From the IMG/VR virus record IMGVR_UViG_3300006167_000001: DNA of 64,000 bases; one strand, 5' to 3'. Numbering within the stretch: position 1 is the stretch's first letter; each line of letters begins with the position of its first letter. A program made the position numbers and the translations under genes. A model generated the notes under the pieces. It saw only the letters and a program-made list of their open reading frames with translations. It had not been told where the DNA came from and searched no databases. Shown here piece after piece: positions 1 to 64,000 of the stretch. This stretch comes from a virus. Lineage: Duplodnaviria; Heunggongvirae; Uroviricota; Caudoviricetes.

Positions 1-415
1 ACTGATCTGGCCGCTGTTCAAAAATCTCTCTAACTTTTTCTTCTATCAGAGGCCCATCAGGTATTAGCCATACTGCATGGCATAGTTCTTCTACCATTAC
101 AACCAGCATAGTCTCCGAGGTTAGTCCCCGCTCCCGCCAATTCCAAACTGGAAAAATGATTGCTTGATGAAAGCATCCAAAAACATCTTCATCCAAGGAG
201 AAAGTTATTGACTTGTTTTCAAGAAAGTAGACATTCAGACCAAGCAATGGAATTGGTGGTGGGGATGCCTCAGCTTTCATGCCTACGAGTGCCATCGCCA
301 AATAAAACATTGTCGATTCGATGTCGGTGATAATTCCGTCAGTTACAATGGCTATTTTATCGACGAAGAAATCCGGAACCTTAAAGTCTCCAATGACATG
401 GCATCCTTTTGGAGT
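1..415 (-). CDS. hypothetical protein (partial, runs off the window start; GTG start at 415)
   Basis: Open minus-strand frame from GTG at 415 preceded by AGGGAGG. Reads MTPKGCHVIGDFKVPDFFVDKIAIVTDGIITDIES... with no stop before the window edge. Not in the ORF table because it is truncated. Confidence 0.4.
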
Positions 416-439
416 CACCTATTACGCCTCCCTTACAGC

Positions 440-751
440 CTATCTTATTTTTTCTGGTTCGGTAGGGACTTCTTCCAGCTCCAAAGCTTTCTCTAATTCC
501 GCTTTCAGTTCAACCTCTTTTAATTTTGCTTGTTTTCGCTTCTTAATGTAGTCTGATACCTTGATGGCGGCAAAGACACCTGCACCACCTATAGGCGCTC
601 CGATTAAAATTCCCGTTCTAATCTGTTTTGGTAGAGCTTCTAACGCCCCAATTTCTTTGAACTCACTTATCAAAGCATTCAGGTCGCCGTTCTTCCCTTG
701 TAACATTACTCGGGCTGTATTGTAGTTGCCCAAATTTTCTATCCTGCTCAT
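440..751 (-). CDS. hypothetical protein with coiled-coil C-terminus
   Basis: 103-aa ORF co-oriented with the integrase. K/E-rich C-terminus. No recognisable domain. Confidence 0.45.
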   Translation of the reverse strand: MSRIENLGNYNTARVMLQGKNGDLNALISEFKEIGALEALPKQIRTGILIGAPIGGAGVFAAIKVSDYIKKRKQAKLKEVELKAELEKALELEEVPTEPEKIR

Positions 752-807
752 TTTACACTATCCTTTCGCAGAAAAGACATCCCTTTTTATGAAGGGAGGT
801 TGTTCTG

Positions 808-1029
808 ATGAAACATACTAAAATGATACCAAAGTATGAGGCAGAAATCAATAAGCTGGCTGAAGAACACTTGATGGCTTTGCTCAATCTGTCTGCAACT
901 TCATTTCACGATGGAGTGAAAGTTGGTCAGAGAAATGCATTGTTCACCATGTCAATCGGCCTTTTGGTGGGGGTTATCGGCCTGACAATCGCTGGTGTCG
1001 AATATTTGGAACACAAGGAACAGCCTTGA
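808..1029 (+). CDS. hypothetical small membrane protein
   Basis: 73-aa ORF with RBS GGGAGG upstream and a hydrophobic C-terminal segment (SIGLLVGVIGLTIAGV). Confidence 0.45.
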   Translation: MKHTKMIPKYEAEINKLAEEHLMALLNLSATSFHDGVKVGQRNALFTMSIGLLVGVIGLTIAGVEYLEHKEQP

Positions 1030-1039
1030 ACACCGAATT

Positions 1040-1078
1040 GAGCTTGCGGAAACGCAGGCTCTTTTCTTTTCACGGTAT
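1040..1078. terminator. bidirectional rho-independent terminator
   Basis: Hairpin gagcttgcg-gaaa-cgcaggctc followed by a T-run, between convergent genes 808..1029(+) and the integrase(-). Confidence 0.6.
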
Positions 1079-2305
1079 TTTTTCGATTTCTTCTTTCAAC
1101 CACTCAAACTCACGCTTGGTGTAAACCTTCTCGGTGATATCTGAAATCTTGTGACCAACCATGTACTTGATGGCATACTCGTCTACCCCGGCTTTCTTGG
1201 CCATCGTTACGAAGTGTTTTCTGCCATCATGCGGACGATGCTCCGGGTTCAACTTCAGCTCGTCCCGAACCATGGCGAACCCCTTTTGGTATCGCTGATA
1301 GGTCAGCATTGTTGGCTTGCCGCTACGGCCATCCGTACAAGTGAAGAGATACTTACTTCCGGCCTGCTGAGATTCTTTATATTTGCGTTCGACCAAGTGA
1401 CGTATCTTCGAGTGAATGGGGACGACCCTGTCCATACCTGCATCCGTCTTCATGCCGCCTTTGAATGTCCACCCCTCCAGGTCAACATTCTCAAGTTCCA
1501 GTAATCCGAGCTCCTGCGGTCTCCATCCGGAGTAACACTGAATGAGCATAATATCGACATATCGTTTATCGTCTACATGACTCCAGAGAAGTTCCATCTC
1601 TTCATCCGTAAATGACATGTGTTCCTTCTTTACTGTCTGTATCTCTTTGATTGTCTCTTCAGTCAGGTTGAAGGTGCGGGAGTAGTTTCGGTCGACCAGT
1701 TCATACTCCAAAGCATAGTCGAGCATCAGGTTGAACAGAGACTTGATCTTGTTTTTCATGCTCGCCGAGGGATGCTGCTCTTTCCCTCGAACCTTGGCCG
1801 TTCCCTCCTCCATACAACCTTTCACATGACGGGCTCGAACATCCATCACCCTCATATCGTAGACAGCCGAACAATAGGCCCAAGCCGATGTAACAGCTCG
1901 GATGCTGCCATCCGCTTTAAGGGTCTTGAAATACTCTTCTGACCATTTGTCGTAAAGCTCCCTAACTGTAATGGACGGCTCCAAATCATACGGATTTTTG
2001 TTATACTCTACGAGAGCGGCGTAAGCGTCATTGTAAGTAGGGAAATACGATTCCGGTTTCAGAGGTTTACAAATAGGTCGCCCTTCTGGGGTCTTTCCAA
2101 CCGTAACCATCGCCCGAAAAGGGTTTCGGAGGTTGCGGTTCTTTATTTCACTGATTTGACCAAAGCCATTGGGGAGGCGCCTTCGTTTGTTGCTCTTAAC
2201 ACGGGGTTTTCGTTTAGTGGTTGGCTGCATGGGGTAACCGCAATGGGGACAGGCCGAGGCCTTATCGCTGACTTGTAATTCACATTCAGGACATTTTATT
2301 AGCAT
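1070..2305 (-). CDS. int: tyrosine site-specific recombinase (phage integrase) with N-terminal zinc ribbon
   Basis: 411 aa. N-terminal CPECELQ...CPHCG zinc ribbon. C-terminal tyrosine-recombinase catalytic region (HDGRKHFVTMAKKAGVDEYAIKYMVGHK...EKVYTK) with the R..H..R..Y pattern. Confidence 0.9.
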   Translation of the reverse strand: MLIKCPECELQVSDKASACPHCGYPMQPTTKRKPRVKSNKRRRLPNGFGQISEIKNRNLRNPFRAMVTVGKTPEGRPICKPLKPESYFPTYNDAYAALVEYNKNPYDLEPSITVRELYDKWSEEYFKTLKADGSIRAVTSAWAYCSAVYDMRVMDVRARHVKGCMEEGTAKVRGKEQHPSASMKNKIKSLFNLMLDYALEYELVDRNYSRTFNLTEETIKEIQTVKKEHMSFTDEEMELLWSHVDDKRYVDIMLIQCYSGWRPQELGLLELENVDLEGWTFKGGMKTDAGMDRVVPIHSKIRHLVERKYKESQQAGSKYLFTCTDGRSGKPTMLTYQRYQKGFAMVRDELKLNPEHRPHDGRKHFVTMAKKAGVDEYAIKYMVGHKISDITEKVYTKREFEWLKEEIEKIP

Positions 2306-2520
2306 GGCGGTTCCTCGTCTTTCTTTTCAAGAGTCTTAATTGGAAGCCTTTCAATCTTATCCACTATGCGTCCAAGTTTTTGAATGCTCCATACAATCCC
2401 GGCAAATTTCAAAATGCCTATGACCTGCTGGTTTCTGTTATGCTCTTTTACACCCCCTTCTTCGGTGTAGACCTTATAAAGAAAGTCTTTTGGGTTCACA
2501 TGTTTGAATTGCTTCTTCAT
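2299..2520 (-). CDS. small protein upstream of int (possible excisionase/regulator)
   Basis: 73-aa ORF whose end overlaps the int start by a few nt. Position is typical of Xis/regulator. No clear HTH seen. Confidence 0.4.
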   Translation of the reverse strand: MKKQFKHVNPKDFLYKVYTEEGGVKEHNRNQQVIGILKFAGIVWSIQKLGRIVDKIERLPIKTLEKKDEEPPC

Positions 2521-2584
2521 AATTTACCACCTTTCGCAAAATTCGCAATGACTTTTACGGAATACTATTTTTGGAGGGATCAAC

Positions 2585-2833
2585 ATGTCCAGAGAGAAGC
2601 TAAAAGAATACTTGAGCACCAATAAGGATAAGCTTGTTCGCATCAGTTGTCATTCGGCTGGCGTAATAGTCATGTGTGTAGTATTGAGAAGAGCGATTAA
2701 AAACCGCAACAACTACATCGTGACTGATTTAGTGGTCAGTGACTTGGGCAAATTGGGAGAACGGCTTATTGAGCACGGGTGTGGCGCAAACGACAAAGTT
2801 TTAAAATGGAAGATGGATTTTGCAAAAATGTAG
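2585..2833 (+). CDS. hypothetical protein
   Basis: 82-aa ORF. RBS GGAGGGAT 6 nt before the ATG. Confidence 0.5.
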   Translation: MSREKLKEYLSTNKDKLVRISCHSAGVIVMCVVLRRAIKNRNNYIVTDLVVSDLGKLGERLIEHGCGANDKVLKWKMDFAKM

Positions 2834-2898
2834 TCCAGCGAGGAGGGTTGCTAAAGCAGCGGCCCTTTCTCTTTCTTTTGGTTGCTTGATTGACACAA

Positions 2899-2927
2899 GC
2901 TCTTCGGCATGATATTATGAGCTAAGA
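2899..2927 (+). promoter_or_regulatory. near-consensus sigma-A/sigma-70 promoter (TTGACA-17nt-TATTAT, extended TG)
   Basis: ttGACAcaagctcttcggcaTGaTATTAT read directly from the sequence, facing the rightward early genes. Confidence 0.6.
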
Positions 2928-2990
2928 AGCAGTAAGCGTTTACCTGCGCTAAAAACGCAGGGCCTATTATGGAAAGGAGGACACTTTACT

Positions 2991-3179
2991 ATGGGACAAG
3001 GTTCCAACATTATCGAAAAGGAGGCGTTGGAAATGATGAATGTGGTTGAAGTAGCGAGAATGACCGAATGTCTCAAAGCATTGGGCTTGAGTGATGCGGA
3101 AATTATTATCGTTCAAAACTACATTGCGACCGGCGTCGGCTTGCCGACAAAGGAACCGGCCGAGAAAGAATCCGACTAA
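2991..3179 (+). CDS. hypothetical small protein
   Basis: 62-aa ORF preceded by TATTATGGAAAGGAGG (early motif variant). Confidence 0.4.
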   Translation: MGQGSNIIEKEALEMMNVVEVARMTECLKALGLSDAEIIIVQNYIATGVGLPTKEPAEKESD

Positions 3180-3313
3180 CCAACAAAGGGAGGGCTTGTG
3201 GAAATACGGGCTCTCCTTTTTTTCGTCATTCACACAAGATTTACATTTTCTTTTGTTTTCTCTGTTCGTTCCCTTTATTTCGCCCTGATTATCATATATG
3301 ACAGGTGTAGGAG

Positions 3314-3352
3314 TTGTCAAGTAAATCCTACACAATTTTGTAACTTAGGTTA
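3314..3352. promoter_or_regulatory. palindromic operator-like site overlapping a -35-like TTGTCA
   Basis: gtgtagga-N13-tcctacac perfect 8-bp inverted repeat upstream of the 3388 gene. Confidence 0.35.
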
Positions 3353-3387
3353 GAGGGTTTTTAATTTAGATTAGAAAGGAGTCGTGT

Positions 3388-3759
3388 ATGATTGCTGAGA
3401 ACATATCGACTTGCCCCAAATGCGGAGGACGGCTTAGATATTTCGACACAGTGAAACGCATTGTACGGACGAAAGCACGGATCACGGAATGGCATGACAT
3501 ACACAGGCTCCGCTGCACTGTCTGTGGCTCCTTACATCGCGAGTTACCTGAAGAGCTGTTCCCCTACAAGCAATACGAAGCTGAGGTTATTGTTGGCGTT
3601 TTAGAGGGTCTTATCACCTGCGAAACCATCGGCTTTGAGGACTATCCCTGTGAGATGACTATGTCCCGCTGGCTCGCTGAATTTACAGGCGCTGTTACGG
3701 AAAGGAGGTCGTACTATGAACGAGAAACGACTGATGGGCGAAATCGAGAAGCTGTGTAA
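3388..3759 (+). CDS. zinc-ribbon domain protein
   Basis: CPKCGG...CTVCG four-cysteine ribbon at the N-terminus. RBS AAAGGAG. Confidence 0.55.
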   Translation: MIAENISTCPKCGGRLRYFDTVKRIVRTKARITEWHDIHRLRCTVCGSLHRELPEELFPYKQYEAEVIVGVLEGLITCETIGFEDYPCEMTMSRWLAEFTGAVTERRSYYERETTDGRNREAV

Positions 3760-3940
3760 AGACGGTCATACGGATGCGCTACTCTACCTGTGCCGGAACT
3801 ACGGAGACGCGGCAATCGAAGGGTACAGACGTGGATACCGGAAAGCATTCTGGACAGGATTAGGCGTTTCCAGTCTGATCGTTACAGGTTGCATAGGAGC
3901 CATCGGGGTCATCATGAAACAGTACGGCAAGAGGAACTAA
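3716..3940 (+). CDS. small membrane protein
   Basis: 74 aa. TM segment GLGVSSLIVTGCIGAIGVIM. Overlaps the previous gene by 44 nt. Confidence 0.45.
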   Translation: MNEKRLMGEIEKLCKDGHTDALLYLCRNYGDAAIEGYRRGYRKAFWTGLGVSSLIVTGCIGAIGVIMKQYGKRN

Positions 3941-4007
3941 TCCAAGGAGGGAGCGGCTAAACGGCGGCTCTCTTCTTTTCGCCTATTTCACAGGTCCTTT
4001 TACGGAG

Positions 4008-4298
4008 GTGACTGTTATGGTAATCAGAAATAAAGAATACTACACTCAGTTTAACGAAGAGATGAAGCGAGACCATAGAGCTTTGGACTACCACATCCGA
4101 CAGGCAGAGAAGTACAAGCGTATCTACCAGCTCACAAAAGGGCGTTCGGGAGTATATGCCTTACTGAATAAATTTGCTAAGAGGATGAATCAGGTTCATT
4201 GTGATAAGGGAACTAAATTAGCGAAGCTGGACATGACGTGGTGCCTTTACGAAATGATGTACTTACAAAATTACATTCAGAAAGGAGAGGAGCCCTAA
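4008..4298 (+). CDS. hypothetical protein
   Basis: 96 aa. C-terminus KGEEP* is encoded within the terminator hairpin, with TAA in the loop. Confidence 0.5.
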   Translation: MTVMVIRNKEYYTQFNEEMKRDHRALDYHIRQAEKYKRIYQLTKGRSGVYALLNKFAKRMNQVHCDKGTKLAKLDMTWCLYEMMYLQNYIQKGEEP

Positions 4299-4310
4299 CA
4301 GGGGCTCTTC
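4286..4310 (+). terminator. hairpin terminator with stop codon in loop (early-module type)
   Basis: gagaggagccc-TAAca-ggggctcttc then ccTTTT. Prototype of a family repeated at ~3925, 5495, 5865, 6100, 6550, 7590, 8940, 9450, 10275 and 13165. Confidence 0.6.
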
Positions 4311-4468
4311 CCTTTTGCGCAGATTTTGCAACTTGTTTTGTGGAAAGGTGAACATATGCGAGACGGTATGTTCTGAAAAAGGTGTTGCCCTTGAAGGTTT
4401 AGCTGACGGCTATCGAGGTACGGAGCAACTTAATGGTTAAACGGCGAGCCGCCTGTCTTTCTTTTCTT

Positions 4469-4500
4469 CCGCAAATTTTGCAAATTGTATTATGGAGAGG
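4469..4500 (+). promoter_or_regulatory. conserved early intergenic motif CCGCA-N18-TATTATGGAGAGG
   Basis: ccgcaaattttgcaaattgtattatggagagg. Near-identical copies at 4598-4634, 5151-5182, 9506-9538, 10307-10340 and 14317-14348. Degenerate copies at 2955, 4845, 5285, 5540, 5890, 6135, 7325, 7630, 8195, 8975, 10005, 12962 and 59876. Confidence 0.6.
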
Positions 4501-4872
4501 AAATAAGGGAAACTTTGAAAAGCCAAATTGTAAGACATGGTCGGCCGTTACATTCGCAAGGATGTGGCCCCAATTCATGCCCTCTCTTTTTTTGTTTCCG
4601 CAGATTTTGCAAATCGTATTATGAGAAGGAGAGGAAATCCGACGGGTTGTGACCAAGCAACAAAATTGTTTGGTTTGGATGTTCGACTCATCCACGGCTC
4701 GTCTTTCTCTAAGAAAATGGATAGATGCGGGTGGAAATCCCGCGGTGAGACACGAAGGCGTACCGCCAAGTAATAACTTAATAAAAGATGGTACCCACCG
4801 GGCAACGGTTTTCGTTGGGCCGACCCTGAAGTCATTTTCTTTTTATTTTTCGCCAAATACTCAACGGCCTTT

Positions 4873-5088
4873 ATGGAGGTGATTGATATGTTTTTGAACA
4901 AAGTTGAATCAATGAGTACAGTCACAAAGAAAGTCATTGACGATTTTAATCGAATGGATGATAAACAATTTATGGCAAAATATTTTTGCAGTAAGCTGAC
5001 GTATGCAAAGCGAGTTGCGAAGTATGGTGATCCGTACATGAAAAGTCCACTCGCTAAAATCGGAAAATTTTTTTATAAAATATTCTGA
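4873..5088 (+). CDS. hypothetical protein
   Basis: 71 aa. Its start codon is the ATG inside the conserved TTTATGGAGGTG motif. Confidence 0.45.
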   Translation: MEVIDMFLNKVESMSTVTKKVIDDFNRMDDKQFMAKYFCSKLTYAKRVAKYGDPYMKSPLAKIGKFFYKIF

Positions 5089-5325
5089 GGTGAAATCTAA
5101 GGAGCATGAAATCACGGAGAAGGGGTGTATTCGCAGCACCTCTTTTCTTTTCGCGATTTTTACAAATCGTATTATGGAGAGGAAAAAAGAATACCATCGG
5201 GTATGAAAGTGAAGAGGCTAAACGTGTGAGTATAAAATCTTTGCGCACATTAGATGTCTACACGGAAAGTCGTCTCTCTTTATTTTTCGCCAAATACTCA
5301 ACGGCCTTTATGGAGGTGATATTTT

Positions 5326-5520
5326 GTGGAGGCCAAGAAACTCATTAGTGCGATTGGAACACTCGTTATTGTGGGGGCAGTATCAATGGCAGGAGCCGCA
5401 TTATGGACGAATGTTCTGGATGACAAAATCAAGCTGGTCCAAGCAAAGAAAGTGCATTCCAAATCAGATAAAGTTATTGTTGTTGACTTTAAGAAAGCAA
5501 GGAGGGAGACGGGCCGCTAA
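5326..5520 (+). CDS. small membrane protein
   Basis: GTG start 5 nt after GGAGGTGAT. TM ISAIGTLVIVGAVSMAGAALW. Confidence 0.45.
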   Translation: MEAKKLISAIGTLVIVGAVSMAGAALWTNVLDDKIKLVQAKKVHSKSDKVIVVDFKKARRETGR

Positions 5521-5565
5521 ACGCAGCGGCTCTTCCTCTTTTCCGCACGAATCTCCGCTTCCTTT

Positions 5566-5856
5566 ATGGATGTGAAAGTAATGAGACAAGTCATTCTTTA
5601 TGGAATTTCTGGAGCAAGTAGGGCCTATACAGTTCTGAATTACTTCTGTATCTACGAGGAATTCGTATCGATCAGCACTATCTTAGAGGAAGCGAGGCGA
5701 CTTCGGATGAGAAATCCGGATATCGAGCACGTTTACGCAATAGATAATCGATACGGGCTCCGCCGTGATTACAGGGAGAGCATGAAACGGAATAGTATCG
5801 AGAGCCATTACATTTTCAAGGATATTCTGGAAAGAGAAGGTATGCGAATTATTTAA
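5566..5856 (+). CDS. hypothetical protein
   Basis: 96-aa ORF after a motif copy. Confidence 0.5.
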   Translation: MDVKVMRQVILYGISGASRAYTVLNYFCIYEEFVSISTILEEARRLRMRNPDIEHVYAIDNRYGLRRDYRESMKRNSIESHYIFKDILEREGMRII

Positions 5857-5957
5857 CTACCGAGGAGGGTCCCGGCAGGGACTTTTCCTCTTTCCGCAGG
5901 AATGGCAGTTCCCTTTATGAGAGGCTTAGGCTTCATCTGTTATAAGGAGTGGAAACT

Positions 5958-6119
5958 ATGTTTACAAAATTGGAAATGGTCGGAGCTATTGCTATCAGCC
6001 TGTTCGGCGGATTCGCCATCGGCTACAGCAAGGCAAGAGAAATCTGTTTGCAAGCAATCATCACTGCTACCGGAGAGCAGAAGGAACCCGAGACAACCGA
6101 GAAAGAGGAGACGCCCTAA
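5958..6119 (+). CDS. small membrane protein (53 aa)
   Basis: ATG after GGAGTGGAAACT. Ends ...KEETP* inside a hairpin with TAA in the loop. Confidence 0.35.
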   Translation: MFTKLEMVGAIAISLFGGFAIGYSKAREICLQAIITATGEQKEPETTEKEETP

Positions 6120-6194
6120 ACAGGGGCTCTCCCCTTTTCGCACAAACCACAGCACCTTTTATGGAAGAATCCATATTTGAAAGGAGAAGCAACA

Positions 6195-6536
6195 ATGAGC
6201 ATGGAAAGGTTCAAAAGGTTTGTGGAGGACCATAAAAAGGAGCTGATTGCCACTACGGCGGTCGCTGGCGGGATCGTACTGGTGGTTTTCAGGTGCAAGC
6301 GCCACAGCGGGAAGATGGCCAAAGGCATATTCAGGAGGAAAGATATTTCGATCCCGGATGGCCTCAAGGTCTGGGACACGTCCTACCTCTGGGTGGAGGG
6401 AAAGTACCTGAACGCAATCGTCAACCGTATTCCCGTAGACGACCTGGGTGAACTGGGCAAGCAGTACATCAAGCATGGGCTCGCACAGCCTGGCGACATT
6501 GCAAGCGTCGTTATTGGAGTCGAGTATAACAAGTGA
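6195..6536 (+). CDS. hypothetical membrane-anchored protein
   Basis: RBS GAAAGGAG 8 nt before the ATG. TM TTAVAGGIVLVVF. Confidence 0.5.
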   Translation: MSMERFKRFVEDHKKELIATTAVAGGIVLVVFRCKRHSGKMAKGIFRRKDISIPDGLKVWDTSYLWVEGKYLNAIVNRIPVDDLGELGKQYIKHGLAQPGDIASVVIGVEYNK

Positions 6537-6649
6537 TTCTACCAAAGGTGGAGGCCGCTAACACAGCGGCTTTTGCCTTTTCACCGAGGTTGTTTGTACT
6601 TCAGCGTGGTTGTTAACTTAGAATAGCCGTTGAAAGGAGGTAGTCGTTA

Positions 6650-6901
6650 ATGAGTGAACAAGAATTTCATCCGGGTTCCGTTCCGGTTGCAGTAGCGGCC
6701 AGAGTCTATGGAAAAGATGCGTCTTGGGTTCGAGCCGGCATTGTGTCAGGATGGCTTCCGATTGGTAAGGCTACCCGAAACGGCAAACTGGTGACCAGCA
6801 TCAACGAGATAGACAGTCGGTACGGACGTATCAACTTTTACATCTCGCCCAAACTCCTCTATGAGGAAACCGGATTTTTATGGAAAGGAGAAAAGCGATA
6901 A
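6650..6901 (+). CDS. excisionase/AlpA-like HTH DNA-binding protein (paralog of 57922..58203)
   Basis: VAVAARVYGKDASWVRAGIVSGWLP resembles Xis/MerR-type HTH. ~75% identical to the downstream paralog, including the upstream TTAGAATAGCCGTTGAAAGGAGG. Confidence 0.55.
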   Translation: MSEQEFHPGSVPVAVAARVYGKDASWVRAGIVSGWLPIGKATRNGKLVTSINEIDSRYGRINFYISPKLLYEETGFLWKGEKR

Positions 6902-6902
6902 T

Positions 6903-7322
6903 ATGCCTACAAATGTACGACCCGAAGTATCCAAGAAGAATCCCTATTACATAGAGCGTGAGCGATACTACGAGCTGAAACACTTCTGCCGGCAGTATCC
7001 GATTTGGAAGAAGGCTCATGCGGCCCTTGATGGACTGAGCCGGCGACCTGCTGATTTGGAGTTGTTCAGCGAGACTGGAGAGACAAGCGATCCAACGTTC
7101 CGATGCGTAGCGGCCCGTGAACGCTACTCCAGATGGATGGGTATGGTTGAGCAGTGCGCTCGTGAAGCTGACCCCGAACTCTACAAGTATCTCATGAGCT
7201 ATGTTACGAAAGGAGATTGCTACAGCGTTCTCAAAATGCGCGACCATATCCCCTGCTGCAAGGATGTGTTCTACGAGACGGCCCGTAAGTTCTTTTGGCT
7301 CCTTAACAAAGTTCGAGACTGA
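6903..7322 (+). CDS. hypothetical protein
   Basis: 139 aa. RBS GGAAAGGAG. Confidence 0.5.
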   Translation: MPTNVRPEVSKKNPYYIERERYYELKHFCRQYPIWKKAHAALDGLSRRPADLELFSETGETSDPTFRCVAARERYSRWMGMVEQCAREADPELYKYLMSYVTKGDCYSVLKMRDHIPCCKDVFYETARKFFWLLNKVRD

Positions 7323-7390
7323 TTTGGCATCTTCCGCAGAAAATACATCCACCTTTATGGAAGACCCAATATTAGAAAGGAGTTTGACTT

Positions 7391-7567
7391 ATGAACCGTC
7401 GTTTTAACTGGATGGACAAGCCTGTCACCTGGGGAGGTTACTTTAAGCTGTGCGGCATTTGCACTGTGGTCGGAACGGCCATCGCTGCGATTGAGCTCAT
7501 CGTGTTTATGGAGCCCGCCTGGTGGAAGGCTACAAAGAACTTTGTGAGAAGACTGTTCGACAGATGA
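7391..7567 (+). CDS. small membrane protein
   Basis: 58 aa. RBS AGAAAGGAG. TM segment present. Confidence 0.4.
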   Translation: MNRRFNWMDKPVTWGGYFKLCGICTVVGTAIAAIELIVFMEPAWWKATKNFVRRLFDR

Positions 7568-7681
7568 ACTATCGGCATATAGGTCGGCCAAGAGGGAGGT
7601 TGTGGAAACACGGCCTCTTCTCTTTTTTATATTTTTGCTCGCACAATTTACAATGACCTTTATGGAAAGGAGGTTCGATTT

Positions 7682-7861
7682 ATGACTTACAAGCAAATTG
7701 AGGCCAGCAGAGAATTGCGGCTTTGGATCGGGCAGGTAATCGTACCGGCTGTCAGCGTGACGGCGGTAGTGCTTGCTAATCCTGACGTGAGAAATGCGGC
7801 TAAGCAAAAGCTGGACAGCATCAAGCAGAAGTTCCAGACCAAAAAGATCAGGGTCGTGTAG
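7682..7861 (+). CDS. small membrane protein
   Basis: 59 aa. RBS GGAAAGGAGG. Confidence 0.4.
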   Translation: MTYKQIEASRELRLWIGQVIVPAVSVTAVVLANPDVRNAAKQKLDSIKQKFQTKKIRVV

Positions 7862-7976
7862 CAGCGACCCGTTCTTTTATATTTTCCGCATATAGGTGAC
7901 TGTAATGTGTGGTAAATTGGTATTCTAAAAAATTCCCGGGTGGAAAATTCTGAAAAACAATTTTAGGAGGAATCCT

Positions 7977-8195
7977 ATGGAAATCGTAATCGCACTCGTA
8001 GCCGTCCTTATTGGCTTTATCATCGGTCGAGTCCTTCCCAGAGAGCGCCCCCTTGGCGATTTGAGGGTTGATCGGTCTGATCCAACTTGCGAGCCCTATC
8101 TTTTTCTTGAGTTGGGTACGGATGTCCATAACATCATGAGTAAGCGGTATGTTACATTCCGCATCAAAGTCGAAAACTTCCTGCCGCACGAATAA
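7977..8195 (+). CDS. small membrane protein
   Basis: 72 aa. RBS TAGGAGGAAT. Confidence 0.45.
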   Translation: MEIVIALVAVLIGFIIGRVLPRERPLGDLRVDRSDPTCEPYLFLELGTDVHNIMSKRYVTFRIKVENFLPHE

Positions 8196-8245
8196 CATCC
8201 GCTATTATGGAGCCCAACTCTAATATTTGAAAGGAGTAAAGCAAT

Positions 8246-8932
8246 ATGGCAGAGATCAAAAGTTTGTTGGACGGCGTGATCGAGCAGGAAATCCAAAACG
8301 TGGAGGCCCTGAGCTCTGGAACTGACGAGAAGTCGAAGGCAATCCAGAATCTCGCAACCCTGCACAAACTCCGTATCGAGGAGATCAAGGCCGAGACCGA
8401 GGCGGAAGAGAAGCGTGAACGCCGGGTTATGGACAGCGAGCAGCGTAAAGCGGAACTCGCTCTGAAAGAAAAGCAGGCTACCCAGCAGGAGACCCAGCAT
8501 CAGGCTGAGCTCTCTATCAAGGAGCGCCAGGTGGATAGTGCCGAGGCAGAACGTAAGATGAAGGACGAACAGTTCAAAGCTGAACTCGCCCTGAAGAAGC
8601 GTCAAGCCGACGGCGACACCGCTGAGCACAAGTTGAAGGAGAAGCAGAGTGAGACTGAGTCTGGGCATAAGGGTGCCGAGCTTGCTCTGAAGGAGCGGGA
8701 GCTTGACAGCAAGGATGCTGACCGTACCCAGGAGGGAGAGCTTCAGAAGCGCCAGGCCCGGGATCAGATGGTCGACCGGTGTGTGAGAGCTGGTGTGGCG
8801 GTTGGAGAACTGGTACTGCCGTTGGTATTCTACGGCATCTGGATGAACAAGGGTTTCAAGTTCGAGGAAACCGGTTCGTTCACGTCGACCACATTCAAGA
8901 ACTTGCTGAATCGCTTCAGACCCACGAAGTAA
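8246..8932 (+). CDS. coiled-coil repeat protein with C-terminal TM anchor
   Basis: Tandem AELALKE(K/R)Q heptad-like repeats (x4). C-terminal hydrophobic VAVGELVLPLVFYGIW. Confidence 0.55.
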   Translation: MAEIKSLLDGVIEQEIQNVEALSSGTDEKSKAIQNLATLHKLRIEEIKAETEAEEKRERRVMDSEQRKAELALKEKQATQQETQHQAELSIKERQVDSAEAERKMKDEQFKAELALKKRQADGDTAEHKLKEKQSETESGHKGAELALKERELDSKDADRTQEGELQKRQARDQMVDRCVRAGVAVGELVLPLVFYGIWMNKGFKFEETGSFTSTTFKNLLNRFRPTK

Positions 8933-9097
8933 AGGGTAAGGCTACAAAAGCGGAGAGGGCGCGGAGATTTCGCGCTCTTTTCGTTTTCGCCATTTCTACA
9001 GCGCACTTTATGAGGAAGAAGAGCTCTTTTACCTCGACTATTAGCCAAGAGTGGAGTATAATACTATACAACACTTCTGGACTACATCAGGAGGTAA

Positions 9098-9432
9098 TGA
9101 AAGTGCGTAAAAAGGGTAAAGAGATCATTCGGCCGGTAGGAGTTGAGATCAGGGAGTATCTCAATGACGGCTGGGGTATCTGCAACAACTGCGGAGCGCT
9201 TATGGATGAGGAAATCAGGGATAGAATTGGAGTATTCACCTGCCCGGCATGTGGCTGGGAGTGCGATGTTATGGATTATGAGTACGAGGAGGAAGACACT
9301 ATGGAACTCGTACAGGATGAAAGAGGTGACGAGTACCTGATTCCGAGAGATGATATGCCGCCCGCGGGGTGCAGAGCTTGTGGAGGTCCATATCCCTACT
9401 GCAAAGCATCTTGCAAGATGTATGACGACTAA
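9098..9432 (+). CDS. zinc-ribbon protein
   Basis: CNNCG...CPACGWEC plus CRACGGPYPYCKASC. Confidence 0.5.
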
Positions 9433-9647
9433 GCATTATCAAAATGGAGGAGAGTCCTGGAAAAGCCGGGGCTCTTTCTCTTTATCTCTGAACTTTGTGA
9501 GGAGATTCGCAGATTTTGCAAATCGTATTATGGAAAGGAAGTATGAGAGACGCATGTTGTTGGTGAAAACCCAACCATCTACGAGGAGTGCGATCCTCCC
9601 TCGTAGCCTTTTCTTTTTATTTTCTTGGAGGGATTGTGATGCGCTAT

Positions 9648-9998
9648 CATTTCGAGAAGCCGGCTGTTTCGCTGTCGATGTATGGTCGGCGTTACATTTG
9701 CAACCATCCGGTGTATGACAGTTGCACCTTGTTCGAGATTGATGAAAAGGGTTTAGCTGTGATACAGCAGAGATTTGATCCTAAGACAAAGAGTACATCC
9801 TGGACAGAGGTAGACGCCTATTTGACCGACGTTTTATATTTGCACCCCAAGTTCAAGGAGTTCTTTGACAGTCGGGCCAGAACTTGTACGGACGGCCTCT
9901 ACCCCACTGTAACAATTCGGCAAATCATGTGGGCTTTGAAAATGAAACCTCTGCCGAAGCAGACATGGGAGACTGTGTTCGATCGAAGAGAGATTTAG
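9648..9998 (+). CDS. hypothetical protein
   Basis: 117-aa ORF after a motif/RBS. Confidence 0.5.
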   Translation, partial: HFEKPAVSLSMYGRRYICNHPVYDSCTLFEIDEKGLAVIQQRFDPKTKSTSWTEVDAYLTDVLYLHPKFKEFFDSRARTCTDGLYPTVTIRQIMWALKMKPLPKQTWETVFDRREI

Positions 9999-10055
9999 CG
10001 CTAATTCCACAGCTCCTATTATGGATGCCAATACCTACGAAAGGGGTTAAGGAGT

Positions 10056-10271
10056 ATGGATGAGATGAAACTTGAATCGAAATGGATAAGAGGAATTGTG
10101 TCAAAACTTATCAAAAAAATCCTGCGTGATAAATCAGGCTGCAACGTAGATGTTCAGCTTAATAATTTCCGCACGACTGTTATTGATGAGAAGACGCACG
10201 TTCATCTGGATATTGAACTGGATCTCAGCAAAGATGAAATTGACAAACTGTTAAAGGGCATTGGTCTTTAA
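10056..10271 (+). CDS. hypothetical protein
   Basis: 71 aa. RBS AAGGAG. Confidence 0.45.
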   Translation: MDEMKLESKWIRGIVSKLIKKILRDKSGCNVDVQLNNFRTTVIDEKTHVHLDIELDLSKDEIDKLLKGIGL

Positions 10272-10339
10272 AGGCAGAGCCGCGTAACAGCGGCTTTTGT
10301 CTTTGTTCCGCAGATTTTACAAATCGTATTATGGAGAGG

Positions 10340-10411
10340 AGACAGTTAGCTCAGTTGGTAGAGCGCAACCTGAAATGGTTGAGGTCATCGGTTCGAGTCC
10401 GATACAGCCTC
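10340..10411 (+). tRNA. tRNA-Phe(GAA)-like element with aberrant anticodon loop (possible pseudo-tRNA)
   Basis: Canonical D arm TA-GCTC-AGTTGGTA-GAGC and T arm ATCGG-TTCGAGT-CCGAT. Anticodon stem CAACC/GGTTG encloses only 6 nt (TGAAAT; GAA at 10372-10374). Acceptor stem has 2 mismatches (A3-C70, A5-A68). Directly preceded by the conserved early motif. Confidence 0.5.
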
Positions 10412-10445
10412 TCTAATTTTTTCGTCGAGGAAAGGAGAAACAGGA

Positions 10446-10631
10446 ATGAGAAAAGAAATGAAGCCGATTCTCATCGGCGCATTGACCGCAGGCGTCATCA
10501 TTGCGGTTGGTGTTGGGTTTCATGCATGGACCATCAAAACTATCCCTTATTCCTATCGTCAGAATCTCTTAGATGCCGTTGACTATCTCGCCGGCAAAAA
10601 TGTTTTCAACAGAGTCGATTCATTACAGTAA
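10446..10631 (+). CDS. small membrane protein
   Basis: 61 aa. TM ILIGALTAGVIIAVGVGF. Confidence 0.4.
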   Translation: MRKEMKPILIGALTAGVIIAVGVGFHAWTIKTIPYSYRQNLLDAVDYLAGKNVFNRVDSLQ

Positions 10632-10654
10632 AACAATGAAAGGAGAAAATCAAA

Positions 10655-11113
10655 ATGGAAATTAAAATCGTAGGAGAAGTCAAGTTCAGAAATCGGGCCG
10701 TCAAGGTCTATGGGGATTTGGATGCGCCCCTCTTCAAGGCTGCGGACGTCGCCGATCTGGTGGAGTACGGCGAGGGTAACGTCTGGAACCTTGTTCGTCT
10801 CTGCGAGGAGGACGAGCATATGCTCCTTCCGCTCGTAGTCGCTGGGCAGAAGCGGCAGGTAACCTTCATCACCGAGACCGGCCTCTACAACGTCCTATCC
10901 CAGAGCAGAAAACCTCTCGCCAGAGCATGGCGGCGTGTCGTTCACGAGGAGCTGATTGCGCTCCGGCGGTCCCAGGGTAAGAACGTTGCCGAGAAGTTCG
11001 ACGAGTGGGATCACCTGGCCGACAACATCTACTTCGATGAGGAGCGGGGCTGTCTGATGCGCTCTGTCACCGTTCAGGGCGGCGACGTTGAGCAGGTTCC
11101 GTATGAGCCCTAA
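10655..11113 (+). CDS. Bro-N domain antirepressor-like protein
   Basis: FRNRAVKVYGDLDAPLFKAADVADLVEY...GLYNVLSQSRKPLARAWRRVVHEELIALRR matches the BRO N-terminal/KilA-N architecture. Confidence 0.75.
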   Translation: MEIKIVGEVKFRNRAVKVYGDLDAPLFKAADVADLVEYGEGNVWNLVRLCEEDEHMLLPLVVAGQKRQVTFITETGLYNVLSQSRKPLARAWRRVVHEELIALRRSQGKNVAEKFDEWDHLADNIYFDEERGCLMRSVTVQGGDVEQVPYEP

Positions 11114-11141
11114 CTGATATTCTGCTGAAAGGAGAAAAATC

Positions 11142-11615
11142 ATGGGAAAGTTCATTAAAACTGCGCTGGTATTCATAGGAGGTATGACTGCCGGTGGCTA
11201 TTGTGTCGTAAATGCAGCTCTTAAGTTTTCAACGTTTACTACTGCGCTCAAAGAGGCCATCACAAAGAAGACCGTTGAGGTAGTGTATGGTGAGGAAACC
11301 AAAAAATTCAGTCAAGGGGCCGCGTATCATAGCGCCTATCACAGCGGCCACAAATTTCCGAATTGCTGCTTAACTTATTGCGACGATATCGTCTTTCAGA
11401 CTCGTGAAGATGCTGAAAACGCTCTTGCTACGATGCATGACATCATCAAGCAGTATGGTATTGTCAGTTTGGCGGATGTCTATGACATTATCGGGAAAAT
11501 TTCTCCGTCTTATGCCGCAAATAGGTATGGCTGGAGATCGCTTGATAAAGCGAAAGTGGTTCGATGCCGAGACGGATACTTCATTGAAATCCCGAAAGCA
11601 GTGGAAATCAAATAA
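11142..11615 (+). CDS. membrane protein with conserved C-terminal domain (paralog of 14762..15379)
   Basis: N-terminal TM. C-terminal FQTREDAENAL...QYGIVSLADVYD...ANRYGWRSLDKAKVVRCRDGYFIEIP is shared with 14762. Confidence 0.5.
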   Translation: MGKFIKTALVFIGGMTAGGYCVVNAALKFSTFTTALKEAITKKTVEVVYGEETKKFSQGAAYHSAYHSGHKFPNCCLTYCDDIVFQTREDAENALATMHDIIKQYGIVSLADVYDIIGKISPSYAANRYGWRSLDKAKVVRCRDGYFIEIPKAVEIK

Positions 11616-11617
11616 CC

Positions 11618-11980
11618 ATGAAACCCGAAATTGGTTATGACCATATTGTGATAGGTTCTTACATTGATGATCTTCTCAAGGATGTTGAGTGGAACTTAAA
11701 ACGTACTGCACTGCGAGATCCATACTTCAAGCAATTAAGCGTTGAGAAATTTGCGCTTGAAACATTACTCCAGGAAATCTTCGAGTATAACGGCATTGTT
11801 ACGCCGATAGAGGTACTTGAACGTTTTGCCCAGGAAACCGAACGATGCATTGTTGACAGCCATGACCCGAACAGCAGCTATACTTTTGAAGTGTCGAGAG
11901 ACACAGCGATATCCATTTTAGACGGACTCTATTTCGGATATTTGGAAGGAGAAAAATGCGGTGGATTTGAAAAACCATAG
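11618..11980 (+). CDS. hypothetical protein
   Basis: 120 aa. ATG overlaps the previous stop. Confidence 0.5.
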   Translation: MKPEIGYDHIVIGSYIDDLLKDVEWNLKRTALRDPYFKQLSVEKFALETLLQEIFEYNGIVTPIEVLERFAQETERCIVDSHDPNSSYTFEVSRDTAISILDGLYFGYLEGEKCGGFEKP

Positions 11981-12136
11981 AAACCTCTGGAACGATGTCC
12001 TTTATGGAACTCCGACAGCATCCTTAGCGGCTGCGAGCAAGCTTTATGATCTCGGTGAAATGAGCAAAAAGACATTCCAAGTCCTTGTCCTCGCAGCGGC
12101 CATCGAATCTACAGATACAAAAGGAGGTAAACGGAA

Positions 12137-12961
12137 ATGAAGCCTAAGCAAGGTCTGGTAAAGCAGACCGGAAAAGCCTTAAAAAAGGCGTCGCCGACAA
12201 TCTTGAGTATTCTCGGAGTTGTCGGCGTGGTTACAACGGCGGTTTTGGCCGTCAAAGCTACACCCAAAGCCCTTGAACGCATTGCAGACGCTAAAGAGGC
12301 TAAAAACCTCGAAAACGGCAAAGATTTGACCCGAATGGAGACGGTAGCAGCTTGCTGGCAATGCTATGTCCCTGCTGCCGCCACTGGAATCGCCACAATC
12401 GTGTGCATTATGGGCGCAAATGTCCTAAATCGGCGTCAACAGGCCTCTCTCACAAGTGCCTATACTCTACTTAACCGAACGTACCAGGACTATACAAAAT
12501 CGGTCAAGAACGTCTTCGGCGAAGAAGGTCATAAGCGCGTCTTGGAGGATATGGCCATTGAGCGGGTTCCTGAGAATCACACAATCTATACCGAAGGCAT
12601 GTTTGAATCTACTACCTTGGATTTTTGCATCCCCGAGGAGGAGCATCTGTTTTACGATGTTTACTCCAACCGGCAATTTGCTTCTACCATCGGAAAGGTG
12701 CTTCAGGCCGAATATCATCTGAACAGGATGTTCGCTCTGAATGGGAATGCCTCGCTCAATGACTTCTATAAGTATCTTGGACTCGATCCTGTTCCTGAAG
12801 GAGACGACATTGGATGGTGGGTCGATTTCGATAATGAGGCATATTGGGTCGAGTTCAATCATGCTGTCTCTTACATTGATGACGGGCCTGAACATCCGCA
12901 AGTCGAGTGCCTCATTATTGAGTTCCCGCAGCCGCCTGGTCTTCCGCCTCCCGAGGAGTAA
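12137..12961 (+). CDS. membrane protein, paralog family member 1 (VKATPKAL...CYVPAAxTG)
   Basis: 274 aa. Shares an N-terminal ~110-aa module with 13550 and 16028. Confidence 0.6.
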   Translation: MKPKQGLVKQTGKALKKASPTILSILGVVGVVTTAVLAVKATPKALERIADAKEAKNLENGKDLTRMETVAACWQCYVPAAATGIATIVCIMGANVLNRRQQASLTSAYTLLNRTYQDYTKSVKNVFGEEGHKRVLEDMAIERVPENHTIYTEGMFESTTLDFCIPEEEHLFYDVYSNRQFASTIGKVLQAEYHLNRMFALNGNASLNDFYKYLGLDPVPEGDDIGWWVDFDNEAYWVEFNHAVSYIDDGPEHPQVECLIIEFPQPPGLPPPEE

Positions 12962-13007
12962 TCCGCAGAAACAACACACTCTATTGTGGAAAGGAGGGTG
13001 AGGCTTC

Positions 13008-13178
13008 ATGGATAAGAAAGCTATCTTTAGAGTAATGTCCATGATCGGCATGGTCCTTGGGGCGGTGGGAACGCTGCTGTCCAACTGGGCCGACGATCGG
13101 GAACTTGACATGACGATTGACGAAAAGATCGATGAAAAACTTGCCGCCCGTGAAAGCGAAGAAGGTGAGGAGCCCTGA
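13008..13178 (+). CDS. small membrane protein ending in hairpin-encoded EEGEEP*
   Basis: RBS GAAAGGAGGG. TGA lies in the hairpin loop gaggagccc-TGAca-gggactcttc. Confidence 0.4.
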   Translation: MDKKAIFRVMSMIGMVLGAVGTLLSNWADDRELDMTIDEKIDEKLAARESEEGEEP

Positions 13179-13215
13179 CAGGGACTCTTCCCTTTTGGAC
13201 GTTGAAGAGTTGCAT

Positions 13216-13518
13216 ATGAACGAACGGGCAATTATGGCTCTGATGCGGATGCTGGGCATGTATGAAGATGCTCCACGTTCAGACTGGCCTCAGCATGAAC
13301 TTGAAGAAATCGCGTTCTCAAGATGCGCGATTGAAGAGGTTCTGCAACTGGTTTGGGATCATCCGTGGACCTTGGCATCCGACACCATCGAAGACTTCGC
13401 GCTAAAGATGGAGCTCTACAAGGATTCGTCTGTTACGGACGACCAAAAGCGGATATTTTCAGTTTTGGCGGAAACTGCCTGGGGAGTTCTGCAAGAGATT
13501 GAACCGCTTGAAAAGTGA
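13216..13518 (+). CDS. hypothetical protein
   Basis: ~100 aa from the first ATG after the hairpin. Confidence 0.4.
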   Translation: MNERAIMALMRMLGMYEDAPRSDWPQHELEEIAFSRCAIEEVLQLVWDHPWTLASDTIEDFALKMELYKDSSVTDDQKRIFSVLAETAWGVLQEIEPLEK

Positions 13519-13549
13519 CCTGTAAAATACATTTGAAAGGAGAAGCATC

Positions 13550-14314
13550 GTGAACAAGCAAACCTTCGTGAAGGCTCTCAAAGATGTTCCGAAAATCCTG
13601 AAGAAGCACAGTCCTGAGCTTCTGACAGGCATCGGTATTGCGGGGATGATCTTCACGACCATCACAGCCGTCAAAGCAACACCCAAGGCCCTCCAGCTCG
13701 TGGATGAGCGAGAAATCAAGGAGGGAAAACGCCTGACCAACTCGGAGATCATCAAGACTACCTGGAAGTGCTATGTCCCCGCAGCCGTGACCGGTGTGTG
13801 CTCTATTGGTTGCCTGATTGGCGCCAGTTCAGTCAATGCCCGGCGAAATGCGGCACTCGCCACCGCCTACACCATCTCTGAAACTGCCCTCAAAGAGTAT
13901 AAGGAGAAGACTGTTGAGGTCGTTGGCGAAAAGAAGGAACAGGCGATTCGCGATGCAGTTGCCAGGGACAAGCTGGAGAAGGCCCAGGTGACCAGTCGTG
14001 AGTTCATCATCACCGGCAAAGGGGAAACTCCCTGTTTTGACCCGCTCACCAATTCCTGCTTCAAGGCGGACATTGAGATCCTGCGGAAGGCGGAAAACAT
14101 CCTGAATAAACGGATGCGGGACGAGATGGTGATAACTGTCAACGATTTCTTACAAGAAATCGGCCTCGACCCGTGTGACGATGCCATCGGCGAAAACATG
14201 GGCTGGGATATTGATAAGGGGTACATCGACTTGGATTTCAGCTCGCAGCTGGTCGAGGGCATTCCTTATCTTGTCATCGGACATCACAATCCGCCCCGCT
14301 ACATCGGACGGTAG
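13550..14314 (+). CDS. membrane protein, paralog family member 2
   Basis: GTG start after GAAAGGAG. N-terminal module VKATPKALQ...WKCYVPAAVTG. Confidence 0.6.
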   Translation: MNKQTFVKALKDVPKILKKHSPELLTGIGIAGMIFTTITAVKATPKALQLVDEREIKEGKRLTNSEIIKTTWKCYVPAAVTGVCSIGCLIGASSVNARRNAALATAYTISETALKEYKEKTVEVVGEKKEQAIRDAVARDKLEKAQVTSREFIITGKGETPCFDPLTNSCFKADIEILRKAENILNKRMRDEMVITVNDFLQEIGLDPCDDAIGENMGWDIDKGYIDLDFSSQLVEGIPYLVIGHHNPPRYIGR

Positions 14315-14385
14315 CGTCCGCAAAAAATGCAAATCGTATTATGGAGAGATCCACACTAAAATCTTTAATAAAGGAGTAATTCAAA

Positions 14386-14682
14386 ATGGAAGAGAACACT
14401 GTGAGAACCAACGAGATCGAGGAGTATGGGCAGCCTGAGATCGAGGTTGAGGAGGCTCCGGAGGAGAGCTCCGGCAGCGGCGCGTTTGTTGCGGGTATCG
14501 TCGGTGGTTTCTTGGCCTATGCCGCAATCGGCGGGGTTAAGAAGCTGGTGGCGTTTGCCCAGACGAAGTGGGCCGATCGGAAGCAGAAGGAGCAGACCAA
14601 GACCGTGATCGAGGCGGACTACACGGAAGTCCCGGACGAGCAGCAGGAAGATTCCGATGAGGACGCTTCTGAGGAAAAGTAA
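14386..14682 (+). CDS. acidic protein with central TM segment
   Basis: 98 aa. E/D-rich termini. FVAGIVGGFLAYAAIGGV. Confidence 0.5.
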   Translation: MEENTVRTNEIEEYGQPEIEVEEAPEESSGSGAFVAGIVGGFLAYAAIGGVKKLVAFAQTKWADRKQKEQTKTVIEADYTEVPDEQQEDSDEDASEEK

Positions 14683-14761
14683 ACAGCGAGGATCGCCGGC
14701 GGGGAGAGTACCTACAACAGGTGCTTTCCCCTTTTTCAATAAGTAACAAGGAGGAACGACC

Positions 14762-15379
14762 ATGGCAGAAACCCCCTATCCCAACAACTCCCACACTGCA
14801 AGGGAGCGCAAACCGGAAGGTTCCAGTCCTCCGGATAAAAAGCTGGAGAAGGTGGTGAGCGGAGAGACCAAGACTCGCAAAAAGAGTGAGGTCAAGAAGC
14901 TCGCCAATATCTTCGTTCCGGAGGACGTTGAAAACGTCAAGAGCTATATCCTGGTCGATGTAATTGTGCCGGGTATCAAGAATGCGATCGCTGATGCGGT
15001 CAGCATTATGCTTTTCGGTGAAGCGGGCCGTCTGGGTGGACGGAGCGGCAAAGGCTCCCGGGCTTCGTATCAGAGATACTACGACGACCGGCGTGATGAT
15101 CGCCGTGAGTACGGACGGCCGAGAGCTGCCGCTGGCTTCGAGTACGATGATATTCTCTTCGAGACTCGTGGTGATGCCGACTTGGTTTTGGATCAGCTGG
15201 AAGCGGCTATTAACCAGTATCAAATCGTAAGCGTTGCTGACCTTTACGATTTGGCCGGCATCACCTGCCGCAGCTATACGGCAAACAAGTACGGCTGGAC
15301 TGATCTTCAGTCCGCCAAGGTAGTCCGGACTCGGGACGGGTATATTTTGCAGCTCCCGAGAACGGTTCAGATCAACTAA
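14762..15379 (+). CDS. protein with conserved C-terminal domain (paralog of 11142..11615)
   Basis: C-terminal FETRGDADLVL...QYQIVSVADLYD...ANKYGWTDLQSAKVVRTRDGYILQLP. Confidence 0.55.
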   Translation: MAETPYPNNSHTARERKPEGSSPPDKKLEKVVSGETKTRKKSEVKKLANIFVPEDVENVKSYILVDVIVPGIKNAIADAVSIMLFGEAGRLGGRSGKGSRASYQRYYDDRRDDRREYGRPRAAAGFEYDDILFETRGDADLVLDQLEAAINQYQIVSVADLYDLAGITCRSYTANKYGWTDLQSAKVVRTRDGYILQLPRTVQIN

Positions 15380-15499
15380 AGGAGGGCTCGACTATGTACG
15401 GGTATCCTGTTTCGTCCGGCTACAGGGGCTGGGTCAACGGCGAATGGATGCTGTTCCCGACTGAAGCCGAGTACCACGAGTATATGGAGGAGGCGCTTC

Positions 15500-16025
15500 A
15501 TGAAACTTAACTCCGATACGCTGCTCAGCTTCGGCGTATTCGGTCTCGGCTTGGTTGCCATTGGGTATGCGGTTGGTATCCATTCCCGCATGAAAGCTGT
15601 GGCTGACAAACTGGATACCAGCATTGACAAAATTGCCAATGACACCGAGGTCGAGATTCCGTCTAAGCTCATTGAGCAGGCGGTCCAGAAAGCAGTCGAT
15701 CGTGAACCCTATACCGCTGTTCGGCGGGCTACGGACGTCGTGGTGAATGGTCTGAAGAAGGAAATCGGCGAACAGGTATCCACGGCTGTGAAAGCCAGCT
15801 ATGACAGCATCGCAGATGGCGTGACCAGTGAGATTGCGAAAAAATATTGCTAAAATTGACGAAGCTCGTCTCAAAAGAGAGGTCGTCACCAAAGCAAAGG
15901 AGCAGATTGCCGAGAAATTCGACGATAAGCTCGATGATATTTTGGAGGAATTCAATGGTAATCTCCAAAATGTCGGTAAGATCTACAAATCTATTGCCAA
16001 ATCATTCTCTAAGGAGGAAATTTAA
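15500..16025 (+). CDS. helical membrane-anchored protein, apparently split by a +1 frameshift at an A6 run (~15843-15848)
   Basis: 15500..15853 ends ...SEIAKKYC*. The overlapping 15828..16025 frame continues with the same amphipathic helical character. Confidence 0.35.
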
Positions 16026-16027
16026 CC

Positions 16028-16990
16028 ATGAAGAAAAACGAAATCATGAAGTCTGTGGGCCTGACCTTCAACAAGATCGGCTTCCAGATTCAGAAGAAGA
16101 GCCCCGAGCTCCTGGTCGCTGCCGGTATCGCCGGCGTCGTTGTCAGCGCGGTCATGGCCTGTAAGGCCACTATCAAGGCCAGCGAGGCCGCCGAGGAGAC
16201 CAAAGAGACCATTGACGAGATCCACGAGGCCGAGGCCAACGGCATCACCAAGGCCGGCAAGGACTACTCCGCCGAGGACACCAAGAAGGATCTTACCACC
16301 GCCTACATCCAGACCGGCGTAAAGTACGCCAAGCTTTACGCTCCCGCTGTCATTTTGGGCGCTGCTTCCATCACATGTATTGTTGCCAGCCACCGTGTTC
16401 TGAAGAAGCGCAATATCGCCCTTGCGGCGGCCTATACGACCTTGGATAAGTCTTTCAAGGACTACCGTAGCCGGGTCATGGAGCGCTTTGGTGAGCAGGT
16501 TGAGAAAGAGATCCGCTACAACATCAAAGCCAAGGAGATCAAGAAGACCGTTGTCGACGAGAACGGCAAGAAGGAGAAAGTCAAAGAGGTGGTCGACGTA
16601 CCTGCCGTTGAAGGATGGGACCCCTCTCAGTACAGCCCCTACGCCAGGCGCTTTGATGAGGCCCATCCGCAGTGGACGAAGAATCCCGAAATGAACCTCT
16701 ACTACCTGAAGGCTCGGCAGGCGCAGGCCACCGATGCGCTCAGAGCTCGTGGACACCTGTTCCTAAACGAGGTGTATGATATGCTGGGCTTCCCCCGCAC
16801 TAAGGCTGGAGCTGTTGTGGGATGGCTGTACGATCCCAAGCGCCCCGAACTGGGCGATCATTACGTGGATTTCGGTATCTGCGAGATTCAGGATGGCGAC
16901 GGCTTCAAGGAATACTTGAAGTCCTATATCCTCGACTTCAACGTTGTTGGCGACATTACGAATGACATCGCCGATCATCAGTATATTTGA
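16028..16990 (+). CDS. membrane protein, paralog family member 3
   Basis: 320 aa. N-terminal module KKSPELLVAAGIAGVVVSAVMACKATIKA...YAPAVILGAASITCIVAS. Confidence 0.6.
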   Translation: MKKNEIMKSVGLTFNKIGFQIQKKSPELLVAAGIAGVVVSAVMACKATIKASEAAEETKETIDEIHEAEANGITKAGKDYSAEDTKKDLTTAYIQTGVKYAKLYAPAVILGAASITCIVASHRVLKKRNIALAAAYTTLDKSFKDYRSRVMERFGEQVEKEIRYNIKAKEIKKTVVDENGKKEKVKEVVDVPAVEGWDPSQYSPYARRFDEAHPQWTKNPEMNLYYLKARQAQATDALRARGHLFLNEVYDMLGFPRTKAGAVVGWLYDPKRPELGDHYVDFGICEIQDGDGFKEYLKSYILDFNVVGDITNDIADHQYI

Positions 16991-17001
16991 GGCTCGGCTC
17001 G

Positions 17002-17646
17002 ATGAAAAAATTTGTACTATTCCTGCTGATAGCCGCGATGGTGATTGTTGGAGATTCCTATGCGGCCGGTCCAGTAATCACATCCACAAATGACGGAGCC
17101 GTTGTTCGGATGAAGACTGCGGCTCCTGTTTCGTCTTTTGTGAAATATACTCCCCAGCGAGAAAATCAAGACCCTTTTGAAACCGCGCCGCCTCCTGTCG
17201 AGAATAAACCGGAGGAAAAGCCGGTAGTCGAGCAAAGCCGCTATTGTGACAATATTCCACTTACCTACGAGGAACAGGATTGGCTTCGAGCTGTCTGCGA
17301 GGAGTTCAACGTTCCTTATGCCCTAGCGCTGGGTCTCATCGAGAAGGAGACCGAATTCCGAAATATTGTTGGTGATGACGGTGCCTCTACCGGCTATATG
17401 CAGATTCAGCAAAAGTGGCATTGGGATCGAATGGAACGCCTTGGCGTAACAGATTTGTTGGACCCGCAAGGCAACTTCAGAGTTGGATGCGATTTCTTGG
17501 ATGAACTCTATGGAAAGTCCAATGACTGGAGCGTTTCCCTGACCGTCTACAACATTGGCCACGATCCCGGCTTTGTTACTGATTACGCCGAAGATGTCAT
17601 GGAAAACTACGCTCGGTGGCAAGAGATTATCAACAATTATATTTAG
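17002..17646 (+). CDS. secreted lytic transglycosylase (SLT-domain) protein
   Basis: Signal peptide MKKFVLFLLIAAMVIV. SLT catalytic region LIEKETEFRNIVGDDGASTGYMQI. Confidence 0.7.
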   Translation: MKKFVLFLLIAAMVIVGDSYAAGPVITSTNDGAVVRMKTAAPVSSFVKYTPQRENQDPFETAPPPVENKPEEKPVVEQSRYCDNIPLTYEEQDWLRAVCEEFNVPYALALGLIEKETEFRNIVGDDGASTGYMQIQQKWHWDRMERLGVTDLLDPQGNFRVGCDFLDELYGKSNDWSVSLTVYNIGHDPGFVTDYAEDVMENYARWQEIINNYI

Positions 17647-17766
17647 AAAGGATGAAATCACCATGAAGAAGTGTTTCAATAGCCTGCTCTCTTATACTCT
17701 GTCCGTTGTCTCCGGACTGTTCCTCGTTAGCGGTATCGCCGTCTTGTCGGCCGGGAGGTAACGAGT

Positions 17767-17917
17767 ATGGAGGGATTTGCGAACCTTGTATCCATGATGG
17801 ACTATGTGGTTGACACAAAACGGAAGCGCCACATCACTGGCGGGCTCCTGATTAGCATGGCTATGCTTTTCGGGGGCCTCGCTATTACAGTGATGAGCGC
17901 CAAAGAGGGGGACTGAA
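17767..17917 (+). CDS. small two-TM membrane protein (holin-like candidate)
   Basis: ~50 aa, immediately downstream of the transglycosylase. Hydrophobic LLISMAMLFGGLAITV. Confidence 0.3.
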
Positions 17918-17919
17918 TT

Positions 17920-18567
17920 GTGGGTAAACTCAGTACCGTAATCGCATTCTTCACTGGAACCGCTATCGGCGGAGCAACCGTTTGGTACATAACCAGGGAG
18001 CGGTATGCCAGGTTGGCCGAAGACGAGATCAATTCTGTGAAGGAAGCTTACGCACATATGGACAAGAAAAAGGAAAAAGCCGAGGAAGCCTTGTGTCGGT
18101 ATCGGGGCGTAAATAATGAGTCGGACGATCCCGATACGGAAATTCCTAAGATACCTGCCGTCACTACAAAGATGGCCGAAAAAGGCAGCATTGCCGAGTA
18201 TGTCAAACGGGTTCAAAATGGAGCTCCTATGAAATACTCCAGAACTGTTGTTCCGTCTAAGGCCGATACACCGGAAGCGCCCGCTCAGTCCGAAGTTCCA
18301 TATGTCATTTCGCCCGATGAATTTAATGAACTGGATGACTATATGCCAGTCAGTTTGGTCTATTACGCCGATGGAATTTTGGCGGACGAACACGGACTCA
18401 TCATTGATGATGAGGAAGAAATCATCGGCGATGGACTCAGTCATTTCGGTGAGTATGAGGACGATTCTGTCTTTGTTCGGAACGATGTCAAACGATGTGA
18501 CTACGAAATCCTTCGAGATGAACGTACCTATGCCGAATTCCGAAAAACTCTTCCCGACAATATATAA
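17920..18567 (+). CDS. hypothetical membrane-anchored acidic protein
   Basis: GTG start. N-terminal TM VIAFFTGTAIGGATVWYI. Confidence 0.5.
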   Translation: MGKLSTVIAFFTGTAIGGATVWYITRERYARLAEDEINSVKEAYAHMDKKKEKAEEALCRYRGVNNESDDPDTEIPKIPAVTTKMAEKGSIAEYVKRVQNGAPMKYSRTVVPSKADTPEAPAQSEVPYVISPDEFNELDDYMPVSLVYYADGILADEHGLIIDDEEEIIGDGLSHFGEYEDDSVFVRNDVKRCDYEILRDERTYAEFRKTLPDNI

Positions 18568-18586
18568 AAAGAGGGAGGCTTAATCC

Positions 18587-19141
18587 TTGACCAGAAACGA
18601 GCTTATCGATCAATATTTTGATTGGATGTACCAGCTCGTGGTCGACAACCGATATTCTAAGTCCTATCGTAAGCTGTTTGCCAGGCTGCACGATACGGAA
18701 TTCACATACACGATTCCGATGGACGGCAACCGGGCCGAAGACGGCATCGACCTTAGATATCGGTTCGGTCGCGAGTATTCCTATCCGGACGCTATGATTG
18801 CGTCATATTTGGATGACCGTCCGTGCAGCATTCTGGAGATGATGACGGCCCTTGCGATTCGTTGCGAAGAGCACATCATGGATGACCCCGACATTGGCAA
18901 CCGTACCGGACAATGGTTCTGGAGTATGTTGGTCAATCTTGGACTCGGTTCCATGTATGATGCTAAGTTTGACAGATACCGTGTTGACAGGATTCTTGAA
19001 CGACTCCTGGATCGCGAGTACGGACGTAATGGCAAGGGTGGTCTGTTTACCGTCAACAATGGCCGAGACATGCGGACAACGGAAATCTGGTATCAGATGA
19101 ACTATTACCTCAGTGAGGTTATTAGAGAAGGGAACACTTAA
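18587..19141 (+). CDS. hypothetical protein
   Basis: TTG start after GGGAGG. 184 aa. Confidence 0.45.
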   Translation: MTRNELIDQYFDWMYQLVVDNRYSKSYRKLFARLHDTEFTYTIPMDGNRAEDGIDLRYRFGREYSYPDAMIASYLDDRPCSILEMMTALAIRCEEHIMDDPDIGNRTGQWFWSMLVNLGLGSMYDAKFDRYRVDRILERLLDREYGRNGKGGLFTVNNGRDMRTTEIWYQMNYYLSEVIREGNT

Positions 19142-19142
19142 C

Positions 19143-19712
19143 ATGAAGAAAATTCCTACACTCTTTGAGCGTGTGTATGAAAACCACAAAATCGTCGGAA
19201 TAACCGAAGTGGTAACACCGGGTTTCGAGTGGGTGCTTGCCGGCGGTGGTATCAGCACTATCAAATATGATGGTAGCTGTTGTGCTATCATCAACGGCGA
19301 ACTCTACAAGCGTTATGATGCCAAGAAAGGCAAAAAACCTCCAGTTGGAGCGATTCCTTGTTGTGCCCCGGATTCCGTGACGGGTCACTGGCCCCATTGG
19401 GTAAAGTGCGATCGGAACAATCCGTCTGACAAATGGTTCTGGGCGGCGTATGATGCGTCTCCCTTGGCCAGAATGGATGGAACCTATGAGGCCATAGGTG
19501 TTCACTTCCAAGGAAATCCTTATCAGCAGCAGGTCGACTTACTCTATCCTCATGGCGTGGATATCTGCGAGGTGGACCGGAGCTTTGAGGGTATCCGGGC
19601 TTATCTGGAAAGTCACAACATCGAAGGAATTGTGTTTTGGCTTGATAATGAGCCTCAGTGTAAAATTAAAAGAAGCGATTTTGGCTTTAGTTGGCCGGCG
19701 AAAGGAGACTAA
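19143..19712 (+). CDS. RNA-ligase-like nucleotidyltransferase (KxDG motif)
   Basis: TIKYDGSCCAII contains the covalent-nucleotidyltransferase motif I KxDG. Size (~190 aa) fits minimal RNA-ligase family proteins. Confidence 0.45.
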   Translation: MKKIPTLFERVYENHKIVGITEVVTPGFEWVLAGGGISTIKYDGSCCAIINGELYKRYDAKKGKKPPVGAIPCCAPDSVTGHWPHWVKCDRNNPSDKWFWAAYDASPLARMDGTYEAIGVHFQGNPYQQQVDLLYPHGVDICEVDRSFEGIRAYLESHNIEGIVFWLDNEPQCKIKRSDFGFSWPAKGD

Positions 19713-19719
19713 GCTTAAC

Positions 19720-19968
19720 ATGGCAAAGAAGAAAAATATCGTCCCCATCAACTCTATGCAGGACCTGGTTGACTTGGTCAATCACAACTCCCAGGTTCTC
19801 GATCGGCGGACCAAAAAGCTGGTTAAGAGCGCCCGGAATATGAAGATTCTGTGCTTCATCGCGGTAGGCTATGCCATTTACACCGCCATCGAATGCCGGA
19901 AACAGGAAGAACAGCTCTATCAGCTTTCCATCAAGGTGAAGAAGCTGGAGCACAACGAAGGGGAGTAA
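19720..19968 (+). CDS. small membrane protein
   Basis: RBS GGAGACT. TM ILCFIAVGYAIYTAI. Confidence 0.45.
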   Translation: MAKKKNIVPINSMQDLVDLVNHNSQVLDRRTKKLVKSARNMKILCFIAVGYAIYTAIECRKQEEQLYQLSIKVKKLEHNEGE

Positions 19969-19976
19969 GCGATCCA

Positions 19977-22900
19977 ATGTTAGACTTCTTGATGATATCC
20001 ACGCGCCCAGGTAAGCGCGGCATCATCGAGATCTACCCAAGGTTTATCATCAAAAAAAGCAGCGACCTCATGATAAGAGGCGGAGACTTCTACGCTGTTT
20101 GGGTCGATGACCGTGGGTTATGGTCGACCGATGAACAAGATGCGGTTGACTTGATCGACCGCGAATTAGACCAATATGCTGAGGAGAACCGCCAGCGCTT
20201 TGACAACAACATTCGTGTCCTCCATATGTGGGATGCTGAGACTGGCATGATCGATTCATGGCATAAATACTGTCAGAAACAGATGAAAGACCAGTTTCAT
20301 ATGCTCGATGAAGAACTGATATTTGCCAACACCAAGACCGGAAAACGAGATTATGCCAGTAAGTCTTTGAGTTATCCTCTGGAACCTGGAGAGACACCGG
20401 CATGGGAGAAACTCATTAGCACTTTATATTCTCCAGAGGAGCGGCACAAGATCGAATGGTGTATTGGTTCTATCGTAACCGGCGCTTCCAAGAGGCTGCA
20501 AAAGTTCATGGTGTTCTACGGAGCCGTTGGCACCGGTAAAAGTACCATCATCAATGTTATCCAGCAACTCTTCGATGGGTACTACACCAGCTTCAATGCC
20601 AAAGATCTTGGCTCCTCCAGCAATGCTTTCGCATTGGAGGCGTTTCGTTCAAACCCGCTGGTGGCGATTCAGCACGACGGGGACCTCTCACGCATTGAGG
20701 ACAATACCCGCATCAATAGTTTGGTGTCTCACGAGCTGATGACCGTCAATGAGAAGTTTCGGTCCGCCTACTCAAACCGATTCAAGGCGTTCCTTATCAT
20801 GGGTACAAACAAGCCCGTAAAGATTACGGACGCCAAGTCAGGCATCATCCGTAGACTGATTGACGTGTCTCCTACGGGGGATAAGGTTCCGCCGGGAGAG
20901 TATCGCACGCTCACCAAGCAAATTCCTTTTGAGCTCGGCGGCATCGCCTATCACTGTCAGGAAGTATATTTGGAAGACCCTGACTATTACGATGACTATA
21001 TCCCTATCTCAATGCTCGGAGCCTCTAACGACTTCTACAACTTTGTCGTTGATTCTTACCATGTGTTTAAGCGGGAAGATGGTGTTTCTCTGAAATCCGC
21101 TTGGGAAATGTACAAGACCTATTGCGACGATGCGAAGGTTCTGTATCCCTTGTCTCGAATGATATTTAAGGAAGAATTGCGAAACTACTTCCGAGAATAC
21201 GAGGAGCGATTCAACATGGAGGATGGAACTCGTGTGCGGAGCTACTATCACGGGTTTCGGACAGAAAAGTTTGAGGAACCTGCTTCGGACGAAAAGGAGG
21301 GAACTGCAAGTGCGCGAAACACTGACCATCAACCAACGATTGAGTTCGCAGAAGGTATTTCTTCCGTCTTTGATTCTTGCTGCACAGATTGCCCGGCTCA
21401 GTATGCAGGAACCGAAGGAACCCCGCAGCGAAAATGGGAGAGAGTTCGCACTAAACTTTCGCAACTGGACACCTCCCAGCTCCACTATGTAAAGCTGCCG
21501 GAGAACCATATTGTCATCGACTTTGATATTCCGGACGAACAAGGTAATAAGTCCTTTGAACGGAATCTGGCCGAGGCGAGTAAATGGCCGGCGACATATG
21601 CAGAGGTAAGCAAGAGCGGCTGCGGCATCCATCTGCACTACATCTATTCCGGAGACGTGACTCGGCTCAGTCGGATTTATGATGACCATATTGAAATTAA
21701 GGTCTTCACCGGCAATAGCTCACTACGCCGGAAACTTTCCAAATGCAACAACCTGCCTATCGCTACGATAAGCTCTGGATTACCGTTGAAAGGGGAAAAC
21801 AACGTGGTAAATGCCAAAGTGGTTCAAAGCGAGAAAGGGCTTAGACTCCAGATTAAACGTAATCTCAACAAAGAGATCCATCCGGCTACTAAGCCCAGCA
21901 TCGACTTTATCTACAAAATTTTGACGGATGCGTATGAAAGCGGCATGACCTATGATGTCACCGATATGCGCAACGCCGTCCTGGCCTTTGCAGCTAATAG
22001 CAGCAACCAGGCGGAATACTGCATCAAGCTTGTGAACAAGATGCCGTTCAAATCCGCCGAAGATGGCCCGGGAGTAAAAAACGACGAGGCTAAGCTCGTC
22101 TTTTACGACGTGGAGGTGTTCCCGAACCTGTTCTTGGTGAACTGGAAAATTGAAGGACCCAACCAACCCGTTGTAAGGATGATTAACCCGAAGCCCCAGG
22201 AAATCGAGGAGCTGATGAAGTTCCGTCTCGTCGGGTTCAACTGCCGCCGGTACGACAACCATATTCTCTATGCTCGTCTGATGGGCTATACGGAAGAGCA
22301 GCTCTACAACCTCTCCCAGAAGATCATTAGCAGCGAGAAGAAAGCCAAGAGCAACAACTGCTTCTTCGGTGAGGCCTATAACGTCTCTTATACGGACGTT
22401 TATGACTTCTGCTCCAAGAAACAGAGCCTGAAGAAATGGGAGATCGAACTCGGCATTCACCATCAGGAGTTGGGACTTCCTTGGGATCAGCCTGTTCCCG
22501 AGCATTTGTGGCAAAAGGTTGCGGAATATTGCGACAACGATGTCATCGCAACCGAAGCAGTGTTCAATGCTCGCAAGGCTGACTTTGTGGCTCGTGAAAT
22601 CCTGGCTGACGTGGCCGGCATGACGGTCAATGACACCACCAACACTCTGACCACCAAAATTATATTTGGAGGGAACAAGAAACCCCAGGATCAGTTCAAC
22701 TACCGCGACATGGGTGACACGAACCAGATCTACGACCCCGACCGGGATCTCCCGTTCGAGATGGGACCGAAAGAGTTCGATGAGTTCACGGTTTTCGACA
22801 AGAAGGGTCGTCCCATCTTCCCGGGCTACAAGTTCGAGAATGGTAAGTCCATCTATCGCGGCGAGGAAGTTGGTGAAGGCGGATACGTCTATGCTGAGCC

Positions 22901-24116
22901 TGGTATGTACGGCAACATCGCTCTGCTGGACATCGCCAGTATGCACCCGTCAAGCATCATCGCCGAGGTCCTGTTCGGCCCTGAGTTCACCAAGCGGTTC
23001 CAGGAAATCCGGGATGCCCGTGTTGCCATCAAGCATAAGGACTTCGAGAAGGCGAAGAAAATGCTGAATGGCGCTTTGGCGAAGTACCTGACAGATGAAG
23101 GAGCAGCGGCTGACTTGGCTCAGGCTCTGAAGATCGCCATCAACTCGGTGTATGGCTTGACTTCGGCCAGCTTCGAGAACCCATTCCGGGACAACCGGAA
23201 CAAAGACAATATTGTTGCCAAGCGTGGAGCCCTGTTCATGGTCAACCTCAAACATGAGGTCCAGAAACGGGGCTTTACTGTTGCCCACATCAAGACGGAC
23301 TCCATCAAAATCCCCGATGCGACACCGGAGATCATCAAGTTCGTCATGGACTACGGCGAGAAGTACGGCTATACCTTTGAGCATGAGGCTACCTATGACC
23401 GGATGTGCCTCGTGAACAATGCTGTCTACATCGCCAAGTATAAGGACGGTAAGCACGCCGGCGAGTGGACGGCCACCGGCACCCAGTTCCAGATTCCCTA
23501 TGTGTTCAAGAAGTTGTTCAGCCGTGAAGAGATTACCTTTGAGGACATGTGCGAGACCAAGAGTGTGACCAGCGCACTCTATCTGGACATGAATGAGGAT
23601 TTGCCAGACATATCAGCGTATGAAAAAGAGCACGCGGCCCTTTGGAAAGATATTTGCAATGTACAGCTTCCCCATGATTCTGAGATGGAGCGAAAATGCG
23701 CAAGGGCTGAAGAACTGTCTCAGCTTATTGAACAGGGACACAACTACATCTTCATCGGAAAAGTCGGCCAGTTCTGTCCGATAAAGCCCGGATACAATGG
23801 CGGCCTGCTTCTGCGAGAGGTCATTGACAAAAAGACAGGCACAAAGAGCTATGCCGCAGCTACCGGGGCCAAGGGTTATCGCTGGCTGGAATCTGAGATG
23901 GTCAAACATCTGGAGAAAGAAGACGGTATTGACCGGAGCTACTATGACGCCATGGTTGATGCGGCCATCCATGATATTTCCCAGTACGGTGACTTCGAGT
24001 GGTTTGTGTCTGATGACCCCTACATTCAGTCGAATCCTTCGGACAATATCCCGCCCTGGGAGACCCCAGGCGAACCGTGGCAGGTGGAGTCGGCGACGGT
24101 ATTTGATGTGCGTTGA
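19977..24116 (+). CDS. SF3/P-loop helicase + AEP primase-polymerase (PrimPol) + family-B DNA polymerase (phi29-like) fusion protein
   Basis: Walker A FYGAVGTGKST. AEP motifs IVIDFDIPDE and SGCGIHLHY. Exo I FYDVEVF, Exo III YCDNDVIATEAVF. Pol motif A DIASMHPS, motif B KIAINSVYG, motif C IKTDSI, KxY AKYKDGK. Confidence 0.9.
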   Translation: MLDFLMISTRPGKRGIIEIYPRFIIKKSSDLMIRGGDFYAVWVDDRGLWSTDEQDAVDLIDRELDQYAEENRQRFDNNIRVLHMWDAETGMIDSWHKYCQKQMKDQFHMLDEELIFANTKTGKRDYASKSLSYPLEPGETPAWEKLISTLYSPEERHKIEWCIGSIVTGASKRLQKFMVFYGAVGTGKSTIINVIQQLFDGYYTSFNAKDLGSSSNAFALEAFRSNPLVAIQHDGDLSRIEDNTRINSLVSHELMTVNEKFRSAYSNRFKAFLIMGTNKPVKITDAKSGIIRRLIDVSPTGDKVPPGEYRTLTKQIPFELGGIAYHCQEVYLEDPDYYDDYIPISMLGASNDFYNFVVDSYHVFKREDGVSLKSAWEMYKTYCDDAKVLYPLSRMIFKEELRNYFREYEERFNMEDGTRVRSYYHGFRTEKFEEPASDEKEGTASARNTDHQPTIEFAEGISSVFDSCCTDCPAQYAGTEGTPQRKWERVRTKLSQLDTSQLHYVKLPENHIVIDFDIPDEQGNKSFERNLAEASKWPATYAEVSKSGCGIHLHYIYSGDVTRLSRIYDDHIEIKVFTGNSSLRRKLSKCNNLPIATISSGLPLKGENNVVNAKVVQSEKGLRLQIKRNLNKEIHPATKPSIDFIYKILTDAYESGMTYDVTDMRNAVLAFAANSSNQAEYCIKLVNKMPFKSAEDGPGVKNDEAKLVFYDVEVFPNLFLVNWKIEGPNQPVVRMINPKPQEIEELMKFRLVGFNCRRYDNHILYARLMGYTEEQLYNLSQKIISSEKKAKSNNCFFGEAYNVSYTDVYDFCSKKQSLKKWEIELGIHHQELGLPWDQPVPEHLWQKVAEYCDNDVIATEAVFNARKADFVAREILADVAGMTVNDTTNTLTTKIIFGGNKKPQDQFNYRDMGDTNQIYDPDRDLPFEMGPKEFDEFTVFDKKGRPIFPGYKFENGKSIYRGEEVGEGGYVYAEPGMYGNIALLDIASMHPSSIIAEVLFGPEFTKRFQEIRDARVAIKHKDFEKAKKMLNGALAKYLTDEGAAADLAQALKIAINSVYGLTSASFENPFRDNRNKDNIVAKRGALFMVNLKHEVQKRGFTVAHIKTDSIKIPDATPEIIKFVMDYGEKYGYTFEHEATYDRMCLVNNAVYIAKYKDGKHAGEWTATGTQFQIPYVFKKLFSREEITFEDMCETKSVTSALYLDMNEDLPDISAYEKEHAALWKDICNVQLPHDSEMERKCARAEELSQLIEQGHNYIFIGKVGQFCPIKPGYNGGLLLREVIDKKTGTKSYAAATGAKGYRWLESEMVKHLEKEDGIDRSYYDAMVDAAIHDISQYGDFEWFVSDDPYIQSNPSDNIPPWETPGEPWQVESATVFDVR

Positions 24117-24145
24117 CGCGCCAAATCAACAATCTATGCAATAGA

Positions 24146-24188
24146 GAGGATACCTAATAGGTGTCTTCTTTTATATTTTGAAAGGAGA
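24146..24188 (+). terminator. late-type module: hairpin terminator + TTTTATATTTT + GAAAGGAG
   Basis: gaggatacc-taata-ggtgtcttc then TTTTATATTTT. Near-duplicate at 24822-24866. Same architecture at ~29785, 33760, 36278 and 46447, with loops containing CGGAAACG. Confidence 0.6.
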
Positions 24189-24194
24189 AACGTT

Positions 24195-24737
24195 ATGAAA
24201 GTCATGAGAAAGCAGGAGATGGAGACCAACAATATTCAAATTGGGGATCAGATCCAGCTCGGTAAGTACACGGCGACCTGCCAGAAGGTTACAGATGGGA
24301 AGGCGCTCTTCCTGCTTGACCAGTATTTGGACAAGCCCTATGCGATGAATGCAACCAACACGAACAAGGGTGGCTATGGGGCCTCTGATCTTCGTGCGGA
24401 GTTCAAGAACATCATTCTCGATCCCAATTTTGACAGTATCCGCAGTTTCCTGGTTCCGTTCAAGAACGGCGATTTCATGCGGCTCCCGACGGTCGGTGAG
24501 ATGTTTGGCCACAATGATTACTACGAGATGGATGACGCACAGCAGTGGGAACTGATGAAAGATCGTCGGAACCGGATCGCTTTGAGAGAGGGCGACGAAT
24601 ATGAATGGGGCTGGCTCCAGAACGAAGTGAAAGAGTCGGCGGCTTACTTCGCCTTTGTCTACTGGGATGGTCACTCGGACTACCTTGGCGCGGCGCTCTC
24701 TGCTGGGGTTCGTCCGGCACTCCAGTTGGTTCTCTAA
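24195..24737 (+). CDS. hypothetical protein
   Basis: 180-aa ORF with RBS. Confidence 0.55.
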   Translation: MKVMRKQEMETNNIQIGDQIQLGKYTATCQKVTDGKALFLLDQYLDKPYAMNATNTNKGGYGASDLRAEFKNIILDPNFDSIRSFLVPFKNGDFMRLPTVGEMFGHNDYYEMDDAQQWELMKDRRNRIALREGDEYEWGWLQNEVKESAAYFAFVYWDGHSDYLGAALSAGVRPALQLVL

Positions 24738-24873
24738 TCTCCGCCCCTTGTAGGCGGTTATATTTTTAGCCATAAGAGCCACAACCGCTGATATGCAGAA
24801 ACAACGACCATTGTAATGAAGAGGATACCATAATCGGTGTCCTCTTTATATTTTTTGAAAAGGAGAAAACGAC

Positions 24874-25074
24874 ATGAATAAGTTTGTTCAGTTCTTTGCG
24901 GAAGGTATCATCTATTACCGGGATAAGAAGGGCCGTCCCTGTGGCGTGAAGGAGCGCCGCATGGGGGGGGGCGTAACGCTCGGCAACGCTGACCTGATGG
25001 GTAAGATCTTTATGCAGTGCCCGGATCTGCTCCCCTGCGACTGGGTGGAGGTCGAGACCTGCCCAATCGGCTAA
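24874..25074 (+). CDS. hypothetical small protein containing a G9 tract (in frame)
   Basis: 66 aa. G9 at 24963-24971 encodes MGGGV. Confidence 0.45.
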   Translation: MNKFVQFFAEGIIYYRDKKGRPCGVKERRMGGGVTLGNADLMGKIFMQCPDLLPCDWVEVETCPIG

Positions 25075-25107
25075 ACAAAAAACAACCATTGAAAGGAGTT
25101 TTCAACC

Positions 25108-25599
25108 ATGGCAAACCCCAGAGTCACCGAAAACATCACGATTGAGAACGCTCATATCCTGTTCCGGAATTTCTCCGGCCGGGAGAGCAAGTACAACCGC
25201 GCCGGACAGCGCAACTTCTGCGTCTACATCGACGACCCGGAGATGGCGCAGCGCCTCATCGACGACGGCTGGAACGTCCGGGTACGTCCGCCCCGCGAGG
25301 ACGGCGACGAGCCCCGCTACTACATCCAGGTGGCGGTCAGCTTCGACAACATCCCGCCCACGATCTACATGCTGACCAAGCGGAAGAAGGTCAAGCTGGA
25401 TGAGGAGTCCATCGCCACTTTGGACTTTGCGGAGATCCGCAATATTGACCTGACCATCCGCCCCTACAACTGGATCATCCAGGAGGGCACCAAGAACGAG
25501 AAGAGCGGCGTCAAGGCATATCTGCGGACCATGTACGTCGTCATCGACGAGGATGAGTTCGCGGAGAAGTACGCCAGCGACGAGTATCCTCAGGAGTAA
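25108..25599 (+). CDS. hypothetical protein
   Basis: 163 aa. GC-rich. RBS GAAAGGAG. Confidence 0.55.
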   Translation: MANPRVTENITIENAHILFRNFSGRESKYNRAGQRNFCVYIDDPEMAQRLIDDGWNVRVRPPREDGDEPRYYIQVAVSFDNIPPTIYMLTKRKKVKLDEESIATLDFAEIRNIDLTIRPYNWIIQEGTKNEKSGVKAYLRTMYVVIDEDEFAEKYASDEYPQE

Positions 25600-25676
25600 G
25601 GAATGTGCAGGGGCGCTGGTAGGAGGTGACTGGCGCTCCTGCTCCTCGCTTTGATATTTCGCGAAAGGAGAAAACG

Positions 25677-25970
25677 ATGCCCAATGTCAGTTTGACCAAA
25701 GAGGAATGCTATTGTGGCATTGCCGAATTGTACGATACCATTGCCACAAAGCTTGGATACAACCCTGCTACTCTTTATTACGACTGCCGTAAGATATGTG
25801 TTTCAAAGCCTGTGATGGAGCAGATTTTTGCATACTACAAAGCTGAGAAGCGCGTAACAAGAGCGGCATTCAATCAACTATGGCTCAATCTTGGTCCGAA
25901 AGCCAATCTAACAGGAGATGACTACAAGGCTGATGCCCAAAATGGATTCGCCTTGGAGGCCAAGCCATGA
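25677..25970 (+). CDS. hypothetical protein
   Basis: ATG after GAAAGGAGAAAACG. Lower-GC gene. Confidence 0.5.
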   Translation: MPNVSLTKEECYCGIAELYDTIATKLGYNPATLYYDCRKICVSKPVMEQIFAYYKAEKRVTRAAFNQLWLNLGPKANLTGDDYKADAQNGFALEAKP

Positions 25971-26332
25971 ATGACTATTCATACTGCAACGCAATTTTTG
26001 TTGACGGCCTGAAAGCATTCTTGGATTACACCACTCCACACGCATTTGACAACGCGGTGACGAATGGATTAGCTATCCGCAGACGTTTGCAAAAAAGTGA
26101 TTTTGAAAAACGTTGTATTCAGAGATGGGCCATCTCTGAGTTGATGGAATCGATCGTGAATAACCCCCAAGACCCTGTCGAAGACACCACTTACAAGTTT
26201 GCATTGAAGCTACTTTCTTTTGCAGCGGCTTCAACTAACGCGAGCATGAGAAAGGTGTTTCACATCGCGGCAGATTTCATCGATAAAGAGGTTATCGGTC
26301 TCTTCAGAACGAAGGAGGGAATGTGCCCGTGA
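25967..26332 (+). CDS. hypothetical protein
   Basis: 121 aa. ATGA overlap with the upstream gene. Confidence 0.5.
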   Translation: MNDYSYCNAIFVDGLKAFLDYTTPHAFDNAVTNGLAIRRRLQKSDFEKRCIQRWAISELMESIVNNPQDPVEDTTYKFALKLLSFAAASTNASMRKVFHIAADFIDKEVIGLFRTKEGMCP

Positions 26333-26808
26333 AGAAGTCTTTCTGGCGACATTTTCGACTACCAAGAAAACGCAAACCAAAACCCAAGGCGGAATTGGTG
26401 GTGTATAAGCCGCCCAAAAAGCACATGACTGAGCCTGACCGCTGGGTGCCGCCCTTTGCGGCCAATAAAGAGACCCAGCCTCTCAAAGTCGACAAGCAAG
26501 ATTTGATTATTGTGAACGAACCGAACGGTTTAGACCTCGGCAAAGTCACAGCGACCGTCGGCATTATGTTGCAGGCAAGAATGGACTATACCTTCCAGCT
26601 TTTCGTTGATGAATGCCTCGAACGGTTCAAAAACCTTGACTGGGGCGGCGTAAACGAAAGCGAAAGACGGTTAAATGATCTTAGGATTACAGCTCGGACG
26701 GGCACTGTCTGCGGCATCTATACCGAACTCACTACCGGCATTCAAATCTGGATAGCCACTGATTTGGATCAGGGAATCACGAGGATTTGTCTGTCCGACG
26801 AACGCTGA
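26329..26808 (+). CDS. hypothetical basic protein
   Basis: GTG start 9 nt after GGAGG. K/R-rich N-terminus. Confidence 0.45.
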   Translation: MKKSFWRHFRLPRKRKPKPKAELVVYKPPKKHMTEPDRWVPPFAANKETQPLKVDKQDLIIVNEPNGLDLGKVTATVGIMLQARMDYTFQLFVDECLERFKNLDWGGVNESERRLNDLRITARTGTVCGIYTELTTGIQIWIATDLDQGITRICLSDER

Positions 26809-26821
26809 AAGAGGTGTTGAT

Positions 26822-27838
26822 ATGAAACCGTTTTGGCAGAGACCGCCTAAGAAAACTAAGAAGAAAAAGCGAAAGCCCAAGGCTGCTCCGCAAAGTGATG
26901 CTTTGAAACCGCTCCCAAAATCGAAGCCTGCGCCTTGGGTTCCTCCACATCCTATAATACCGAAAGCGCCCTCTATTGAGGACATAGCGAAACCCCCTAT
27001 GACCTATCAGATCTCACCCGCTTCAAAGAAGGACGAGAAACCGATTCAGCCTTCTCTTCCCACAGAGCAAAAAGTGATTCGCCATAGAGACGAGCATATA
27101 CGGAAGGATTTTCTGAAGGCGTTCCGGAGCTTGACTAACCGTTGGCGTTCCTGGGATATTTGGACCGACTTTATTACCATGGCCGCCTGCACTATTTCAA
27201 ACTCGGTGGACAAGCTCCACTTCGATGAGCGGGAAAAGACTTATCTTCGGATTATCAAGAAGTACAGCAAACAGGAGCAAGAAATCTTTCCACAGTTGTT
27301 TGCTTATGTGGTAACTGCTTTAGAAGAAAATCCTGAACAGGACTTTCTCGGTGATATTTACACCGAACTTGGCCTGAACAGTAAGGAGCATGAGCAGATA
27401 TTTACGCCGTACAACGTTTGTCATTTCATGGCTGAGATCACGATTGACGATCTTGCAGCGCAAGTTGAATCGAAAGGTGTCGTTGAGATTCACGACTGTT
27501 GCTGTGGTGCCGGAGCGATACTAATTGCGGCGTCAAATGTTGCAAAGGAAAAGCTCGAAAAAACCGATTTCAACTACCAGAATCATATTTTGGTCACGGG
27601 GCAGGACATCGACTATCTTGTAACCATGATGTGCTACATTCAGCTCTCACTGCTCGGTATGGCCGGATATTTCAAAGTCGGCAACGCTCTCAGCGACCCA
27701 ATGACAGATAAGGATAGTTTAGACAATTATTGGTTCACTCCAATGTATTTCTTCCCTGTTTGGCATTATCGGAGAGTCTGGCACAGTATAGGCAAACTGT
27801 TTGAGCCAAATGAAGACGAAATTGAAACCGGAGGATAA
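26822..27838 (+). CDS. N6-adenine methyltransferase-like SAM-binding protein lacking NPPF/Y motif, with Lys/Pro-rich N-terminal tail
   Basis: GQIFTPYNVCHFMAEI plus IHDCCCGAGAILIAA (HsdM-like motif X/I) and GQDIDYL. No NPPY/F downstream. Confidence 0.4.
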   Translation: MKPFWQRPPKKTKKKKRKPKAAPQSDALKPLPKSKPAPWVPPHPIIPKAPSIEDIAKPPMTYQISPASKKDEKPIQPSLPTEQKVIRHRDEHIRKDFLKAFRSLTNRWRSWDIWTDFITMAACTISNSVDKLHFDEREKTYLRIIKKYSKQEQEIFPQLFAYVVTALEENPEQDFLGDIYTELGLNSKEHEQIFTPYNVCHFMAEITIDDLAAQVESKGVVEIHDCCCGAGAILIAASNVAKEKLEKTDFNYQNHILVTGQDIDYLVTMMCYIQLSLLGMAGYFKVGNALSDPMTDKDSLDNYWFTPMYFFPVWHYRRVWHSIGKLFEPNEDEIETGG

Positions 27839-28061
27839 GTCTATGCAAAAATTCACTAAAATCGAAGTCTCTTGGATGGCAGTTGAGTTTGAAAAAAATG
27901 GCAAAGGAGCACGAACAGCAGTCCAAGGAGACATCTGACAGGGAGTTCGCCAAGATGCATCAGCTCAGGTCTGAGCAATACACTGATATTTCGCAGCGAC
28001 TTCGGTTAGCTCTCAAAGAAGGCGACAAACGAATCGAAATCAAGTAAGGGAGGTAATCTCC

Positions 28062-28513
28062 ATTTTAAGTCAGGCACTATTCTCTACGGGAAAGAATGAT
28101 TGGGCAACGCCGCAGGAGCTCTTTGATGAGCTTGATGCCGAGTTCCATTTCACGCTTGATCCCCGCGCAACTCCGGAAACGGCGAAGTGCGCTAAATTCT
28201 ATACGGAAGAAGACAACGGACTTGCCCAGGATTGGACTGGAGAGACGGTGTTCTGCAATCCTCCCTACTCTGACCAACAGCAGACCGAATGGGTCAAAAA
28301 GTGCTACGAACATGGAGTCCGGGGGGGGGGGTAGCAGTTATGCTGATCCCGGCCAGAACCGACACAAAACGCTTCCATGAATACATTTATGGAAACGCGG
28401 AAATACGCTTTATCAAAGGCCGGCTGAAGTTTGGTGGATGCGAAAACTCTGCGCCCTTCCCCTCCATGATCGTTGTATTCGGAAAAGAACCTACTGAAAG
28501 GAGGCCGCGGCCA
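28062..28513 (+). pseudogene. phage Dam-family N6-adenine DNA methyltransferase interrupted by an 11-nt poly-G tract (frameshift); no canonical start codon
   Basis: N-part DWATPQELFDELDAEFHFTLDP...FCNPPYS...KKCYEHGVRGGG* stops right after G11 (28321-28331). The next frame continues VAVMLIPARTDTKRFHEYIYGNAEIRFIKGRLKFG...SMIVVF and runs without a stop into the helicase. G9 or G12 would restore the frame. Confidence 0.6.
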
Positions 28514-29755
28514 ATGGGACGCATAAATCTCCGTGACTACCAGCTCGACGCTATCAAGCAGATGAAAAACGGATGCATCCTGTGCGGCGGCGTCGGAAGC
28601 GGTAAATCCCGCACTTCCCTTGCATACTACTACGATTTGCAAGGTGGCAATCTTCTCGCATCGGATGAAGTCGCCATGAAGAATCCGCAAAATCTCTATA
28701 TCATCACGACAGCCCGGAAACGGGATACCTGCGAGTGGGAAGGGGAACTGGCTCCGTTCCTCCTCTCTACTCATCCTGAGTGCAACTACTACAAGAACAC
28801 TGTGGTTGTGGACTCATGGAATAACATTGGAAAATACACAGAAGTCAAGAACGCATTCTTTATATTTGACGAGCAGCGGGTAGTTGGTTATGGCGCGTGG
28901 ACAAAAGCCTTTCTAAAGATCACCAAGGCCAACAACTGGATTCTACTGTCCGCTACACCTGGGGACACTTGGCAGGACTATATTCCTGTCTTCATTGCCA
29001 ACGGGTTCTATCGCAATAAAACTGACTTTGTCGACCAGCATGTCAACTATGACTGGCGGGCTAAATACCCGAAAATCGACAGCTATCGAAACACTGGTCG
29101 TTTAATTCGGTTACGCAACAGCATCCTCGTAAACATGGACTTCAAGCGGCAAACCGTTTCTCATCACGAGGACATCCCCGTTCCGTATGATATTTCCAAA
29201 TACAAAGACATCATGCGGAAACGTTGGAATCCTTGGGAGGACCGTCCAATCGAAACGGCAGCGGAATTGTGTATGGCACTTCGGAGAGTTGTCAATTCTG
29301 ATGACGCCCGGTCGGTTGCTGTGCTCGAAATCTTGGAGGATCATCCCAAGGCCATCATCTTTTACAGCTACGACTATGAACTGGAGATTCTCCGCTCCCT
29401 CGGATATTCGGAGGGTACGGAGGTCGCAGAGTGGAACGGCCATAAGCATCAAGAGATCCCGACCGGAGACAAATGGGTTTACTTGGTTCAGTACACTGCT
29501 GGCTGCGAGGGGTGGAATTGCATCACGACTGACACCATTATATTCTACTCTCAGCAGTATTCGTATAAGGTGGCCACGCAGGCTGCTGGACGAATTGACC
29601 GCCTCACAACACCGTACCATGACCTGCACTACTATCATCTGAAAAGCTTCTCTGGAATTGACCTCGCCATCAGCAAGGCTCTCAAACAGAAGAAGAATTT
29701 CAACGAGGGTAAGTTTGTGGGATGGACTACAAAGCCAATGCCAAGAGCCGCATAA
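28514..29755 (+). CDS. SF2 (SNF2/DEAD-like) helicase
   Basis: RBS GAAAGGAGG. Walker A GGVGSGKS. Motif II FIFDEQ. Motif III LSATP. Motif VI QAAGRIDR. Confidence 0.8.
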   Translation: MGRINLRDYQLDAIKQMKNGCILCGGVGSGKSRTSLAYYYDLQGGNLLASDEVAMKNPQNLYIITTARKRDTCEWEGELAPFLLSTHPECNYYKNTVVVDSWNNIGKYTEVKNAFFIFDEQRVVGYGAWTKAFLKITKANNWILLSATPGDTWQDYIPVFIANGFYRNKTDFVDQHVNYDWRAKYPKIDSYRNTGRLIRLRNSILVNMDFKRQTVSHHEDIPVPYDISKYKDIMRKRWNPWEDRPIETAAELCMALRRVVNSDDARSVAVLEILEDHPKAIIFYSYDYELEILRSLGYSEGTEVAEWNGHKHQEIPTGDKWVYLVQYTAGCEGWNCITTDTIIFYSQQYSYKVATQAAGRIDRLTTPYHDLHYYHLKSFSGIDLAISKALKQKKNFNEGKFVGWTTKPMPRAA

Positions 29756-29828
29756 TTTGCAAGTCCTATTACGGAGGAGATGCTACATAGCGTCTTCTTT
29801 TATATTTCATGGAAGGAGGCGAAATGCC

Positions 29829-31127
29829 TTGCAAAAGCAGCCTGACCTTGAAGTCAAGGTATTCTTTGACACTTTGTCCGGCACAGCATCCATCAAGGCA
29901 AAAAAGCAACTCCTCGCTGAGAAGCGAGATGACGGAAACGTCAAAAAATTCTTGGACTATCTGTTGAATCCGTTCTTCATCACAGGTATCTCTGAGAAAA
30001 AGATTAGCAAGGCGGCAGTCAAAGAAGCGACCATTCAGTTCACTTCGTTCCACGAGCTAATGCCTTACATTCGGCAGAACCATACCGGCACTGATGAAGT
30101 GCTGGCAAATGTCCAGGCCTTCTTAGAAGGTGCGGAGGACGAACTGCGGTCGTTCTACATGGGCATTATCACCAAGACCATTCGCATTGGGTGTGATGTC
30201 AAGACTGTAAACGACGCATTTAGGTTCGAGCTCATTCCTCAATGGGAAGTGCAGCAGGCTTATCAGATCGGCAAGCTGAAAATGAATGAGAACGAGTGGT
30301 TCAGTTTGAGTCAAAAGCTCAATGGCGTTCGCGGTACCTACTTTGAGGAAAAGCTCATCAGCCGGCAGGGAAAAGAGTTCAATGGACTGGACCATATCCT
30401 GGCAGACATCCAAAACCTTATCCCGGATTGTGAGAATTGGGTACTTGACGGAGAGCTGATTCGCAAGAACATCGACCATGTCTCTGATAACGAGAACTTT
30501 CGGCTGACTACCGGAATCATCAATCAGGAAGATGGCGATAAGAGTCTGATTCAAATGGTGATCTTTGATATTTTGCCGAAGTCCGAGTTCCTCTACGGCG
30601 AGAGCAAATTGCGATATCGAGATCGCCTTGAACAGCTAAAGAAGTTGAAACGGCAGATACGGAGACTGGGTCTGTCTGCTCTTCGTGTTGTGGATATTCT
30701 CTATACCGGAACCGATATGTCCATGATTTCGCCGTGTCTGGACCGCATGATTGCCGAAGGCAAAGAGGGCATGATGCTGAACCGTAACTGTAAATACTTC
30801 AGAAGACGTCACAATGGCATTCTGAAAGTGAAGCAGTTCTATACGGTAGATCTTGAGGTCGTAGACCTTGAAGAGGGGACGGGGCGACTGACCGGAACTT
30901 TGGGGGCATTCGTTGTGCGCTACAAAGGTAACTACCTACGGGTCGGCTCTGGCATGACCGATGAGCAGCGGAAGCTGTTCTGGAGCGACGGTATCAGTTT
31001 GATCGGGCGTGTCATTGAAGTCAAGTATAAGGACGAAAGCCTTGACAAACGAACAGGTCTTTACAGCCTGCAATTTCCGATCTTTGTCCAACTCCGTGAA
31101 CTCGGAAAACAAGAAAGCTACGACTGA
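29829..31127 (+). CDS. ATP-dependent DNA ligase (motif I variant KLNG)
   Basis: TTG start 9 nt after AGGAGG. Motif I KLNGVRG. Motif V EGMMLN. OB-fold region LKVKQFYTVDLEVVD...LGAFVVRY...VGSGMTDEQR. Confidence 0.75.
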   Translation: MQKQPDLEVKVFFDTLSGTASIKAKKQLLAEKRDDGNVKKFLDYLLNPFFITGISEKKISKAAVKEATIQFTSFHELMPYIRQNHTGTDEVLANVQAFLEGAEDELRSFYMGIITKTIRIGCDVKTVNDAFRFELIPQWEVQQAYQIGKLKMNENEWFSLSQKLNGVRGTYFEEKLISRQGKEFNGLDHILADIQNLIPDCENWVLDGELIRKNIDHVSDNENFRLTTGIINQEDGDKSLIQMVIFDILPKSEFLYGESKLRYRDRLEQLKKLKRQIRRLGLSALRVVDILYTGTDMSMISPCLDRMIAEGKEGMMLNRNCKYFRRRHNGILKVKQFYTVDLEVVDLEEGTGRLTGTLGAFVVRYKGNYLRVGSGMTDEQRKLFWSDGISLIGRVIEVKYKDESLDKRTGLYSLQFPIFVQLRELGKQESYD

Positions 31128-31148
31128 TATTTTAGGAAAGGAGCCGAA

Positions 31149-31637
31149 ATGAGCTGTTGGACTTATGTAACGGGCGTCATCGAAGTCGATACTTGTGCCA
31201 GGAGTGATGCGGAAGCCATGTATCTCGCTCAAACTGTCGTCAACCATCTGCCACGGATTACTGGCTCGGAAAGAAGCGCAGAGTTGTACTTGTCACAACC
31301 GAATGGTTACTGTTCGTCGTGCAACGTTGACGAATTTGACCAACCCAGTAATCTTTACGATGACAGACATTTCCGGATGTTCACTACTCAGGACAGAGTT
31401 TTGATTACGATTCACGGGAATCTCCGCGACCGCCTATTCAAACAAACTTTACATGAGACTACAAAAATGCTGACAAGACTATCGTCCAGACTTTGGGTGC
31501 GAGAGTGTCTTGTTCGGGTAAAGTCAGATATGGGCGAGACATTTATATTTGACAATCCGGAATGGGTTCGCAACAGAGATCTTACAAATTGGACTCAAAA
31601 AATATTAAGAAAGGATGGCGATCCAAATGATGGATGA
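31149..31637 (+). CDS. hypothetical protein
   Basis: 162 aa. RBS AGGAAAGGAG. Confidence 0.5.
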   Translation: MSCWTYVTGVIEVDTCARSDAEAMYLAQTVVNHLPRITGSERSAELYLSQPNGYCSSCNVDEFDQPSNLYDDRHFRMFTTQDRVLITIHGNLRDRLFKQTLHETTKMLTRLSSRLWVRECLVRVKSDMGETFIFDNPEWVRNRDLTNWTQKILRKDGDPNDG

Positions 31638-32238
31638 CTATGATATTCTCCCTCGCATCGGGCATTTCAACGATTTGATGGAACCGGCTGCACATTTGTT
31701 TCCGGCCGGTTTTACTCAGGACTTGAAAGCAAACGGCTTCTTTACGGCTCCGGCCAGCACCAAGTATCATGGTGCTTTTGAGGGCGGCCTGTTTGAGCAC
31801 AGCCGGAATGTGACGCAAGTCCTCGTTGCTCTCACCAAGGACAATGGGCTGACATGGCAACGGCCTGAGTCACCTTACATCGTTGGGATGTTCCATGACC
31901 TGTGTAAAATCGACTTGTATCAGCATCCAATGTCGGATATGGTTTTGCACACATGGCGTCCTGACGGGGAAGAAGAAATCCGCAGCGTGGATATGTCCAG
32001 ATGGGAACACAATCCTGATACTCTGCTCAAAGGGCATGGCGATAAGTCCATAATGCTGCTCTCCCAGTATATGCAGCTCACCCTGGAAGAGATCCTATGC
32101 ATTCGATACCATATGGGCGCATTTGTGGATAGAAACGAGTGGAATGACTATACGCGAGCCATCCACCAGTTCGTCACTGTTCTCTGGACGCACCATGCCG
32201 ACATGATTGCCTCACACATCCTTGAGGATGCGAGGTGA
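31615..32238 (+). CDS. HD-domain phosphohydrolase (candidate dNTP triphosphohydrolase, DatZ-like?)
   Basis: H...H (HGAFEGGLFEHSRNV) and the HD pair in GMFHDLCK. Start could be 31627/31630. Confidence 0.65.
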   Translation: MAIQMMDDYDILPRIGHFNDLMEPAAHLFPAGFTQDLKANGFFTAPASTKYHGAFEGGLFEHSRNVTQVLVALTKDNGLTWQRPESPYIVGMFHDLCKIDLYQHPMSDMVLHTWRPDGEEEIRSVDMSRWEHNPDTLLKGHGDKSIMLLSQYMQLTLEEILCIRYHMGAFVDRNEWNDYTRAIHQFVTVLWTHHADMIASHILEDAR

Positions 32239-32440
32239 TAAAATGTTCAAGAAATATTTGGCGCAACTGAATGACCTTGCGCAGAATTATACGCATGAAA
32301 ACTTCGTGCAAATCCAGAAAGTTCAGGCTGATATTTTGACCTCCTATACAAAAGGCAGTTTGGACGACTTTGAGAAGCGGCATCTCTATGGCATTTCTGA
32401 AATTATTATGAGGGGTATAAGAGAGGAGTTGTTGAAATGA
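32207..32440 (+). CDS. hypothetical protein
   Basis: 77-aa ORF. Confidence 0.4.
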   Translation: MPHTSLRMRGDKMFKKYLAQLNDLAQNYTHENFVQIQKVQADILTSYTKGSLDDFEKRHLYGISEIIMRGIREELLK

Positions 32441-32781
32441 GGGCAAGCTATTGCTTACCATCCGGAAACTACAATATTGTCCTCTCCAATGAAGAATTGC
32501 GTGAGCTTCTTGAACGGGGACATGTGACTGCTCGTATGTCTCGAACTCCTTGCACAACAAGCAGAGCCATCTTTAATGATGAAAAGGGTAAAATGGAGAT
32601 TCGTGACAAGAAACACATTGATAACTGCTTGTTTTTTCACGCTAAGGAACCTGTCGCTGATATCGAAGCGGGCGACCACTATGTACAGTTCTTGTGTATC
32701 AACATTGAGAGAAAGACGGGAGGTGATACCGATGGCTCAAAAGAGAATCAAGATGGTACGGACGGACATCTTGAACTGTAA
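32437..32781 (+). CDS. hypothetical protein
   Basis: 114 aa. ATGA coupling. Confidence 0.45.
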   Translation: MRASYCLPSGNYNIVLSNEELRELLERGHVTARMSRTPCTTSRAIFNDEKGKMEIRDKKHIDNCLFFHAKEPVADIEAGDHYVQFLCINIERKTGGDTDGSKENQDGTDGHLEL

Positions 32782-32963
32782 AGTCCGACTTCTCTATGAT
32801 GACGGCAGTCAAGGTGAGCTCGACATGACGAAGGCGAAAGTTTCTACGAGCGAGGCCGCCTTTGTAGTCGGCATGACTTTGAAGCAAGCCAAGATGCGGC
32901 TCGGTATCAAGAGTTGACAGCTTTGGGCCGAACATTATATTCTGTCAGATGGGAGGTGAAAAA

Positions 32964-33749
32964 ATGATCGGTGCAATTATCGGCGACATCGTTGGTTCTC
33001 GGTTCGAGCGGGCAAACTGCAAATCTACTAAATTCGAGCTGTTTATAAAAAGATGTTCATTTACTGATGATACCGTGATGACGCTTGCGATTGCAAAAGC
33101 GCTGCTTGAAAGCGACAATGATTGGAGCAGACTGAGAGAAAATGCCGTGAAGTGTATGCAGGAAATCGGTAGGAGGTACCCAAACTGCGGATACGGTCAG
33201 ATGTTCTATCTGTGGCTCCATAAGCGAAACCCAAAGCCCTATAACAGCTTCGGAAATGGGGCGGCCATGAGAGTAAGTCCGGTAGCATATGTGGCTGAAA
33301 CAATAGAACAATGCATCGAGCTTTCCGACATAGTCACCGGAGTTAGCCACAATCATCCAGAAGGGTTAAAAGGCGCTCAGGCTGCCGCAGTTGCAACCTG
33401 GGCTGCATTGCAGGAAATGCCGAAACAGGAAATTCGAGAGTTGATCGAAGATCGCTTTTACGACCTGAACTTCACGATTGATGAGATACGCCCGAAGTAC
33501 CGTTTCGATGCATCCTGCCAAGGCAGTGTACCACAAGCAATTAAAGCGTTCCTGGAATCCGACGATTTTGAGAGCGCGATACGACTCGCTGTCTCTATTG
33601 GAGGTGATAGTGACACGATTGCCGCCATTGCGGGAGGAATCGCAGAGGCATACTACGGTATCCCGGAACATATCAAAATGCAGGCCATAAAATACTTGCC
33701 AGAGGATCTACGCGACATCATGGTTGAGTTTGAAGTGGCCTACTATTAA
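32964..33749 (+). CDS. ADP-ribosylglycohydrolase family protein
   Basis: GAIIGDIVGSRFE, FTDDT, GNGAAMRVSPVA, GGDSDTIAAIAGGIAEAYYG (ARH signature). Confidence 0.8.
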   Translation: MIGAIIGDIVGSRFERANCKSTKFELFIKRCSFTDDTVMTLAIAKALLESDNDWSRLRENAVKCMQEIGRRYPNCGYGQMFYLWLHKRNPKPYNSFGNGAAMRVSPVAYVAETIEQCIELSDIVTGVSHNHPEGLKGAQAAAVATWAALQEMPKQEIRELIEDRFYDLNFTIDEIRPKYRFDASCQGSVPQAIKAFLESDDFESAIRLAVSIGGDSDTIAAIAGGIAEAYYGIPEHIKMQAIKYLPEDLRDIMVEFEVAYY

Positions 33750-33818
33750 ACTGAATGAAACGAAGGTTCCTCTACTTTGAGGAGCCTTCGTTTTATATTT
33801 TGAAAGGAGAAAATTTTT

Positions 33819-35864
33819 ATGGAATTCAACAAGTTCAAGAAAGCGATTCAAGATCATTTCGCAAAACTGAGCGAGACTGCCGACCATGTCTACGAGGTGG
33901 AAGTGGACAAGGATGCGCTGTGGAACCTGTACTTGGACAGCTTCCCCGCTGGAACCAACGAAATCTATCGGAAGCGCCGCGAGTACGATTGCAGCTGCTG
34001 CCGGCAGTTCATCCGGGCCATCGGCAACGTGGTGTTCATCAAGGACGCCATTATCCACACTATTTGGGAGCTTACCGATCTCGGCTCCACGTTCCAACCT
34101 GTGGCGGATGCGCTGGATGCCTACATCAAGGCCCACGCGGTTACGGACGTTTATATTTCCAAGTTCGCAAAGATCGGCACCAACAAGAACCATGAGCAGC
34201 TCTCGGATGGCACTGTGAAGACCTGGGAGCATTTCTATCTGGAGCTCCCCTCCAAGTTCGTCGATAAGAGCCAGCGTTCTGTCGGCGACCTCAAAGGCCC
34301 TTTCCGGGATACCAAGAACGTCTTCAAGCGGTCTCTGGAGGAGATTACGGATGATACTGTTGATACCGTGCTTGAGCTAATCGGCCAGAAATCCCTGTAT
34401 AAGGGCGAGGAATGGCAGCACGTCTTGGAGGAATTCAAGAAGTACAAGGCTATGTATGCTGCAACGCCGGAGGAACTCCAGGACAACTTTGCCTGGGAAC
34501 AGTCCATGAACGCCGGTATGGCAGTCGGTCGAATCCGCAACCACAGCATGGGTACTCTCCTGGTCAATATCAGCCAGGGGATGGAGCTGGATGAGGCTGT
34601 TCGCAAATACGAGGTCATCGTGGCCCCGACAAACTACAAGCGGCCCAAGGCAATTTACACAAAAAAAATGCTTGAGAATGCGAAGCAGACGATCTCCGAC
34701 CTTGGATATTTGTCTTCCCTGGGGCGGCGCTTCGCTACTCTGGACGATATTACGGTGAACAACATCATGTTTGCCAACCGAAATGCGGCGCAGCGCATCC
34801 AGACCGGGACTGATATTTTCAGCGAGATGGAGCGAGACATCGCTGTCGACCCGAAGAAGTTCTCTCGGGTACAGGAGATCTCGATTGAGGATTTTGTCAA
34901 AAACGTACTCCCGACGGCTACCTCGGTGGAGACTTTGCTGGAGAATCGGCATGCGGCCAATATGGTCTCGCTGATTGCGCCTGCGGATAAAGACAGCAAA
35001 ACCATGTTCAAGTGGGCTAATGGCTTCAGCTGGGCATACTCCGGCAACATCACTGACAGTGACATCCGCGAGAACGTGAAGATGGCCGGCGGCAAGGTAG
35101 ATGGTATCCTCCGTTTCTCCATTCAGTGGAACGACGAGGATTTCTGCCCGAATGACTATGATGCCCACTGTAGGCTTCCCGACGGCAGGGAGATTTACTT
35201 CCATGAAAGGCTGGATCGAGTGACCCTCGGTGAACTGGACATTGATATTATTCACCCGCAGAGGGGAACTCCCGCTGTCGAGAACATTGTATGGTCTTCC
35301 ATGACCAACATGAAGCCGGGGACTTATCTGATGTACGTCCACTGCTACACCAACAGCGGTGGTCGGAGCGGCTTCAAGGCTGAGGTGGAGTTCGATGGAA
35401 CGATTCACTCCTTCGAGTATAAGAAGGAGCTTCGGCGGGACGAAATCGTCAAGGTAGCTGAGGTTACCTATGACCCGGCCACCGGCTTCACGATTAAGGA
35501 TCTGATCCCCTCCTCTGTGTCCACACGGGATATTTGGGGGCTCAAGAGCAACCAGTTCGTTCCCGTCTCTGTTGTCATGTATTCGCCCAACTACTGGGAC
35601 GAGCAGGACGGCATCGGTCATCGGCACTACTTCTTCATGCTCAAGGACTGTGTCAATCCCGAGCGGCCCAATGGCTTCTACAACGAGTTCCTGAAGCCTG
35701 AGCTGGAGCAGCATCGTCGTGTCTTTGAGGCTCTTGGAAGCAAGGCGGCGGTTCAGGACGTGGAGGATCAGCTCTCCGGGATGGGCTTCTCTGCTACAAA
35801 GCGGAACAGCCTGTTGGTCAAGGTGAAAGGCGCCACTGAGCGCATTCTCAAAATCACATTTTAA
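33819..35864 (+). CDS. large hypothetical protein (681 aa), Cys cluster near N-terminus
   Basis: Long GC-rich ORF with RBS GAAAGGAG. No domain recognised by eye. Confidence 0.6.
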   Translation: MEFNKFKKAIQDHFAKLSETADHVYEVEVDKDALWNLYLDSFPAGTNEIYRKRREYDCSCCRQFIRAIGNVVFIKDAIIHTIWELTDLGSTFQPVADALDAYIKAHAVTDVYISKFAKIGTNKNHEQLSDGTVKTWEHFYLELPSKFVDKSQRSVGDLKGPFRDTKNVFKRSLEEITDDTVDTVLELIGQKSLYKGEEWQHVLEEFKKYKAMYAATPEELQDNFAWEQSMNAGMAVGRIRNHSMGTLLVNISQGMELDEAVRKYEVIVAPTNYKRPKAIYTKKMLENAKQTISDLGYLSSLGRRFATLDDITVNNIMFANRNAAQRIQTGTDIFSEMERDIAVDPKKFSRVQEISIEDFVKNVLPTATSVETLLENRHAANMVSLIAPADKDSKTMFKWANGFSWAYSGNITDSDIRENVKMAGGKVDGILRFSIQWNDEDFCPNDYDAHCRLPDGREIYFHERLDRVTLGELDIDIIHPQRGTPAVENIVWSSMTNMKPGTYLMYVHCYTNSGGRSGFKAEVEFDGTIHSFEYKKELRRDEIVKVAEVTYDPATGFTIKDLIPSSVSTRDIWGLKSNQFVPVSVVMYSPNYWDEQDGIGHRHYFFMLKDCVNPERPNGFYNEFLKPELEQHRRVFEALGSKAAVQDVEDQLSGMGFSATKRNSLLVKVKGATERILKITF

Positions 35865-35878
35865 GGAGGACATGTAAA

Positions 35879-36265
35879 ATGGAAGCTAACAAAATGTTTG
35901 AGGTTGCGGTTCGCAACAAGTTCCGGTATCCCTACAAGGGCGTCATCGCCACTGAGGACCTCTGGGATCTGTCTGTCCAGCAGTTGGACGGCATCTTCAA
36001 AACGCTTAAGTCTCAGGAGAAGAAGGCGCAGGAGGAGAGCCTTCTGAACACCCGCACTCCGGAGGACGAGATCCTGACGGCCAAGATCGAGATCATCAAG
36101 TACATCGTCAACACCAAGCTGGAGGAGGCCAAGCTGGCTGAGCGCGCCAAAGAAGCGCACGACCAGAAGCAGAAAATCCTCGGCATCCTCGCTGAGAAGC
36201 AGGATGAGGATCTGCGCAACAAAACCCCTGAAGAGCTCATCGCCATGCTGAATCAGTTCGGCTAA
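35879..36265 (+). CDS. hypothetical protein
   Basis: 128 aa. Confidence 0.5.
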   Translation: MEANKMFEVAVRNKFRYPYKGVIATEDLWDLSVQQLDGIFKTLKSQEKKAQEESLLNTRTPEDEILTAKIEIIKYIVNTKLEEAKLAERAKEAHDQKQKILGILAEKQDEDLRNKTPEELIAMLNQFG

Positions 36266-36338
36266 GCGGAGCAACAACGGGAAGGCCTGCGGAAACGTGG
36301 GCCTTCCCAAATTATATTTTGGAAAGGAGAAAACTTCC

Positions 36339-36635
36339 ATGATCGATATTGAAGGCTTAGATAAGGCGGAGGTTCTGAAAGCCTTATATGACCATTCTCA
36401 TGTCCAGGGCATGGGCTTCCTTCAGGCTGTTCCGGCGGGAACGGTGACGGTGGATCACTGCCGAGACTTGCTCAAACAGAGCACTTACTTTGATTACTTG
36501 TACGGACGGGTGCTCAAAGTTGACCTTTCCAGCGACGCATTCGATGAGCGGCTTTATGAGCGTGACAATGGCCCCAATTCTGCCGCGATGGCGATGCTTC
36601 CTTTGCGAGGCAAGCGAAAGGAGAATGTCAAATGA
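36339..36635 (+). CDS. hypothetical protein
   Basis: RBS GGAAAGGAG. Confidence 0.5.
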   Translation: MIDIEGLDKAEVLKALYDHSHVQGMGFLQAVPAGTVTVDHCRDLLKQSTYFDYLYGRVLKVDLSSDAFDERLYERDNGPNSAAMAMLPLRGKRKENVK

Positions 36636-36862
36636 ACATTTTGGTAGGAGAACGCCAGCAGGGTAAGACAACGCATCTGATTAAAATGTCGGCGGCCGGC
36701 AAAGGTATTATTGTGACTCCGACTGAGCGTAGCGTCAAGTACATCAAGGATCAGGCCAAGGCGATGGAGCTGGATATTCCGGAACCTATCAGTTGGGGGC
36801 GTTTGGTTTTGCCCGGCTATGGCTATCACCGTGGGCATATAGGCCCCCTATCTCCTCGATGA
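36632..36862 (+). CDS. small P-loop (Walker A GERQQGKTT) protein
   Basis: 76 aa. Its stop TGA overlaps the ATG of the next gene (cgATGAac). Confidence 0.45.
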   Translation: MNILVGERQQGKTTHLIKMSAAGKGIIVTPTERSVKYIKDQAKAMELDIPEPISWGRLVLPGYGYHRGHIGPLSPR

Positions 36863-37516
36863 ACTTGGTGAAATCCTCAGGGGGGGGGGCTTGGAATCGA
36901 AACCGCAATTCTCGACGATGAATGCGGCATTGAGGATCTGTCAGTCGAATCGCTGCACTACGGCAACGAGCTGACAGAGAAGATCCGGGAGAGTGCGAAG
37001 GATTTCAACAAGCTTTCAGACTTTGACAAGTTCGTCCTTGATAATGGTTATCGGTACGAAACTCGGGAGGCGCTGCAAGCCGGATATGACCGCCATTGGA
37101 AAGCGGCCCATGATATTTTGGTGACCATGGAGGAGTTTCTCGCTGAGGCTGAAAAGAAACCGAGTGATCCGGCTGCTGATGTATATGAGACCCTTGCTGG
37201 CCTGGTTGAAGCAAAGAAGCTCCGTCCCGGAGAAGTTCTCGATTATGCGCACTTCCACTGGTGTCTCGATGCCCCAGAGGCGATTGTTGCCTGGCAAACC
37301 GGACGGGACAAGTGGACTGTGAACAACTGCGATGCTGAAATAACCGAAGTAGAGGCGCGTATCAAGATTTGCGAAGAGTGGGGCTTCGAGACTGGCCGGC
37401 TTCATATCATTGGCACCCCCTACTATGATGCGACCGACCACCAATTCATTCGCTTCAACTGTGCCCATATGGCATGGCTCTGGCAGAACGGCAACCTACT
37501 TCAGGTGTATTGCTGA
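36859..37516 (+). pseudogene. hypothetical ~220-aa gene interrupted by a G10 tract (frameshift)
   Basis: ATG 36859 reads MNLVKSSGGG, then G10 (36880-36889). The long downstream frame LGIETAILDDECG...MVTMEEFLAEAEKK...LLQVYC* is reached only with G9 or G12. Confidence 0.45.
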
Positions 37517-37528
37517 GGAGGAAACCAA

Positions 37529-37822
37529 GTGTTCGGACGAAAAAAGAAGCCAGAAAGCGAAAACATCCGGAAATTCGTTGATATTCTGTATCAATTCGAG
37601 ATGGAACACCCAGACGAACTGTGCCCGCCCATTACCGAACCGCAGTTAGTTGTAGACTGCCTCTGCGATGTGTTTTTGGGCGCGGACTGGTACACAGCCT
37701 TACCGTTGAATACAAAGCAGGTCAATACTGTCATTCTTGACGAAATTCTCAGAAAACACAGCAAAGAATTTAGAAAGCTGATTGAAGAGAAGCGGAAAGA
37801 GTGGAAGGTATTAAAATTGTAA
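37529..37822 (+). CDS. hypothetical protein
   Basis: 97 aa. Confidence 0.45.
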   Translation: MFGRKKKPESENIRKFVDILYQFEMEHPDELCPPITEPQLVVDCLCDVFLGADWYTALPLNTKQVNTVILDEILRKHSKEFRKLIEEKRKEWKVLKL

Positions 37823-37833
37823 AGGAGAAAACC

Positions 37834-38883
37834 ATGGAACTGAAACAATTCTGTAAGGAAAACAACATCCCGCTGGAAAAGCTGGGTGATATTGGAGAGG
37901 TGAGCGATGGCTTCCACACTTTCAACTCGCTCTACCAGCAACGGCTGATTCTGTCCGCCACTCTGGTCAACGCCTTTTCGCATCTGGCGTGGAAGTCCCA
38001 TAAGCACCATGACGGCGAAGCCCCGTTCGGCGGTGGCTGGTTTATCGTCGGTATCAATACGCCGGAGGGTCAGTACACCTATCACTACGAGGACAAGGAC
38101 TGGGATATTTTCCGCTGCCAGGAGCTGGAGAAGGCTCCCAAATTCGACGGCCATACTGACAAGGACGTTGAACGGCTGTTGTCTCTGGTTCCTGATCCTG
38201 AGAAGGATACGATGTCCAGCTGGGCCGCCCATGAGGTCGAGCTGGTGATTCAGTCTGAAAAGGAAGCCTCCAAGGGTACAGATGAATGGATGATGGGCGC
38301 CAACTGTTACGAGAGTGCGCTTCGGGCATTCAACGTTCTCGCCCGCGATGGCCACTCTGGCTTCAGCATTCAGATGACCAAGAGCATCCTGAACCGCCTG
38401 ATCGACGGTAGGTGCCTTACCCCCATTGAGGATGCGCCTGATATTTGGTCGAACATCTCGGGGATCTTTTCCAAGGGAAGTAAGACCAAGCATTATCAGT
38501 GCAAACGACTCTCTTCCCTCTTCAAAGAGGTGGCGGAAGACGGCACTGTGACTCTGAGTGATACCAACCGTGTCTGCGGGATGAATGTGAACAACCCTGA
38601 TGTGACGTTTACGAATGGCTTCATGACCCGGTTGATCGACAAGATATTCCCGATCACTCTGCCCTACCTCCCGTCCAGCAAGAAGTTCAAGGTCGCGGTG
38701 GATGACTTCCTCGTTGATCCCAAGAACAGCGACTATGACACCATCGGTTATCTCTACTTCACCACGCCGGATGGTAAGAAAGTGGAGCTGAACCGCTACT
38801 TCAAGGAAGTTGACGGCCAGATGGTCCAGATTGAGAAGGCCGAGTTCGATGAGCGGAAAGCAAAGCGGGTGGAGCGTAAATAA
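37834..38883 (+). CDS. hypothetical protein
   Basis: 350 aa. RBS AAAGGAGAAAACC. Confidence 0.55.
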   Translation: MELKQFCKENNIPLEKLGDIGEVSDGFHTFNSLYQQRLILSATLVNAFSHLAWKSHKHHDGEAPFGGGWFIVGINTPEGQYTYHYEDKDWDIFRCQELEKAPKFDGHTDKDVERLLSLVPDPEKDTMSSWAAHEVELVIQSEKEASKGTDEWMMGANCYESALRAFNVLARDGHSGFSIQMTKSILNRLIDGRCLTPIEDAPDIWSNISGIFSKGSKTKHYQCKRLSSLFKEVAEDGTVTLSDTNRVCGMNVNNPDVTFTNGFMTRLIDKIFPITLPYLPSSKKFKVAVDDFLVDPKNSDYDTIGYLYFTTPDGKKVELNRYFKEVDGQMVQIEKAEFDERKAKRVERK

Positions 38884-39264
38884 TGAAATATCGGACTATA
38901 TTCAAGTGCCGCCTTTGTGGCGAGATTTACGAAGGCGGATGTACAGGCAGTCAAAGCGTTGCTATGCAGGCAATAACGCTCGCCTGTCTTGGAATACTGT
39001 CACAGCCCCAAGCGCCAACTTTAATAGAGCCGCACAGTTGTAAAAACGGCGACTTCGGTGTGGCTGATTTCCAAGGGTTCAGAAAGGTTGAGGAGAAATG
39101 AGTATTGTCGAGTATGCAGAAAAAGTTCTCGGCATACATTTGTGGCCGTTCCAAAAGCAATTTCTCCAAAAACTCGAAAAGCTCCCTTCTGGGAGTCGCA
39201 TTATTTCTACTCCAAGAGGGATGATAATTGTCGAAGATAGTAAGATGAAGAAGGAGGATCAGCA

Positions 39265-39627
39265 ATGATATTTACAAGTTACTTCGCTAAGCTGAGCAAA
39301 CTTCCTTCGGATGTCGTCCCTATTTCTATCTGTGGTAAAGCGCCTGACTGGTACACGGGGTTACAGTACAAAAAGCTGGCCCCGAAGTACCAGTTTTTCA
39401 TGGAGTGGAAACGGACGCATGACAACGCTTACTATATTGAGCACTTCGAGCAGGAGGTGTTGGATAAGCTGGATGCTGATACGGTGTTTGCGGAGCTTTC
39501 TTCTCTGTCTGGCGTTCAAACCTTTGCTCTGATCTGCTACGAACGGCCAAGCGACTTCTGTCACCGGAATCTCGTGGCTGAATGGTTCTGTAAGAACGGC
39601 TACCGCTGCGAAGAAATTGATATTTAA
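39265..39627 (+). CDS. hypothetical protein
   Basis: 120 aa. RBS AAGGAGG. Confidence 0.5.
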   Translation: MIFTSYFAKLSKLPSDVVPISICGKAPDWYTGLQYKKLAPKYQFFMEWKRTHDNAYYIEHFEQEVLDKLDADTVFAELSSLSGVQTFALICYERPSDFCHRNLVAEWFCKNGYRCEEIDI

Positions 39628-39635
39628 GATAGAGG

Positions 39636-40643
39636 GTGATACCTACGGCAACAGCTGACAAAATACTTGCGGCTAAAAAATGCGGAGACCTGTTCTCGAA
39701 AGCCGACAAGGCCACCGTAGTTCTTGAATACCGCAAACTGGCAAAAGAATTTCATCCAGATGTGTGTCCTCTTCCAAATGCGGAAGATGTATTTAAGCAC
39801 CTCAGCAAGCTCTACGAGGAAGCATTGGATCTGTTGGCACAAGGGCAATGGGAAATCAGCAATGTCGTGTCCATCCGAGATAACTGTGGAAAAACGTACC
39901 AAGGTCGTTACCTCAAAACCTTTCAGTTTGAGCTTGGTGTGGCATATGTTGCGGATCTTTCTGTTACTTATATTCTGGACAAGCAGAACAAGCGCTTCTT
40001 TGATAATGCAATCAATCAGATAGGCGCTTTGAAGTACGCTAACCCCAATATGGAAGAAGAGTTTTCTCGATATTTGCCAAAAATTAAACACAGGTTTGAG
40101 ACAAGAGATGGGCAATATTGTCTGATTTTAGATAAAACGCCGGATGTATTTCTCCTCTCTGATATTTTGGCTTACTACAAGAACTCAATTCCTGACAGAC
40201 ATGCTGCTTGGATTATCAGTCGGCTCTGCAATTTATGTTGCTACTTTGACTACCTCGGTATAGCGCACAATGGACTAACGCTCCAAAACTGTTTTATATC
40301 CCCCACATTTCATACTGTGCTTCCGCTTGGCGGTTGGTGGTATGCACAGAAAGATGGGGATAAGATGCTCGGCGTTCCCAAGGCAATCTATGACATCATG
40401 CCTGTGAAAGCCAAAAGCAGCAAAGCCTCATCCAAACGCACAGACCTCGAAGCCGCAAAACTTATCGGACGCCAGATTACTGACAAGTCTTCTGCTCCGA
40501 AACCTATGCTCGACTTCCTATCTTCTGGTACTTCAACTGCTATCGGGGAGTTTGAGAAATGGAACAAAGCGCTTGACGCATCCTACGGGAAACGCCAATT
40601 TATCGAGATGAAAATTGGCAAAATGGATATTTACAAATCTTAA
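39636..40643 (+). CDS. J-domain (DnaJ-like) protein
   Basis: [16 protein letters not shown]...[16 protein letters not shown]: HPD tripeptide in a J-domain-like helix II/III context. Start codon uncertain. Confidence 0.65.
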
Positions 40644-40666
40644 AATTATTAAAGGAGGCTCTTATT

Positions 40667-41563
40667 ATGGGCAGCGGAAGTTGGACTTCTAAGGATTGGA
40701 ACAACTATTCCAAGCAGACTATCAGCGGGCGGAGCACGGCCCAGATATATTCCAGCACCAACGTGAAATCCGAGTTTGACCCCAAGAACATCAAGACGCG
40801 GGAGAGCTGCGACGGGAGCGACCACCCCACCAGCAATGCGATCATCATCGGCCTGGACGTAACCGGCTCCATGGGTGACATCCTCAACAGTGTCGCCAAT
40901 AAGCTGAGTGTTCTGGTTCAGGAGATTCTGAATCGGAAGCCCATCGCCGATCCCCAGATCATGTTCAATGCCATCGGGGACGCTATGTGCGATCATTATC
41001 CCTTCCAGGCGACCCAATTTGAGAGTGATATTCGCATCGCCGAGCAGCTCACAAAGCTCTACTTCGAGCAGGGCGGTGGTGGAAACGACTTCGAGAGCTA
41101 TCCTCTGGCCTGGTATTTTGCGTCACGGCACACGTCTATCGACTGCTTCGAGAAGCGTGGTAAGAAGGGATTCCTCTTTACCATGGGCGATGACTGCTAT
41201 CCCAAGAAACTCACCAAGTCTGAAATCCAGAATATTTTCGGCGACACCGTCGAAGCGGACATTCCCGTTGATGAGCTGCTGGACGAGGTGAACCGCAAAT
41301 ACGAAGTCTTTCATCTGGTTCTGGATCGCTACGGGGATTCCAGCCGTGTGGCTGAGTGGCGCAAACTCATGGGCGAGCGGGTCATCGTGGTGAAGGACCA
41401 CACCAAGGTTCCTGAGATCATCGTTTCTATCCTGGAGACCATGGGCGGTAAGGATGCCGACACCGTGGCCGACAGCTGGGACGGTTCCACTTCCTTGGTG
41501 GTTAAGGAGGCTCTCAGCGGCTTGAAGAGCACATCTGCCAAGGATGAACTGGTCACGTTCTAA
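40667..41563 (+). CDS. von Willebrand factor A (vWA) domain protein
   Basis: MIDAS motif [13 protein letters not shown]. Confidence 0.7.
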
Positions 41564-41575
41564 CGAGGGCCAGTT

Positions 41576-42796
41576 ATGAAAAAAGAAATCAAAATAGTCA
41601 TCGGGGCAAATTTCGGCGATGAGGGTAAAGGCCTTATAACAGATTATTTCTGTCATCAACTGCTTGTTGCCGGGCATGATGTACTCAACATCCGGCATAA
41701 TGGCGGAGCGCAAGCAGCTCATAATGTTGTTACGCCCGATGGAAAGCAGCATGTGTTTAGCCACTTCGGCGCAGGGAGTTTCAACCCCAACCTCGCCACC
41801 TACTTGGCCGGTGAGTTCATCCTTAACCCAATTCTGTTTTGTCGGGAGTGGGATGAGCTCGAAAAGTTAGGCGTTGCTCCTAAAGTCTATATCAACAAAA
41901 ACTGCCGTATCACAACCCCATATGACATGATGCTCAACCAAATTCTTGAGCGTCGTAGAGGTGATAATCGGCATGGGAGTTGCGGAATTGGGATTAACGA
42001 AACCATTGAACGCTACAATTCGTTCCACGCCAATGTGTTTGGCTGCAATACAACGGCCACTGATATTCGTAAGCGGTTATTCTCTGATGATCTTAGTAGC
42101 TACAAAAACGAACTTCATATGCTTGTAACATGGTATATTCCGATCAGACTGTCGGCTCTTGGAGTCACGTTGACAAAAGAGGAGCATGAACTCTTTGAAA
42201 ATCAGACCATTATGGATAATTTCCTTACCCAGGTGCAGGAAATGATGTCTCGTTGTGTTGTTGTGGATGACACTATCATTCGCAATTATAGTGGCCTCGT
42301 CTTTGAAGGCGCTCAAGGCTTGCTTCTGGATACTGACTACCTCGTATTTGCCCCGCATCTCACCAGCTCTAAAACCGGTTCCTACAACCCGAAGAAAATC
42401 CTTTTGGAAAATGATTTACAGAACGAAGACATTGAGTTCTGCTATGTCACTCGTTCCTACTTCACTCGGCATGGCTTTGGTCCGTTCCCTACCGAATGCG
42501 ACAAAAAAGAGTTGTTTGGAATGGATGTCGAAGAAAAGTACAACCATGAGAATGAGTTCCAGGGGAAGTTCCGTTTTGGATATTTTGATACCAGCCGTTT
42601 CAGTTGTGCATTCCATGCTGATCTGGCATATATGCTGGATAGCTTTCCTAATTCGGACGGTGTCATCGCAATGACCCATTTGGATAAAACCGATGACATG
42701 ATATTCGCTTCGGATGGAAAAATTCCGGCAAGAAATCTTGAACATCTCAAGTATGTCAGCTATGGCGAAACGAGAGACTGCGTGAAAATCAAATAA
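41576..42796 (+). CDS. adenylosuccinate synthetase homologue (PurA-like; candidate PurZ)
   Basis: GANFGDEGKGLITDY (P-loop), NGGAQAAHNVV, GSCGIGINET. C-terminal THLD in place of PurA TKLD. Markedly lower GC than flanks. Confidence 0.8.
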   Translation: MKKEIKIVIGANFGDEGKGLITDYFCHQLLVAGHDVLNIRHNGGAQAAHNVVTPDGKQHVFSHFGAGSFNPNLATYLAGEFILNPILFCREWDELEKLGVAPKVYINKNCRITTPYDMMLNQILERRRGDNRHGSCGIGINETIERYNSFHANVFGCNTTATDIRKRLFSDDLSSYKNELHMLVTWYIPIRLSALGVTLTKEEHELFENQTIMDNFLTQVQEMMSRCVVVDDTIIRNYSGLVFEGAQGLLLDTDYLVFAPHLTSSKTGSYNPKKILLENDLQNEDIEFCYVTRSYFTRHGFGPFPTECDKKELFGMDVEEKYNHENEFQGKFRFGYFDTSRFSCAFHADLAYMLDSFPNSDGVIAMTHLDKTDDMIFASDGKIPARNLEHLKYVSYGETRDCVKIK

Positions 42797-42808
42797 GGAG
42801 ACGACGCC

Positions 42809-43066
42809 ATGAATAAAAAACTGCTTGCAGCCATCCTCGCTCTGGGGATGGCTCTTTCTCTGGCTGGGTGCGGAAACCGCCAGATGATTGACCTCACCTA
42901 CAGTTACAAGTACGCCATCATCAGCCTGCCCAACGGGGAAATCGTCGAGGGCAAGGTTGATTCCTGGAAAGACTTTGAGGATGGAGACCAGCTCCAGATC
43001 ACCGTTGACGGTGTGACCTATCTTGTCCATGCTACGGATGCCGTCTTGATAACGGAGGAGAGGTAA
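42809..43066 (+). CDS. lipoprotein
   Basis: Signal plus lipobox LSLAGCGN. Confidence 0.5.
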   Translation: MNKKLLAAILALGMALSLAGCGNRQMIDLTYSYKYAIISLPNGEIVEGKVDSWKDFEDGDQLQITVDGVTYLVHATDAVLITEER

Positions 43067-43068
43067 CT

Positions 43069-43338
43069 ATGAACATGACCATCGAATGGGGTACCAGACT
43101 CTGTACTGTTAAAGGCGAGTCTGGATATTTTCACACCTGGGAGCACTACTCAAAGCCACTCCCGGCAAGTCCACTCGTCGGCGGAGAACCTGCTGGAGTG
43201 TTTAGCCAGGTCTTCGGAATCGTGGAGTTCAAGGATGGCATCCGGCGAGTAGACCCGACTACCATCGTATTCTGCGATGAAGAAAACGCGGCGCTCAAAG
43301 TATTTGAAGAAAAGGAGAAAACGCATGATTCTGATTGA
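43069..43338 (+). CDS. hypothetical protein
   Basis: 89 aa. Confidence 0.45.
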   Translation: MNMTIEWGTRLCTVKGESGYFHTWEHYSKPLPASPLVGGEPAGVFSQVFGIVEFKDGIRRVDPTTIVFCDEENAALKVFEEKEKTHDSD

Positions 43339-44332
43339 GAATGCCCAGATCATGGGCTTGGAACCCACTATCCGCGGAATGCGGAATCCGATGAACAGCT
43401 GGGCCAAAAGCGACAGCGGCCTATGCAATCACGATGGTGAAAGCACTGTTGAATGCAACAACTGTGTATTTAATTGTCTTGGCTCTGATTTTTATGTGGC
43501 CAGGGTTTGTCCGCATGATTTTATGGTCGGAAAAGCAGATTTGGATCTGATGCTACGGCTGGCCAGGGCCGGCTCGGTGGACGGCAAGTTCCGCCGGATG
43601 ATTGCGGTGTACGTTGACATCACCGCCCCGCTCTACTGGTGGAAGGAGTTCGACACCTATAAGGTGGGTACGGTCGCCAACTCCTGCTCCACCATGCACA
43701 AGATCCACGCCAAGGAGTTCACGCTGGAGGACTTCAGCCATGAACATTTGCTTGGGGAAGGCTGTATTCCCGACCATGCCTATCAGAACCCTCATGATAT
43801 TTTGGCTCTCACCGTTGACTGCCTCAATTACTGGCGGGAGAAGTATCTGGAACTTTCAAAGATCGACGAATCAGCATGGAGAGCGGCCCCGAAAGCCAGG
43901 GGTTTAACAGATGAATCAGTTACTGCCGCTAAGAAGAGATGTTGGTGGCAGATGATTCAGCTTCTCCCCTCCAGCTACAACCAGAAGCGGACGGTCATGC
44001 TGAACTACGAGGTCCTGTCCAATATCTACCAGCACCGGCGCAACCACAAGCTGGACGAGTGGCGGGAACTCTGCAAGTGGATTGAGGGCCTGCCGTACAG
44101 CGAGGTTATTACCTGCAATGCAGCCAAGCAGGAAGAAGACAGTTCCATTGTGGCAGCCATTACAAAGCTGAAGAACGAACAGTGGAGTACGGAGGACATT
44201 GTGGCACTTCTCCTTGGTCAGACTAAGAAAGAGTACATGAAACTCTTTTCTGACGATACGGATAAAATGCCTGTTCATGGAGGAGCTTTTGAGATTCCTG
44301 CTGTTATGGCTGATAATACCAAAAACGATTAA
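43325..44332 (+). CDS. hypothetical protein; possible divergent ThyX-fold (flavin-dependent thymidylate synthase-like) lacking the RHR motif
   Basis: VARVCPHDF and APLYWWKEFDTYKVGTVANSCSTMH align position-wise with ThyX ...[24 protein letters not shown], but the catalytic R/H/R/S residues are substituted. Confidence 0.3.
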   Translation: MILIENAQIMGLEPTIRGMRNPMNSWAKSDSGLCNHDGESTVECNNCVFNCLGSDFYVARVCPHDFMVGKADLDLMLRLARAGSVDGKFRRMIAVYVDITAPLYWWKEFDTYKVGTVANSCSTMHKIHAKEFTLEDFSHEHLLGEGCIPDHAYQNPHDILALTVDCLNYWREKYLELSKIDESAWRAAPKARGLTDESVTAAKKRCWWQMIQLLPSSYNQKRTVMLNYEVLSNIYQHRRNHKLDEWRELCKWIEGLPYSEVITCNAAKQEEDSSIVAAITKLKNEQWSTEDIVALLLGQTKKEYMKLFSDDTDKMPVHGGAFEIPAVMADNTKND

Positions 44333-44335
44333 GCC

Positions 44336-44890
44336 ATGAGCGACAAACCCAATAAAAAGATATTTGGAAGGTTAGCCCCGTGGAAACCGATACCTCTCCA
44401 TACCGGGCCAGCGTTTCTTCAACTTCCCCAACCGGCATCGCCCAAAGCTCTCAAACCAGCACCTGCTCCCGGTGACCACCACCGTGAAACATTTGAGCCT
44501 ATTATCTCCAGAACCATAGAGATGGACAAGTTTACAGCAGAAGTCATACTTCGGTATCGCGACCTTGATGGAGAGCGTGAGATCAGAACCTGCCCCGGTG
44601 ATATTTACAAAATCGTCAACGTGTTCATGGACTATGCCAGATTGTTGGAGCTGGTTAATGATGAGTGGGATTTAGATCCTTATCGTCGTGCCGTCAATGA
44701 AGTAACCGCTGATAAACTGAGGTCTATTGCGAGGAAGTATCAGGAGGCTATCGGCTACGACTATGAGGCGGCGCTGGCAAAGTGTGAGGCCAAACAGAAA
44801 AAGCAGCGTAAAGATGATGACGTCGGCGGCGATGCTTTGGAGCTGGCTATGAAGCGTGGAAAACGAAACCCTAAGAAAAAGGAGAAGTGA
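44336..44890 (+). CDS. hypothetical protein with basic C-terminus
   Basis: 184 aa. Confidence 0.5.
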   Translation: MSDKPNKKIFGRLAPWKPIPLHTGPAFLQLPQPASPKALKPAPAPGDHHRETFEPIISRTIEMDKFTAEVILRYRDLDGEREIRTCPGDIYKIVNVFMDYARLLELVNDEWDLDPYRRAVNEVTADKLRSIARKYQEAIGYDYEAALAKCEAKQKKQRKDDDVGGDALELAMKRGKRNPKKKEK

Positions 44891-44893
44891 CCT

Positions 44894-45259
44894 ATGTTTC
44901 GAGTAATCATTGCCGGCGGGCGAGACTTTGCTGACTATGAGCTGCTGTCCAAGACGATGGATGAGTATCTTCCTGAAATCACAGATGATATCTCTATTGT
45001 ATGTGGACAAGCTCGTGGCGCTGACACCCTCGGAGAGCAATATGCCAAGGAGCACGGCTACAACGTTCAATATTTTCCCGTTGAATGGAAACGGTATTGT
45101 AAGGCTGCCGGTTATATTCGCAATACTGAAATGGCGAAGAATGCGGATGCCTTAGTGGCCTTTTGGGACGGTGCCAGTCTCGGAACCAAACACATGATCG
45201 CCACTGCTGAACGGCTCCACTTGGATGTCAAGGTGGTAACATACAGAAAGGGGGAGTAG
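44894..45259 (+). CDS. SLOG/DUF2493-like protein
   Basis: VIIAGGRDFADYELL...IVCGQARGADTLGEQYA pattern. Confidence 0.45.
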   Translation: MFRVIIAGGRDFADYELLSKTMDEYLPEITDDISIVCGQARGADTLGEQYAKEHGYNVQYFPVEWKRYCKAAGYIRNTEMAKNADALVAFWDGASLGTKHMIATAERLHLDVKVVTYRKGE

Positions 45260-45262
45260 CAT

Positions 45263-45550
45263 ATGGCGTGGATACCAGTATCCGAACACCTTCCTAAAGA
45301 AGGCCAAGAGATTTTAGTAACTGTCTGGGAAGATTGCAGTTATGGGAAGGGGACCGATATTCACACTCATGTGGATATGGCCACATTCCAAATAGGAGGC
45401 GGCTACATCCCAGTTGATGAAAAATACTCTCCAGATGGAGGCTACTTTGATACCTTTAATGACTGGATGGAGGGTCAACCTTGTAAAATCTTGGCATGGA
45501 TGCCATTACCAGAACCTTATGAGGAGGAGAAAAAATGTACGGAGGCGTAG
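45263..45550 (+). CDS. DUF551-like phage protein
   Basis: WIPVSEHLPKEGQEILVTVWED pattern. Confidence 0.45.
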   Translation: MAWIPVSEHLPKEGQEILVTVWEDCSYGKGTDIHTHVDMATFQIGGGYIPVDEKYSPDGGYFDTFNDWMEGQPCKILAWMPLPEPYEEEKKCTEA

Positions 45551-46512
45551 AGGAAACTCAATGCACTCATTGTGACCACCTTCAGGTTTGCTCCCTCAAA
45601 GAGCAATTCATAGCAGCACAGAACGCTGTAAACAGATTATCGGTAAATCTTGGTGACCGAACCACGAAAGATCTCCGTAACTTCGATTGGATTAAGAAGG
45701 TAAAGCTGGAATGCGAGCACTTTGCGGCAAAGCGGCCGACTCAACGTGATATTTCAACTGAGAATCAAGCTCGCGGTACTTTGCCTTATCCTTCCGAAGG
45801 CGGAAAGTTCATGGAGAACCCTACATGACCAAACAAGAAAAAATTGTTGTCTCAGCGTATACAGGTGTCCTGATGTGTGATTTAGACGCTCTGCAAAATT
45901 ATATTCAGGACAAGCTGGGGTGGCCGGTTTGGACGCATGAGCTCCCCTCTAAGGAAGTTTTGGAGGAGATCAGGGAAAAGTCCAAGGATGACTTTATCTC
46001 TATCTGTTTGAGTAACGGCAATGATCTGATAAGCCGCTCAGCTCTCCTGAAAGAAATTGGCGATCCTGACGACGGAATGGTATTGCCGGCAAAGCATGGA
46101 ATCATAGATTTAGTCAAAAGAGCTCCCGCTATGTGAATTGATATTTCCTCAGTCCTATGCTACAATGATCTTATGCACATTCAAGGAGGTGTTAAGGTCA
46201 TGGCCGAAGAGATCAAAAGTGGAACTCAATCTTCTGCGCAGAAAAAGCAACCCCCTTTATGGAAGGAGGTGAATGACATGAGCGACAAGGAACAAATGAC
46301 CATGCTAATCGACATCTACACCGATTTGCAGCGAATCAAATCTGCGGAAGATCGCGACAAGGAGATCGACTACCAGATTAAAGCGGCAAAGGCGAAGTTG
46401 GAGGCATTTGGCGTTGTAACCGAAAATCTGGACATTCACTGATTCCAAACCGGGAGAGGGCCTACGGAAACGTGGGCTCTCTTCTTTTATATTTTTAAGG
46501 AGGAATCCTAAT

Positions 46513-47043
46513 ATGAAAAAGTTCTTATCTGTGATTCTGGCAATGTCCTGTCTGCTCTGCATCTTGACCGGATGTGAGGAGTCCGGTTCCCACAAGGATA
46601 CCCGCCAGACCCTCGAAACCGTGAGTTCCCTTCAGGAGAAGCAGCCCACTCCGACCGATCTCGATTTTTCCCTGGAGCGGTACAATCTGATCCGCCGGGC
46701 CTACTGGGTAAATGGACAGCGGGAAAAAGCCGCCGCAGTTGTCTGCCAGGTCGAGAAGCCCCTTGGTTACATCATCCTGTTTACCGAGAGCGGTAGTGTG
46801 GTTGGGAGATTTGTCGTTGACGGAAAAGTCTCCAGCTTGAACAGCTTTCTGACACCTGACAGTGAGGAATACAACGCTTCCTACTCCGCGTGGATCGCTG
46901 ATGTGGACGGCTCCTATGGTGAGAACGACTTTGGGATATTCTTCTTTACCCCGGACGGTAAGTACGTCGAGTGGACCGGTACCTACCTCTATTCTGATAT
47001 TCCGTTTGAGGTGGATGACCCGGTCGTGAAAGTCGGAGGGTAA
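46513..47043 (+). CDS. lipoprotein
   Basis: Signal plus lipobox ILTGCEES. Confidence 0.55.
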   Translation: MKKFLSVILAMSCLLCILTGCEESGSHKDTRQTLETVSSLQEKQPTPTDLDFSLERYNLIRRAYWVNGQREKAAAVVCQVEKPLGYIILFTESGSVVGRFVVDGKVSSLNSFLTPDSEEYNASYSAWIADVDGSYGENDFGIFFFTPDGKYVEWTGTYLYSDIPFEVDDPVVKVGG

Positions 47044-47048
47044 CCGCC

Positions 47049-47435
47049 ATGAGAAAGACACTTACAGTTCTGGGGGCGGTCGTTTTGACCGTCCTCATTT
47101 GTGTTGCCGTCATGTTCGCTGGCTGGGGCAACACATGGTTCACGAATAAGATGGACTATGTCAACCAGAAAATTGACGATGCCACCAATTATGAGACCCG
47201 CAAAGAGGTTGAGGATAGCTGTCGTGCCATGGTCTCGTCTTATGAGGCTGACAAACTGACTTGGGAGCAGTATAAGGATAGCGATAGCTCTGAGCAATGC
47301 TCATGGGCCGACCAGGCCAAAATGCGGGCAAACCGGACGGCAGCCAACTACAACAATTATATTCTCAAAAACTCCTATGTTTGGAGCGGGAATATCCCTG
47401 AAGACATTCTTTCGGAATTGAAGCCGATTGAGTAA
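47049..47435 (+). CDS. membrane-anchored protein
   Basis: N-terminal TM LTVLGAVVLTVLICVAVMFAGW. Confidence 0.5.
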   Translation: MRKTLTVLGAVVLTVLICVAVMFAGWGNTWFTNKMDYVNQKIDDATNYETRKEVEDSCRAMVSSYEADKLTWEQYKDSDSSEQCSWADQAKMRANRTAANYNNYILKNSYVWSGNIPEDILSELKPIE

Positions 47436-47881
47436 AAATCAAAAAAAACGGAGGTACATCAAAATGCGTAAGTTTCTCAGGAACATGGCGAAGGCCAAGA
47501 TGAAGGAGATGGGCTACTCCAAGGTCAACAAGCGGATGGATCGGGGCCGCTGGCGTGAGATCGTCGGCGCCTATCCGGTGAACCTCTTTACCGGCGAGAA
47601 GATGTCCGTGAACTTCCGCGGCCGGAAGAAGAACAAGCCCGGCTCCTACAACTCCCTCTTCGCGTACTGATGAAAAACGCTTTTCAAGCGGCCAAAGGCG
47701 AAGTCGTATGGGTTCGGGGTTGTAACTCCGATGGTAGCCTGCGCTACGTCATCACCAGCAACAAAACACGAGATCGCTATTTCCTCTATGCACTTAAAAA
47801 GGGCGAGTGGGAGAAGATAGCTAAAGCCCGGTCCCCGATTGCTTTCGAGGGCCGGGTCAAATTATATTAGGAGGCCTGTCA

Positions 47882-48328
47882 ATGTCTACATACAACGACT
47901 ACTATGGAGATGAAATATGGCCTCCGATTGTTAAGGAGGAATGCAGCATGACCAAAGAAGAGCAGGTCATCGAGACCATCAGAAAAGGGCCGGGTATGAG
48001 CCCGAATGAGTATCAGAAGCTGGCGCTTCGGACGGCATCCGAGGAATCCATGAAAGATCCTTTGCTGAACGGCCTGCTGGGTCTCGGAGGTGAAACTGGC
48101 GAGTGCCAGGATCTCTATAAGAAGCACCGCTTCCAGGGCCATGAGCTCGACAAGGCTAAGATGGCCAAGGAGCTGGGTGACGTGTCCTGGTATTTGGCGC
48201 TCACGGCCTATGCCATCGGCTATAACCTGGAGGATATTTTCAAGATGAACATCGAAAAGCTCCGGGCCAGGTATCCGGATGGCTTCGATGCTGACCACAG
48301 CCTCCACCGGCAGCCCGGGGATATTTAG
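47882..48328 (+). CDS. MazG-like nucleoside triphosphate pyrophosphohydrolase
   Basis: EYQKLALRTA...GLGGETGECQDL...KELGDVSWYLALTAYAIGYNLEDI (EExxE/MazG fold signature). Confidence 0.8.
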   Translation: MSTYNDYYGDEIWPPIVKEECSMTKEEQVIETIRKGPGMSPNEYQKLALRTASEESMKDPLLNGLLGLGGETGECQDLYKKHRFQGHELDKAKMAKELGDVSWYLALTAYAIGYNLEDIFKMNIEKLRARYPDGFDADHSLHRQPGDI

Positions 48329-48639
48329 GAGCGGCGGTCATGGAGTACCATGAACAGTTCGTTGAGTTCGATCAATACTGCAAAACCTGCCAGCATGAAA
48401 AGCTTGCCGAATCGGACTCGCCCTGTGATGAGTGCCTGGAGCACCCGGTAAACTGGGAAACCAACAAGCCGTATTGCTACAAACCAATTTCTTAGGAAAG
48501 AAGAGTTGACCTATGCTGGAGAAATCCGAAATCATGGTGTCGTGCGAGGACCCCAATACCACCTATCTCTGCTACCGCGACATGCGCTTCATCTTCCGGG
48601 ATGGCGAGTACGCCGGCTGGTATCGGCCGTAAATCAGCA

Positions 48640-48682
48640 AAAAAAAAGAGAGCCTGTAAAGATGCAGACTCTCTTTGGTCCT
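48640..48682. terminator. bidirectional terminator between convergent genes
   Basis: A-run, then the agagagcctg...cagactctct hairpin, then T-run. Confidence 0.5.
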
Positions 48683-48712
48683 TTATGAGGCCACTGTGTC
48701 GAAACGTTAAGT

Positions 48713-48925
48713 TCAATTTGGCTGGTGACTGACTGAAGCCGAGGATACGCTTTTCAAATGGAATTCACCATAAGACAGGTCTGTATCCCGGTTATATTTT
48801 GCATTGGCGTAAACAGTTACGCAATAACACATCCCGATCACGAGAATCGCGGTGACGGCAATCATGGGATTCCCGAGGTCAAGGGTTGATTGTTGGGTAA
48901 CAGGAACTGCTGAGGCATTAGTCAT
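48713..48925 (-). CDS. small membrane protein (only internal minus-strand gene)
   Basis: RBS TAAGGAGG 8 nt before the ATG on the minus strand. TM MIAVTAILVIGMCYCVTVYA. Confidence 0.5.
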   Translation of the reverse strand: MTNASAVPVTQQSTLDLGNPMIAVTAILVIGMCYCVTVYANAKYNRDTDLSYGEFHLKSVSSASVSHQPN

Positions 48926-49013
48926 GGTCGAAAACCTCCTTATCAGGCTTCGACACAATGGCCTCATTTATATTACCATGAACCTTTTGAATTTGCAAGA
49001 GAGGAGTTGCTTT

Positions 49014-49337
49014 ATGACTGAAAAAGTTATGCGGCACAAGGAACTCTGTGACGGGCTGAACACCTTGTACGCTCGCAAGAACCACGACTACGGCGACAGC
49101 TTCCACCAGACATTTGTCGAGGAGGGGTTGGCTATGGCCCGCATCCGGCTGGGGGACAAGTTCTCCCGCTTTAAGACCCTGTCCCGTATCTCCCCCACCG
49201 ACAGCGCTCAGCAGCAGGTTACTGATGAGTCCATCCGGGACACGCTCCTCGACCTCGCCAACTATGCCATTATGACCGTTCTGGAGCTGGATCAGGCGGA
49301 GGCCGAGCGGGCTGATCCTTACAGCGGGGAGGATTAA
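49014..49337 (+). CDS. DUF1599/Nmad-like protein
   Basis: KNHDYGDSF...LLDLANYAIMTVLEL pattern. Confidence 0.4.
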   Translation: MTEKVMRHKELCDGLNTLYARKNHDYGDSFHQTFVEEGLAMARIRLGDKFSRFKTLSRISPTDSAQQQVTDESIRDTLLDLANYAIMTVLELDQAEAERADPYSGED

Positions 49338-49338
49338 A

Positions 49339-49983
49339 ATGGCGGATATTCGTCTTATCACAAAAGATACAGTCTTGCCTCCTCTGAGGCATATGGACTG
49401 GGATGTAGTTATAAACGGCGTACCTCACTATGTCGTAATGATTGACGGATATGTCCACACCATCGGCGGCAGGTATGGAGAAAACAACCTGTGGGCTTAT
49501 CCCAGAGACAAAGCTCCCACTTATGAGACCCTTATCGAGTTTAACTGCGATAATCCCGTAGCCTGGGGTATCAGCTACGAACCCAAAAACTACACTAAAA
49601 CAAAATGGGACGAGGAATCGGCCAGAAGTGGTGGTGGCGTTGCCATTACTCGTAACGGCGAGATATTCTGCCATGTCACAGGCGGCCTAAACTACGGCAT
49701 TGATAAAGCTCGGGCTATGATAGTCGAGTTCGGCGAGCATCCGCTTGAACTGAATGCTATCAATTTTGACAAGAAGGCGATAGGCCGTAAAGTATGGTGG
49801 CGAAGTGAGCCTGCTATCATTACGAATTATATTTCCAAACAGGCCTGTGTCATTCTTGAACCGGATGGTATCGACCACTTCACTGTCCCCGCCGAGTTTG
49901 CTCAAGAGGAGCCTGACTACTACGAAGATGGAAATGTGAAGGCCGACATTCTGGACCGCAATATTTGGTGGTTCAGAGATTAA
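49339..49983 (+). CDS. hypothetical protein
   Basis: 214 aa. Confidence 0.5.
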   Translation: MADIRLITKDTVLPPLRHMDWDVVINGVPHYVVMIDGYVHTIGGRYGENNLWAYPRDKAPTYETLIEFNCDNPVAWGISYEPKNYTKTKWDEESARSGGGVAITRNGEIFCHVTGGLNYGIDKARAMIVEFGEHPLELNAINFDKKAIGRKVWWRSEPAIITNYISKQACVILEPDGIDHFTVPAEFAQEEPDYYEDGNVKADILDRNIWWFRD

Positions 49984-50560
49984 AGGAGGATAAGTAAAAT
50001 GTTAGCTAAACTTCAGGAGCGCTGGTACTTCCTTCTCGTTCTGATGGACGCGGCTGGTATGGCTTGGGCTCGAACGAAACAGACGCTCCGCGACCTGCTG
50101 GATATTCTCGTCGCGCTGGTCGGGCTCTTATTCGACGCTGAAACGCTGAGGAACAAGATCTGCGCTCTCCTGCTTATCGCCTCTACGCTACCGGTTATGT
50201 TACTGGAGGGTGACGCTACAGCCACGGTTTTCATGGCGATGATTGCCGTTCCGACCTTCTTCGCCAAAGAAAACTGGATTTATCAGAAAGAAAGGCGCGG
50301 CTGTGGCTCGTATACACTCTAAAGGAGACGTTCAATGGCTCGTCCCTAACAGAAAAACTCCAATTGCTTACAGCACAAAGGCTGCGAGCGATTTGATAGT
50401 ACTTCTGGCCGAAGAAGGAGGTACAATCATAGAGGTTCAAAATAAGATCACTTATGATGCTGAAGCAAAAGCCGTACTGCAAGCTTATATTGATCGAGGC
50501 TATGGAGATGTTGAAGCGCGTAAGTGGTTCAAATATTGATATTTAAGAAAGGACTTATGT

Positions 50561-50887
50561 ATGAAAGACACCATCAGAAACATTCTCCTTGCGTTGCTCG
50601 CTGTCATCATTGTGTCGGGCGGGACCTATACCGCTATCCAGTGGGACGCCATCGTCGGAAAATGGGAAATGGAGGCGGAGCGGGAGGTCTTCAAGCAGAC
50701 AACCACCTACTCCGAGGCTGCTGCGTCCTTCCTCGCCGACAGCTACAAGCAGTATAACGACGCGGAAACCGAGGCCAACAAGAACACCATTATGGAGTAC
50801 GTCATCATGCGGTATCCCAACCTCGATACCAACTCCATCGACAACGACACCCTTCGCCGGTTCTATAACCAGTGCCTCAATCATTAA
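50561..50887 (+). CDS. membrane-anchored protein
   Basis: TM ILLALLAVIIVSGGTY. Confidence 0.45.
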   Translation: MKDTIRNILLALLAVIIVSGGTYTAIQWDAIVGKWEMEAEREVFKQTTTYSEAAASFLADSYKQYNDAETEANKNTIMEYVIMRYPNLDTNSIDNDTLRRFYNQCLNH

Positions 50888-50909
50888 AAAAAATACGGAG
50901 GAAACGAAA

Positions 50910-51440
50910 ATGAAGAAAGTTACGAAAATCGCCGCCCTGCTCCTGTGCGCCGTCATGATGACCTGCCTGATGGCGGGGTGTGATGAAACCACGCGGATGA
51001 AAGAGGAGAATTATACCGAAAACACCAAGACGCAGATACTGGATATGTATGGGCTCCCGGAGGTGTCTAATTTCTTTGAGTATTCCCAGCTCAAGGAAAT
51101 TTATGAACTCCGGGATAATCCCAACTTGATCTGCTACTGGTACACAAAGAATGATATGTCCGGCAAGTGGGTCTACCAAGGTACTTGTGTGGGATATGGT
51201 ATCCCCTATGGGGCGAGTATCACAAACCCTGAGCAGCGTGTATATAGCGGTCTTGCGCTGCCTCTTGCGGAACCGAACGGGCTGTACACAAACGGTCTTT
51301 CCACTTCCGCGACCTGGATTCTGACTACGGACGCCAAGGGAAACATTATGCCTACTTACGTCGAAAGCGAAATCACCATCAGCCAGTCCAAGATGGATGC
51401 CCGGCTCTGCGAGGACTGGTCGATTCCGTCCGACTATTAA
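50910..51440 (+). CDS. lipoprotein
   Basis: Signal plus lipobox LMAGCDET. Confidence 0.55.
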   Translation: MKKVTKIAALLLCAVMMTCLMAGCDETTRMKEENYTENTKTQILDMYGLPEVSNFFEYSQLKEIYELRDNPNLICYWYTKNDMSGKWVYQGTCVGYGIPYGASITNPEQRVYSGLALPLAEPNGLYTNGLSTSATWILTTDAKGNIMPTYVESEITISQSKMDARLCEDWSIPSDY

Positions 51441-51538
51441 CACATACAGAAGCTTACTGGTGGCGGTGTTCCTACACAGGGATGCCGCCGCTCTTGTTTT
51501 TATTCCAAAATTATATTTTTCCAAAGGGGTATTGCCAC

Positions 51539-53737
51539 ATGACCATCATCAAACGAAACGGCACTGAGGTTGTCTTCGAGTCCGAAAAAATCGCTAATGC
51601 GGTTACGAAGGCGAACAACAGTGTCTCTGAATCCTGCCGCATGACGGCTGCGCAGATTCAGGAAATCACGGAGGCCGTCACCAAAACCTGCGAGGCTATG
51701 AGCCACGCTCCGTCGGTGGAGGAGATTCAGGATCTTGTCGAGCGTCAGATTATGGAGCACGGCGCATTCGATGTGGCGAAGAGCTACATCACCTACCGCT
51801 ACACACGCTCCTTGGTCCGCCGCTCCAATACGACTGATGAGAAGATTCTCAGTCTCATCGAGTGTTGTAATGAGGAAGTAAAGCAAGAAAACTCCAACAA
51901 GAACCCTGTGGTGAACTCGACCCAACGAGACTACATGGCCGGTGAGGTTTCTCGGGACATCACAGAGCGTCTGCTTCTTCCTGCCGATATTGTTGACGCT
52001 CATAAGGAGGGCATCATCCACTTCCACGATTCTGACTACTTCGCTCAGCATATGCATAACTGCGATCTGGTCAATCTGGAAGACATGCTCCAAAACGGGA
52101 CCGTCATCAGCGGCACTCTGATTGAGCGTCCCCACCGGTTCTCTACAGCTTGCAACATCGCGACCCAGATCATTGCTCAGGTGGCGTCCAATCAGTATGG
52201 TGGTCAGTCTATCTCTCTGACTCACTTGGCGCCCTTCGTTGATGTCAGCCGGAAAGAGATTCGCAAAAAACTGGAGCGGGATCTGAGCGACATTGGCTTG
52301 AATGTTGGTCAGGAGCAGATTGATATTTTGGTGGAGAAGCAGCTCCGTGACGAAATCCGGAGTGGTGTGCAGACTATCCAGTACCAGATTCTCACTCTGC
52401 TGACGACCAACGGCCAGACGCCTTTCGTGACCGTCTATATGTATCTAAATGAGGCCCGCTCCGAGCAGGAGAAAAAAGACCTCGCTGTCATCATCCAAGA
52501 AACTTTGGAGCAGCGATATGAGGGCGTGAAGAATGAGTCCGGTGTTTGGGTGACTCCTTCTTTCCCAAAACTCATCTATGTGCTGGAGGAGGACAATATC
52601 CGTGAGGGTACACCTTACTGGTACCTGACCAAACTGGCAGCGAAGTGTACCGCCCGGAGATTGGTGCCGGATTATATTTCTGAGAAGAAGATGCTGGAAC
52701 TGAAGGGTGACGTCTACACCTGTATGGGCTGCCGCTCTTTCCTTACACCGGACAGATTCACCGATGCAGGTGTCGGAAACATTGCCAATGCGAAAAACTA
52801 TGTCCCCGGCCAGCACAAATACTACGGACGGTTCAACCAGGGCGTAGTCACCCTGAATCTGCCGGACGTCGCTTTGTCTTCCGGCGGCGATAAGGACAAG
52901 TTCTGGGATATTCTCGACGAGCGGCTGGAACTGTGTCATCGAGCGCTGCTGTGCCGGCACGAACGCCTGAAAGGAACTATTTCGGATGTCTCTCCGATCC
53001 TATGGCAGTACGGTGCTCTGGCCCGGCTGGAGAAAGGCGAGGTCATTGACCGGCTGCTGTTCGATGGATATTCCACCATCTCCCTCGGCTTCGCCGGCCT
53101 TTACGAGTGTGTGAAGTACATGACCGGAAAGAGCCACACTGATTCGGAGGCCAAACCCTTCGCCATTTCTGTCATGCAGCGGCTCAACGATGCCTGCAAG
53201 ACTTGGAAGGCTAAGAGCAACGTCGATTTCAGCTTATACGGTACTCCGCTGGAATCCACCACCTACAAGTTCGCCAAGGCCCTTCAGCGGAGGTTCGGTA
53301 TCATCCCCGGTGTCACAGACAAGAATTATATTACCAACAGCTACCACGTCCATGTGACGGAGGAGATCAACGCTTTTGAGAAGCTGCGGTTTGAATCCGA
53401 GTTCCAGGCCTTGTCTCCCGGTGGGGCCATCAGCTACGTTGAGGTCCCCAATATGCAGAACAACCTGGAAGCGGTGCTGCGGGTGATCCAGTTTATCTAC
53501 GACAACATCATCTATGCCGAGCTGAACACCAAGAGCGATTACTGCCAGTGCTGCGGCTGGGACGGAGAGATCGAGATCGTGGAGAAAGACGGAAAGCTCA
53601 TGTGGCGCTGCCCTCAATGCGGCAACATGGATCAGACAAAAATGAATGTGGCCCGGCGCACCTGCGGCTACATTGGTAGCCAGTTCTGGAACCAGGGACG
53701 GACGCAGGAGATTCGGGATCGCGTGCTGCATCTGTAA
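51539..53737 (+). CDS. nrdD: anaerobic ribonucleoside-triphosphate reductase (class III RNR)
   Basis: ATP-cone N-terminus (IIKRNGTEVVFESEKIANAV). Zn site CQCCGW...CPQCG. Glycyl-radical motif RRTCGYIGS at the C-terminus. Confidence 0.9.
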   Translation: MTIIKRNGTEVVFESEKIANAVTKANNSVSESCRMTAAQIQEITEAVTKTCEAMSHAPSVEEIQDLVERQIMEHGAFDVAKSYITYRYTRSLVRRSNTTDEKILSLIECCNEEVKQENSNKNPVVNSTQRDYMAGEVSRDITERLLLPADIVDAHKEGIIHFHDSDYFAQHMHNCDLVNLEDMLQNGTVISGTLIERPHRFSTACNIATQIIAQVASNQYGGQSISLTHLAPFVDVSRKEIRKKLERDLSDIGLNVGQEQIDILVEKQLRDEIRSGVQTIQYQILTLLTTNGQTPFVTVYMYLNEARSEQEKKDLAVIIQETLEQRYEGVKNESGVWVTPSFPKLIYVLEEDNIREGTPYWYLTKLAAKCTARRLVPDYISEKKMLELKGDVYTCMGCRSFLTPDRFTDAGVGNIANAKNYVPGQHKYYGRFNQGVVTLNLPDVALSSGGDKDKFWDILDERLELCHRALLCRHERLKGTISDVSPILWQYGALARLEKGEVIDRLLFDGYSTISLGFAGLYECVKYMTGKSHTDSEAKPFAISVMQRLNDACKTWKAKSNVDFSLYGTPLESTTYKFAKALQRRFGIIPGVTDKNYITNSYHVHVTEEINAFEKLRFESEFQALSPGGAISYVEVPNMQNNLEAVLRVIQFIYDNIIYAELNTKSDYCQCCGWDGEIEIVEKDGKLMWRCPQCGNMDQTKMNVARRTCGYIGSQFWNQGRTQEIRDRVLHL

Positions 53738-53864
53738 AGGAGGAACAAAATGGACTGGAAAGATTTTGCGGTCTTGTTTCTGAGACTTGCAACTATCGGA
53801 TTACTTTCGATGGCTGTCCTTTTGGGCTTTGCTATCGGAAAGATATTTTAAGGAGGGTTAAGCG

Positions 53865-54548
53865 ATGGATGACCCAAGAAAACGTCACTGCCATGTATGT
53901 GGGAAACCGCTTACCTGTGACTGCTACTATGCGGACTATGGCCTTGTCAAGTTGGACGGCTGCGGTCACACCTACATCGAGTTCGACGCCTGCCCGGACT
54001 GCTTGAACAAAGTCCTCGTAGCTATGAAGCAGGCTCTTATATTTGATAAGGAGGAAAAACCTATGCCGAACCAATTCACTGAAATCGAGCGGAAATTCCT
54101 AATCGGCTCTTTCCCGACCGATCTTCCTCTCAAAGAGGAGTTCCAGGTCTACCAGGCGTATCTTTCCATCGACCCGGAAGTCAGAATCCGCCGTAATGAG
54201 AAAGACGGCAAGGACACGGCCTACTACCTGGCCATCAAGTCCAGCGGCGAGATGGTTCGCAAAGAGATCGAGATCCCCATCTCCAAAGAGCACTTCTACG
54301 CTCTGGCCGAAATGGTGACTCAGCCTTTCATCACAAAGGACTTCCGCATCTATCAGCTTCCGAACGATTTGCTGCTGGAGTGTTCCCATGTCGACAAGGG
54401 CTGCGACACCGAGTTCATGTACGCAGAGATTGAGTTCCCGAGCGTGCAGGATGCTGAGAATTTCCAGCCTCTTCCCAACTTTACGGCGGATGTCACCAAT
54501 GACTCCTCGTACAAGATGAAGAACTTCTGGAAAGCGACTCGGCTGTAA
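53865..54548 (+). CDS. CYTH-domain (triphosphate tunnel metalloenzyme) protein with N-terminal zinc ribbon
   Basis: HVCGK...CPDC ribbon. CYTH core EIERKFLIG...IRRNEKDGKDTAYYLAIKSSGEMVRKEIEIPI...EFMYAEIEF. Confidence 0.6.
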   Translation: MDDPRKRHCHVCGKPLTCDCYYADYGLVKLDGCGHTYIEFDACPDCLNKVLVAMKQALIFDKEEKPMPNQFTEIERKFLIGSFPTDLPLKEEFQVYQAYLSIDPEVRIRRNEKDGKDTAYYLAIKSSGEMVRKEIEIPISKEHFYALAEMVTQPFITKDFRIYQLPNDLLLECSHVDKGCDTEFMYAEIEFPSVQDAENFQPLPNFTADVTNDSSYKMKNFWKATRL

Positions 54549-54565
54549 GATATTTGGGGGATGCG

Positions 54566-55096
54566 ATGAACTACTCACTCATTCGGAAATGCGACATCGC
54601 TAACGGCCCGGGTGTCAGGATTTCCCTGTTCGTCTCGGGCTGTACCCATCACTGCCCTGGTTGCTTTCAGCCGGAAACATGGGACTTCAACTATGGTGAA
54701 AGGTTTACCAAACAGACTCAGGAAAAAATTCTGGAGTTGCTGAAGCCTGATTATATTTCTGGGTTGACTATCCTTGGCGGAGAACCTATGGAATCTAAGA
54801 ACATTCTCGGTGTGTGTGAGCTGATTTCGCAGGTGAAGCGCTTTTACCCAGACAAAACAGTTTGGTTGTATAGCGGATACACATTTGAGCAATTAAGCCG
54901 CCCAACAAGCTCCGTGACAACAAACATCATCAGATACAACATTATGCGCAGGCTGGATATTCTGGTAGATGGCCCATTCATCGAGGAGAAAAAAGACCTG
55001 CGGCTGAAGTTCTGTGGTTCCTCTAACCAGCGCCTCATCGACCTTAGAAAAACGGAGGCAGCGGGAGAGATTGTCCTCTGGAAAGGAGAAGAGTGA
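54566..55096 (+). CDS. nrdG: anaerobic RNR activating protein (radical SAM)
   Basis: CTHHCPGC cysteine triad. Typical ~170-aa size. Confidence 0.85.
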   Translation: MNYSLIRKCDIANGPGVRISLFVSGCTHHCPGCFQPETWDFNYGERFTKQTQEKILELLKPDYISGLTILGGEPMESKNILGVCELISQVKRFYPDKTVWLYSGYTFEQLSRPTSSVTTNIIRYNIMRRLDILVDGPFIEEKKDLRLKFCGSSNQRLIDLRKTEAAGEIVLWKGEE

Positions 55097-56248
55097 TGCC
55101 TTACGAAATGCCTTGTTTCATGAAGAACGCAGCTCCGGACGAACCTGAGCGTTCCAAAGGATACACACTCATTATCCATTCTGGACTGGACAAATTCGGA
55201 AAACTGGTTCGAGACATCCGCATTACTCGAAGCCTTTTACTCTACGGCATGGCAAAGACGCTGGATATTTCGCCGGCTGAGTTATCGGCTATCGAGTGCG
55301 GGAAAAAGCCGGTTCCGGGCTGGTTCATTCCTGCGCTCGAAAAGCACTATGGCATCGGCGAGACTTGTGCTCACACATTACGTTTCCTGGCTAAGAATCG
55401 AGGTGATTGATATTTGTCCGGGAGAGATAGAAAGAACTCGGAAGGCTATTCCGACCCAACGGCTTACGCCGCCATGAGGAATATCAACCGAGATGAAAAT
55501 CGTTACAACAAACTGCGTAGAGTCATTCTGAACATCTGTGAGATGGCGGGCTTCGAGATTCGGGGCCCGCTTGTTCTTATTGACAAGAAAACGGGAAAGG
55601 TTTGGAGGCGATAAGCGTGGACATTCTCAGCAAGCTCATTATATTCCTGATCCGGATGAAACTGCATCTGAGAAAGGGTGAGCAGTTCCAGTTCAACAAT
55701 CAGAAAACCAATGCGGTCTACTGGTTCACGGAAGGGACACTTATGAAGATGGAGCATGGACTTCGCTACGAATCCAGCGTCAGCTTAAATTGGCTTTTCG
55801 ATAAGGACTGCAAAATTAGGACTCCTCACGTAATTAGGATTGCTGACGGTTTTCGGAGGTAGATATGAACCAAAACGAAAATTACAACGAGGTCATTGTA
55901 GGGATATGCCACGATGCTGCTCTCTTAGCTGAAATATGGGGAGCATTTCAGAAGCTCTTTGGAAACTATGTGGAAGAAGCGATTGCGGCGCTTACCCCGG
56001 TTGCCGAGGCTTTAGCTGGTCCGATCCTCTTTGGTATTGAAGCCCCGAGCTTGTCCGAAGAAGAGATAAACCGTATTATCCGAACGGTCGATGATGGACG
56101 AGAACAGGACGCCGCGTCGAAAAAGCGTGTCATAAAGCCGCTCAGATGCCCTCTGAAAGCCAGCAGTCACTACAATTATATTCCCAGAACACCCCGTAAC
56201 CTGCCTTATCAGAGGCGGACATTTTAACAAAAAAAAGGAGTAAAAATC

Positions 56249-57190
56249 ATGATTATTCTGTTTATCATTCTCGCTATTATCGCCATCGTTGGTATGGCTG
56301 TCACCTCTGCTTTCCGCAAGGGCCTCGACAAAGAAGATTATGACTACAACCACAAACGGGTTATGCTCGGTCTTGTCCGCGGTGCTATCGTTGCCGTCTG
56401 TGCCGGTATTGCCGTACTCGCTACGTTGATTGGCGGAGTCAAGATTATGGACCAAACCGAGGTCGGCATTGTCAAAACCTTTGGCAAGGTTGACCATACA
56501 ATCTCCGGAGGTTTGAACTTTGTAAACCCAATTTCCGATACAGTCGAAGTTATGGATCTGTGTGTCCACGTCCGTGAGGCCTCCTTCGCCAGCTATACCA
56601 AAGATGCTCAGCCCTTAACCGCCGCAATCGAGTACCAGTATGAGCCCATTGCCGCCCAGGCCATGAACATCGTTTCTCAATACGGTTCCTATGAAATTCT
56701 GGAGCAGAAACTTCAGGCCGCTGTTGAGGAGCGTGCAAAAATCGTCTTCGCCCGGTACGGTGCTATGACCCTTCTGGAGAATCGTGCTACTCTTTCCGCT
56801 CAGGTGCAGGAAGAGGTAAAGGAACTTGAAGCCCTGTTTCCGGTGAACTTCACTCAGGTAGTCGTTAAAGATATTGACTTCTCCGATGCTTTCGAGCAGG
56901 CTGTTGAGGCAAAGATGCAGGCAGAACAGAATGCGCTTCGGGCTGAAAACGAAAAGCAGGAGGCTATTACAAGAGCGGAGCAGGAGCGAGAAGTCGCCCG
57001 CGTCGAGGCGGAAGCTGCTGTTCTGGCCGCTGAAGGTGAAGCTCGTGCGCTGGAAATCATCCGTGAGTCTCTTGAAAATATGCCCGATACTTGGATTGCT
57101 CAGCAGTATCTGGAAAAGTGGGACGGCAAGTTGCCTCAGTTCATCACTGGCGACGGCTCCGGTGTAATGCTGACACCTGATTTAGAGTGA
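56249..57190 (+). CDS. SPFH/band-7 (prohibitin/HflC-like) membrane protein
   Basis: N-terminal TMs, then the TEVGIVKTFGKV band-7 core, then a long EAKMQAEQ...RAEQEREVARVEAEA coiled coil. Confidence 0.7.
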   Translation: MIILFIILAIIAIVGMAVTSAFRKGLDKEDYDYNHKRVMLGLVRGAIVAVCAGIAVLATLIGGVKIMDQTEVGIVKTFGKVDHTISGGLNFVNPISDTVEVMDLCVHVREASFASYTKDAQPLTAAIEYQYEPIAAQAMNIVSQYGSYEILEQKLQAAVEERAKIVFARYGAMTLLENRATLSAQVQEEVKELEALFPVNFTQVVVKDIDFSDAFEQAVEAKMQAEQNALRAENEKQEAITRAEQEREVARVEAEAAVLAAEGEARALEIIRESLENMPDTWIAQQYLEKWDGKLPQFITGDGSGVMLTPDLE

Positions 57191-57224
57191 TCGGTATGAA
57201 ACTTCCGAGTAAGGAGAATGTTGT

Positions 57225-57461
57225 ATGAGCTTATCACGATTAGCCACCAGGTGCCGAACTTGTCCGTTCGTAGACACCTGCGACCATAAAGAGATGGAAG
57301 CCTACGGGGTTCTACCTCTTTCGACACAGCAAGAGATTATTATATTCTCAGAACCCAGCGGGGAAGACCTGATACGAGCGGCCAAGGAAGTCAATACGGA
57401 CATGCTCATCAAAGAGATTGCCCGTGTATTCCAGGTGCCTGAACGACTGCTCAGGAGGTGA
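57225..57461 (+). CDS. hypothetical protein
   Basis: 78 aa. RBS AAGGAGAATG. Confidence 0.4.
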   Translation: MSLSRLATRCRTCPFVDTCDHKEMEAYGVLPLSTQQEIIIFSEPSGEDLIRAAKEVNTDMLIKEIARVFQVPERLLRR

Positions 57462-57479
57462 GTAAAATGCGGAATCTGA

Positions 57480-57900
57480 AGTAAGCAGTGGTGGCGATTT
57501 TGGCCCGGATCTGTCTAACTTAGGATAGAAATTCTTCTAAGCTAAGATAGAATTCGGGCCAGGATCTGCTACTATCTTTTGTAGTTGCAGGTCAAAATTT
57601 GGCCAGTTTTCTGCCCACTTGCCCACTTTTGTTTTTGAATTGGTCAGTTTTTTGAAGGCTGGAAAGGCCTTGTACGGACGTTTTGGCCAAAAAAGTGGGT
57701 TTTTGCCCATTTATTTTTCAAAAGTGGGCAGGCGGAAACCGTTGCGGCACAAAGATTTGCGGGTTTTCTGCCCACTTTCCCACTTTTTCTTTACACTTAA
57801 ATGCGAAAAAAAAATAAAGAAAAAATATATAAAGTGGAAAATAAAAGTGGGCTTTTGGCCAAGGTCAAACCATAACATAAAATTTGCGTTTAGAATCGTC
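57480..57900. repeat. iteron cluster + AT-rich tract (putative replication origin / multi-operator region)
   Basis: Eight or more copies of AAGTGGGC/GCCCACTT in both orientations. Four copies of TTTTGGCC. Direct repeat GGCC(C/A)GGATCTG x2. TAGGATAGAA/TAAGATAGAA. ~60-nt A-rich stretch. Confidence 0.6.
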
Positions 57901-57921
57901 ATAGAAAGGAGACGAACGACT

Positions 57922-58203
57922 TTGAACGAACAATTTGCAATCGGTTCTGTTCCCGTGTCTATAGCAGCCAAAGTGTATGGAAGAGATGCATCTTGGGTTA
58001 GGGCCGGTATCGTATCTGGTTGGCTACCTATCGGAAAAGCTACCAGAGATGGAAAGCTTGTAACCACCATTGAAGAGATGGACTCGAAATACGGACGTAT
58101 CAATTATTATATTTCTCCCAAGCGACTCTACGAGGAAACCGGCTATGTGTGGAAGGGAGAGAAAACAGTAACTGAACTTGAACACAGTAGCGCTCCAGCA
58201 TAA
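57922..58203 (+). CDS. excisionase/AlpA-like HTH protein (paralog of 6650..6901)
   Basis: TTG start after AGGAGACG. VSIAAKVYGRDASWVRAGIVSGWLPIGKATRDGK. Confidence 0.55.
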   Translation: MNEQFAIGSVPVSIAAKVYGRDASWVRAGIVSGWLPIGKATRDGKLVTTIEEMDSKYGRINYYISPKRLYEETGYVWKGEKTVTELEHSSAPA

Positions 58204-58510
58204 AACTGGGGTGTATTTTTATGCCAAAAGTCGGCCATGAGTTTGAGTCTCAGCAAATTTTTTAGGCTACGTGATGACATTCCATCTTTCCTTTCTCCTG
58301 AACATGTGATATACTGACCTTGCCACACAACTTTATACTTTTTGATGGCTACGAGGAAATACCTTAGCAAAAGGTGTTCCCTCTCTTTCCTCATACATAT
58401 CGTAGCTATCGAGGGTTGTGTGGCAGCAATGGAGAGAAACACTTTTGCAGGTGCGTCTCTTCATTGGGGCGCACCTTTTTTTATTTTGTCCGGATTTTGG
58501 AGGGAAGTTT

Positions 58511-59560
58511 ATGGGTATGGAGCTGGATATTTTGCGTGGATGTGAGATAGCCCCTGTTGATGAGACTATTGATTTGGATAACGTCCAAAAATTTATCAAG
58601 CTGGAACCTACACAAGGACAGAAAATGCAGATTAGTGCTCTCATGAATCAACTTCCGGCTTTGATTGGGGTAAGTACCTTGTCAAAAACTATGATGCTTA
58701 GGTTTCCAGAAGGTGTCCAGGGCACTTTGATGCAATTGAAGAGCAATGGCGGCTACACAACTACGCTTAAAAGTTTGGAGACCGGAAAAATTACGGGGAC
58801 TGCTTGGTTGGAGTCCGCAACTCCGCAAGCAATCTGTCTCGGTGCATTTACTGCGATGTCTGTTATCTCTGGACAATATTTTCTCTCGCAAATTAACAGT
58901 AGTCTGACCCAGATTTCTTCCGGTCTTGACAAGATTCTCGAATTTCTCTATGGAGACAAGCGGGCCGAGCTTCTGTCTGAGGTCAGTTTCATCCGATTCG
59001 CTTATAAAAACTATAAATCTGTTATGGAACACAGCGAACAAAGAATTGCTACTCTTATTAGTTTACAGAATGCTAAAAAGGTTGCCATGAAGGATATTGA
59101 GTTTTATTTGTCTGACCTGGTTTCTACTATTGTTGATAAAAAGAGTAACGACGTCCAAACCATTGCTCCTAAAATGGTCCGAACCAAGGAATGTCTCGAC
59201 CTTTCATTGCAGCTCTACACAATGAGCAACCTACTGGAGGTCTACTACTCCGAGAACTATGACCCCAATTATATTTCATTCGTGCAGTCAGAAACATCTG
59301 GCTACATTGATAAATGCGAGAAACGATCTCTCAAATGTTTTGGGCAACTGCAACCGCTTCTTGCTGGGGCCAAAGAAGGTTTCTTTGCAAAAATCAATAA
59401 GGCCGAGTATATTCAAAAGGTTGATAGTATTGTGGCGGAGTTGGAAGCAACCAATAGTTCTCCCCTTCAGACTACACTTCAGACCGCGCTGGATGAAACA
59501 AGCAAAGAAAAGCAGTATTATTTGAACCAAGATGGCGCTGTATATTTGAAAACGGCGTAA
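58511..59560 (+). CDS. hypothetical protein with one TM (low-GC island)
   Basis: 350 aa, ~41% GC. Upstream extended -10 TGATATACT. Confidence 0.5.
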   Translation: MGMELDILRGCEIAPVDETIDLDNVQKFIKLEPTQGQKMQISALMNQLPALIGVSTLSKTMMLRFPEGVQGTLMQLKSNGGYTTTLKSLETGKITGTAWLESATPQAICLGAFTAMSVISGQYFLSQINSSLTQISSGLDKILEFLYGDKRAELLSEVSFIRFAYKNYKSVMEHSEQRIATLISLQNAKKVAMKDIEFYLSDLVSTIVDKKSNDVQTIAPKMVRTKECLDLSLQLYTMSNLLEVYYSENYDPNYISFVQSETSGYIDKCEKRSLKCFGQLQPLLAGAKEGFFAKINKAEYIQKVDSIVAELEATNSSPLQTTLQTALDETSKEKQYYLNQDGAVYLKTA

Positions 59561-59961
59561 CCAGGAGGTGAAATATTATGGCCTCTAAAAAATCGAATGG
59601 CGGAAGGAAGGCCATTGCTCCTTCTGTGATATCTGCCTTGACAATAGCCCCGGCCATAATCAAAGCGATTGAGGAGCTAATGGATAAGTTTCCCCTTCTA
59701 TGATTGCCTGAACCTGTTGACAGATGGAACAGAAGTAGATATCAAAGGCTATCTTTCTTCTGAAGACACAGCATTCGCAATGAAGGTAAAAGAGTCGATG
59801 GAACGATCTTAACCCCTCCTGCCAAAATTATATTTTCAGAACAGAGACGCCGATTATGACGTCTCTGTTTTTCTTTCCGCCAAAAAAACAGACTCTTTTA
59901 TGGAGAGAAGAGGGAATGTGTCAAACTTTTTCTGTTATTTCTGTTGAAAGGAGGCCTTTTC

Positions 59962-60279
59962 ATGGCCAGGAGTTCCCGCTTGGAGAGTGGTTTTCAGGAC
60001 CGGCTCATCAATAAACTCAAAGATCTCTTTCCTGGGTGCATGGTCTTCAAGATGGACCAGATCCAGGGCATTCCCGACCTGCTTGTCCTCTACAAGAATA
60101 AATGGGCCTCCCTGGAATGCAAGAGGTCTGCGGGGGCAAAGAGACAGCCGAACCAAGAATACTACGTCGGGAAGATGAATGAGATGTCTTTCTCTCGTTT
60201 TGTCTCCCCCGAGAACAAGGAGGAAGTGCTCAATGAGCTCCAGCAGGTCTTTGCAGAAAAGGAGGACGATGAATTGTGA
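59962..60279 (+). CDS. PD-(D/E)xK nuclease (VRR-NUC-like)
   Basis: GIPDLLVLYKNKWASLECKR gives D...E.K. Confidence 0.5.
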   Translation: MARSSRLESGFQDRLINKLKDLFPGCMVFKMDQIQGIPDLLVLYKNKWASLECKRSAGAKRQPNQEYYVGKMNEMSFSRFVSPENKEEVLNELQQVFAEKEDDEL

Positions 60280-60839
60280 CCTTTAGCTTTAACCGTCATC
60301 CGAATTTGGAAGGTCAGCACGCCTTCCTCAGCGCAAGCAACTATCACTGGATCAATTACAGCGAGGACAAGGTTGAGGAAACCTACTCCAGATGGAGAGC
60401 TACTCAAAAGGGAACCAAACTTCACGCATTCGCTGCTGATTGCATCCGCCTCGGGCAGAAGTTGCCCAGATCGAAGCAGACACTGAATATGTATGTCAAC
60501 GATGCCATAGGCTTCAAGATGACACCGGAACAGATCCTATACTATTCACCCAACTGCTTCGGAACGGCTGACGCAATTATATTCCGGAACGACTTTCTCC
60601 GCATCCACGATTTGAAGACCGGAGAAACGCCGGCCAAGATGGAGCAGCTGATGATTTATGCGGCGCTCTTCTGTCTGGAGTATGGTATCAAACCCAGCGA
60701 GATCGGGATGGAACTTCGTATTTACCAGAATGATAAAGTTCTCTGCCACAACGCCACTGTGGAAGACATCTTCCCGATCATGGACCGTATCATCACATTC
60801 GACAAAATCATCAACAGAATGAGGGAACAGGAGGGGTAA
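60276..60839 (+). CDS. PD-(D/E)xK-like nuclease family protein
   Basis: GTADAIIFRNDFLRIHDLKTG. Confidence 0.45.
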   Translation: MTFSFNRHPNLEGQHAFLSASNYHWINYSEDKVEETYSRWRATQKGTKLHAFAADCIRLGQKLPRSKQTLNMYVNDAIGFKMTPEQILYYSPNCFGTADAIIFRNDFLRIHDLKTGETPAKMEQLMIYAALFCLEYGIKPSEIGMELRIYQNDKVLCHNATVEDIFPIMDRIITFDKIINRMREQEG

Positions 60840-60842
60840 AGC

Positions 60843-63560
60843 ATGAATCCGATTCAGGACGATGACATCCTGATGCACTATGGCGTCAAAAGACGTTCTG
60901 GGCGCTATCCGTGGGGTTCCGGCGACAACCCCTTCCAGCATGGCGGCGACTTCCTCAGCCGCGTCGAGGAGCTTCAGGCCCAGGGCAAGGCTGAAAAAGA
61001 GATTGCCGATGAGCTGAAGATGTCTACGACGGATCTGCGGATGCAGGTTCGGGTGGCGAAGCATGAGCGGCGTATGGTTCTGGCCGACCGGGCGAAATCT
61101 TTGAGAGAAGAGGGTAAGACCCTTGACGAGATCGCTAAAATCATGGGTTACAACAACGACTCCTCGGTTCGGGCCCTTCTCAATGAGAACACCGCCTCCA
61201 ACAAAAATAAAGCGCGGCAGACTGCGGAACGGTTGAAGCAGGAGCTTGCAGAAAAAGGCGCCCTTGATGTTGGCACCGGGGCTGAGCGTGAGCTTGGCGT
61301 TTCCAGCGGTGTCCTTCAGGAGGCGCTTTTCATTTTGGAAACCGAAGGGTATAACCGATTCGGCGTTGGTGTTCCTCAGGTCAACAATCCGAAGAACCGC
61401 ACCATTACGCCAGTTATATCCGTACCGGACATTGACCAGCGTCAGGTTTATCAAGACCTCGCTTTGGTCAAGTCCGTCGGAGAATATCACAGCACTGACG
61501 GCGGAGAGTCCTGGGATAAGCGAGAATACCCGGCCAGTATCGGCTCTGACCGGGTAAAAATCCGCTATGCCGAGGAAGGTGGCCTTGGGAAGGACGGCGT
61601 TATCGAGCTTCGTAGAGGCGTTGCTGATTTGGACTTGGGCGCTTCCCACTATGCTCAGGTCCGAATAATGGTTGATGGAACCCACTATCTTAAGGGTATG
61701 GCCATGTACTCCGATGACATGCCGGATGGTGCAGACATTATATTTAACACCAATAAACGATCCGGAACCCCGAAGATGGATGTTCTGAAAAAGATCCAGG
61801 ATGACCCGGACAATCCCTTCGGGGCGTTTATCAAAGCGAATGGTCAAAGCTACTACCCCGATCCTAATGGTAAGTACATCGACCCTGAGACTGGAGAGAG
61901 GCGGTCGTTATCGGCAATCAACAAATTAAAAGAAGAGGGAGACTGGGATAGGATGAGTAAAAACTTATCTTCTCAGTTTCTTTCTAAGCAGCCCATCAAG
62001 CTGATTCAGACCCAGTTGGACTTGACCTATGCGGATGCGGCGGATGAGTTTGCCGAAATCTGCTCTCTGACCAACCCTACTGTGAAGAAGAAGCTGTTGA
62101 TGGACTTCGCCGACGAATGCGACTCCGCCGTCGTCCACCTGAAGGCCGCGGCACTCCCCCGCCAGAGCACCCAAGTTATCTTGCCGCTCACGGCGATGAA
62201 GGAAACCGAAATCTACGCCCCTAACTACAGGGACGGCGAGAAGGTTGCCCTTGTTCGGTACCCCCATGGCGGAACATTTGAGATTCCCATCCTGACTGTC
62301 AACAACAAGAACAAGTCAGCTATTTCTATTTTGGGCCCCCGGACTCGGGATGCGGTAGGTATCAATGCCAAGGTTGCGGAACGGCTCTCCGGTGCGGACT
62401 TTGATGGCGACCAAGTCGTTGTCATTCCTACCGGCGGGAGGGTCAACATAAAATCGACCCCCGCCCTTGCCGGATTGAAGGACTTCGACGCCAAAGTTGA
62501 ATACTCCACCGAAGGCAAGACCGGTATCCGGCTTCTCTCAAAAGAGGCCACCCAGATAGAGATGGGGAAGATTTCCAATCTCATCACCGATATGACGCTA
62601 AAAGGGGCCCCCGAGAGCGACATCGTGAAGGCCGTCAAGCACAGCATGGTGGTCATCGACGCCGCCAAGCACAAGTTGGACTACAAACGGTCCGAGCAGG
62701 AGAACGACATCTCCACCCTCCGTAAGAAGTGGCAGGGCTACATTGACGAGGCCGGCAAGGAGAGAGGCGGCGCTTCTACTCTGCTGTCTCGCCGCAAGCA
62801 GGACGTTGAGGTTCCTGAGCGCCAGGGCAGCGGCCGTATCGACAAACAGACCGGCAAGGTCGTCTACAAGGAGTCCGGCCGTACTTATCTCGACAAGAAT
62901 GGAAGAGAAGTTCAGGCCACGACCAAAATCAAGCTGCTGGACAAGACCGAAGACATTCGGACATTGTCTTCCGGCACCTTGGTTGAGGATGCCTATGCTG
63001 ACTACGCCAACAAGATGAAAGCTCTGGCCAACAAAGCAAGGCTGGAATACGTTGCGACGCCGACTTTGGCGCGCTCTGCCAGTGCTGCCAAGACTTATCA
63101 GCCTGAGGTGGATCGTCTTACTTCGGCGCTCCGTCTTGCTCAGCTCAACGCTCCTCGTGAGAGAGAGGCTCAGCGCATCGCCAACGCCCGTGTCAAGGCG
63201 AAGATTGAAGCCAACAACATCACCGACAAAGATGAGATCTCCAAGATTCGCAGAGCTGCTATCAGCGACGCTCGTGTTGAGACTGGCGCAAGCGGCAAAG
63301 GAACTCGTATCTCTATCAGCGACGGTGAATGGGAAGCGATTCAAGCTGGCGCAATCTCTGACACAACATTGAAAGAGATCCTGCGATATGCCGACTCTGA
63401 CGTCGTCCGTGAACGCGCTACACCAAGAACAAGAACTGAGGTTTCCGAAGCTCGGGCAAACAGAATCAGAGCAATGGCGAATTCTGGTCATACAAATGCC
63501 GAAATCGCTGACGCTTTGAACCTTTCGCCTTCTGCTGTGTCGAGAATTCTCAATGAATGA
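60843..63560 (+). CDS. candidate single-chain RNA polymerase related to multisubunit RNAP beta' (YonO-like), with N- and C-terminal HTH modules
   Basis: VALVRYPHGGTFEIPIL...GADFDGDQVVVIP aligns with beta' ...NRAPTLHRLGIQAFEPVL...NADFDGDQMAVHVP. HTH-like EIAKIMGYNNDSSVRALLNE (N-terminal) and NAEIADALNLSPSAVSRILNE (C-terminal). Confidence 0.5.
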   Translation: MNPIQDDDILMHYGVKRRSGRYPWGSGDNPFQHGGDFLSRVEELQAQGKAEKEIADELKMSTTDLRMQVRVAKHERRMVLADRAKSLREEGKTLDEIAKIMGYNNDSSVRALLNENTASNKNKARQTAERLKQELAEKGALDVGTGAERELGVSSGVLQEALFILETEGYNRFGVGVPQVNNPKNRTITPVISVPDIDQRQVYQDLALVKSVGEYHSTDGGESWDKREYPASIGSDRVKIRYAEEGGLGKDGVIELRRGVADLDLGASHYAQVRIMVDGTHYLKGMAMYSDDMPDGADIIFNTNKRSGTPKMDVLKKIQDDPDNPFGAFIKANGQSYYPDPNGKYIDPETGERRSLSAINKLKEEGDWDRMSKNLSSQFLSKQPIKLIQTQLDLTYADAADEFAEICSLTNPTVKKKLLMDFADECDSAVVHLKAAALPRQSTQVILPLTAMKETEIYAPNYRDGEKVALVRYPHGGTFEIPILTVNNKNKSAISILGPRTRDAVGINAKVAERLSGADFDGDQVVVIPTGGRVNIKSTPALAGLKDFDAKVEYSTEGKTGIRLLSKEATQIEMGKISNLITDMTLKGAPESDIVKAVKHSMVVIDAAKHKLDYKRSEQENDISTLRKKWQGYIDEAGKERGGASTLLSRRKQDVEVPERQGSGRIDKQTGKVVYKESGRTYLDKNGREVQATTKIKLLDKTEDIRTLSSGTLVEDAYADYANKMKALANKARLEYVATPTLARSASAAKTYQPEVDRLTSALRLAQLNAPREREAQRIANARVKAKIEANNITDKDEISKIRRAAISDARVETGASGKGTRISISDGEWEAIQAGAISDTTLKEILRYADSDVVRERATPRTRTEVSEARANRIRAMANSGHTNAEIADALNLSPSAVSRILNE

Positions 63561-63576
63561 AAGGAAGTGAGAGCGA

Positions 63577-63840
63577 ATGGCTCGTTGCGCTTTGACGACA
63601 ATCGATAATCCCTATGACCCTTTTACCCAATTCGACGCCTGGTTCCAGTTCGATGAGGGCAAAGGCTACCATTCCTGTGCCTATTTGGCGCGTATCGCTC
63701 GTACTTCCGATCAGCTCTCCGGCGCTGAGAACGAACAGGAAATCGAGCGTGCCATTGATGACATCATCAAGTACAATCCCCTCGGTATCTATAAAAAAGT
63801 CAAGACAACTGCTCAGCCTGAACCTGCGGTGACAGCCTAA
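63577..63840 (+). CDS. hypothetical protein
   Basis: 87 aa. RBS GAAAGGAAGTGAGAGCGA. Confidence 0.45.
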   Translation: MARCALTTIDNPYDPFTQFDAWFQFDEGKGYHSCAYLARIARTSDQLSGAENEQEIERAIDDIIKYNPLGIYKKVKTTAQPEPAVTA

Positions 63841-64000
63841 ACGGGTGCTTCCACCCTTGAAAATGAGGCGACTTCGCTTTAGTTGGTCGCTTTGTCTCGT
63901 CTTTTGCCGAAATCATTAACAGAATTGGTGTTTAGGCGGGTAGACTCGAAGATTTTCAAGGGTATAGGGGGTACCCGTGAAAACCACACCCCCTGTGCAT

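Follow-up and report, generated by a model that had tools for sequence, protein, structure and literature searches.

The non-coding block at positions 57462–57921 of the window, by which we mean the whole 64,000-nt stretch of phage DNA analysed here, may be the cis-acting lytic replication origin of a temperate siphophage of the Oengus type that has integrated into an Oscillospiraceae genome, a reading whose chances we judge to be about even. That this origin would combine iterons with an unwinding element, in a geometry like that of the SaPI and P4 origins, seems to us evenly balanced as well. The block is lineage-wide and is not specific to this element, and the literature searchable by motif, FP_oengus, 1706 and actinophage clusters describes no origin, phage-RNAP promoter or other cis-element of the lineage.

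The block extends from the stop codon of one gene to the start codon of the next, and its parts are as follows.

57462–57921, no strand: non-coding block, from the stop of a 78-aa ORF to the HTH_B start codon
57497–57568, plus strand: left-edge repeats ATTTTGGCCCGGATCTG and ATTCGGGCCAGGATCTG, interleaved with TCTAACTTAGGATAGAA and TCTAAGCTAAGATAGAA and kept in the related loci L003 and L085
57584–57635, plus strand: copy 1 of a 52-nt direct repeat, with the tandem iteron pair CTGCCCACTTGCCCACTTTT (auxiliary iterons) as its 3′ end
57681–57731, no strand: palindrome TTTTGGCCAAAA, then iterons AAGTGGGT (plus), AAATGGGC (minus) and AAGTGGGC (plus), at a conserved position in the family alignment
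57768–57787, minus strand: core left iteron pair CTGCCCACTTTCCCACTTTT, two AAGTGGGx units
57788–57844, no strand: AT-rich spacer, candidate DNA-unwinding element, with ATATATA and a degenerate iteron AAGTGGAA at 57832
57845–57862, plus strand: core right inverted iteron AAGTGGGC and a TTTTGGCCAA half-site
57855–57912, plus strand: promoter-like TTGGCC-17-TAAAAT, conserved TTAGAAT box and RBS of HTH_B
57613 (minus), 57621 (minus), 57693 (plus), 57705 (minus), 57722 (plus), 57770 (minus), 57778 (minus), 57832 (plus), 57845 (plus): AAGTGGG-type sites, one mismatch allowed

At 460 nt this is the longest ORF-free gap in the window under a crude ORF model (the runner-up has 383 nt), as the initial annotation had stated. 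Exact AAGTGGGC/GCCCACTT occurs seven times in the window against 1.9 expected, a number reached by none of 100 shuffles, and five of the seven copies fall in 57613–57852. The AAGTGGG 7-mer is found 12 times in the window, with seven of these inside 261 nt (binomial P = 1.5e-14). Eight or more copies in both orientations had been claimed for the block; this holds when near-copies are counted, with nine sites at one mismatch or fewer in both orientations, but not for exact copies alone, of which the entire window has seven. The other repeats listed at that time could all be located: four TTTTGGCC sites (57498, 57681/57685, which together make the palindrome TTTTGGCCAAAA, and 57853), the GGCC(C/A)GGATCTG pair (57497–57513 and 57552–57568) and the TAGGATAGAA/TAAGATAGAA pair (57514–57530 and 57536–57552). 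The 52-nt direct repeat (57584–57635 and 57741–57792, 79% identity) had been missed. Across the AT-rich center the minus-strand sites at 57770 and 57778 stand opposite in orientation to the plus-strand sites at 57832 and 57845, an arrangement kept in 113 versions of the block. No DnaA boxes (TTATCCACA, up to one mismatch allowed) occur in 57300–58000, which excludes only a host-DnaA (oriC-like) origin, and neither the block nor the adjoining small RNA has a match among the known RNA families of Rfam.

The tract of about 60 A-rich nucleotides noticed earlier is real and corresponds to the 57-nt spacer at 57788–57844, with 18% GC. It marks the lowest-GC 100-nt stretch and the least stable 60-bp duplex of the window (z = +4.0), and its counterparts are likewise the least stable 60-mer of the complete FP_oengus genome (z = 4.8) and the stability minimum in the loci of Mudcat, Conley, ReqiPepy6, Annihilus and Count. 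Among 113 non-identical blocks the spacer is variable in sequence and constant in length, at 54 nt (10th–90th percentile 54–56), with 18% GC versus 43% in the flanks, and an ATATATA is conserved at a fixed offset within it. A hairpin or cruciform of the inward-facing iterons was considered and rejected as a conserved structure, as none of 11 pairs of the outer “stem” is compensatory and the inner inverted repeat is matched by 59 of 500 shuffles. Since the inverted iterons vary without compensatory change, they appear to be kept for protein binding rather than for pairing in a stem. The phage also encodes PurZ-like, MazG and DUF1599 proteins, and its DNA may therefore contain modified bases. 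Adenine replacement, if real, would cancel the low stability computed for the AT-rich spacer, which is a caveat on the unwinding-element argument.

Conservation of the block is deep. The 20-mer CTGCCCACTTTCCCACTTTT is identical in more than 119 IMG/VR viral contigs and in about 30 (33) Clostridia genome contigs, from Lachnospiraceae, Oscillospiraceae, Ruminococcus and Hungatella, in 126 distinct flanking versions, and homologous blocks are present in loci L003, L085 and L032 of relatives. AAGTGGG sites number 3–12 per block, with nearly none in the flanks (113 non-identical blocks). Hundreds of related phages, those of gut Clostridia as well as those of soil Actinobacteria, carry this design at the corresponding position, and equivalent blocks are found in the cultured Faecalibacterium phage FP_oengus (26895–27110), Arthrobacter phage Mudcat (55.15–55.6 kb) and Lactococcus phage 1706. 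Mudcat uses the same 8-mer, AAGTGG(G/C)C, and all five AAGTGG[GC]C sites of its genome lie inside its block. Phage 1706 has the same design with another repeat, six copies of AACTTCGGGA, and a 41-nt inverted repeat around a 98-nt AT-rich spacer. Phages of Gordonia, Rhodococcus, Streptomyces and Microbacterium share the architecture, each with its own repeats; similar to the GGCCnGGATCTG repeat are TGGCCAAATCTG in Microbacterium phage Count and TGCCAAATCTG in Gordonia phage Conley. The iteron classes across the lineage are AAGTGGGC, AACTTCGGGA, TGCCAAATCTG and GTGAAATCTGA. No nucleotide similarity to annotated phages is found at blastn sensitivity, and the initial search pattern, CACTTTTNCTTTACACTTAA, was too specific, returning seven loci of which two were chance matches in CRESS-like viruses. 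Insertions (HTH_B, the small RNA and zinc-ribbon ORFs) are found beside the block and never within it, and the block thus behaves as an autonomous unit.

In human and animal guts the lineage is highly abundant; the linked 83-aa protein by itself makes up more than 4,000 clusters at 90% identity. Its cultured members number about 250 and are phages of Arthrobacter, Gordonia, Streptomyces, Lactococcus and Faecalibacterium. The exactly conserved 20-nt core is of interest as a precise candidate for an origin, as a handle for replicons or phage engineering in gut Firmicutes that are hard to manipulate, and as a sequence tag to detect members of the lineage in metagenomes.

We propose that a phage-encoded initiator would bind the 8-bp AAGTGGGC units. 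The most plausible candidate is the primase/SF3-helicase–polymerase fusion, because helicases of its class self-load at origins of such design. In the core, the two left units (57768–57787) would face one or two inverted right units (57832/57845), and the spacer between them, 54–57 bp of about 18% GC and the weakest duplex, would melt. The left-hand iterons and TTTTGGCC sites (57584–57731) may raise the local occupancy of the initiator, and strong host-type promoters after the block could aid opening through transcription.

Several known origins offer parallels to this design. In SaPI origins a central AT-rich region has two or more iterons of 5–8 bp on each side, in opposite directions and variable in total number, which are bound by a self-loading helicase (Rep/Pri-Rep) (PMC9371898). 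In sequence the block is similar: it has 8-bp units, two of them in tandem to the left of a 54–57-bp AT-rich spacer and one or two inverted to its right, with 3–12 sites in total. In contrast, the SaPI origin lies directly after rep and its iterons are island-specific, whereas the block is 27–38 kb from the replicase, beside the RNAP cassette, and its repeat is conserved across phyla. The satellite phage P4 has octamer iterons, direct and inverted, which are read by the alpha primase with its SF3-type helicase; its replication site is distant from the alpha gene and consists of two separated repeat regions, ori and crr. Octamers in both orientations, the P4/D5-associated DUF5906 in the replicase and the distant site are shared here, but there is a single block in place of ori and crr, and in this lineage primase/helicase and polymerase form a single fused protein.

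Two further comparisons concern transcription. The T7 primary origin is AT-rich and lies beside the phage RNAP gene and strong promoters, with transcription aiding initiation; it lacks an iteron array, follows the polymerase gene and depends on phage-RNAP promoters for its activation. The block is likewise an AT-rich region near the phage's own RNAP gene with strong promoters adjacent, but it contains iterons, is upstream of the cassette, and its flanking promoters look to be of the host sigma-A type (TGnTATACT). In lactococcal phages (c2 and the sk1/936 group) the origins are non-coding and repeat-rich and lie at the early/late boundary, with an origin transcript in c2. This resembles the non-coding AT-rich repeat block at the boundary between early and later genes, with a promoter-driven ncRNA adjoining it in about half of the relatives; there is no sequence similarity to the c2/sk1 group, however, and the small RNA is absent in half of the lineage.

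The genes and elements that bear on these comparisons are listed here.

6650–6901, plus strand: HTH_A, ancestral copy, whose FP_oengus ortholog is the first gene divergent from the integrase
19851–24116, plus strand: primase/SF3-type helicase (DUF5906)–DNA polymerase fusion, candidate initiator in trans
28289–29755: helicase gene
57922–58203, plus strand: HTH_B, extra paralog of the 83-aa phrog_6058 protein, an inserted passenger gene outside the block
58307–58485, plus strand: extended −10 promoter TGnTATACT (58309–58317), small RNA and intrinsic terminator (58449–58476)
59877–59935, plus strand: conserved “P2” promoter/leader element, directly 5′ of the cassette and present in Mudcat too
59962–63840, plus strand: conserved cassette downstream of the block (VRR-Nuc-like/exonuclease/RNAP/phrog_4303)
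59962–60279, plus strand: VRR-Nuc-like
60276–60839, plus strand: PD-(D/E)XK/Cas4-like exonuclease
60843–63560, plus strand: predicted 905-aa two-barrel single-subunit RNA polymerase with HTH domains
63577–63840, plus strand: 87-aa phrog_4303 protein

The small RNA is about 160 nt long and structured, with P1 arms at 58324–58333 and 58416–58425. It directly adjoins the block in about half of the relatives, as in L085, and is lacking in the other half, so it is not an obligatory part of the block.

The inverted 8-bp pairs, the length-constrained and least stable spacer and the lineage-wide design all strengthen the origin reading, which the initial annotation had also put forward, with cumulative GC skew as a check. 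In both the window and the complete FP_oengus genome the skew gives no switch: it rises monotonically through the block without an extremum. Because all genes are co-oriented and the skew follows transcription, it is uninformative as a locator of an origin. The block has the early replication genes on one side and the late genes on the other, and lies 27–38 kb from the replicase (19851–24116) and helicase (28289–29755) genes and not beside an initiator gene. Its constant neighbour is the RNA-polymerase cassette and no replication gene, and strong promoters are always downstream. A transcriptional role matches this position equally well.

It is possible, though we hold it clearly the less probable account, that the block serves to control transcription by, or to load, the phage's own single-subunit two-barrel RNAP, whose HTH domains or a partner would read the repeats, with the AT-rich spacer as the melted promoter region; alternatively, the repeats would act as arrayed operators and set when the VRR-Nuc/exonuclease/RNAP cassette is expressed. 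The block lies just 5′ of that cassette, with VRR-Nuc at about +1 kb in 108 of 153 loci and the same order in cultured phages of six host genera. Judged by its sequence, the 905-aa neighbour is a YonO-like two-barrel single-subunit RNA polymerase: it has the DxDGD catalytic motif as GADFDGDQ, matches phrog_4291 (E = 0), and is 53% identical to the “putative RNA polymerase” of FP_oengus, 49% to that of Mudcat and 37% to that of phage 1706, and the organism summary of its matches contains no BLAST-level similarity to Bacillus or SPbeta-like phages. Its sigma-region-4-like and resolvase-type HTH domains could contact DNA repeats, the repeat is switched where the enzyme is most divergent (1706) and retained in Mudcat, and the ATATATA at its fixed offset also fits. 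For the YonO RNA polymerase of SPbeta no promoter has yet been defined, and its transcript begins before an unannotated ncRNA (PMC5467207). By analogy with SPbeta a phage-RNAP promoter would be expected in the gap before the late genes, and the motif is absent there, which led us to reject it as a general phage-RNAP promoter. Sites in both orientations and in clusters of up to 12 are also unlike a promoter, the distance from the block to the next gene varies from about 50 to more than 700 nt with genes inserted between, inspection of the sequences by eye shows no conserved −35/−10 pair at fixed spacing in the spacer, and phages that share identical iterons are not alike in the recognition helix of the RNAP's C-terminal HTH. 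The replicase, with its D5/P4-type helicase-associated domain DUF5906, has the same phage distribution as the RNAP cassette, and co-occurrence therefore singles out neither protein as the binder. If the block were the recognition site of the two-barrel RNAP, it would supply the missing promoter for that enzyme class. A bridging proposal, which we consider rather improbable, is that the RNAP loads at the block, opens the spacer and makes the replication primer RNA, with origin and master promoter as one element. This would explain why the block goes with the RNAP/VRR-Nuc/exonuclease cassette instead of the replicase gene, why the polymerase has HTH domains, and why the same 8-mer is found from Clostridia to Arthrobacter phages.

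Another type of cis site, such as a pac site, a centromere-like site for partition or anchoring, or a recombination hotspot used by the VRR-Nuc/Cas4-like nucleases, is improbable to a greater degree. Clustered repeats in both orientations and adjoining nuclease genes are compatible with it, as are the variable genes inserted on either side, which suggest a recombination-prone boundary, but the terminase genes are 6–10 kb away, the physical ends of the cos actinophages are elsewhere, and no ParA/ParB is found among the annotated subset of ORFs. No pac or parS site is known to have, as the block does, a length-constrained AT-rich spacer between inverted sites. We find it very unlikely that the repeats are a multi-operator genetic switch bound by the paralogous pair of Xis-like HTH proteins, the alternative offered by the initial annotation. 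Their weak fold-level resemblance to excisionase, MerR and BldC-type winged-HTH proteins, which often bind repeat arrays, would suit such a switch, as would the occurrence of the family in the same Clostridia phage contigs as the block and its extreme conservation (4,035 clusters at 90% identity, the best 120 at 83–92% identity and some on at least 1,000 contigs), which is similar to that of the iterons. The gene, however, has no fixed position: it is left of the block in L003 and L239, right in the window and L216, and absent in L085, L240 and L242. An adjoining HTH gene is optional, and the distance to the next gene or promoter is variable. Around HTH_A and in the window's lysogeny region there is no AAGTGGG. 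Mudcat, a lytic phage with no annotated integrase, has the same repeats and no member of the family (best profile HMM E = 2.1, versus 1e-47 or better in true members), and among 50,697 phage records tblastn matches the family to just FP_oengus and a single uncultured phage, versus 250 records for the cassette. The block is thus independent of the HTH gene.

The HTH proteins themselves were described earlier as AlpA/Xis-like, a label that the fold supports weakly and the sequence profiles do not support. Neither protein (83/93 aa) has a Pfam match even at E ≤ 10 or a PDB sequence match, and hhalign against AlpA and Tn916 Xis gives a probability of 0.2%. The AF2 model predicts a helix-turn-helix with a beta-wing (pLDDT 83.6 after FP_oengus-type sequences were added, from 52 with 20 close homologues); its best Foldseek match, the Xis of mycobacteriophage Pukovnik, is non-significant (E = 0.64, TM 0.58–0.60 on the target), as are further matches to BldC and MerR N-terminal domains. 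The duplication, put earlier at about 75% identity, is confirmed, with 79% amino-acid identity between HTH_B and HTH_A (E = 2e-49), and so is the shared stretch of about 25 nt 5′ of both genes, TTAGAAT.G.C.T.GAAAGGAG, which comprises a −10-like box and an RBS. In FP_oengus, int (146–1387, minus strand) and the HTH gene (1627–1875, plus strand) are adjacent, and in the window int is 4.3 kb from HTH_A and 55 kb from HTH_B.

The window holds most of a prophage and most likely derives from one very similar to that of an Oscillospiraceae isolate from mouse gut, whose genome contains a near-identical copy (L216). In contigs encoding the last window gene, the late genes (connector, large terminase and portal) lie just past the window end. 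The main features are:

1070-2305, minus strand, tyrosine integrase
19851-24116, primase/DUF5906-helicase/DNA-polymerase fusion, an early gene
Further early genes: helicase, ligase and ssDNA-binding protein
Before the block: nucleotide metabolism genes (PurZ-like adenylosuccinate synthetase, MazG, DUF1599, NrdD and NrdG)
57462-57921, non-coding repeat block, bounded by a 78-aa ORF and by a 93-aa ORF that starts with TTG
After the block: the cassette, comprising a VRR-Nuc-like nuclease, a PD-(D/E)XK/Cas4-like exonuclease and a 905-aa protein

Within the 64-kb window, the 8-mer AAGTGGGC occurs seven times, on both strands, where 1.9 copies are expected and 0 of 100 shuffles reach seven; five of the copies fall at 57613-57852. 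The 7-mer AAGTGGG occurs 12 times, seven of them within 261 nt (binomial 1.5e-14). Allowing one mismatch gives nine iteron sites with successive spacings of 8, 72, 12, 17, 48, 8, 54 and 13 nt; four are on the plus strand, and those on the minus strand include two tandem pairs, 57613/57621 and 57770/57778. The initial annotation missed a 52-nt direct repeat (57584-57635 and 57741-57792), while the other block repeats that it described were all found in the sequence. Nowhere in the window is the GC content over 100 nt lower, or a 60-bp duplex less stable (z = +4.0), than at the A-rich tract 57788-57844 (57 nt, 18% GC).

The 20-mer CTGCCCACTTTCCCACTTTT (57768-57787) has exact matches in more than 119 IMG/VR contigs and in 33 genome contigs, of which about 30 are clostridial, and its surrounding 460 nt exist in 126 distinct versions. 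Such exact conservation of a 20-nt core across many genera of gut Clostridia is unusual. Alignment of 63 non-redundant versions, with counts over 113 non-identical versions, defines the element as follows:

-200 to -60 relative to the tandem pair, auxiliary iterons (family alignment)
Position 0, tandem iteron pair (family alignment)
Spacer, 54 nt (10th-90th percentile 54-56), 18% GC versus 43% in the flanks (113 non-identical versions)
Right of the spacer, inverted AAAAAGTGGG, then a second half-site TGGCC, TGGGC or TGACC (family alignment)

Across the non-identical versions the spacer is constant in length and variable in sequence, except for ATATATA at a fixed offset. Each block carries 3-12 exact AAGTGGG sites (median 6), with almost none in the flanks. 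Variation in the inverted iterons just abolishes pairing, and compensatory changes are found in 0 of 11 pairs, which fits protein-binding sites, unlike a stem. Genes are inserted beside the block and never inside it, so that it appears to be an autonomous unit.

The neighbourhood of the core was compared at 153 loci by clustering every ORF up to 5 kb away on either side. The VRR-Nuc gene lies downstream of the block in 108 of these (median +1.0 kb) and the exonuclease in 99 (+1.4 kb), followed by the RNA polymerase; this linkage of the element to a two-barrel RNA-polymerase cassette is unusual. The polymerase is the 905-aa protein (60843-63560), predicted to be a two-barrel single-subunit enzyme from its GADFDGDQ catalytic motif, terminal HTH domains and match to phrog_4291 (E = 0). 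Among cultured phages, the RNA polymerase is present in about 250 records and the primase/polymerase likewise in about 250, spread identically over the hosts (Arthrobacter 95, Gordonia 55, Streptomyces 54, Lactococcus 13, Faecalibacterium 2). Homologues of the RNA polymerase include L246 orf75 and L250 gp106. Some 200 actinophage genomes label the homologue only as a 'helix-turn-helix DNA-binding protein', and in the actinophages examined the gene is always penultimate before the cos end. In Lactococcus phage 1706 the label is 'structural protein', suggesting that the homologue may be virion-associated. Past the right end of the window, after an 87-aa gene, the related locus L239 has a 460-nt GC-rich, apparently structured non-coding gap (L239:10265-10726) separating the cassette from the late genes, a position analogous to that of the SPbeta 'unannotated non-coding RNA' located where YonO-dependent late transcription begins.

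Examination of the gap upstream of the cassette in cultured phages revealed equivalent blocks:

FP_oengus (Faecalibacterium), degenerate block within a gap of 870 nt that carries no annotation
Mudcat (Arthrobacter; lytic, integrase not annotated), TGCCCACTTTTG...CAAAAGTGGGCA, AAAGTGGCCA, GCCCACT – about 60 nt AT-rich – ACTGGGCAATTGGGCAG
1706 (Lactococcus), same design with another repeat, AACTTCGGGA in six copies, tandem pairs 11 bp apart
Conley, ReqiPepy6, Annihilus and Count (Gordonia, Rhodococcus, Streptomyces, Microbacterium), own repeats each, local stability minimum in the same gap

The FP_oengus spacer is the least stable duplex in its 58-kb genome (z = 4.8), all five AAGTGG[GC]C sites of the 59.4-kb Mudcat genome lie inside its 470-nt block region, and in 1706 a 41-nt inverted repeat flanks a 98-nt AT-rich spacer. 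Retention of the same 8-mer in an actinophage with ~50% identical proteins is unusual. Sub-lineages differ in the repeat sequence but share the architecture and its position, suggesting that the reader is encoded by the phage and that the function is essential.

The initial annotation also described a duplicated Xis-like gene beside the block. The duplication holds: the products of ORFs 57922-58203 (93 aa) and 6650-6901 (83 aa) are 79% identical, and the genes share, as proposed, ~25 nt upstream, comprising a -10-like TTAGAAT box and an RBS. Both proteins belong to phrog_6058, whose function is not annotated, and no Pfam domain was found in either. At 90% identity this family forms 4,035 clusters, of which some occur on at least 1,000 contigs; the best 120 clusters are 83-92% identical to the query and bear no informative name beyond 'hypothetical protein', with one source label of 'putative starch synthase'. 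The 83-aa protein is thus among the most conserved and abundant of the phage lineage. An AlphaFold model from a diverse alignment (pLDDT 83.6) places a helix-turn-helix at residues 13-33 ahead of strands and a helix at the C terminus, a predicted excisionase/BldC-like winged HTH fold. Its top fold matches (mycobacteriophage Pukovnik Xis, BldC and MerR N-terminal domains) all fall below significance, so the Xis-like label is plausible at the fold level only. FP_oengus has a single phrog_6058 copy, which comes first among the genes running divergently from the integrase.

Among the closest relatives, the HTH gene lies upstream of the block in L003 and L239, downstream in the window and L216, and is absent from L085, L240 and L242, with the block and all else syntenic. 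In L085 nothing separates the block from the promoter that drives a structured small RNA. The window has the HTH gene at 57922-58203 between the two, complete with a promoter and RBS of its own, so this gene behaves like a passenger inserted there. That the paralogous HTH proteins bind the repeats as a switch, the alternative offered in the initial annotation, is therefore very improbable: the block travels without the gene, and Mudcat has the repeats without the protein family.

The origin reading of the same annotation is favoured, at roughly even probability, as an origin of the iteron-plus-unwinding-element type. Such origins are already known, and no description of this element was found in the searchable literature. 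The core matches the published geometry of SaPI origins, where iterons bound by a self-loading helicase-initiator flank an AT-rich centre, two or more on each side and in opposite orientation (PMC9371898). The replicase carries a P4/D5-type helicase-associated domain, the weakest duplex of the genome lies inside the block across lineages, the block behaves as an autonomous unit, and it has no DnaA boxes, as expected of a phage-initiator origin. Against this, or neutral, are its distance from the replicase gene, its constant partnership with the RNA-polymerase cassette, and a monotonic GC skew; the suggested skew check proved uninformative. The main competitor, a control or loading site of the phage RNA polymerase, is a minority possibility; it draws on that partnership, and the promoter of the YonO enzyme class is still undefined (PMC5467207). 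However, AAGTGGG is absent from the L239 gap before the late genes, the iterons are clustered and bidirectional, the distance from block to next gene varies, and the C-terminal recognition helix of the polymerase differs among phages with identical iterons. Some other cis site is improbable.

Between the block and the cassette lies a variable slot with a strong host-type promoter and either a small RNA or small, often zinc-ribbon, ORFs. In the window, the stretch from block to cassette includes:

58307-58485, plus strand, candidate new phage small-RNA family
58508-59560, plus strand, 350-aa ORF in the variable slot, downstream of the small RNA, with no Pfam or PHROG family found
59877-59935, plus strand, second conserved non-coding element 'P2', directly before the VRR-Nuc gene

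In the small-RNA locus, a rod-like RNA of ~160 nt is accompanied by a conserved promoter of the extended -10 type (TGnTATACT) and by an intrinsic terminator. Roughly half of the block-containing loci have this RNA (60 of the 130 whose sequence continues downstream of the core for 900 nt or more), and it has no Rfam match. Its 52 unique versions have fold z-scores of -5.2 to -7.0; stem P1 shows three pair types at one position (CG 12, GC 8, UA 2), stems P2 and P3 vary in sequence, UCUCUCUUUACUC is conserved and unpaired, and the 3′ tail may pair with the terminator loop. The 'P2' element, also found at L247:6030-6060 and in 54 other loci, has the consensus CGC..AAAAAAACA..C.CTTTTATGRAGAGA plus a GA/TC-rich hairpin (TTTTATGGAGAGAAGAGGGAATGTG in the window, TATAATGAGGGAGAGGGAATGTG in Mudcat) and is probably the cassette promoter and 5′ leader. 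In relatives the slot holds DUF6591, DUF7211 or zinc-ribbon genes and so looks like an accessory-gene hotspot.

Elsewhere in the window, a PurZ-like adenylosuccinate synthetase homologue (41576-42796; phrog_1211, Pfam Adenylsucc_synt) shares its region with a MazG pyrophosphohydrolase and DUF1599, 'nucleotide modification associated domain 1' (47882-48328 and 48852-49337); the phage DNA may contain a modified base such as 2-aminoadenine. A tRNA-like gene at 10339-10413 on the plus strand (Rfam tRNA, 47.5 bits) could be a degenerate phage tRNA or one resembling a frameshift suppressor; ARAGORN reads its anticodon as four bases (gaaa), which it cannot assign. The early region also has three paralogs of phrog_2152, a family with no assigned function, inside a 5-kb stretch (12137-12961, 13550-14314 and 16028-16990).

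Follow-up and report, generated by a model that had tools for sequence, protein, structure and literature searches.

A predicted single-chain two-barrel RNA polymerase with helix-turn-helix modules and an associated promoter-like motif in a temperate gut-type phage

Analysis of the window, by which is meant the whole 64,000-nucleotide stretch of phage DNA considered here, located a cassette of genes at the end of the replication arm and immediately ahead of the packaging genes, comprising two putative nuclease genes, a polymerase gene and a small conserved gene (Table 1). The syntenic counterpart of the first gene is annotated VRR-Nuc in Mooshroom, RavenPuff and Damascus, and the order VRR-Nuc, Cas4-like nuclease, polymerase, small ORF is the same in FP_oengus, Tanis, Mooshroom, RavenPuff, ReqiPepy6 and Damascus. 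The small gene occupies the position after the polymerase gene in every relative examined, and its product is a possible polymerase cofactor. Elsewhere in the window, the idea of a PurZ/Z-genome attached to the gene at 41576-42796 was unsupported, the scores of 111 bits for PurA and 29 bits for PurZ both being far under the cut-offs.

Table 1. Coordinates of the features of the polymerase cassette and of the class-1 motif in the window.
Feature	Position	Strand	Remarks
Early region with 20 more class-1 copies	767..14344	+	first 767-792, last 14319-14344
Class-1 motif copy (CGCCAAAAAAACAGACTCTTTTATGG)	59878..59903	+	965 nt upstream of the polymerase gene, directly before the cassette
VRR-Nuc-type endonuclease gene, cassette gene 1	59944..60279	+	PHROG 93, E=2e-15
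Cas4-like PD-(D/E)XK exonuclease gene, cassette gene 2	60276..60839	+	PHROG 3953, E=3e-83; Pfam DUF2800, PDDEXK_1; syntenic in relatives
Polymerase gene	60843..63560	+	ORF, ATG start, 905 aa; two-barrel RNA polymerase homolog with HTH modules (PHROG 4291)
N-terminal peptide HYG..R.SGRYPWGSG (aa 12-27)	60876..60923	+	predicted disordered; invariant in the family
Tandem N-terminal HTH modules (about aa 35-115)	60945..61187	+	8vd6 alignment, Cbp1 match, model helices
First beta-rich barrel (about aa 236-365), candidate beta-subunit-like DPBB	61548..61937	+	strand pattern; inferred boundaries
Second barrel (about aa 440-531), beta'-like DPBB	62160..62435	+	R472-Y-P474-H and metal-binding loop A518-DFDGD-Q524
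Long conserved helices past the catalytic barrel (aa 567-631; SNLITDMT, HSMVVID..KH)	62541..62735	+	model helices and invariant residues
C-terminal HTH (aa 867-905), resolvase/LuxR/sigma-region-4-like	63441..63557	+	Pfam matches
Small conserved gene, 87 aa	63577..63840	+	PHROG 4303; no Pfam/NCBIfam family matched

The list of open reading frames and the motif coordinates confirmed an earlier sequence-only reading in which the 905-aa product carries the heptad ADFDGDQ (aa 518-524, nt 62394-62414), for which the chance expectation of an exact match in all six frames of the window is about 2e-4. The motif RYPH lies at aa 472-475, within RYPHGG (aa 472-477, nt 62256-62273). One small correction concerns the gap from RYPHGGTFEIPIL to GADFDGDQ, which is 32 aa and not 40 aa.

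Profile searches matched the protein to PHROG 4291 ("RNA-dependent RNA polymerase") from aa 5 to 904 against profile positions 7-906 of 909 (E=0), and at least 80% of the query was covered in 249 of the 250 matching phage records. The family comprises 3,480 clusters at 50% identity. Hundreds of cultivable phages infecting Arthrobacter, Gordonia, Streptomyces, Rhodococcus and Lactococcus carry the polymerase, and further homologs are encoded on numerous publicly available viral and metagenome contigs. PHROGs and RefSeq apply the 'RdRP' label on grounds of homology. The window protein did not reach the gathering cut-off of Pfam RdRP PF05183 (12.4 bits vs 23.8, E=0.064; alignment over aa 510-616, overlapping the second barrel), which 33 of 51 divergent homologs matched at E<=1 (best E=6.7e-5) and which is the sole enzymatic family matched by homologs; an HHpred probability of 95.7% to RdRP was given by Koert et al. 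(bioRxiv 10.1101/842583). A family with HTH at both ends and an RdRP/YonO-like core had been predicted computationally (Ruprich-Robert & Thuriaux 2010, PMC2919709; Koert et al. 2021, bioRxiv 10.1101/842583), and it was taken for an RNA-virus-type RdRP in PMC13587820. No experimental study, biochemistry or transcript mapping of the PHROG 4291 family was found in the literature searched. Judged by its sequence, the window protein is a new member of this already predicted family with no difference in kind, while the structure model, the invariant N-terminal peptide and the gene-linked promoter-like motif had not previously been reported in the family literature.

In two of the three homolog searches, sequences at least 93% identical to the query crowded out the rest and added no usable alignment depth; the alignment used comprised 126 divergent sequences of 41-58% identity. 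Residues R472, P474, D519, D521 and D523 were invariant in all 126, giving the R-x-P and DxDxD signatures that make up five of the eight universal two-barrel residues (PMC2919709), and the invariance extended to the whole of S516-G-A-D519-x-D521-G-D523. The first barrel holds the invariant blocks YAQVRI, HYLKGMA and FNTNK, with R274, K284 and K316 invariant and D251 and D298 present in at least 90% of members. The beta-like barrel of the two-barrel superfamily supplies one Asp and two Lys equivalent to Rpb2 D837, K979 and K987, and these five conserved residues are candidates for the equivalent positions. From the model we infer the boundaries of the first barrel and its beta-like equivalence.

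The AF2 model of the 905-aa protein (pLDDT 90.5, pTM 0.86) showed the two-barrel fold that structure prediction was to look for, and its best Foldseek matches were QDE-1 (E=3e-9) and RDR2 (overall range E=3e-9 to 5e-4, prob 1.0). The global TM-score to QDE-1 was low, 0.30-0.33, and the likeness is therefore confined to the core. A TOPRIM/DnaG-like primase fold around the DGD, named beforehand as the case that would speak against a polymerase, was looked for and rejected. PDB sequence searches, whether started from the single protein or from profiles, found only HTH proteins; nothing significant was matched in the RNAP region (8h2n E=0.37; 7s00 E~1), and weak matches to the P23-45 TMP-RNAP and AR9 beta' fell in the second barrel. 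Helices past the second barrel were modelled at aa 567-586, 591-610, 614-620 and 623-631 and contain M574, G575, N579, L580, D583, A597, D606, K609 and H610, all invariant in the 126 homologs; we infer from them a candidate bridge-helix-like element. The PHROG 4291 match, the invariant catalytic residues and the predicted fold all support the reading as an RNA polymerase, an idea which is not new, and the protein is very probably a two-barrel nucleotide polymerase.

The HTH modules proposed to flank the core were found on both sides, and their number is three rather than two, a tandem N-terminal pair and one at the C-terminus. The HTH repeat protein 8vd6 aligned repeatedly to aa ~35-115 in PDB sequence and profile searches, where helices were modelled at aa 37-46, 51-57, 62-89, 94-101 and 106-113; the NCBIfam Cbp1 tandem-HTH match to these modules was under the cut-off (E=1.5e-6) and the Pfam matches to Sigma70_r4, HTH_18 and GerE were weak. 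The C-terminal module passed the cut-offs of HTH_7 (E=9.5e-7), HTH_24, HTH_23 and GerE, and was slightly under that of Sigma70_r4 (E=6e-5). Residues 1-31 had pLDDT <50 in both structure models. They include the N-terminal peptide, in which G14, S19, G20, R21 and G25 are invariant among the 126 homologs and to which DUF7211 is the only Pfam match, below threshold; the peptide is possibly a signal for partner binding or packaging.

The genome-wide conserved intergenic motifs that the sequence-only reading had mentioned are real. The class-1 motif is 26 nt long with the fixed register CGC-N8-CA-N7-TTATGG, also written CGC-N8-CA-N7-T(T/A)ATG(G/A), and was found in 23 copies in the window, all on the + strand, against 0.22 expected. 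Besides the copies listed in Table 1, two others lie at 29749 and 46237. The copies precede small early genes (with SD and ATG), a tRNA and the polymerase cassette, and often come after terminators. The words TTATATTT/TGATATTT (window, FP_oengus) and CATATTTGG (Tanis) were also over-represented and were considered as a second promoter class; the idea was dropped, more than half of the window copies lying within coding sequence.

The class-1 motif was also found in polymerase-bearing phages of Clostridia, Gordonia, Streptomyces, Arthrobacter and Rhodococcus, and partly in Lactococcus phages, with an identical register in FP_oengus, Tanis, RavenPuff and P092, although the P092 motif is without the CGC element. 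The strict pattern P1 missed RavenPuff and P092, which deviate from it by one or two bases, and both were recovered by a PWM, which over 80 viral contigs gave 167 matches on the + strand, 4 on the - strand and 1 in shuffles. A copy at most 1.6 kb upstream of the polymerase gene, in an equivalent position, was present in all 64 viral contigs with enough upstream sequence. Among the named phages this cassette copy, lying near -950 in actinobacterial as well as clostridial phages, was found in Tanis, Mooshroom, RavenPuff, ReqiPepy6 and FP_oengus and was not found in Damascus and P092. The control phages FP_Lagaffe, GTE2 and SPbeta had no match on the gene-coding strand, and a literature search for the motif sequence itself returned nothing relevant.

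We propose that a single-polypeptide two-barrel (double-psi beta-barrel) RNA polymerase would act as the transcription enzyme of the phage, with the phage's own double-stranded DNA as the presumed template and with catalysis depending on the Asp triad of the beta'-like barrel together with R274, K284 and K316 of the beta-like barrel. The enzyme alone would find the start site, using its HTH modules to read CGC and (T)ACA, the two upstream elements; the T/A-rich hexamer would be melted and transcription would start near the following G. In the window about 25 short terminator-bounded units would be driven in this way, including small early genes and a tRNA, and so would the VRR-Nuc/Cas4/polymerase cassette that encodes the enzyme, all without need of the host sigma factor. 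That the polymerase transcribes phage DNA is probable, whereas its recognition of the class-1 motif is put forward tentatively, and the link between motif and polymerase is correlative. The composite reading, a single-chain two-barrel RNAP transcribing phage DNA from the class-1 motif without sigma, is on balance the one we favour.

With a promoter of its own class before its own gene, an external trigger would be needed, a point against the proposal. Host RNAP may provide it at canonical promoters in the immunity region, or the enzyme may be carried in the virion, as the label of the phage 1706 homolog suggests. This homolog, orf75, was called 'structural protein' by its depositors, and the enzyme may therefore be injected to transcribe early genes; delivery in the virion, at which this GenBank label hints, is somewhat doubtful, and a review of lactococcal phages gives no information on virion proteomics.

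Among the alternatives, the one that survives best, which we regard as unlikely, is that the protein is a two-barrel polymerase serving other genes, for example middle or late ones, while the class-1 motif is an ordinary early promoter of host sigma-A or is bound by some other regulator of the phage. The polymerase-bearing phages share ancestry, and another conserved phage factor could therefore read the motif. The hexamer (motif positions 19-24) is a perfect TATAAT in actinophages such as Tanis and in P092, where host sigma-A could use it, and roughly one window copy in three has TATTAT; a -10 element at this hexamer would put the start at about the 5' end of the tRNA. Most gut-phage copies, however, have TTTTAT or CTTTAT, without A at position 2, and a sigma-70 promoter scan of the window called none of the class-1 copies, while genuine TTGACA-17-TATTAT sites occur elsewhere, with two canonical 11/12 sigma-70 promoters at the repressor/integrase end. 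The CGC and ACA elements at fixed spacing are unlike a -35 box and are kept between phages of Actinobacteria and Clostridia, and other phages of the same host species are without the motif. A role on another gene set would agree with the position of the cassette before the packaging genes and with YonO, which transcribes late genes according to PMC5467207.

It is less probable still that RNA is made on single-stranded or damaged DNA in a QDE-1-like manner, as primers or R-loops acting with the VRR-Nuc and Cas4-like nucleases in replication or recombination. The nearest solved structures are QDE-1 complexes with DNA or RNA templates and the linkage to two nuclease genes in the replication arm is invariable, yet the phage already has a 1421-aa fusion of primase and polymerase, the Lactococcus 1706 group keeps the polymerase without adjacent nucleases, and three HTH modules of sequence-specific type with a conserved dsDNA motif suit promoter recognition better. 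We consider it very improbable that the protein is truly an RNA-dependent RNA polymerase with phage or host transcripts as templates: the PHROG/RefSeq label and the Pfam RdRP match would suggest it, but the label mirrors fold homology to cellular RdRPs and not a measured activity, the phage in question is a dsDNA phage for which no RNA stage is known, DNA is what the HTH modules bind, and for the characterised phage members of the clade, YonO (PMC5467207) and the P23-45 enzymes (PMC10770324), transcription of phage DNA is described. It is hardly credible that the protein is no more than a DNA-binding regulator whose polymerase-like core is degenerate and inactive, as the name 'helix-turn-helix DNA-binding protein' in most SEA-PHAGES records might suggest, or that its DGD region is TOPRIM/DnaG-like, a version already effectively refuted.

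Single-chain two-barrel RNAPs represent the universal transcription enzyme in its minimal form, and to our knowledge few have been studied, namely YonO, crAss gp66, P23-45 gp64 and gp96, and QDE-1. The travelling of the motif with the polymerase gene across phages of two bacterial phyla is new here, and enzyme and conserved candidate promoter form a directly testable pair. A sigma-independent polymerase reading the class-1 motif, if true, would reveal a way of fusing promoter specificity to a two-barrel core and would give Gram-positive hosts a compact, orthogonal means of transcription; an enzyme-promoter pair of its own would free early expression from the host and could explain the crossing of phyla by this lineage. 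With due reserve, the family might be the first two-barrel RNAP with three built-in HTH promoter-recognition modules, sigma-independent, possibly injected, and reading a ~26-bp promoter common to phages of Actinomycetota and Bacillota.

Among known systems, the non-virion RNAP P23-45 gp64 / P74-26 gp62 has no detectable sequence similarity to the window protein; gp64 has about 590 aa, no HTH modules are mentioned for it, and its gene is transcribed by a tape-measure-fused virion RNAP (PMC10770324), a P23-45 feature of which there is no sign in the phage group of the window. Virion delivery is a possible analogy, through the 1706 label, with crAss-like phi14:2 gp66, P23-45 gp96 and N4 vRNAP; gp66 and gp96 were absent from the best 50 Foldseek matches of the window protein, and N4 vRNAP is a T7-like right-hand enzyme and unrelated. 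YonO of Bacillus prophage SPbeta is likewise a single-chain two-barrel RNAP and, with 839 aa, close in size, and the likeness to it claimed in the sequence-only reading holds for a distant relative with the same motif order and spacing (R492-S-P-H, 43 aa, FD535NDGD vs R472-Y-P-H, 47 aa, FD519FDGD) and not for membership of one family. YonO belongs to PHROG 8308 (E=0), which the window protein matched locally (aa 448-619, E=1.4e-5), while comparison of its family profile with the single YonO sequence gave an hhalign probability of 0.2% and no significant hmmsearch match. YonO has no HTH-family match in a PHROGs scan, a Cys-rich C-terminal segment instead and a different gene neighbourhood.

The two-barrel catalytic design is common to cellular multisubunit RNAPs, QDE-1/RDR, YonO, crAss gp66 and P23-45 gp64. 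Neurospora QDE-1 and plant RDR2 have the same one-chain layout as the window protein, with the beta-like barrel before the beta'-like one and a DxDGD loop, at 10-12% identity; they belong to RNA silencing and the window protein to a dsDNA phage, and terminal HTH modules, present in the latter, are not a described feature of QDE-1/RDR2. The closest relatives are the PHROG 4291 proteins, including 1706 orf75 and the 'putative RNA polymerase' of FP_oengus (53% identity), with full-length homology (E=0), equal length, the order HTH - two barrels - HTH, the DFDGD loop and the same synteny, and the window protein differs from the described members of this family in coming from a larger temperate gut-type phage.

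The ORF call gave the polymerase gene an ATG start and the length of 905 aa proposed in the sequence-only reading, and the claimed heptad ADFDGDQ was found at aa 518-524 (about 2e-4 exact chance occurrences expected over the entire window); RYPHGG occupies aa 472-477. The two blocks quoted in that reading had been placed 40 aa apart, and the measured spacing was 32 aa. Since one HTH is C-terminal and a tandem pair lies in the N-terminal region (approximately aa 35-115), the polymerase carries three HTH modules instead of the two claimed. The C-terminal HTH (aa 867-905) matched HTH_7, HTH_24, HTH_23 and GerE above the Pfam cut-offs and Sigma70_r4 slightly below.

The polymerase matched PHROG 4291 ("RNA-dependent RNA polymerase") from end to end (E=0). 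A tblastn search retrieved 250 phage records, all below 60% identity and 249 with query coverage of at least 80%; the top relative was Faecalibacterium phage FP_oengus (53% identity, annotated "putative RNA polymerase"), the remaining ones were siphoviruses of Arthrobacter, Gordonia, Streptomyces, Rhodococcus, Curtobacterium, Microbacterium and Lactococcus, and the majority of these homologs are annotated merely as "HTH DNA-binding protein". Thousands of homologs occur in metagenomes; when a profile was run against a library of 50%-identity clusters, 3,480 of these passed E<=1e-3 and 1,066 passed E<=1e-30. Alignment of 126 representatives (41-58% identity) revealed few invariant positions, among them R472, P474 and S516-G-A-D519-x-D521-G-D523 in the catalytic region; in the beta-rich region further upstream, R274, K284 and K316; within a helical block, M574, G575, N579, L580, D583, A597, D606, K609 and H610; and N-terminal G14, S19, G20, R21 and G25. 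The sole enzymatic family matched by Pfam was RdRP (PF05183), sub-threshold for the window polymerase (E=0.064) and recurrent among divergent members, 33 of 51 of which matched it (best E=6.7e-5). The peptide HYG..R.SGRYPWGSG (aa 12-27) was invariant among the 126 divergent homologs, was predicted to be disordered in both AlphaFold models and matched only DUF7211, a short Pfam family, below threshold; as speculation, it might be a packaging/docking or partner-binding signal.

The first AlphaFold model (21 sequences) was mediocre (pLDDT 70), and the second, from the 126-sequence alignment, was confident (pLDDT 90.5, pTM 0.86), with disorder limited to aa 1-31 and 218-223. Foldseek comparison of the second model with the PDB gave 14 significant matches, every one QDE-1 or plant RDR2 (best QDE-1, E=3.3e-9, about 920 aligned columns), after which came bacterial beta' and the largest subunits of Pol I, II and IV; the outcome with the first model was the same. 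No TOPRIM or primase fold was found among the PDB matches of the models, so the DnaG-like fold at the DGD region that the sequence-only reading had named as counter-evidence did not appear. As modelled, the polymerase shows a two-barrel fold with an intact and invariant active site, and its interpretation as a polymerase is supported by the full-length PHROG 4291 match, the invariant catalytic residues and the QDE-1/RDR2 fold.

Features of the window and class-1 motif copies in related phages (negative positions are relative to the polymerase gene)
Feature	Position	Strand	Remark
Class-1 motif, 20 copies	within 767-14344	+
Class-1 motif, other copies	29749, 46237, 59878	+
CGCAGATTTTGCAAATCGTATTATGGAGAGGA copies, no obvious start codon	4470-4700, 5152-5250, 9508-9600, 14319-14400		no Rfam match
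Integrase	1070-2305	-
Divergent sigma-70 pair	2890-2918/3291-3320	+/-	TTGACA-17-TATTAT with upstream TG; TTGACA-18-TATGAT
122-aa ORF	2967-3335	-
Direct repeat, 221 nt	6674-6894 and 57943-58163		75% identity, 51 kb apart
tRNA	10340-10411		Rfam 47.5 bits
PHROG 2152 paralogs (three, early region)	12137-12961, 13550-14314, 16028-16990		E=1e-74 to 1e-84; function unknown
Strand-biased octamers	17637, 24171, 33793, 36312, 46487, 61738 and others
Primase/DNA-polymerase fusion	19851-24116		1421 aa; PHROG 4210, E=0
Divergent adenylosuccinate-synthetase homolog	41576-42796		PHROG 1211, PurZ-like name
VRR-Nuc endonuclease	59944-60279		cassette gene 1
Cas4-like exonuclease	60276-60839		cassette gene 2
Polymerase	60843-63560	+	cassette gene 3
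Invariant N-terminal peptide	60876-60923
87-aa protein	63577-63840		after polymerase; PHROG 4303
Motif, window	-965
Motif, FP_oengus (Faecalibacterium)	-907	+	same motif, about 14 copies; one before tRNA, one before cassette
Motif, Tanis (Gordonia)	-961		11 copies, TCGCAG..AATACACGTCCTATAATGAGACCCC; register unchanged
Motif, RavenPuff (Streptomyces)	-1098 and -917		6 copies; register unchanged
Motif, Mooshroom	-948
Motif, ReqiPepy6	-946
Motif, P092 (Lactococcus)			9 copies, 3' half only, ACA-N5-TATAATGA; two before tRNA-like sequences

The window corresponds to the arm of a large temperate siphovirus that runs from integrase to replication genes; nearly all genes are on the plus strand, and many small genes, a helicase, a ligase and NrdD are also present. 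Members of this phage supercluster share the primase/DNA-polymerase fusion (FP_oengus 'helicase/polymerase', RavenPuff gp42, Tanis gp62). The order of the polymerase cassette is kept in FP_oengus, Tanis, Mooshroom, RavenPuff, ReqiPepy6 and Damascus, and the Lactococcus phages retain the polymerase and the small gene. The sigma-70 scan revealed a near-perfect divergent pair (both 11/12) at the repressor/integrase end, adjoining the 122-aa ORF and the integrase, which is probably a host-RNAP-dependent lysogeny switch. A 2-aminoadenine genome is conceivable but unsupported, because the adenylosuccinate-synthetase homolog scored nearer PurA (111 bits) than PurZ (29 bits) in NCBIfam, both far under the cut-offs.

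The genome-wide conserved intergenic motifs claimed earlier were recovered as the class-1 motif, a 26-nt fixed-register element of the CGC-N8-CA-N7-TTATGG type: CGCNNANNNNNCANNNNNNNTTATGG, with at most one mismatch, has 23 copies in the window, all on the plus strand, versus 0.22 expected. The copies are usually followed directly by a Shine-Dalgarno sequence with start codon, predicted terminators precede several of them, and none was called by the sigma-70 consensus scan of the window. One copy ends 5 nt 5' of a bona fide tRNA, which argues for a transcription signal and against a translation signal. This tRNA is GAA/Phe, as deduced from its anticodon loop CUGAAAU; ARAGORN gave it an odd 4-nt anticodon and gave its FP_oengus counterpart (L009, 2935-3006) a 2-nt one. 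Copies of the most conserved variant, CGCAGATTTTGCAAATCGTATTATGGAGAGGA, that lack an obvious start codon might give rise to long leaders or small non-coding RNAs.

With a single degenerate pattern matched exactly, the window showed 19 plus- and 1 minus-strand copies, FP_oengus 12 and 1, and Tanis 11 and 0, with about 0.2 expected; a 28-nt weight matrix trained with Tanis excluded found 13 and 0 in Tanis. Applied to 80 independent IMG/VR loci (1.23 Mb), the matrix gave 167 plus-strand and 4 minus-strand matches, and 1 in shuffles. Every one of the 64 loci whose upstream sequence reached 1.6 kb or more carried a copy in the 1.6 kb before the polymerase gene, most commonly at -900 to -1000; no copy fell inside the gene and two lay downstream. 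Damascus and P092 lacked a copy at the cassette position, and phages 1706 and CHPC971 showed a weak match alone (15.1 bits at -463). D-arm-like sequences follow two P092 copies, without an ARAGORN call. The controls FP_Lagaffe (host species of FP_oengus) and GTE2 (host species of Tanis) gave no motif matches, and SPbeta (Bacillus, 50 kb) gave none on the scanned plus strand and one matrix match on the opposite strand. Since the relatives carry the motif and the same-host controls do not, it tracks the polymerase-bearing phage lineage over two phyla and not the host. The class-1 motif is a strand-specific, conserved promoter-like element that misfits sigma-70 and stands in front of the polymerase cassette as well as early genes and tRNAs.

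Octamers over-represented with strong strand bias were also observed window-wide, in FP_oengus (L009, L010) and in Tanis. TTATATTT occurs 26 times on the plus strand of the window and once on the minus strand (about 43 times expectation), TGATATTT has 25 copies in the window and 36 in FP_oengus, and CATATTTGG-type words in Tanis number 13 on the plus strand and 0 on the minus strand. About 10 of the 26 TTATATTT copies are flanked by a terminator and a Shine-Dalgarno sequence, and more than half lie within coding sequence, one of them in the polymerase gene. These octamers may represent a further class of promoter, or else mark orientation.

The three HTH modules and the polymerase core form a single chain, which would transcribe the phage double-stranded DNA from class-1 elements independently of sigma, recognising their CGC and ACA elements through its HTH modules and initiating near the G following the T/A-rich hexamer. 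The link between polymerase and motif is correlative, and the carrier phages are of common ancestry. Use of the motif by host sigma-A is conceivable in the actinophages and P092, because the hexamer there is a perfect TATAAT, and the motif could also be read by another conserved phage factor. The polymerase may enter the cell together with the phage DNA. In Lactococcus phage 1706 (EU081845) orf75 (3501-6590), the polymerase homolog, and orf71 (1077-1430) bear the depositors' label 'structural protein', which for orf75 hints at detection in virions; both sit in the replication arm, orf75 far from the morphogenesis genes, and RefSeq labels orf75 'RNA-dependent RNA polymerase'.

The window polymerase is a fresh member of a family predicted earlier by computation. 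FP_oengus AUV56548 and its actinophage and Lactococcus homologs were described with an HHpred RdRP match (P=95.7%), a DxDGD loop and N- and C-terminal HTH domains, and RNA polymerase activity was proposed (Koert et al., bioRxiv 10.1101/842583). A gene of the family is just listed in a recent phage paper (PMC11536984) and was elsewhere seen as an oddity, "typically only relevant to RNA viruses" (PMC13587820). For this abundant and often mis-annotated family, on which no experimental studies were found in the literature searched, a defined candidate promoter is now available alongside the enzyme, so that the hypothesis can be tested directly.

The phage 1706 protein was counted among five YonO-like families with eight universal active-site residues (Ruprich-Robert & Thuriaux, PMC2919709). 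The YonO sequence, extracted from the SPbeta genome, scored E=0 against PHROG 8308, whose founding member it is, and the window polymerase matched that profile only locally (aa 448-619, E=1.4e-5); hhalign and hmmsearch of its family profile against YonO gave no significant match. The claimed YonO-likeness therefore holds at the level of the superfamily and not of the family: YonO carries R492-S-P-H, 43 aa and F-D535-N-D-G-D539, and the window polymerase carries R472 and D519 in like order and spacing.
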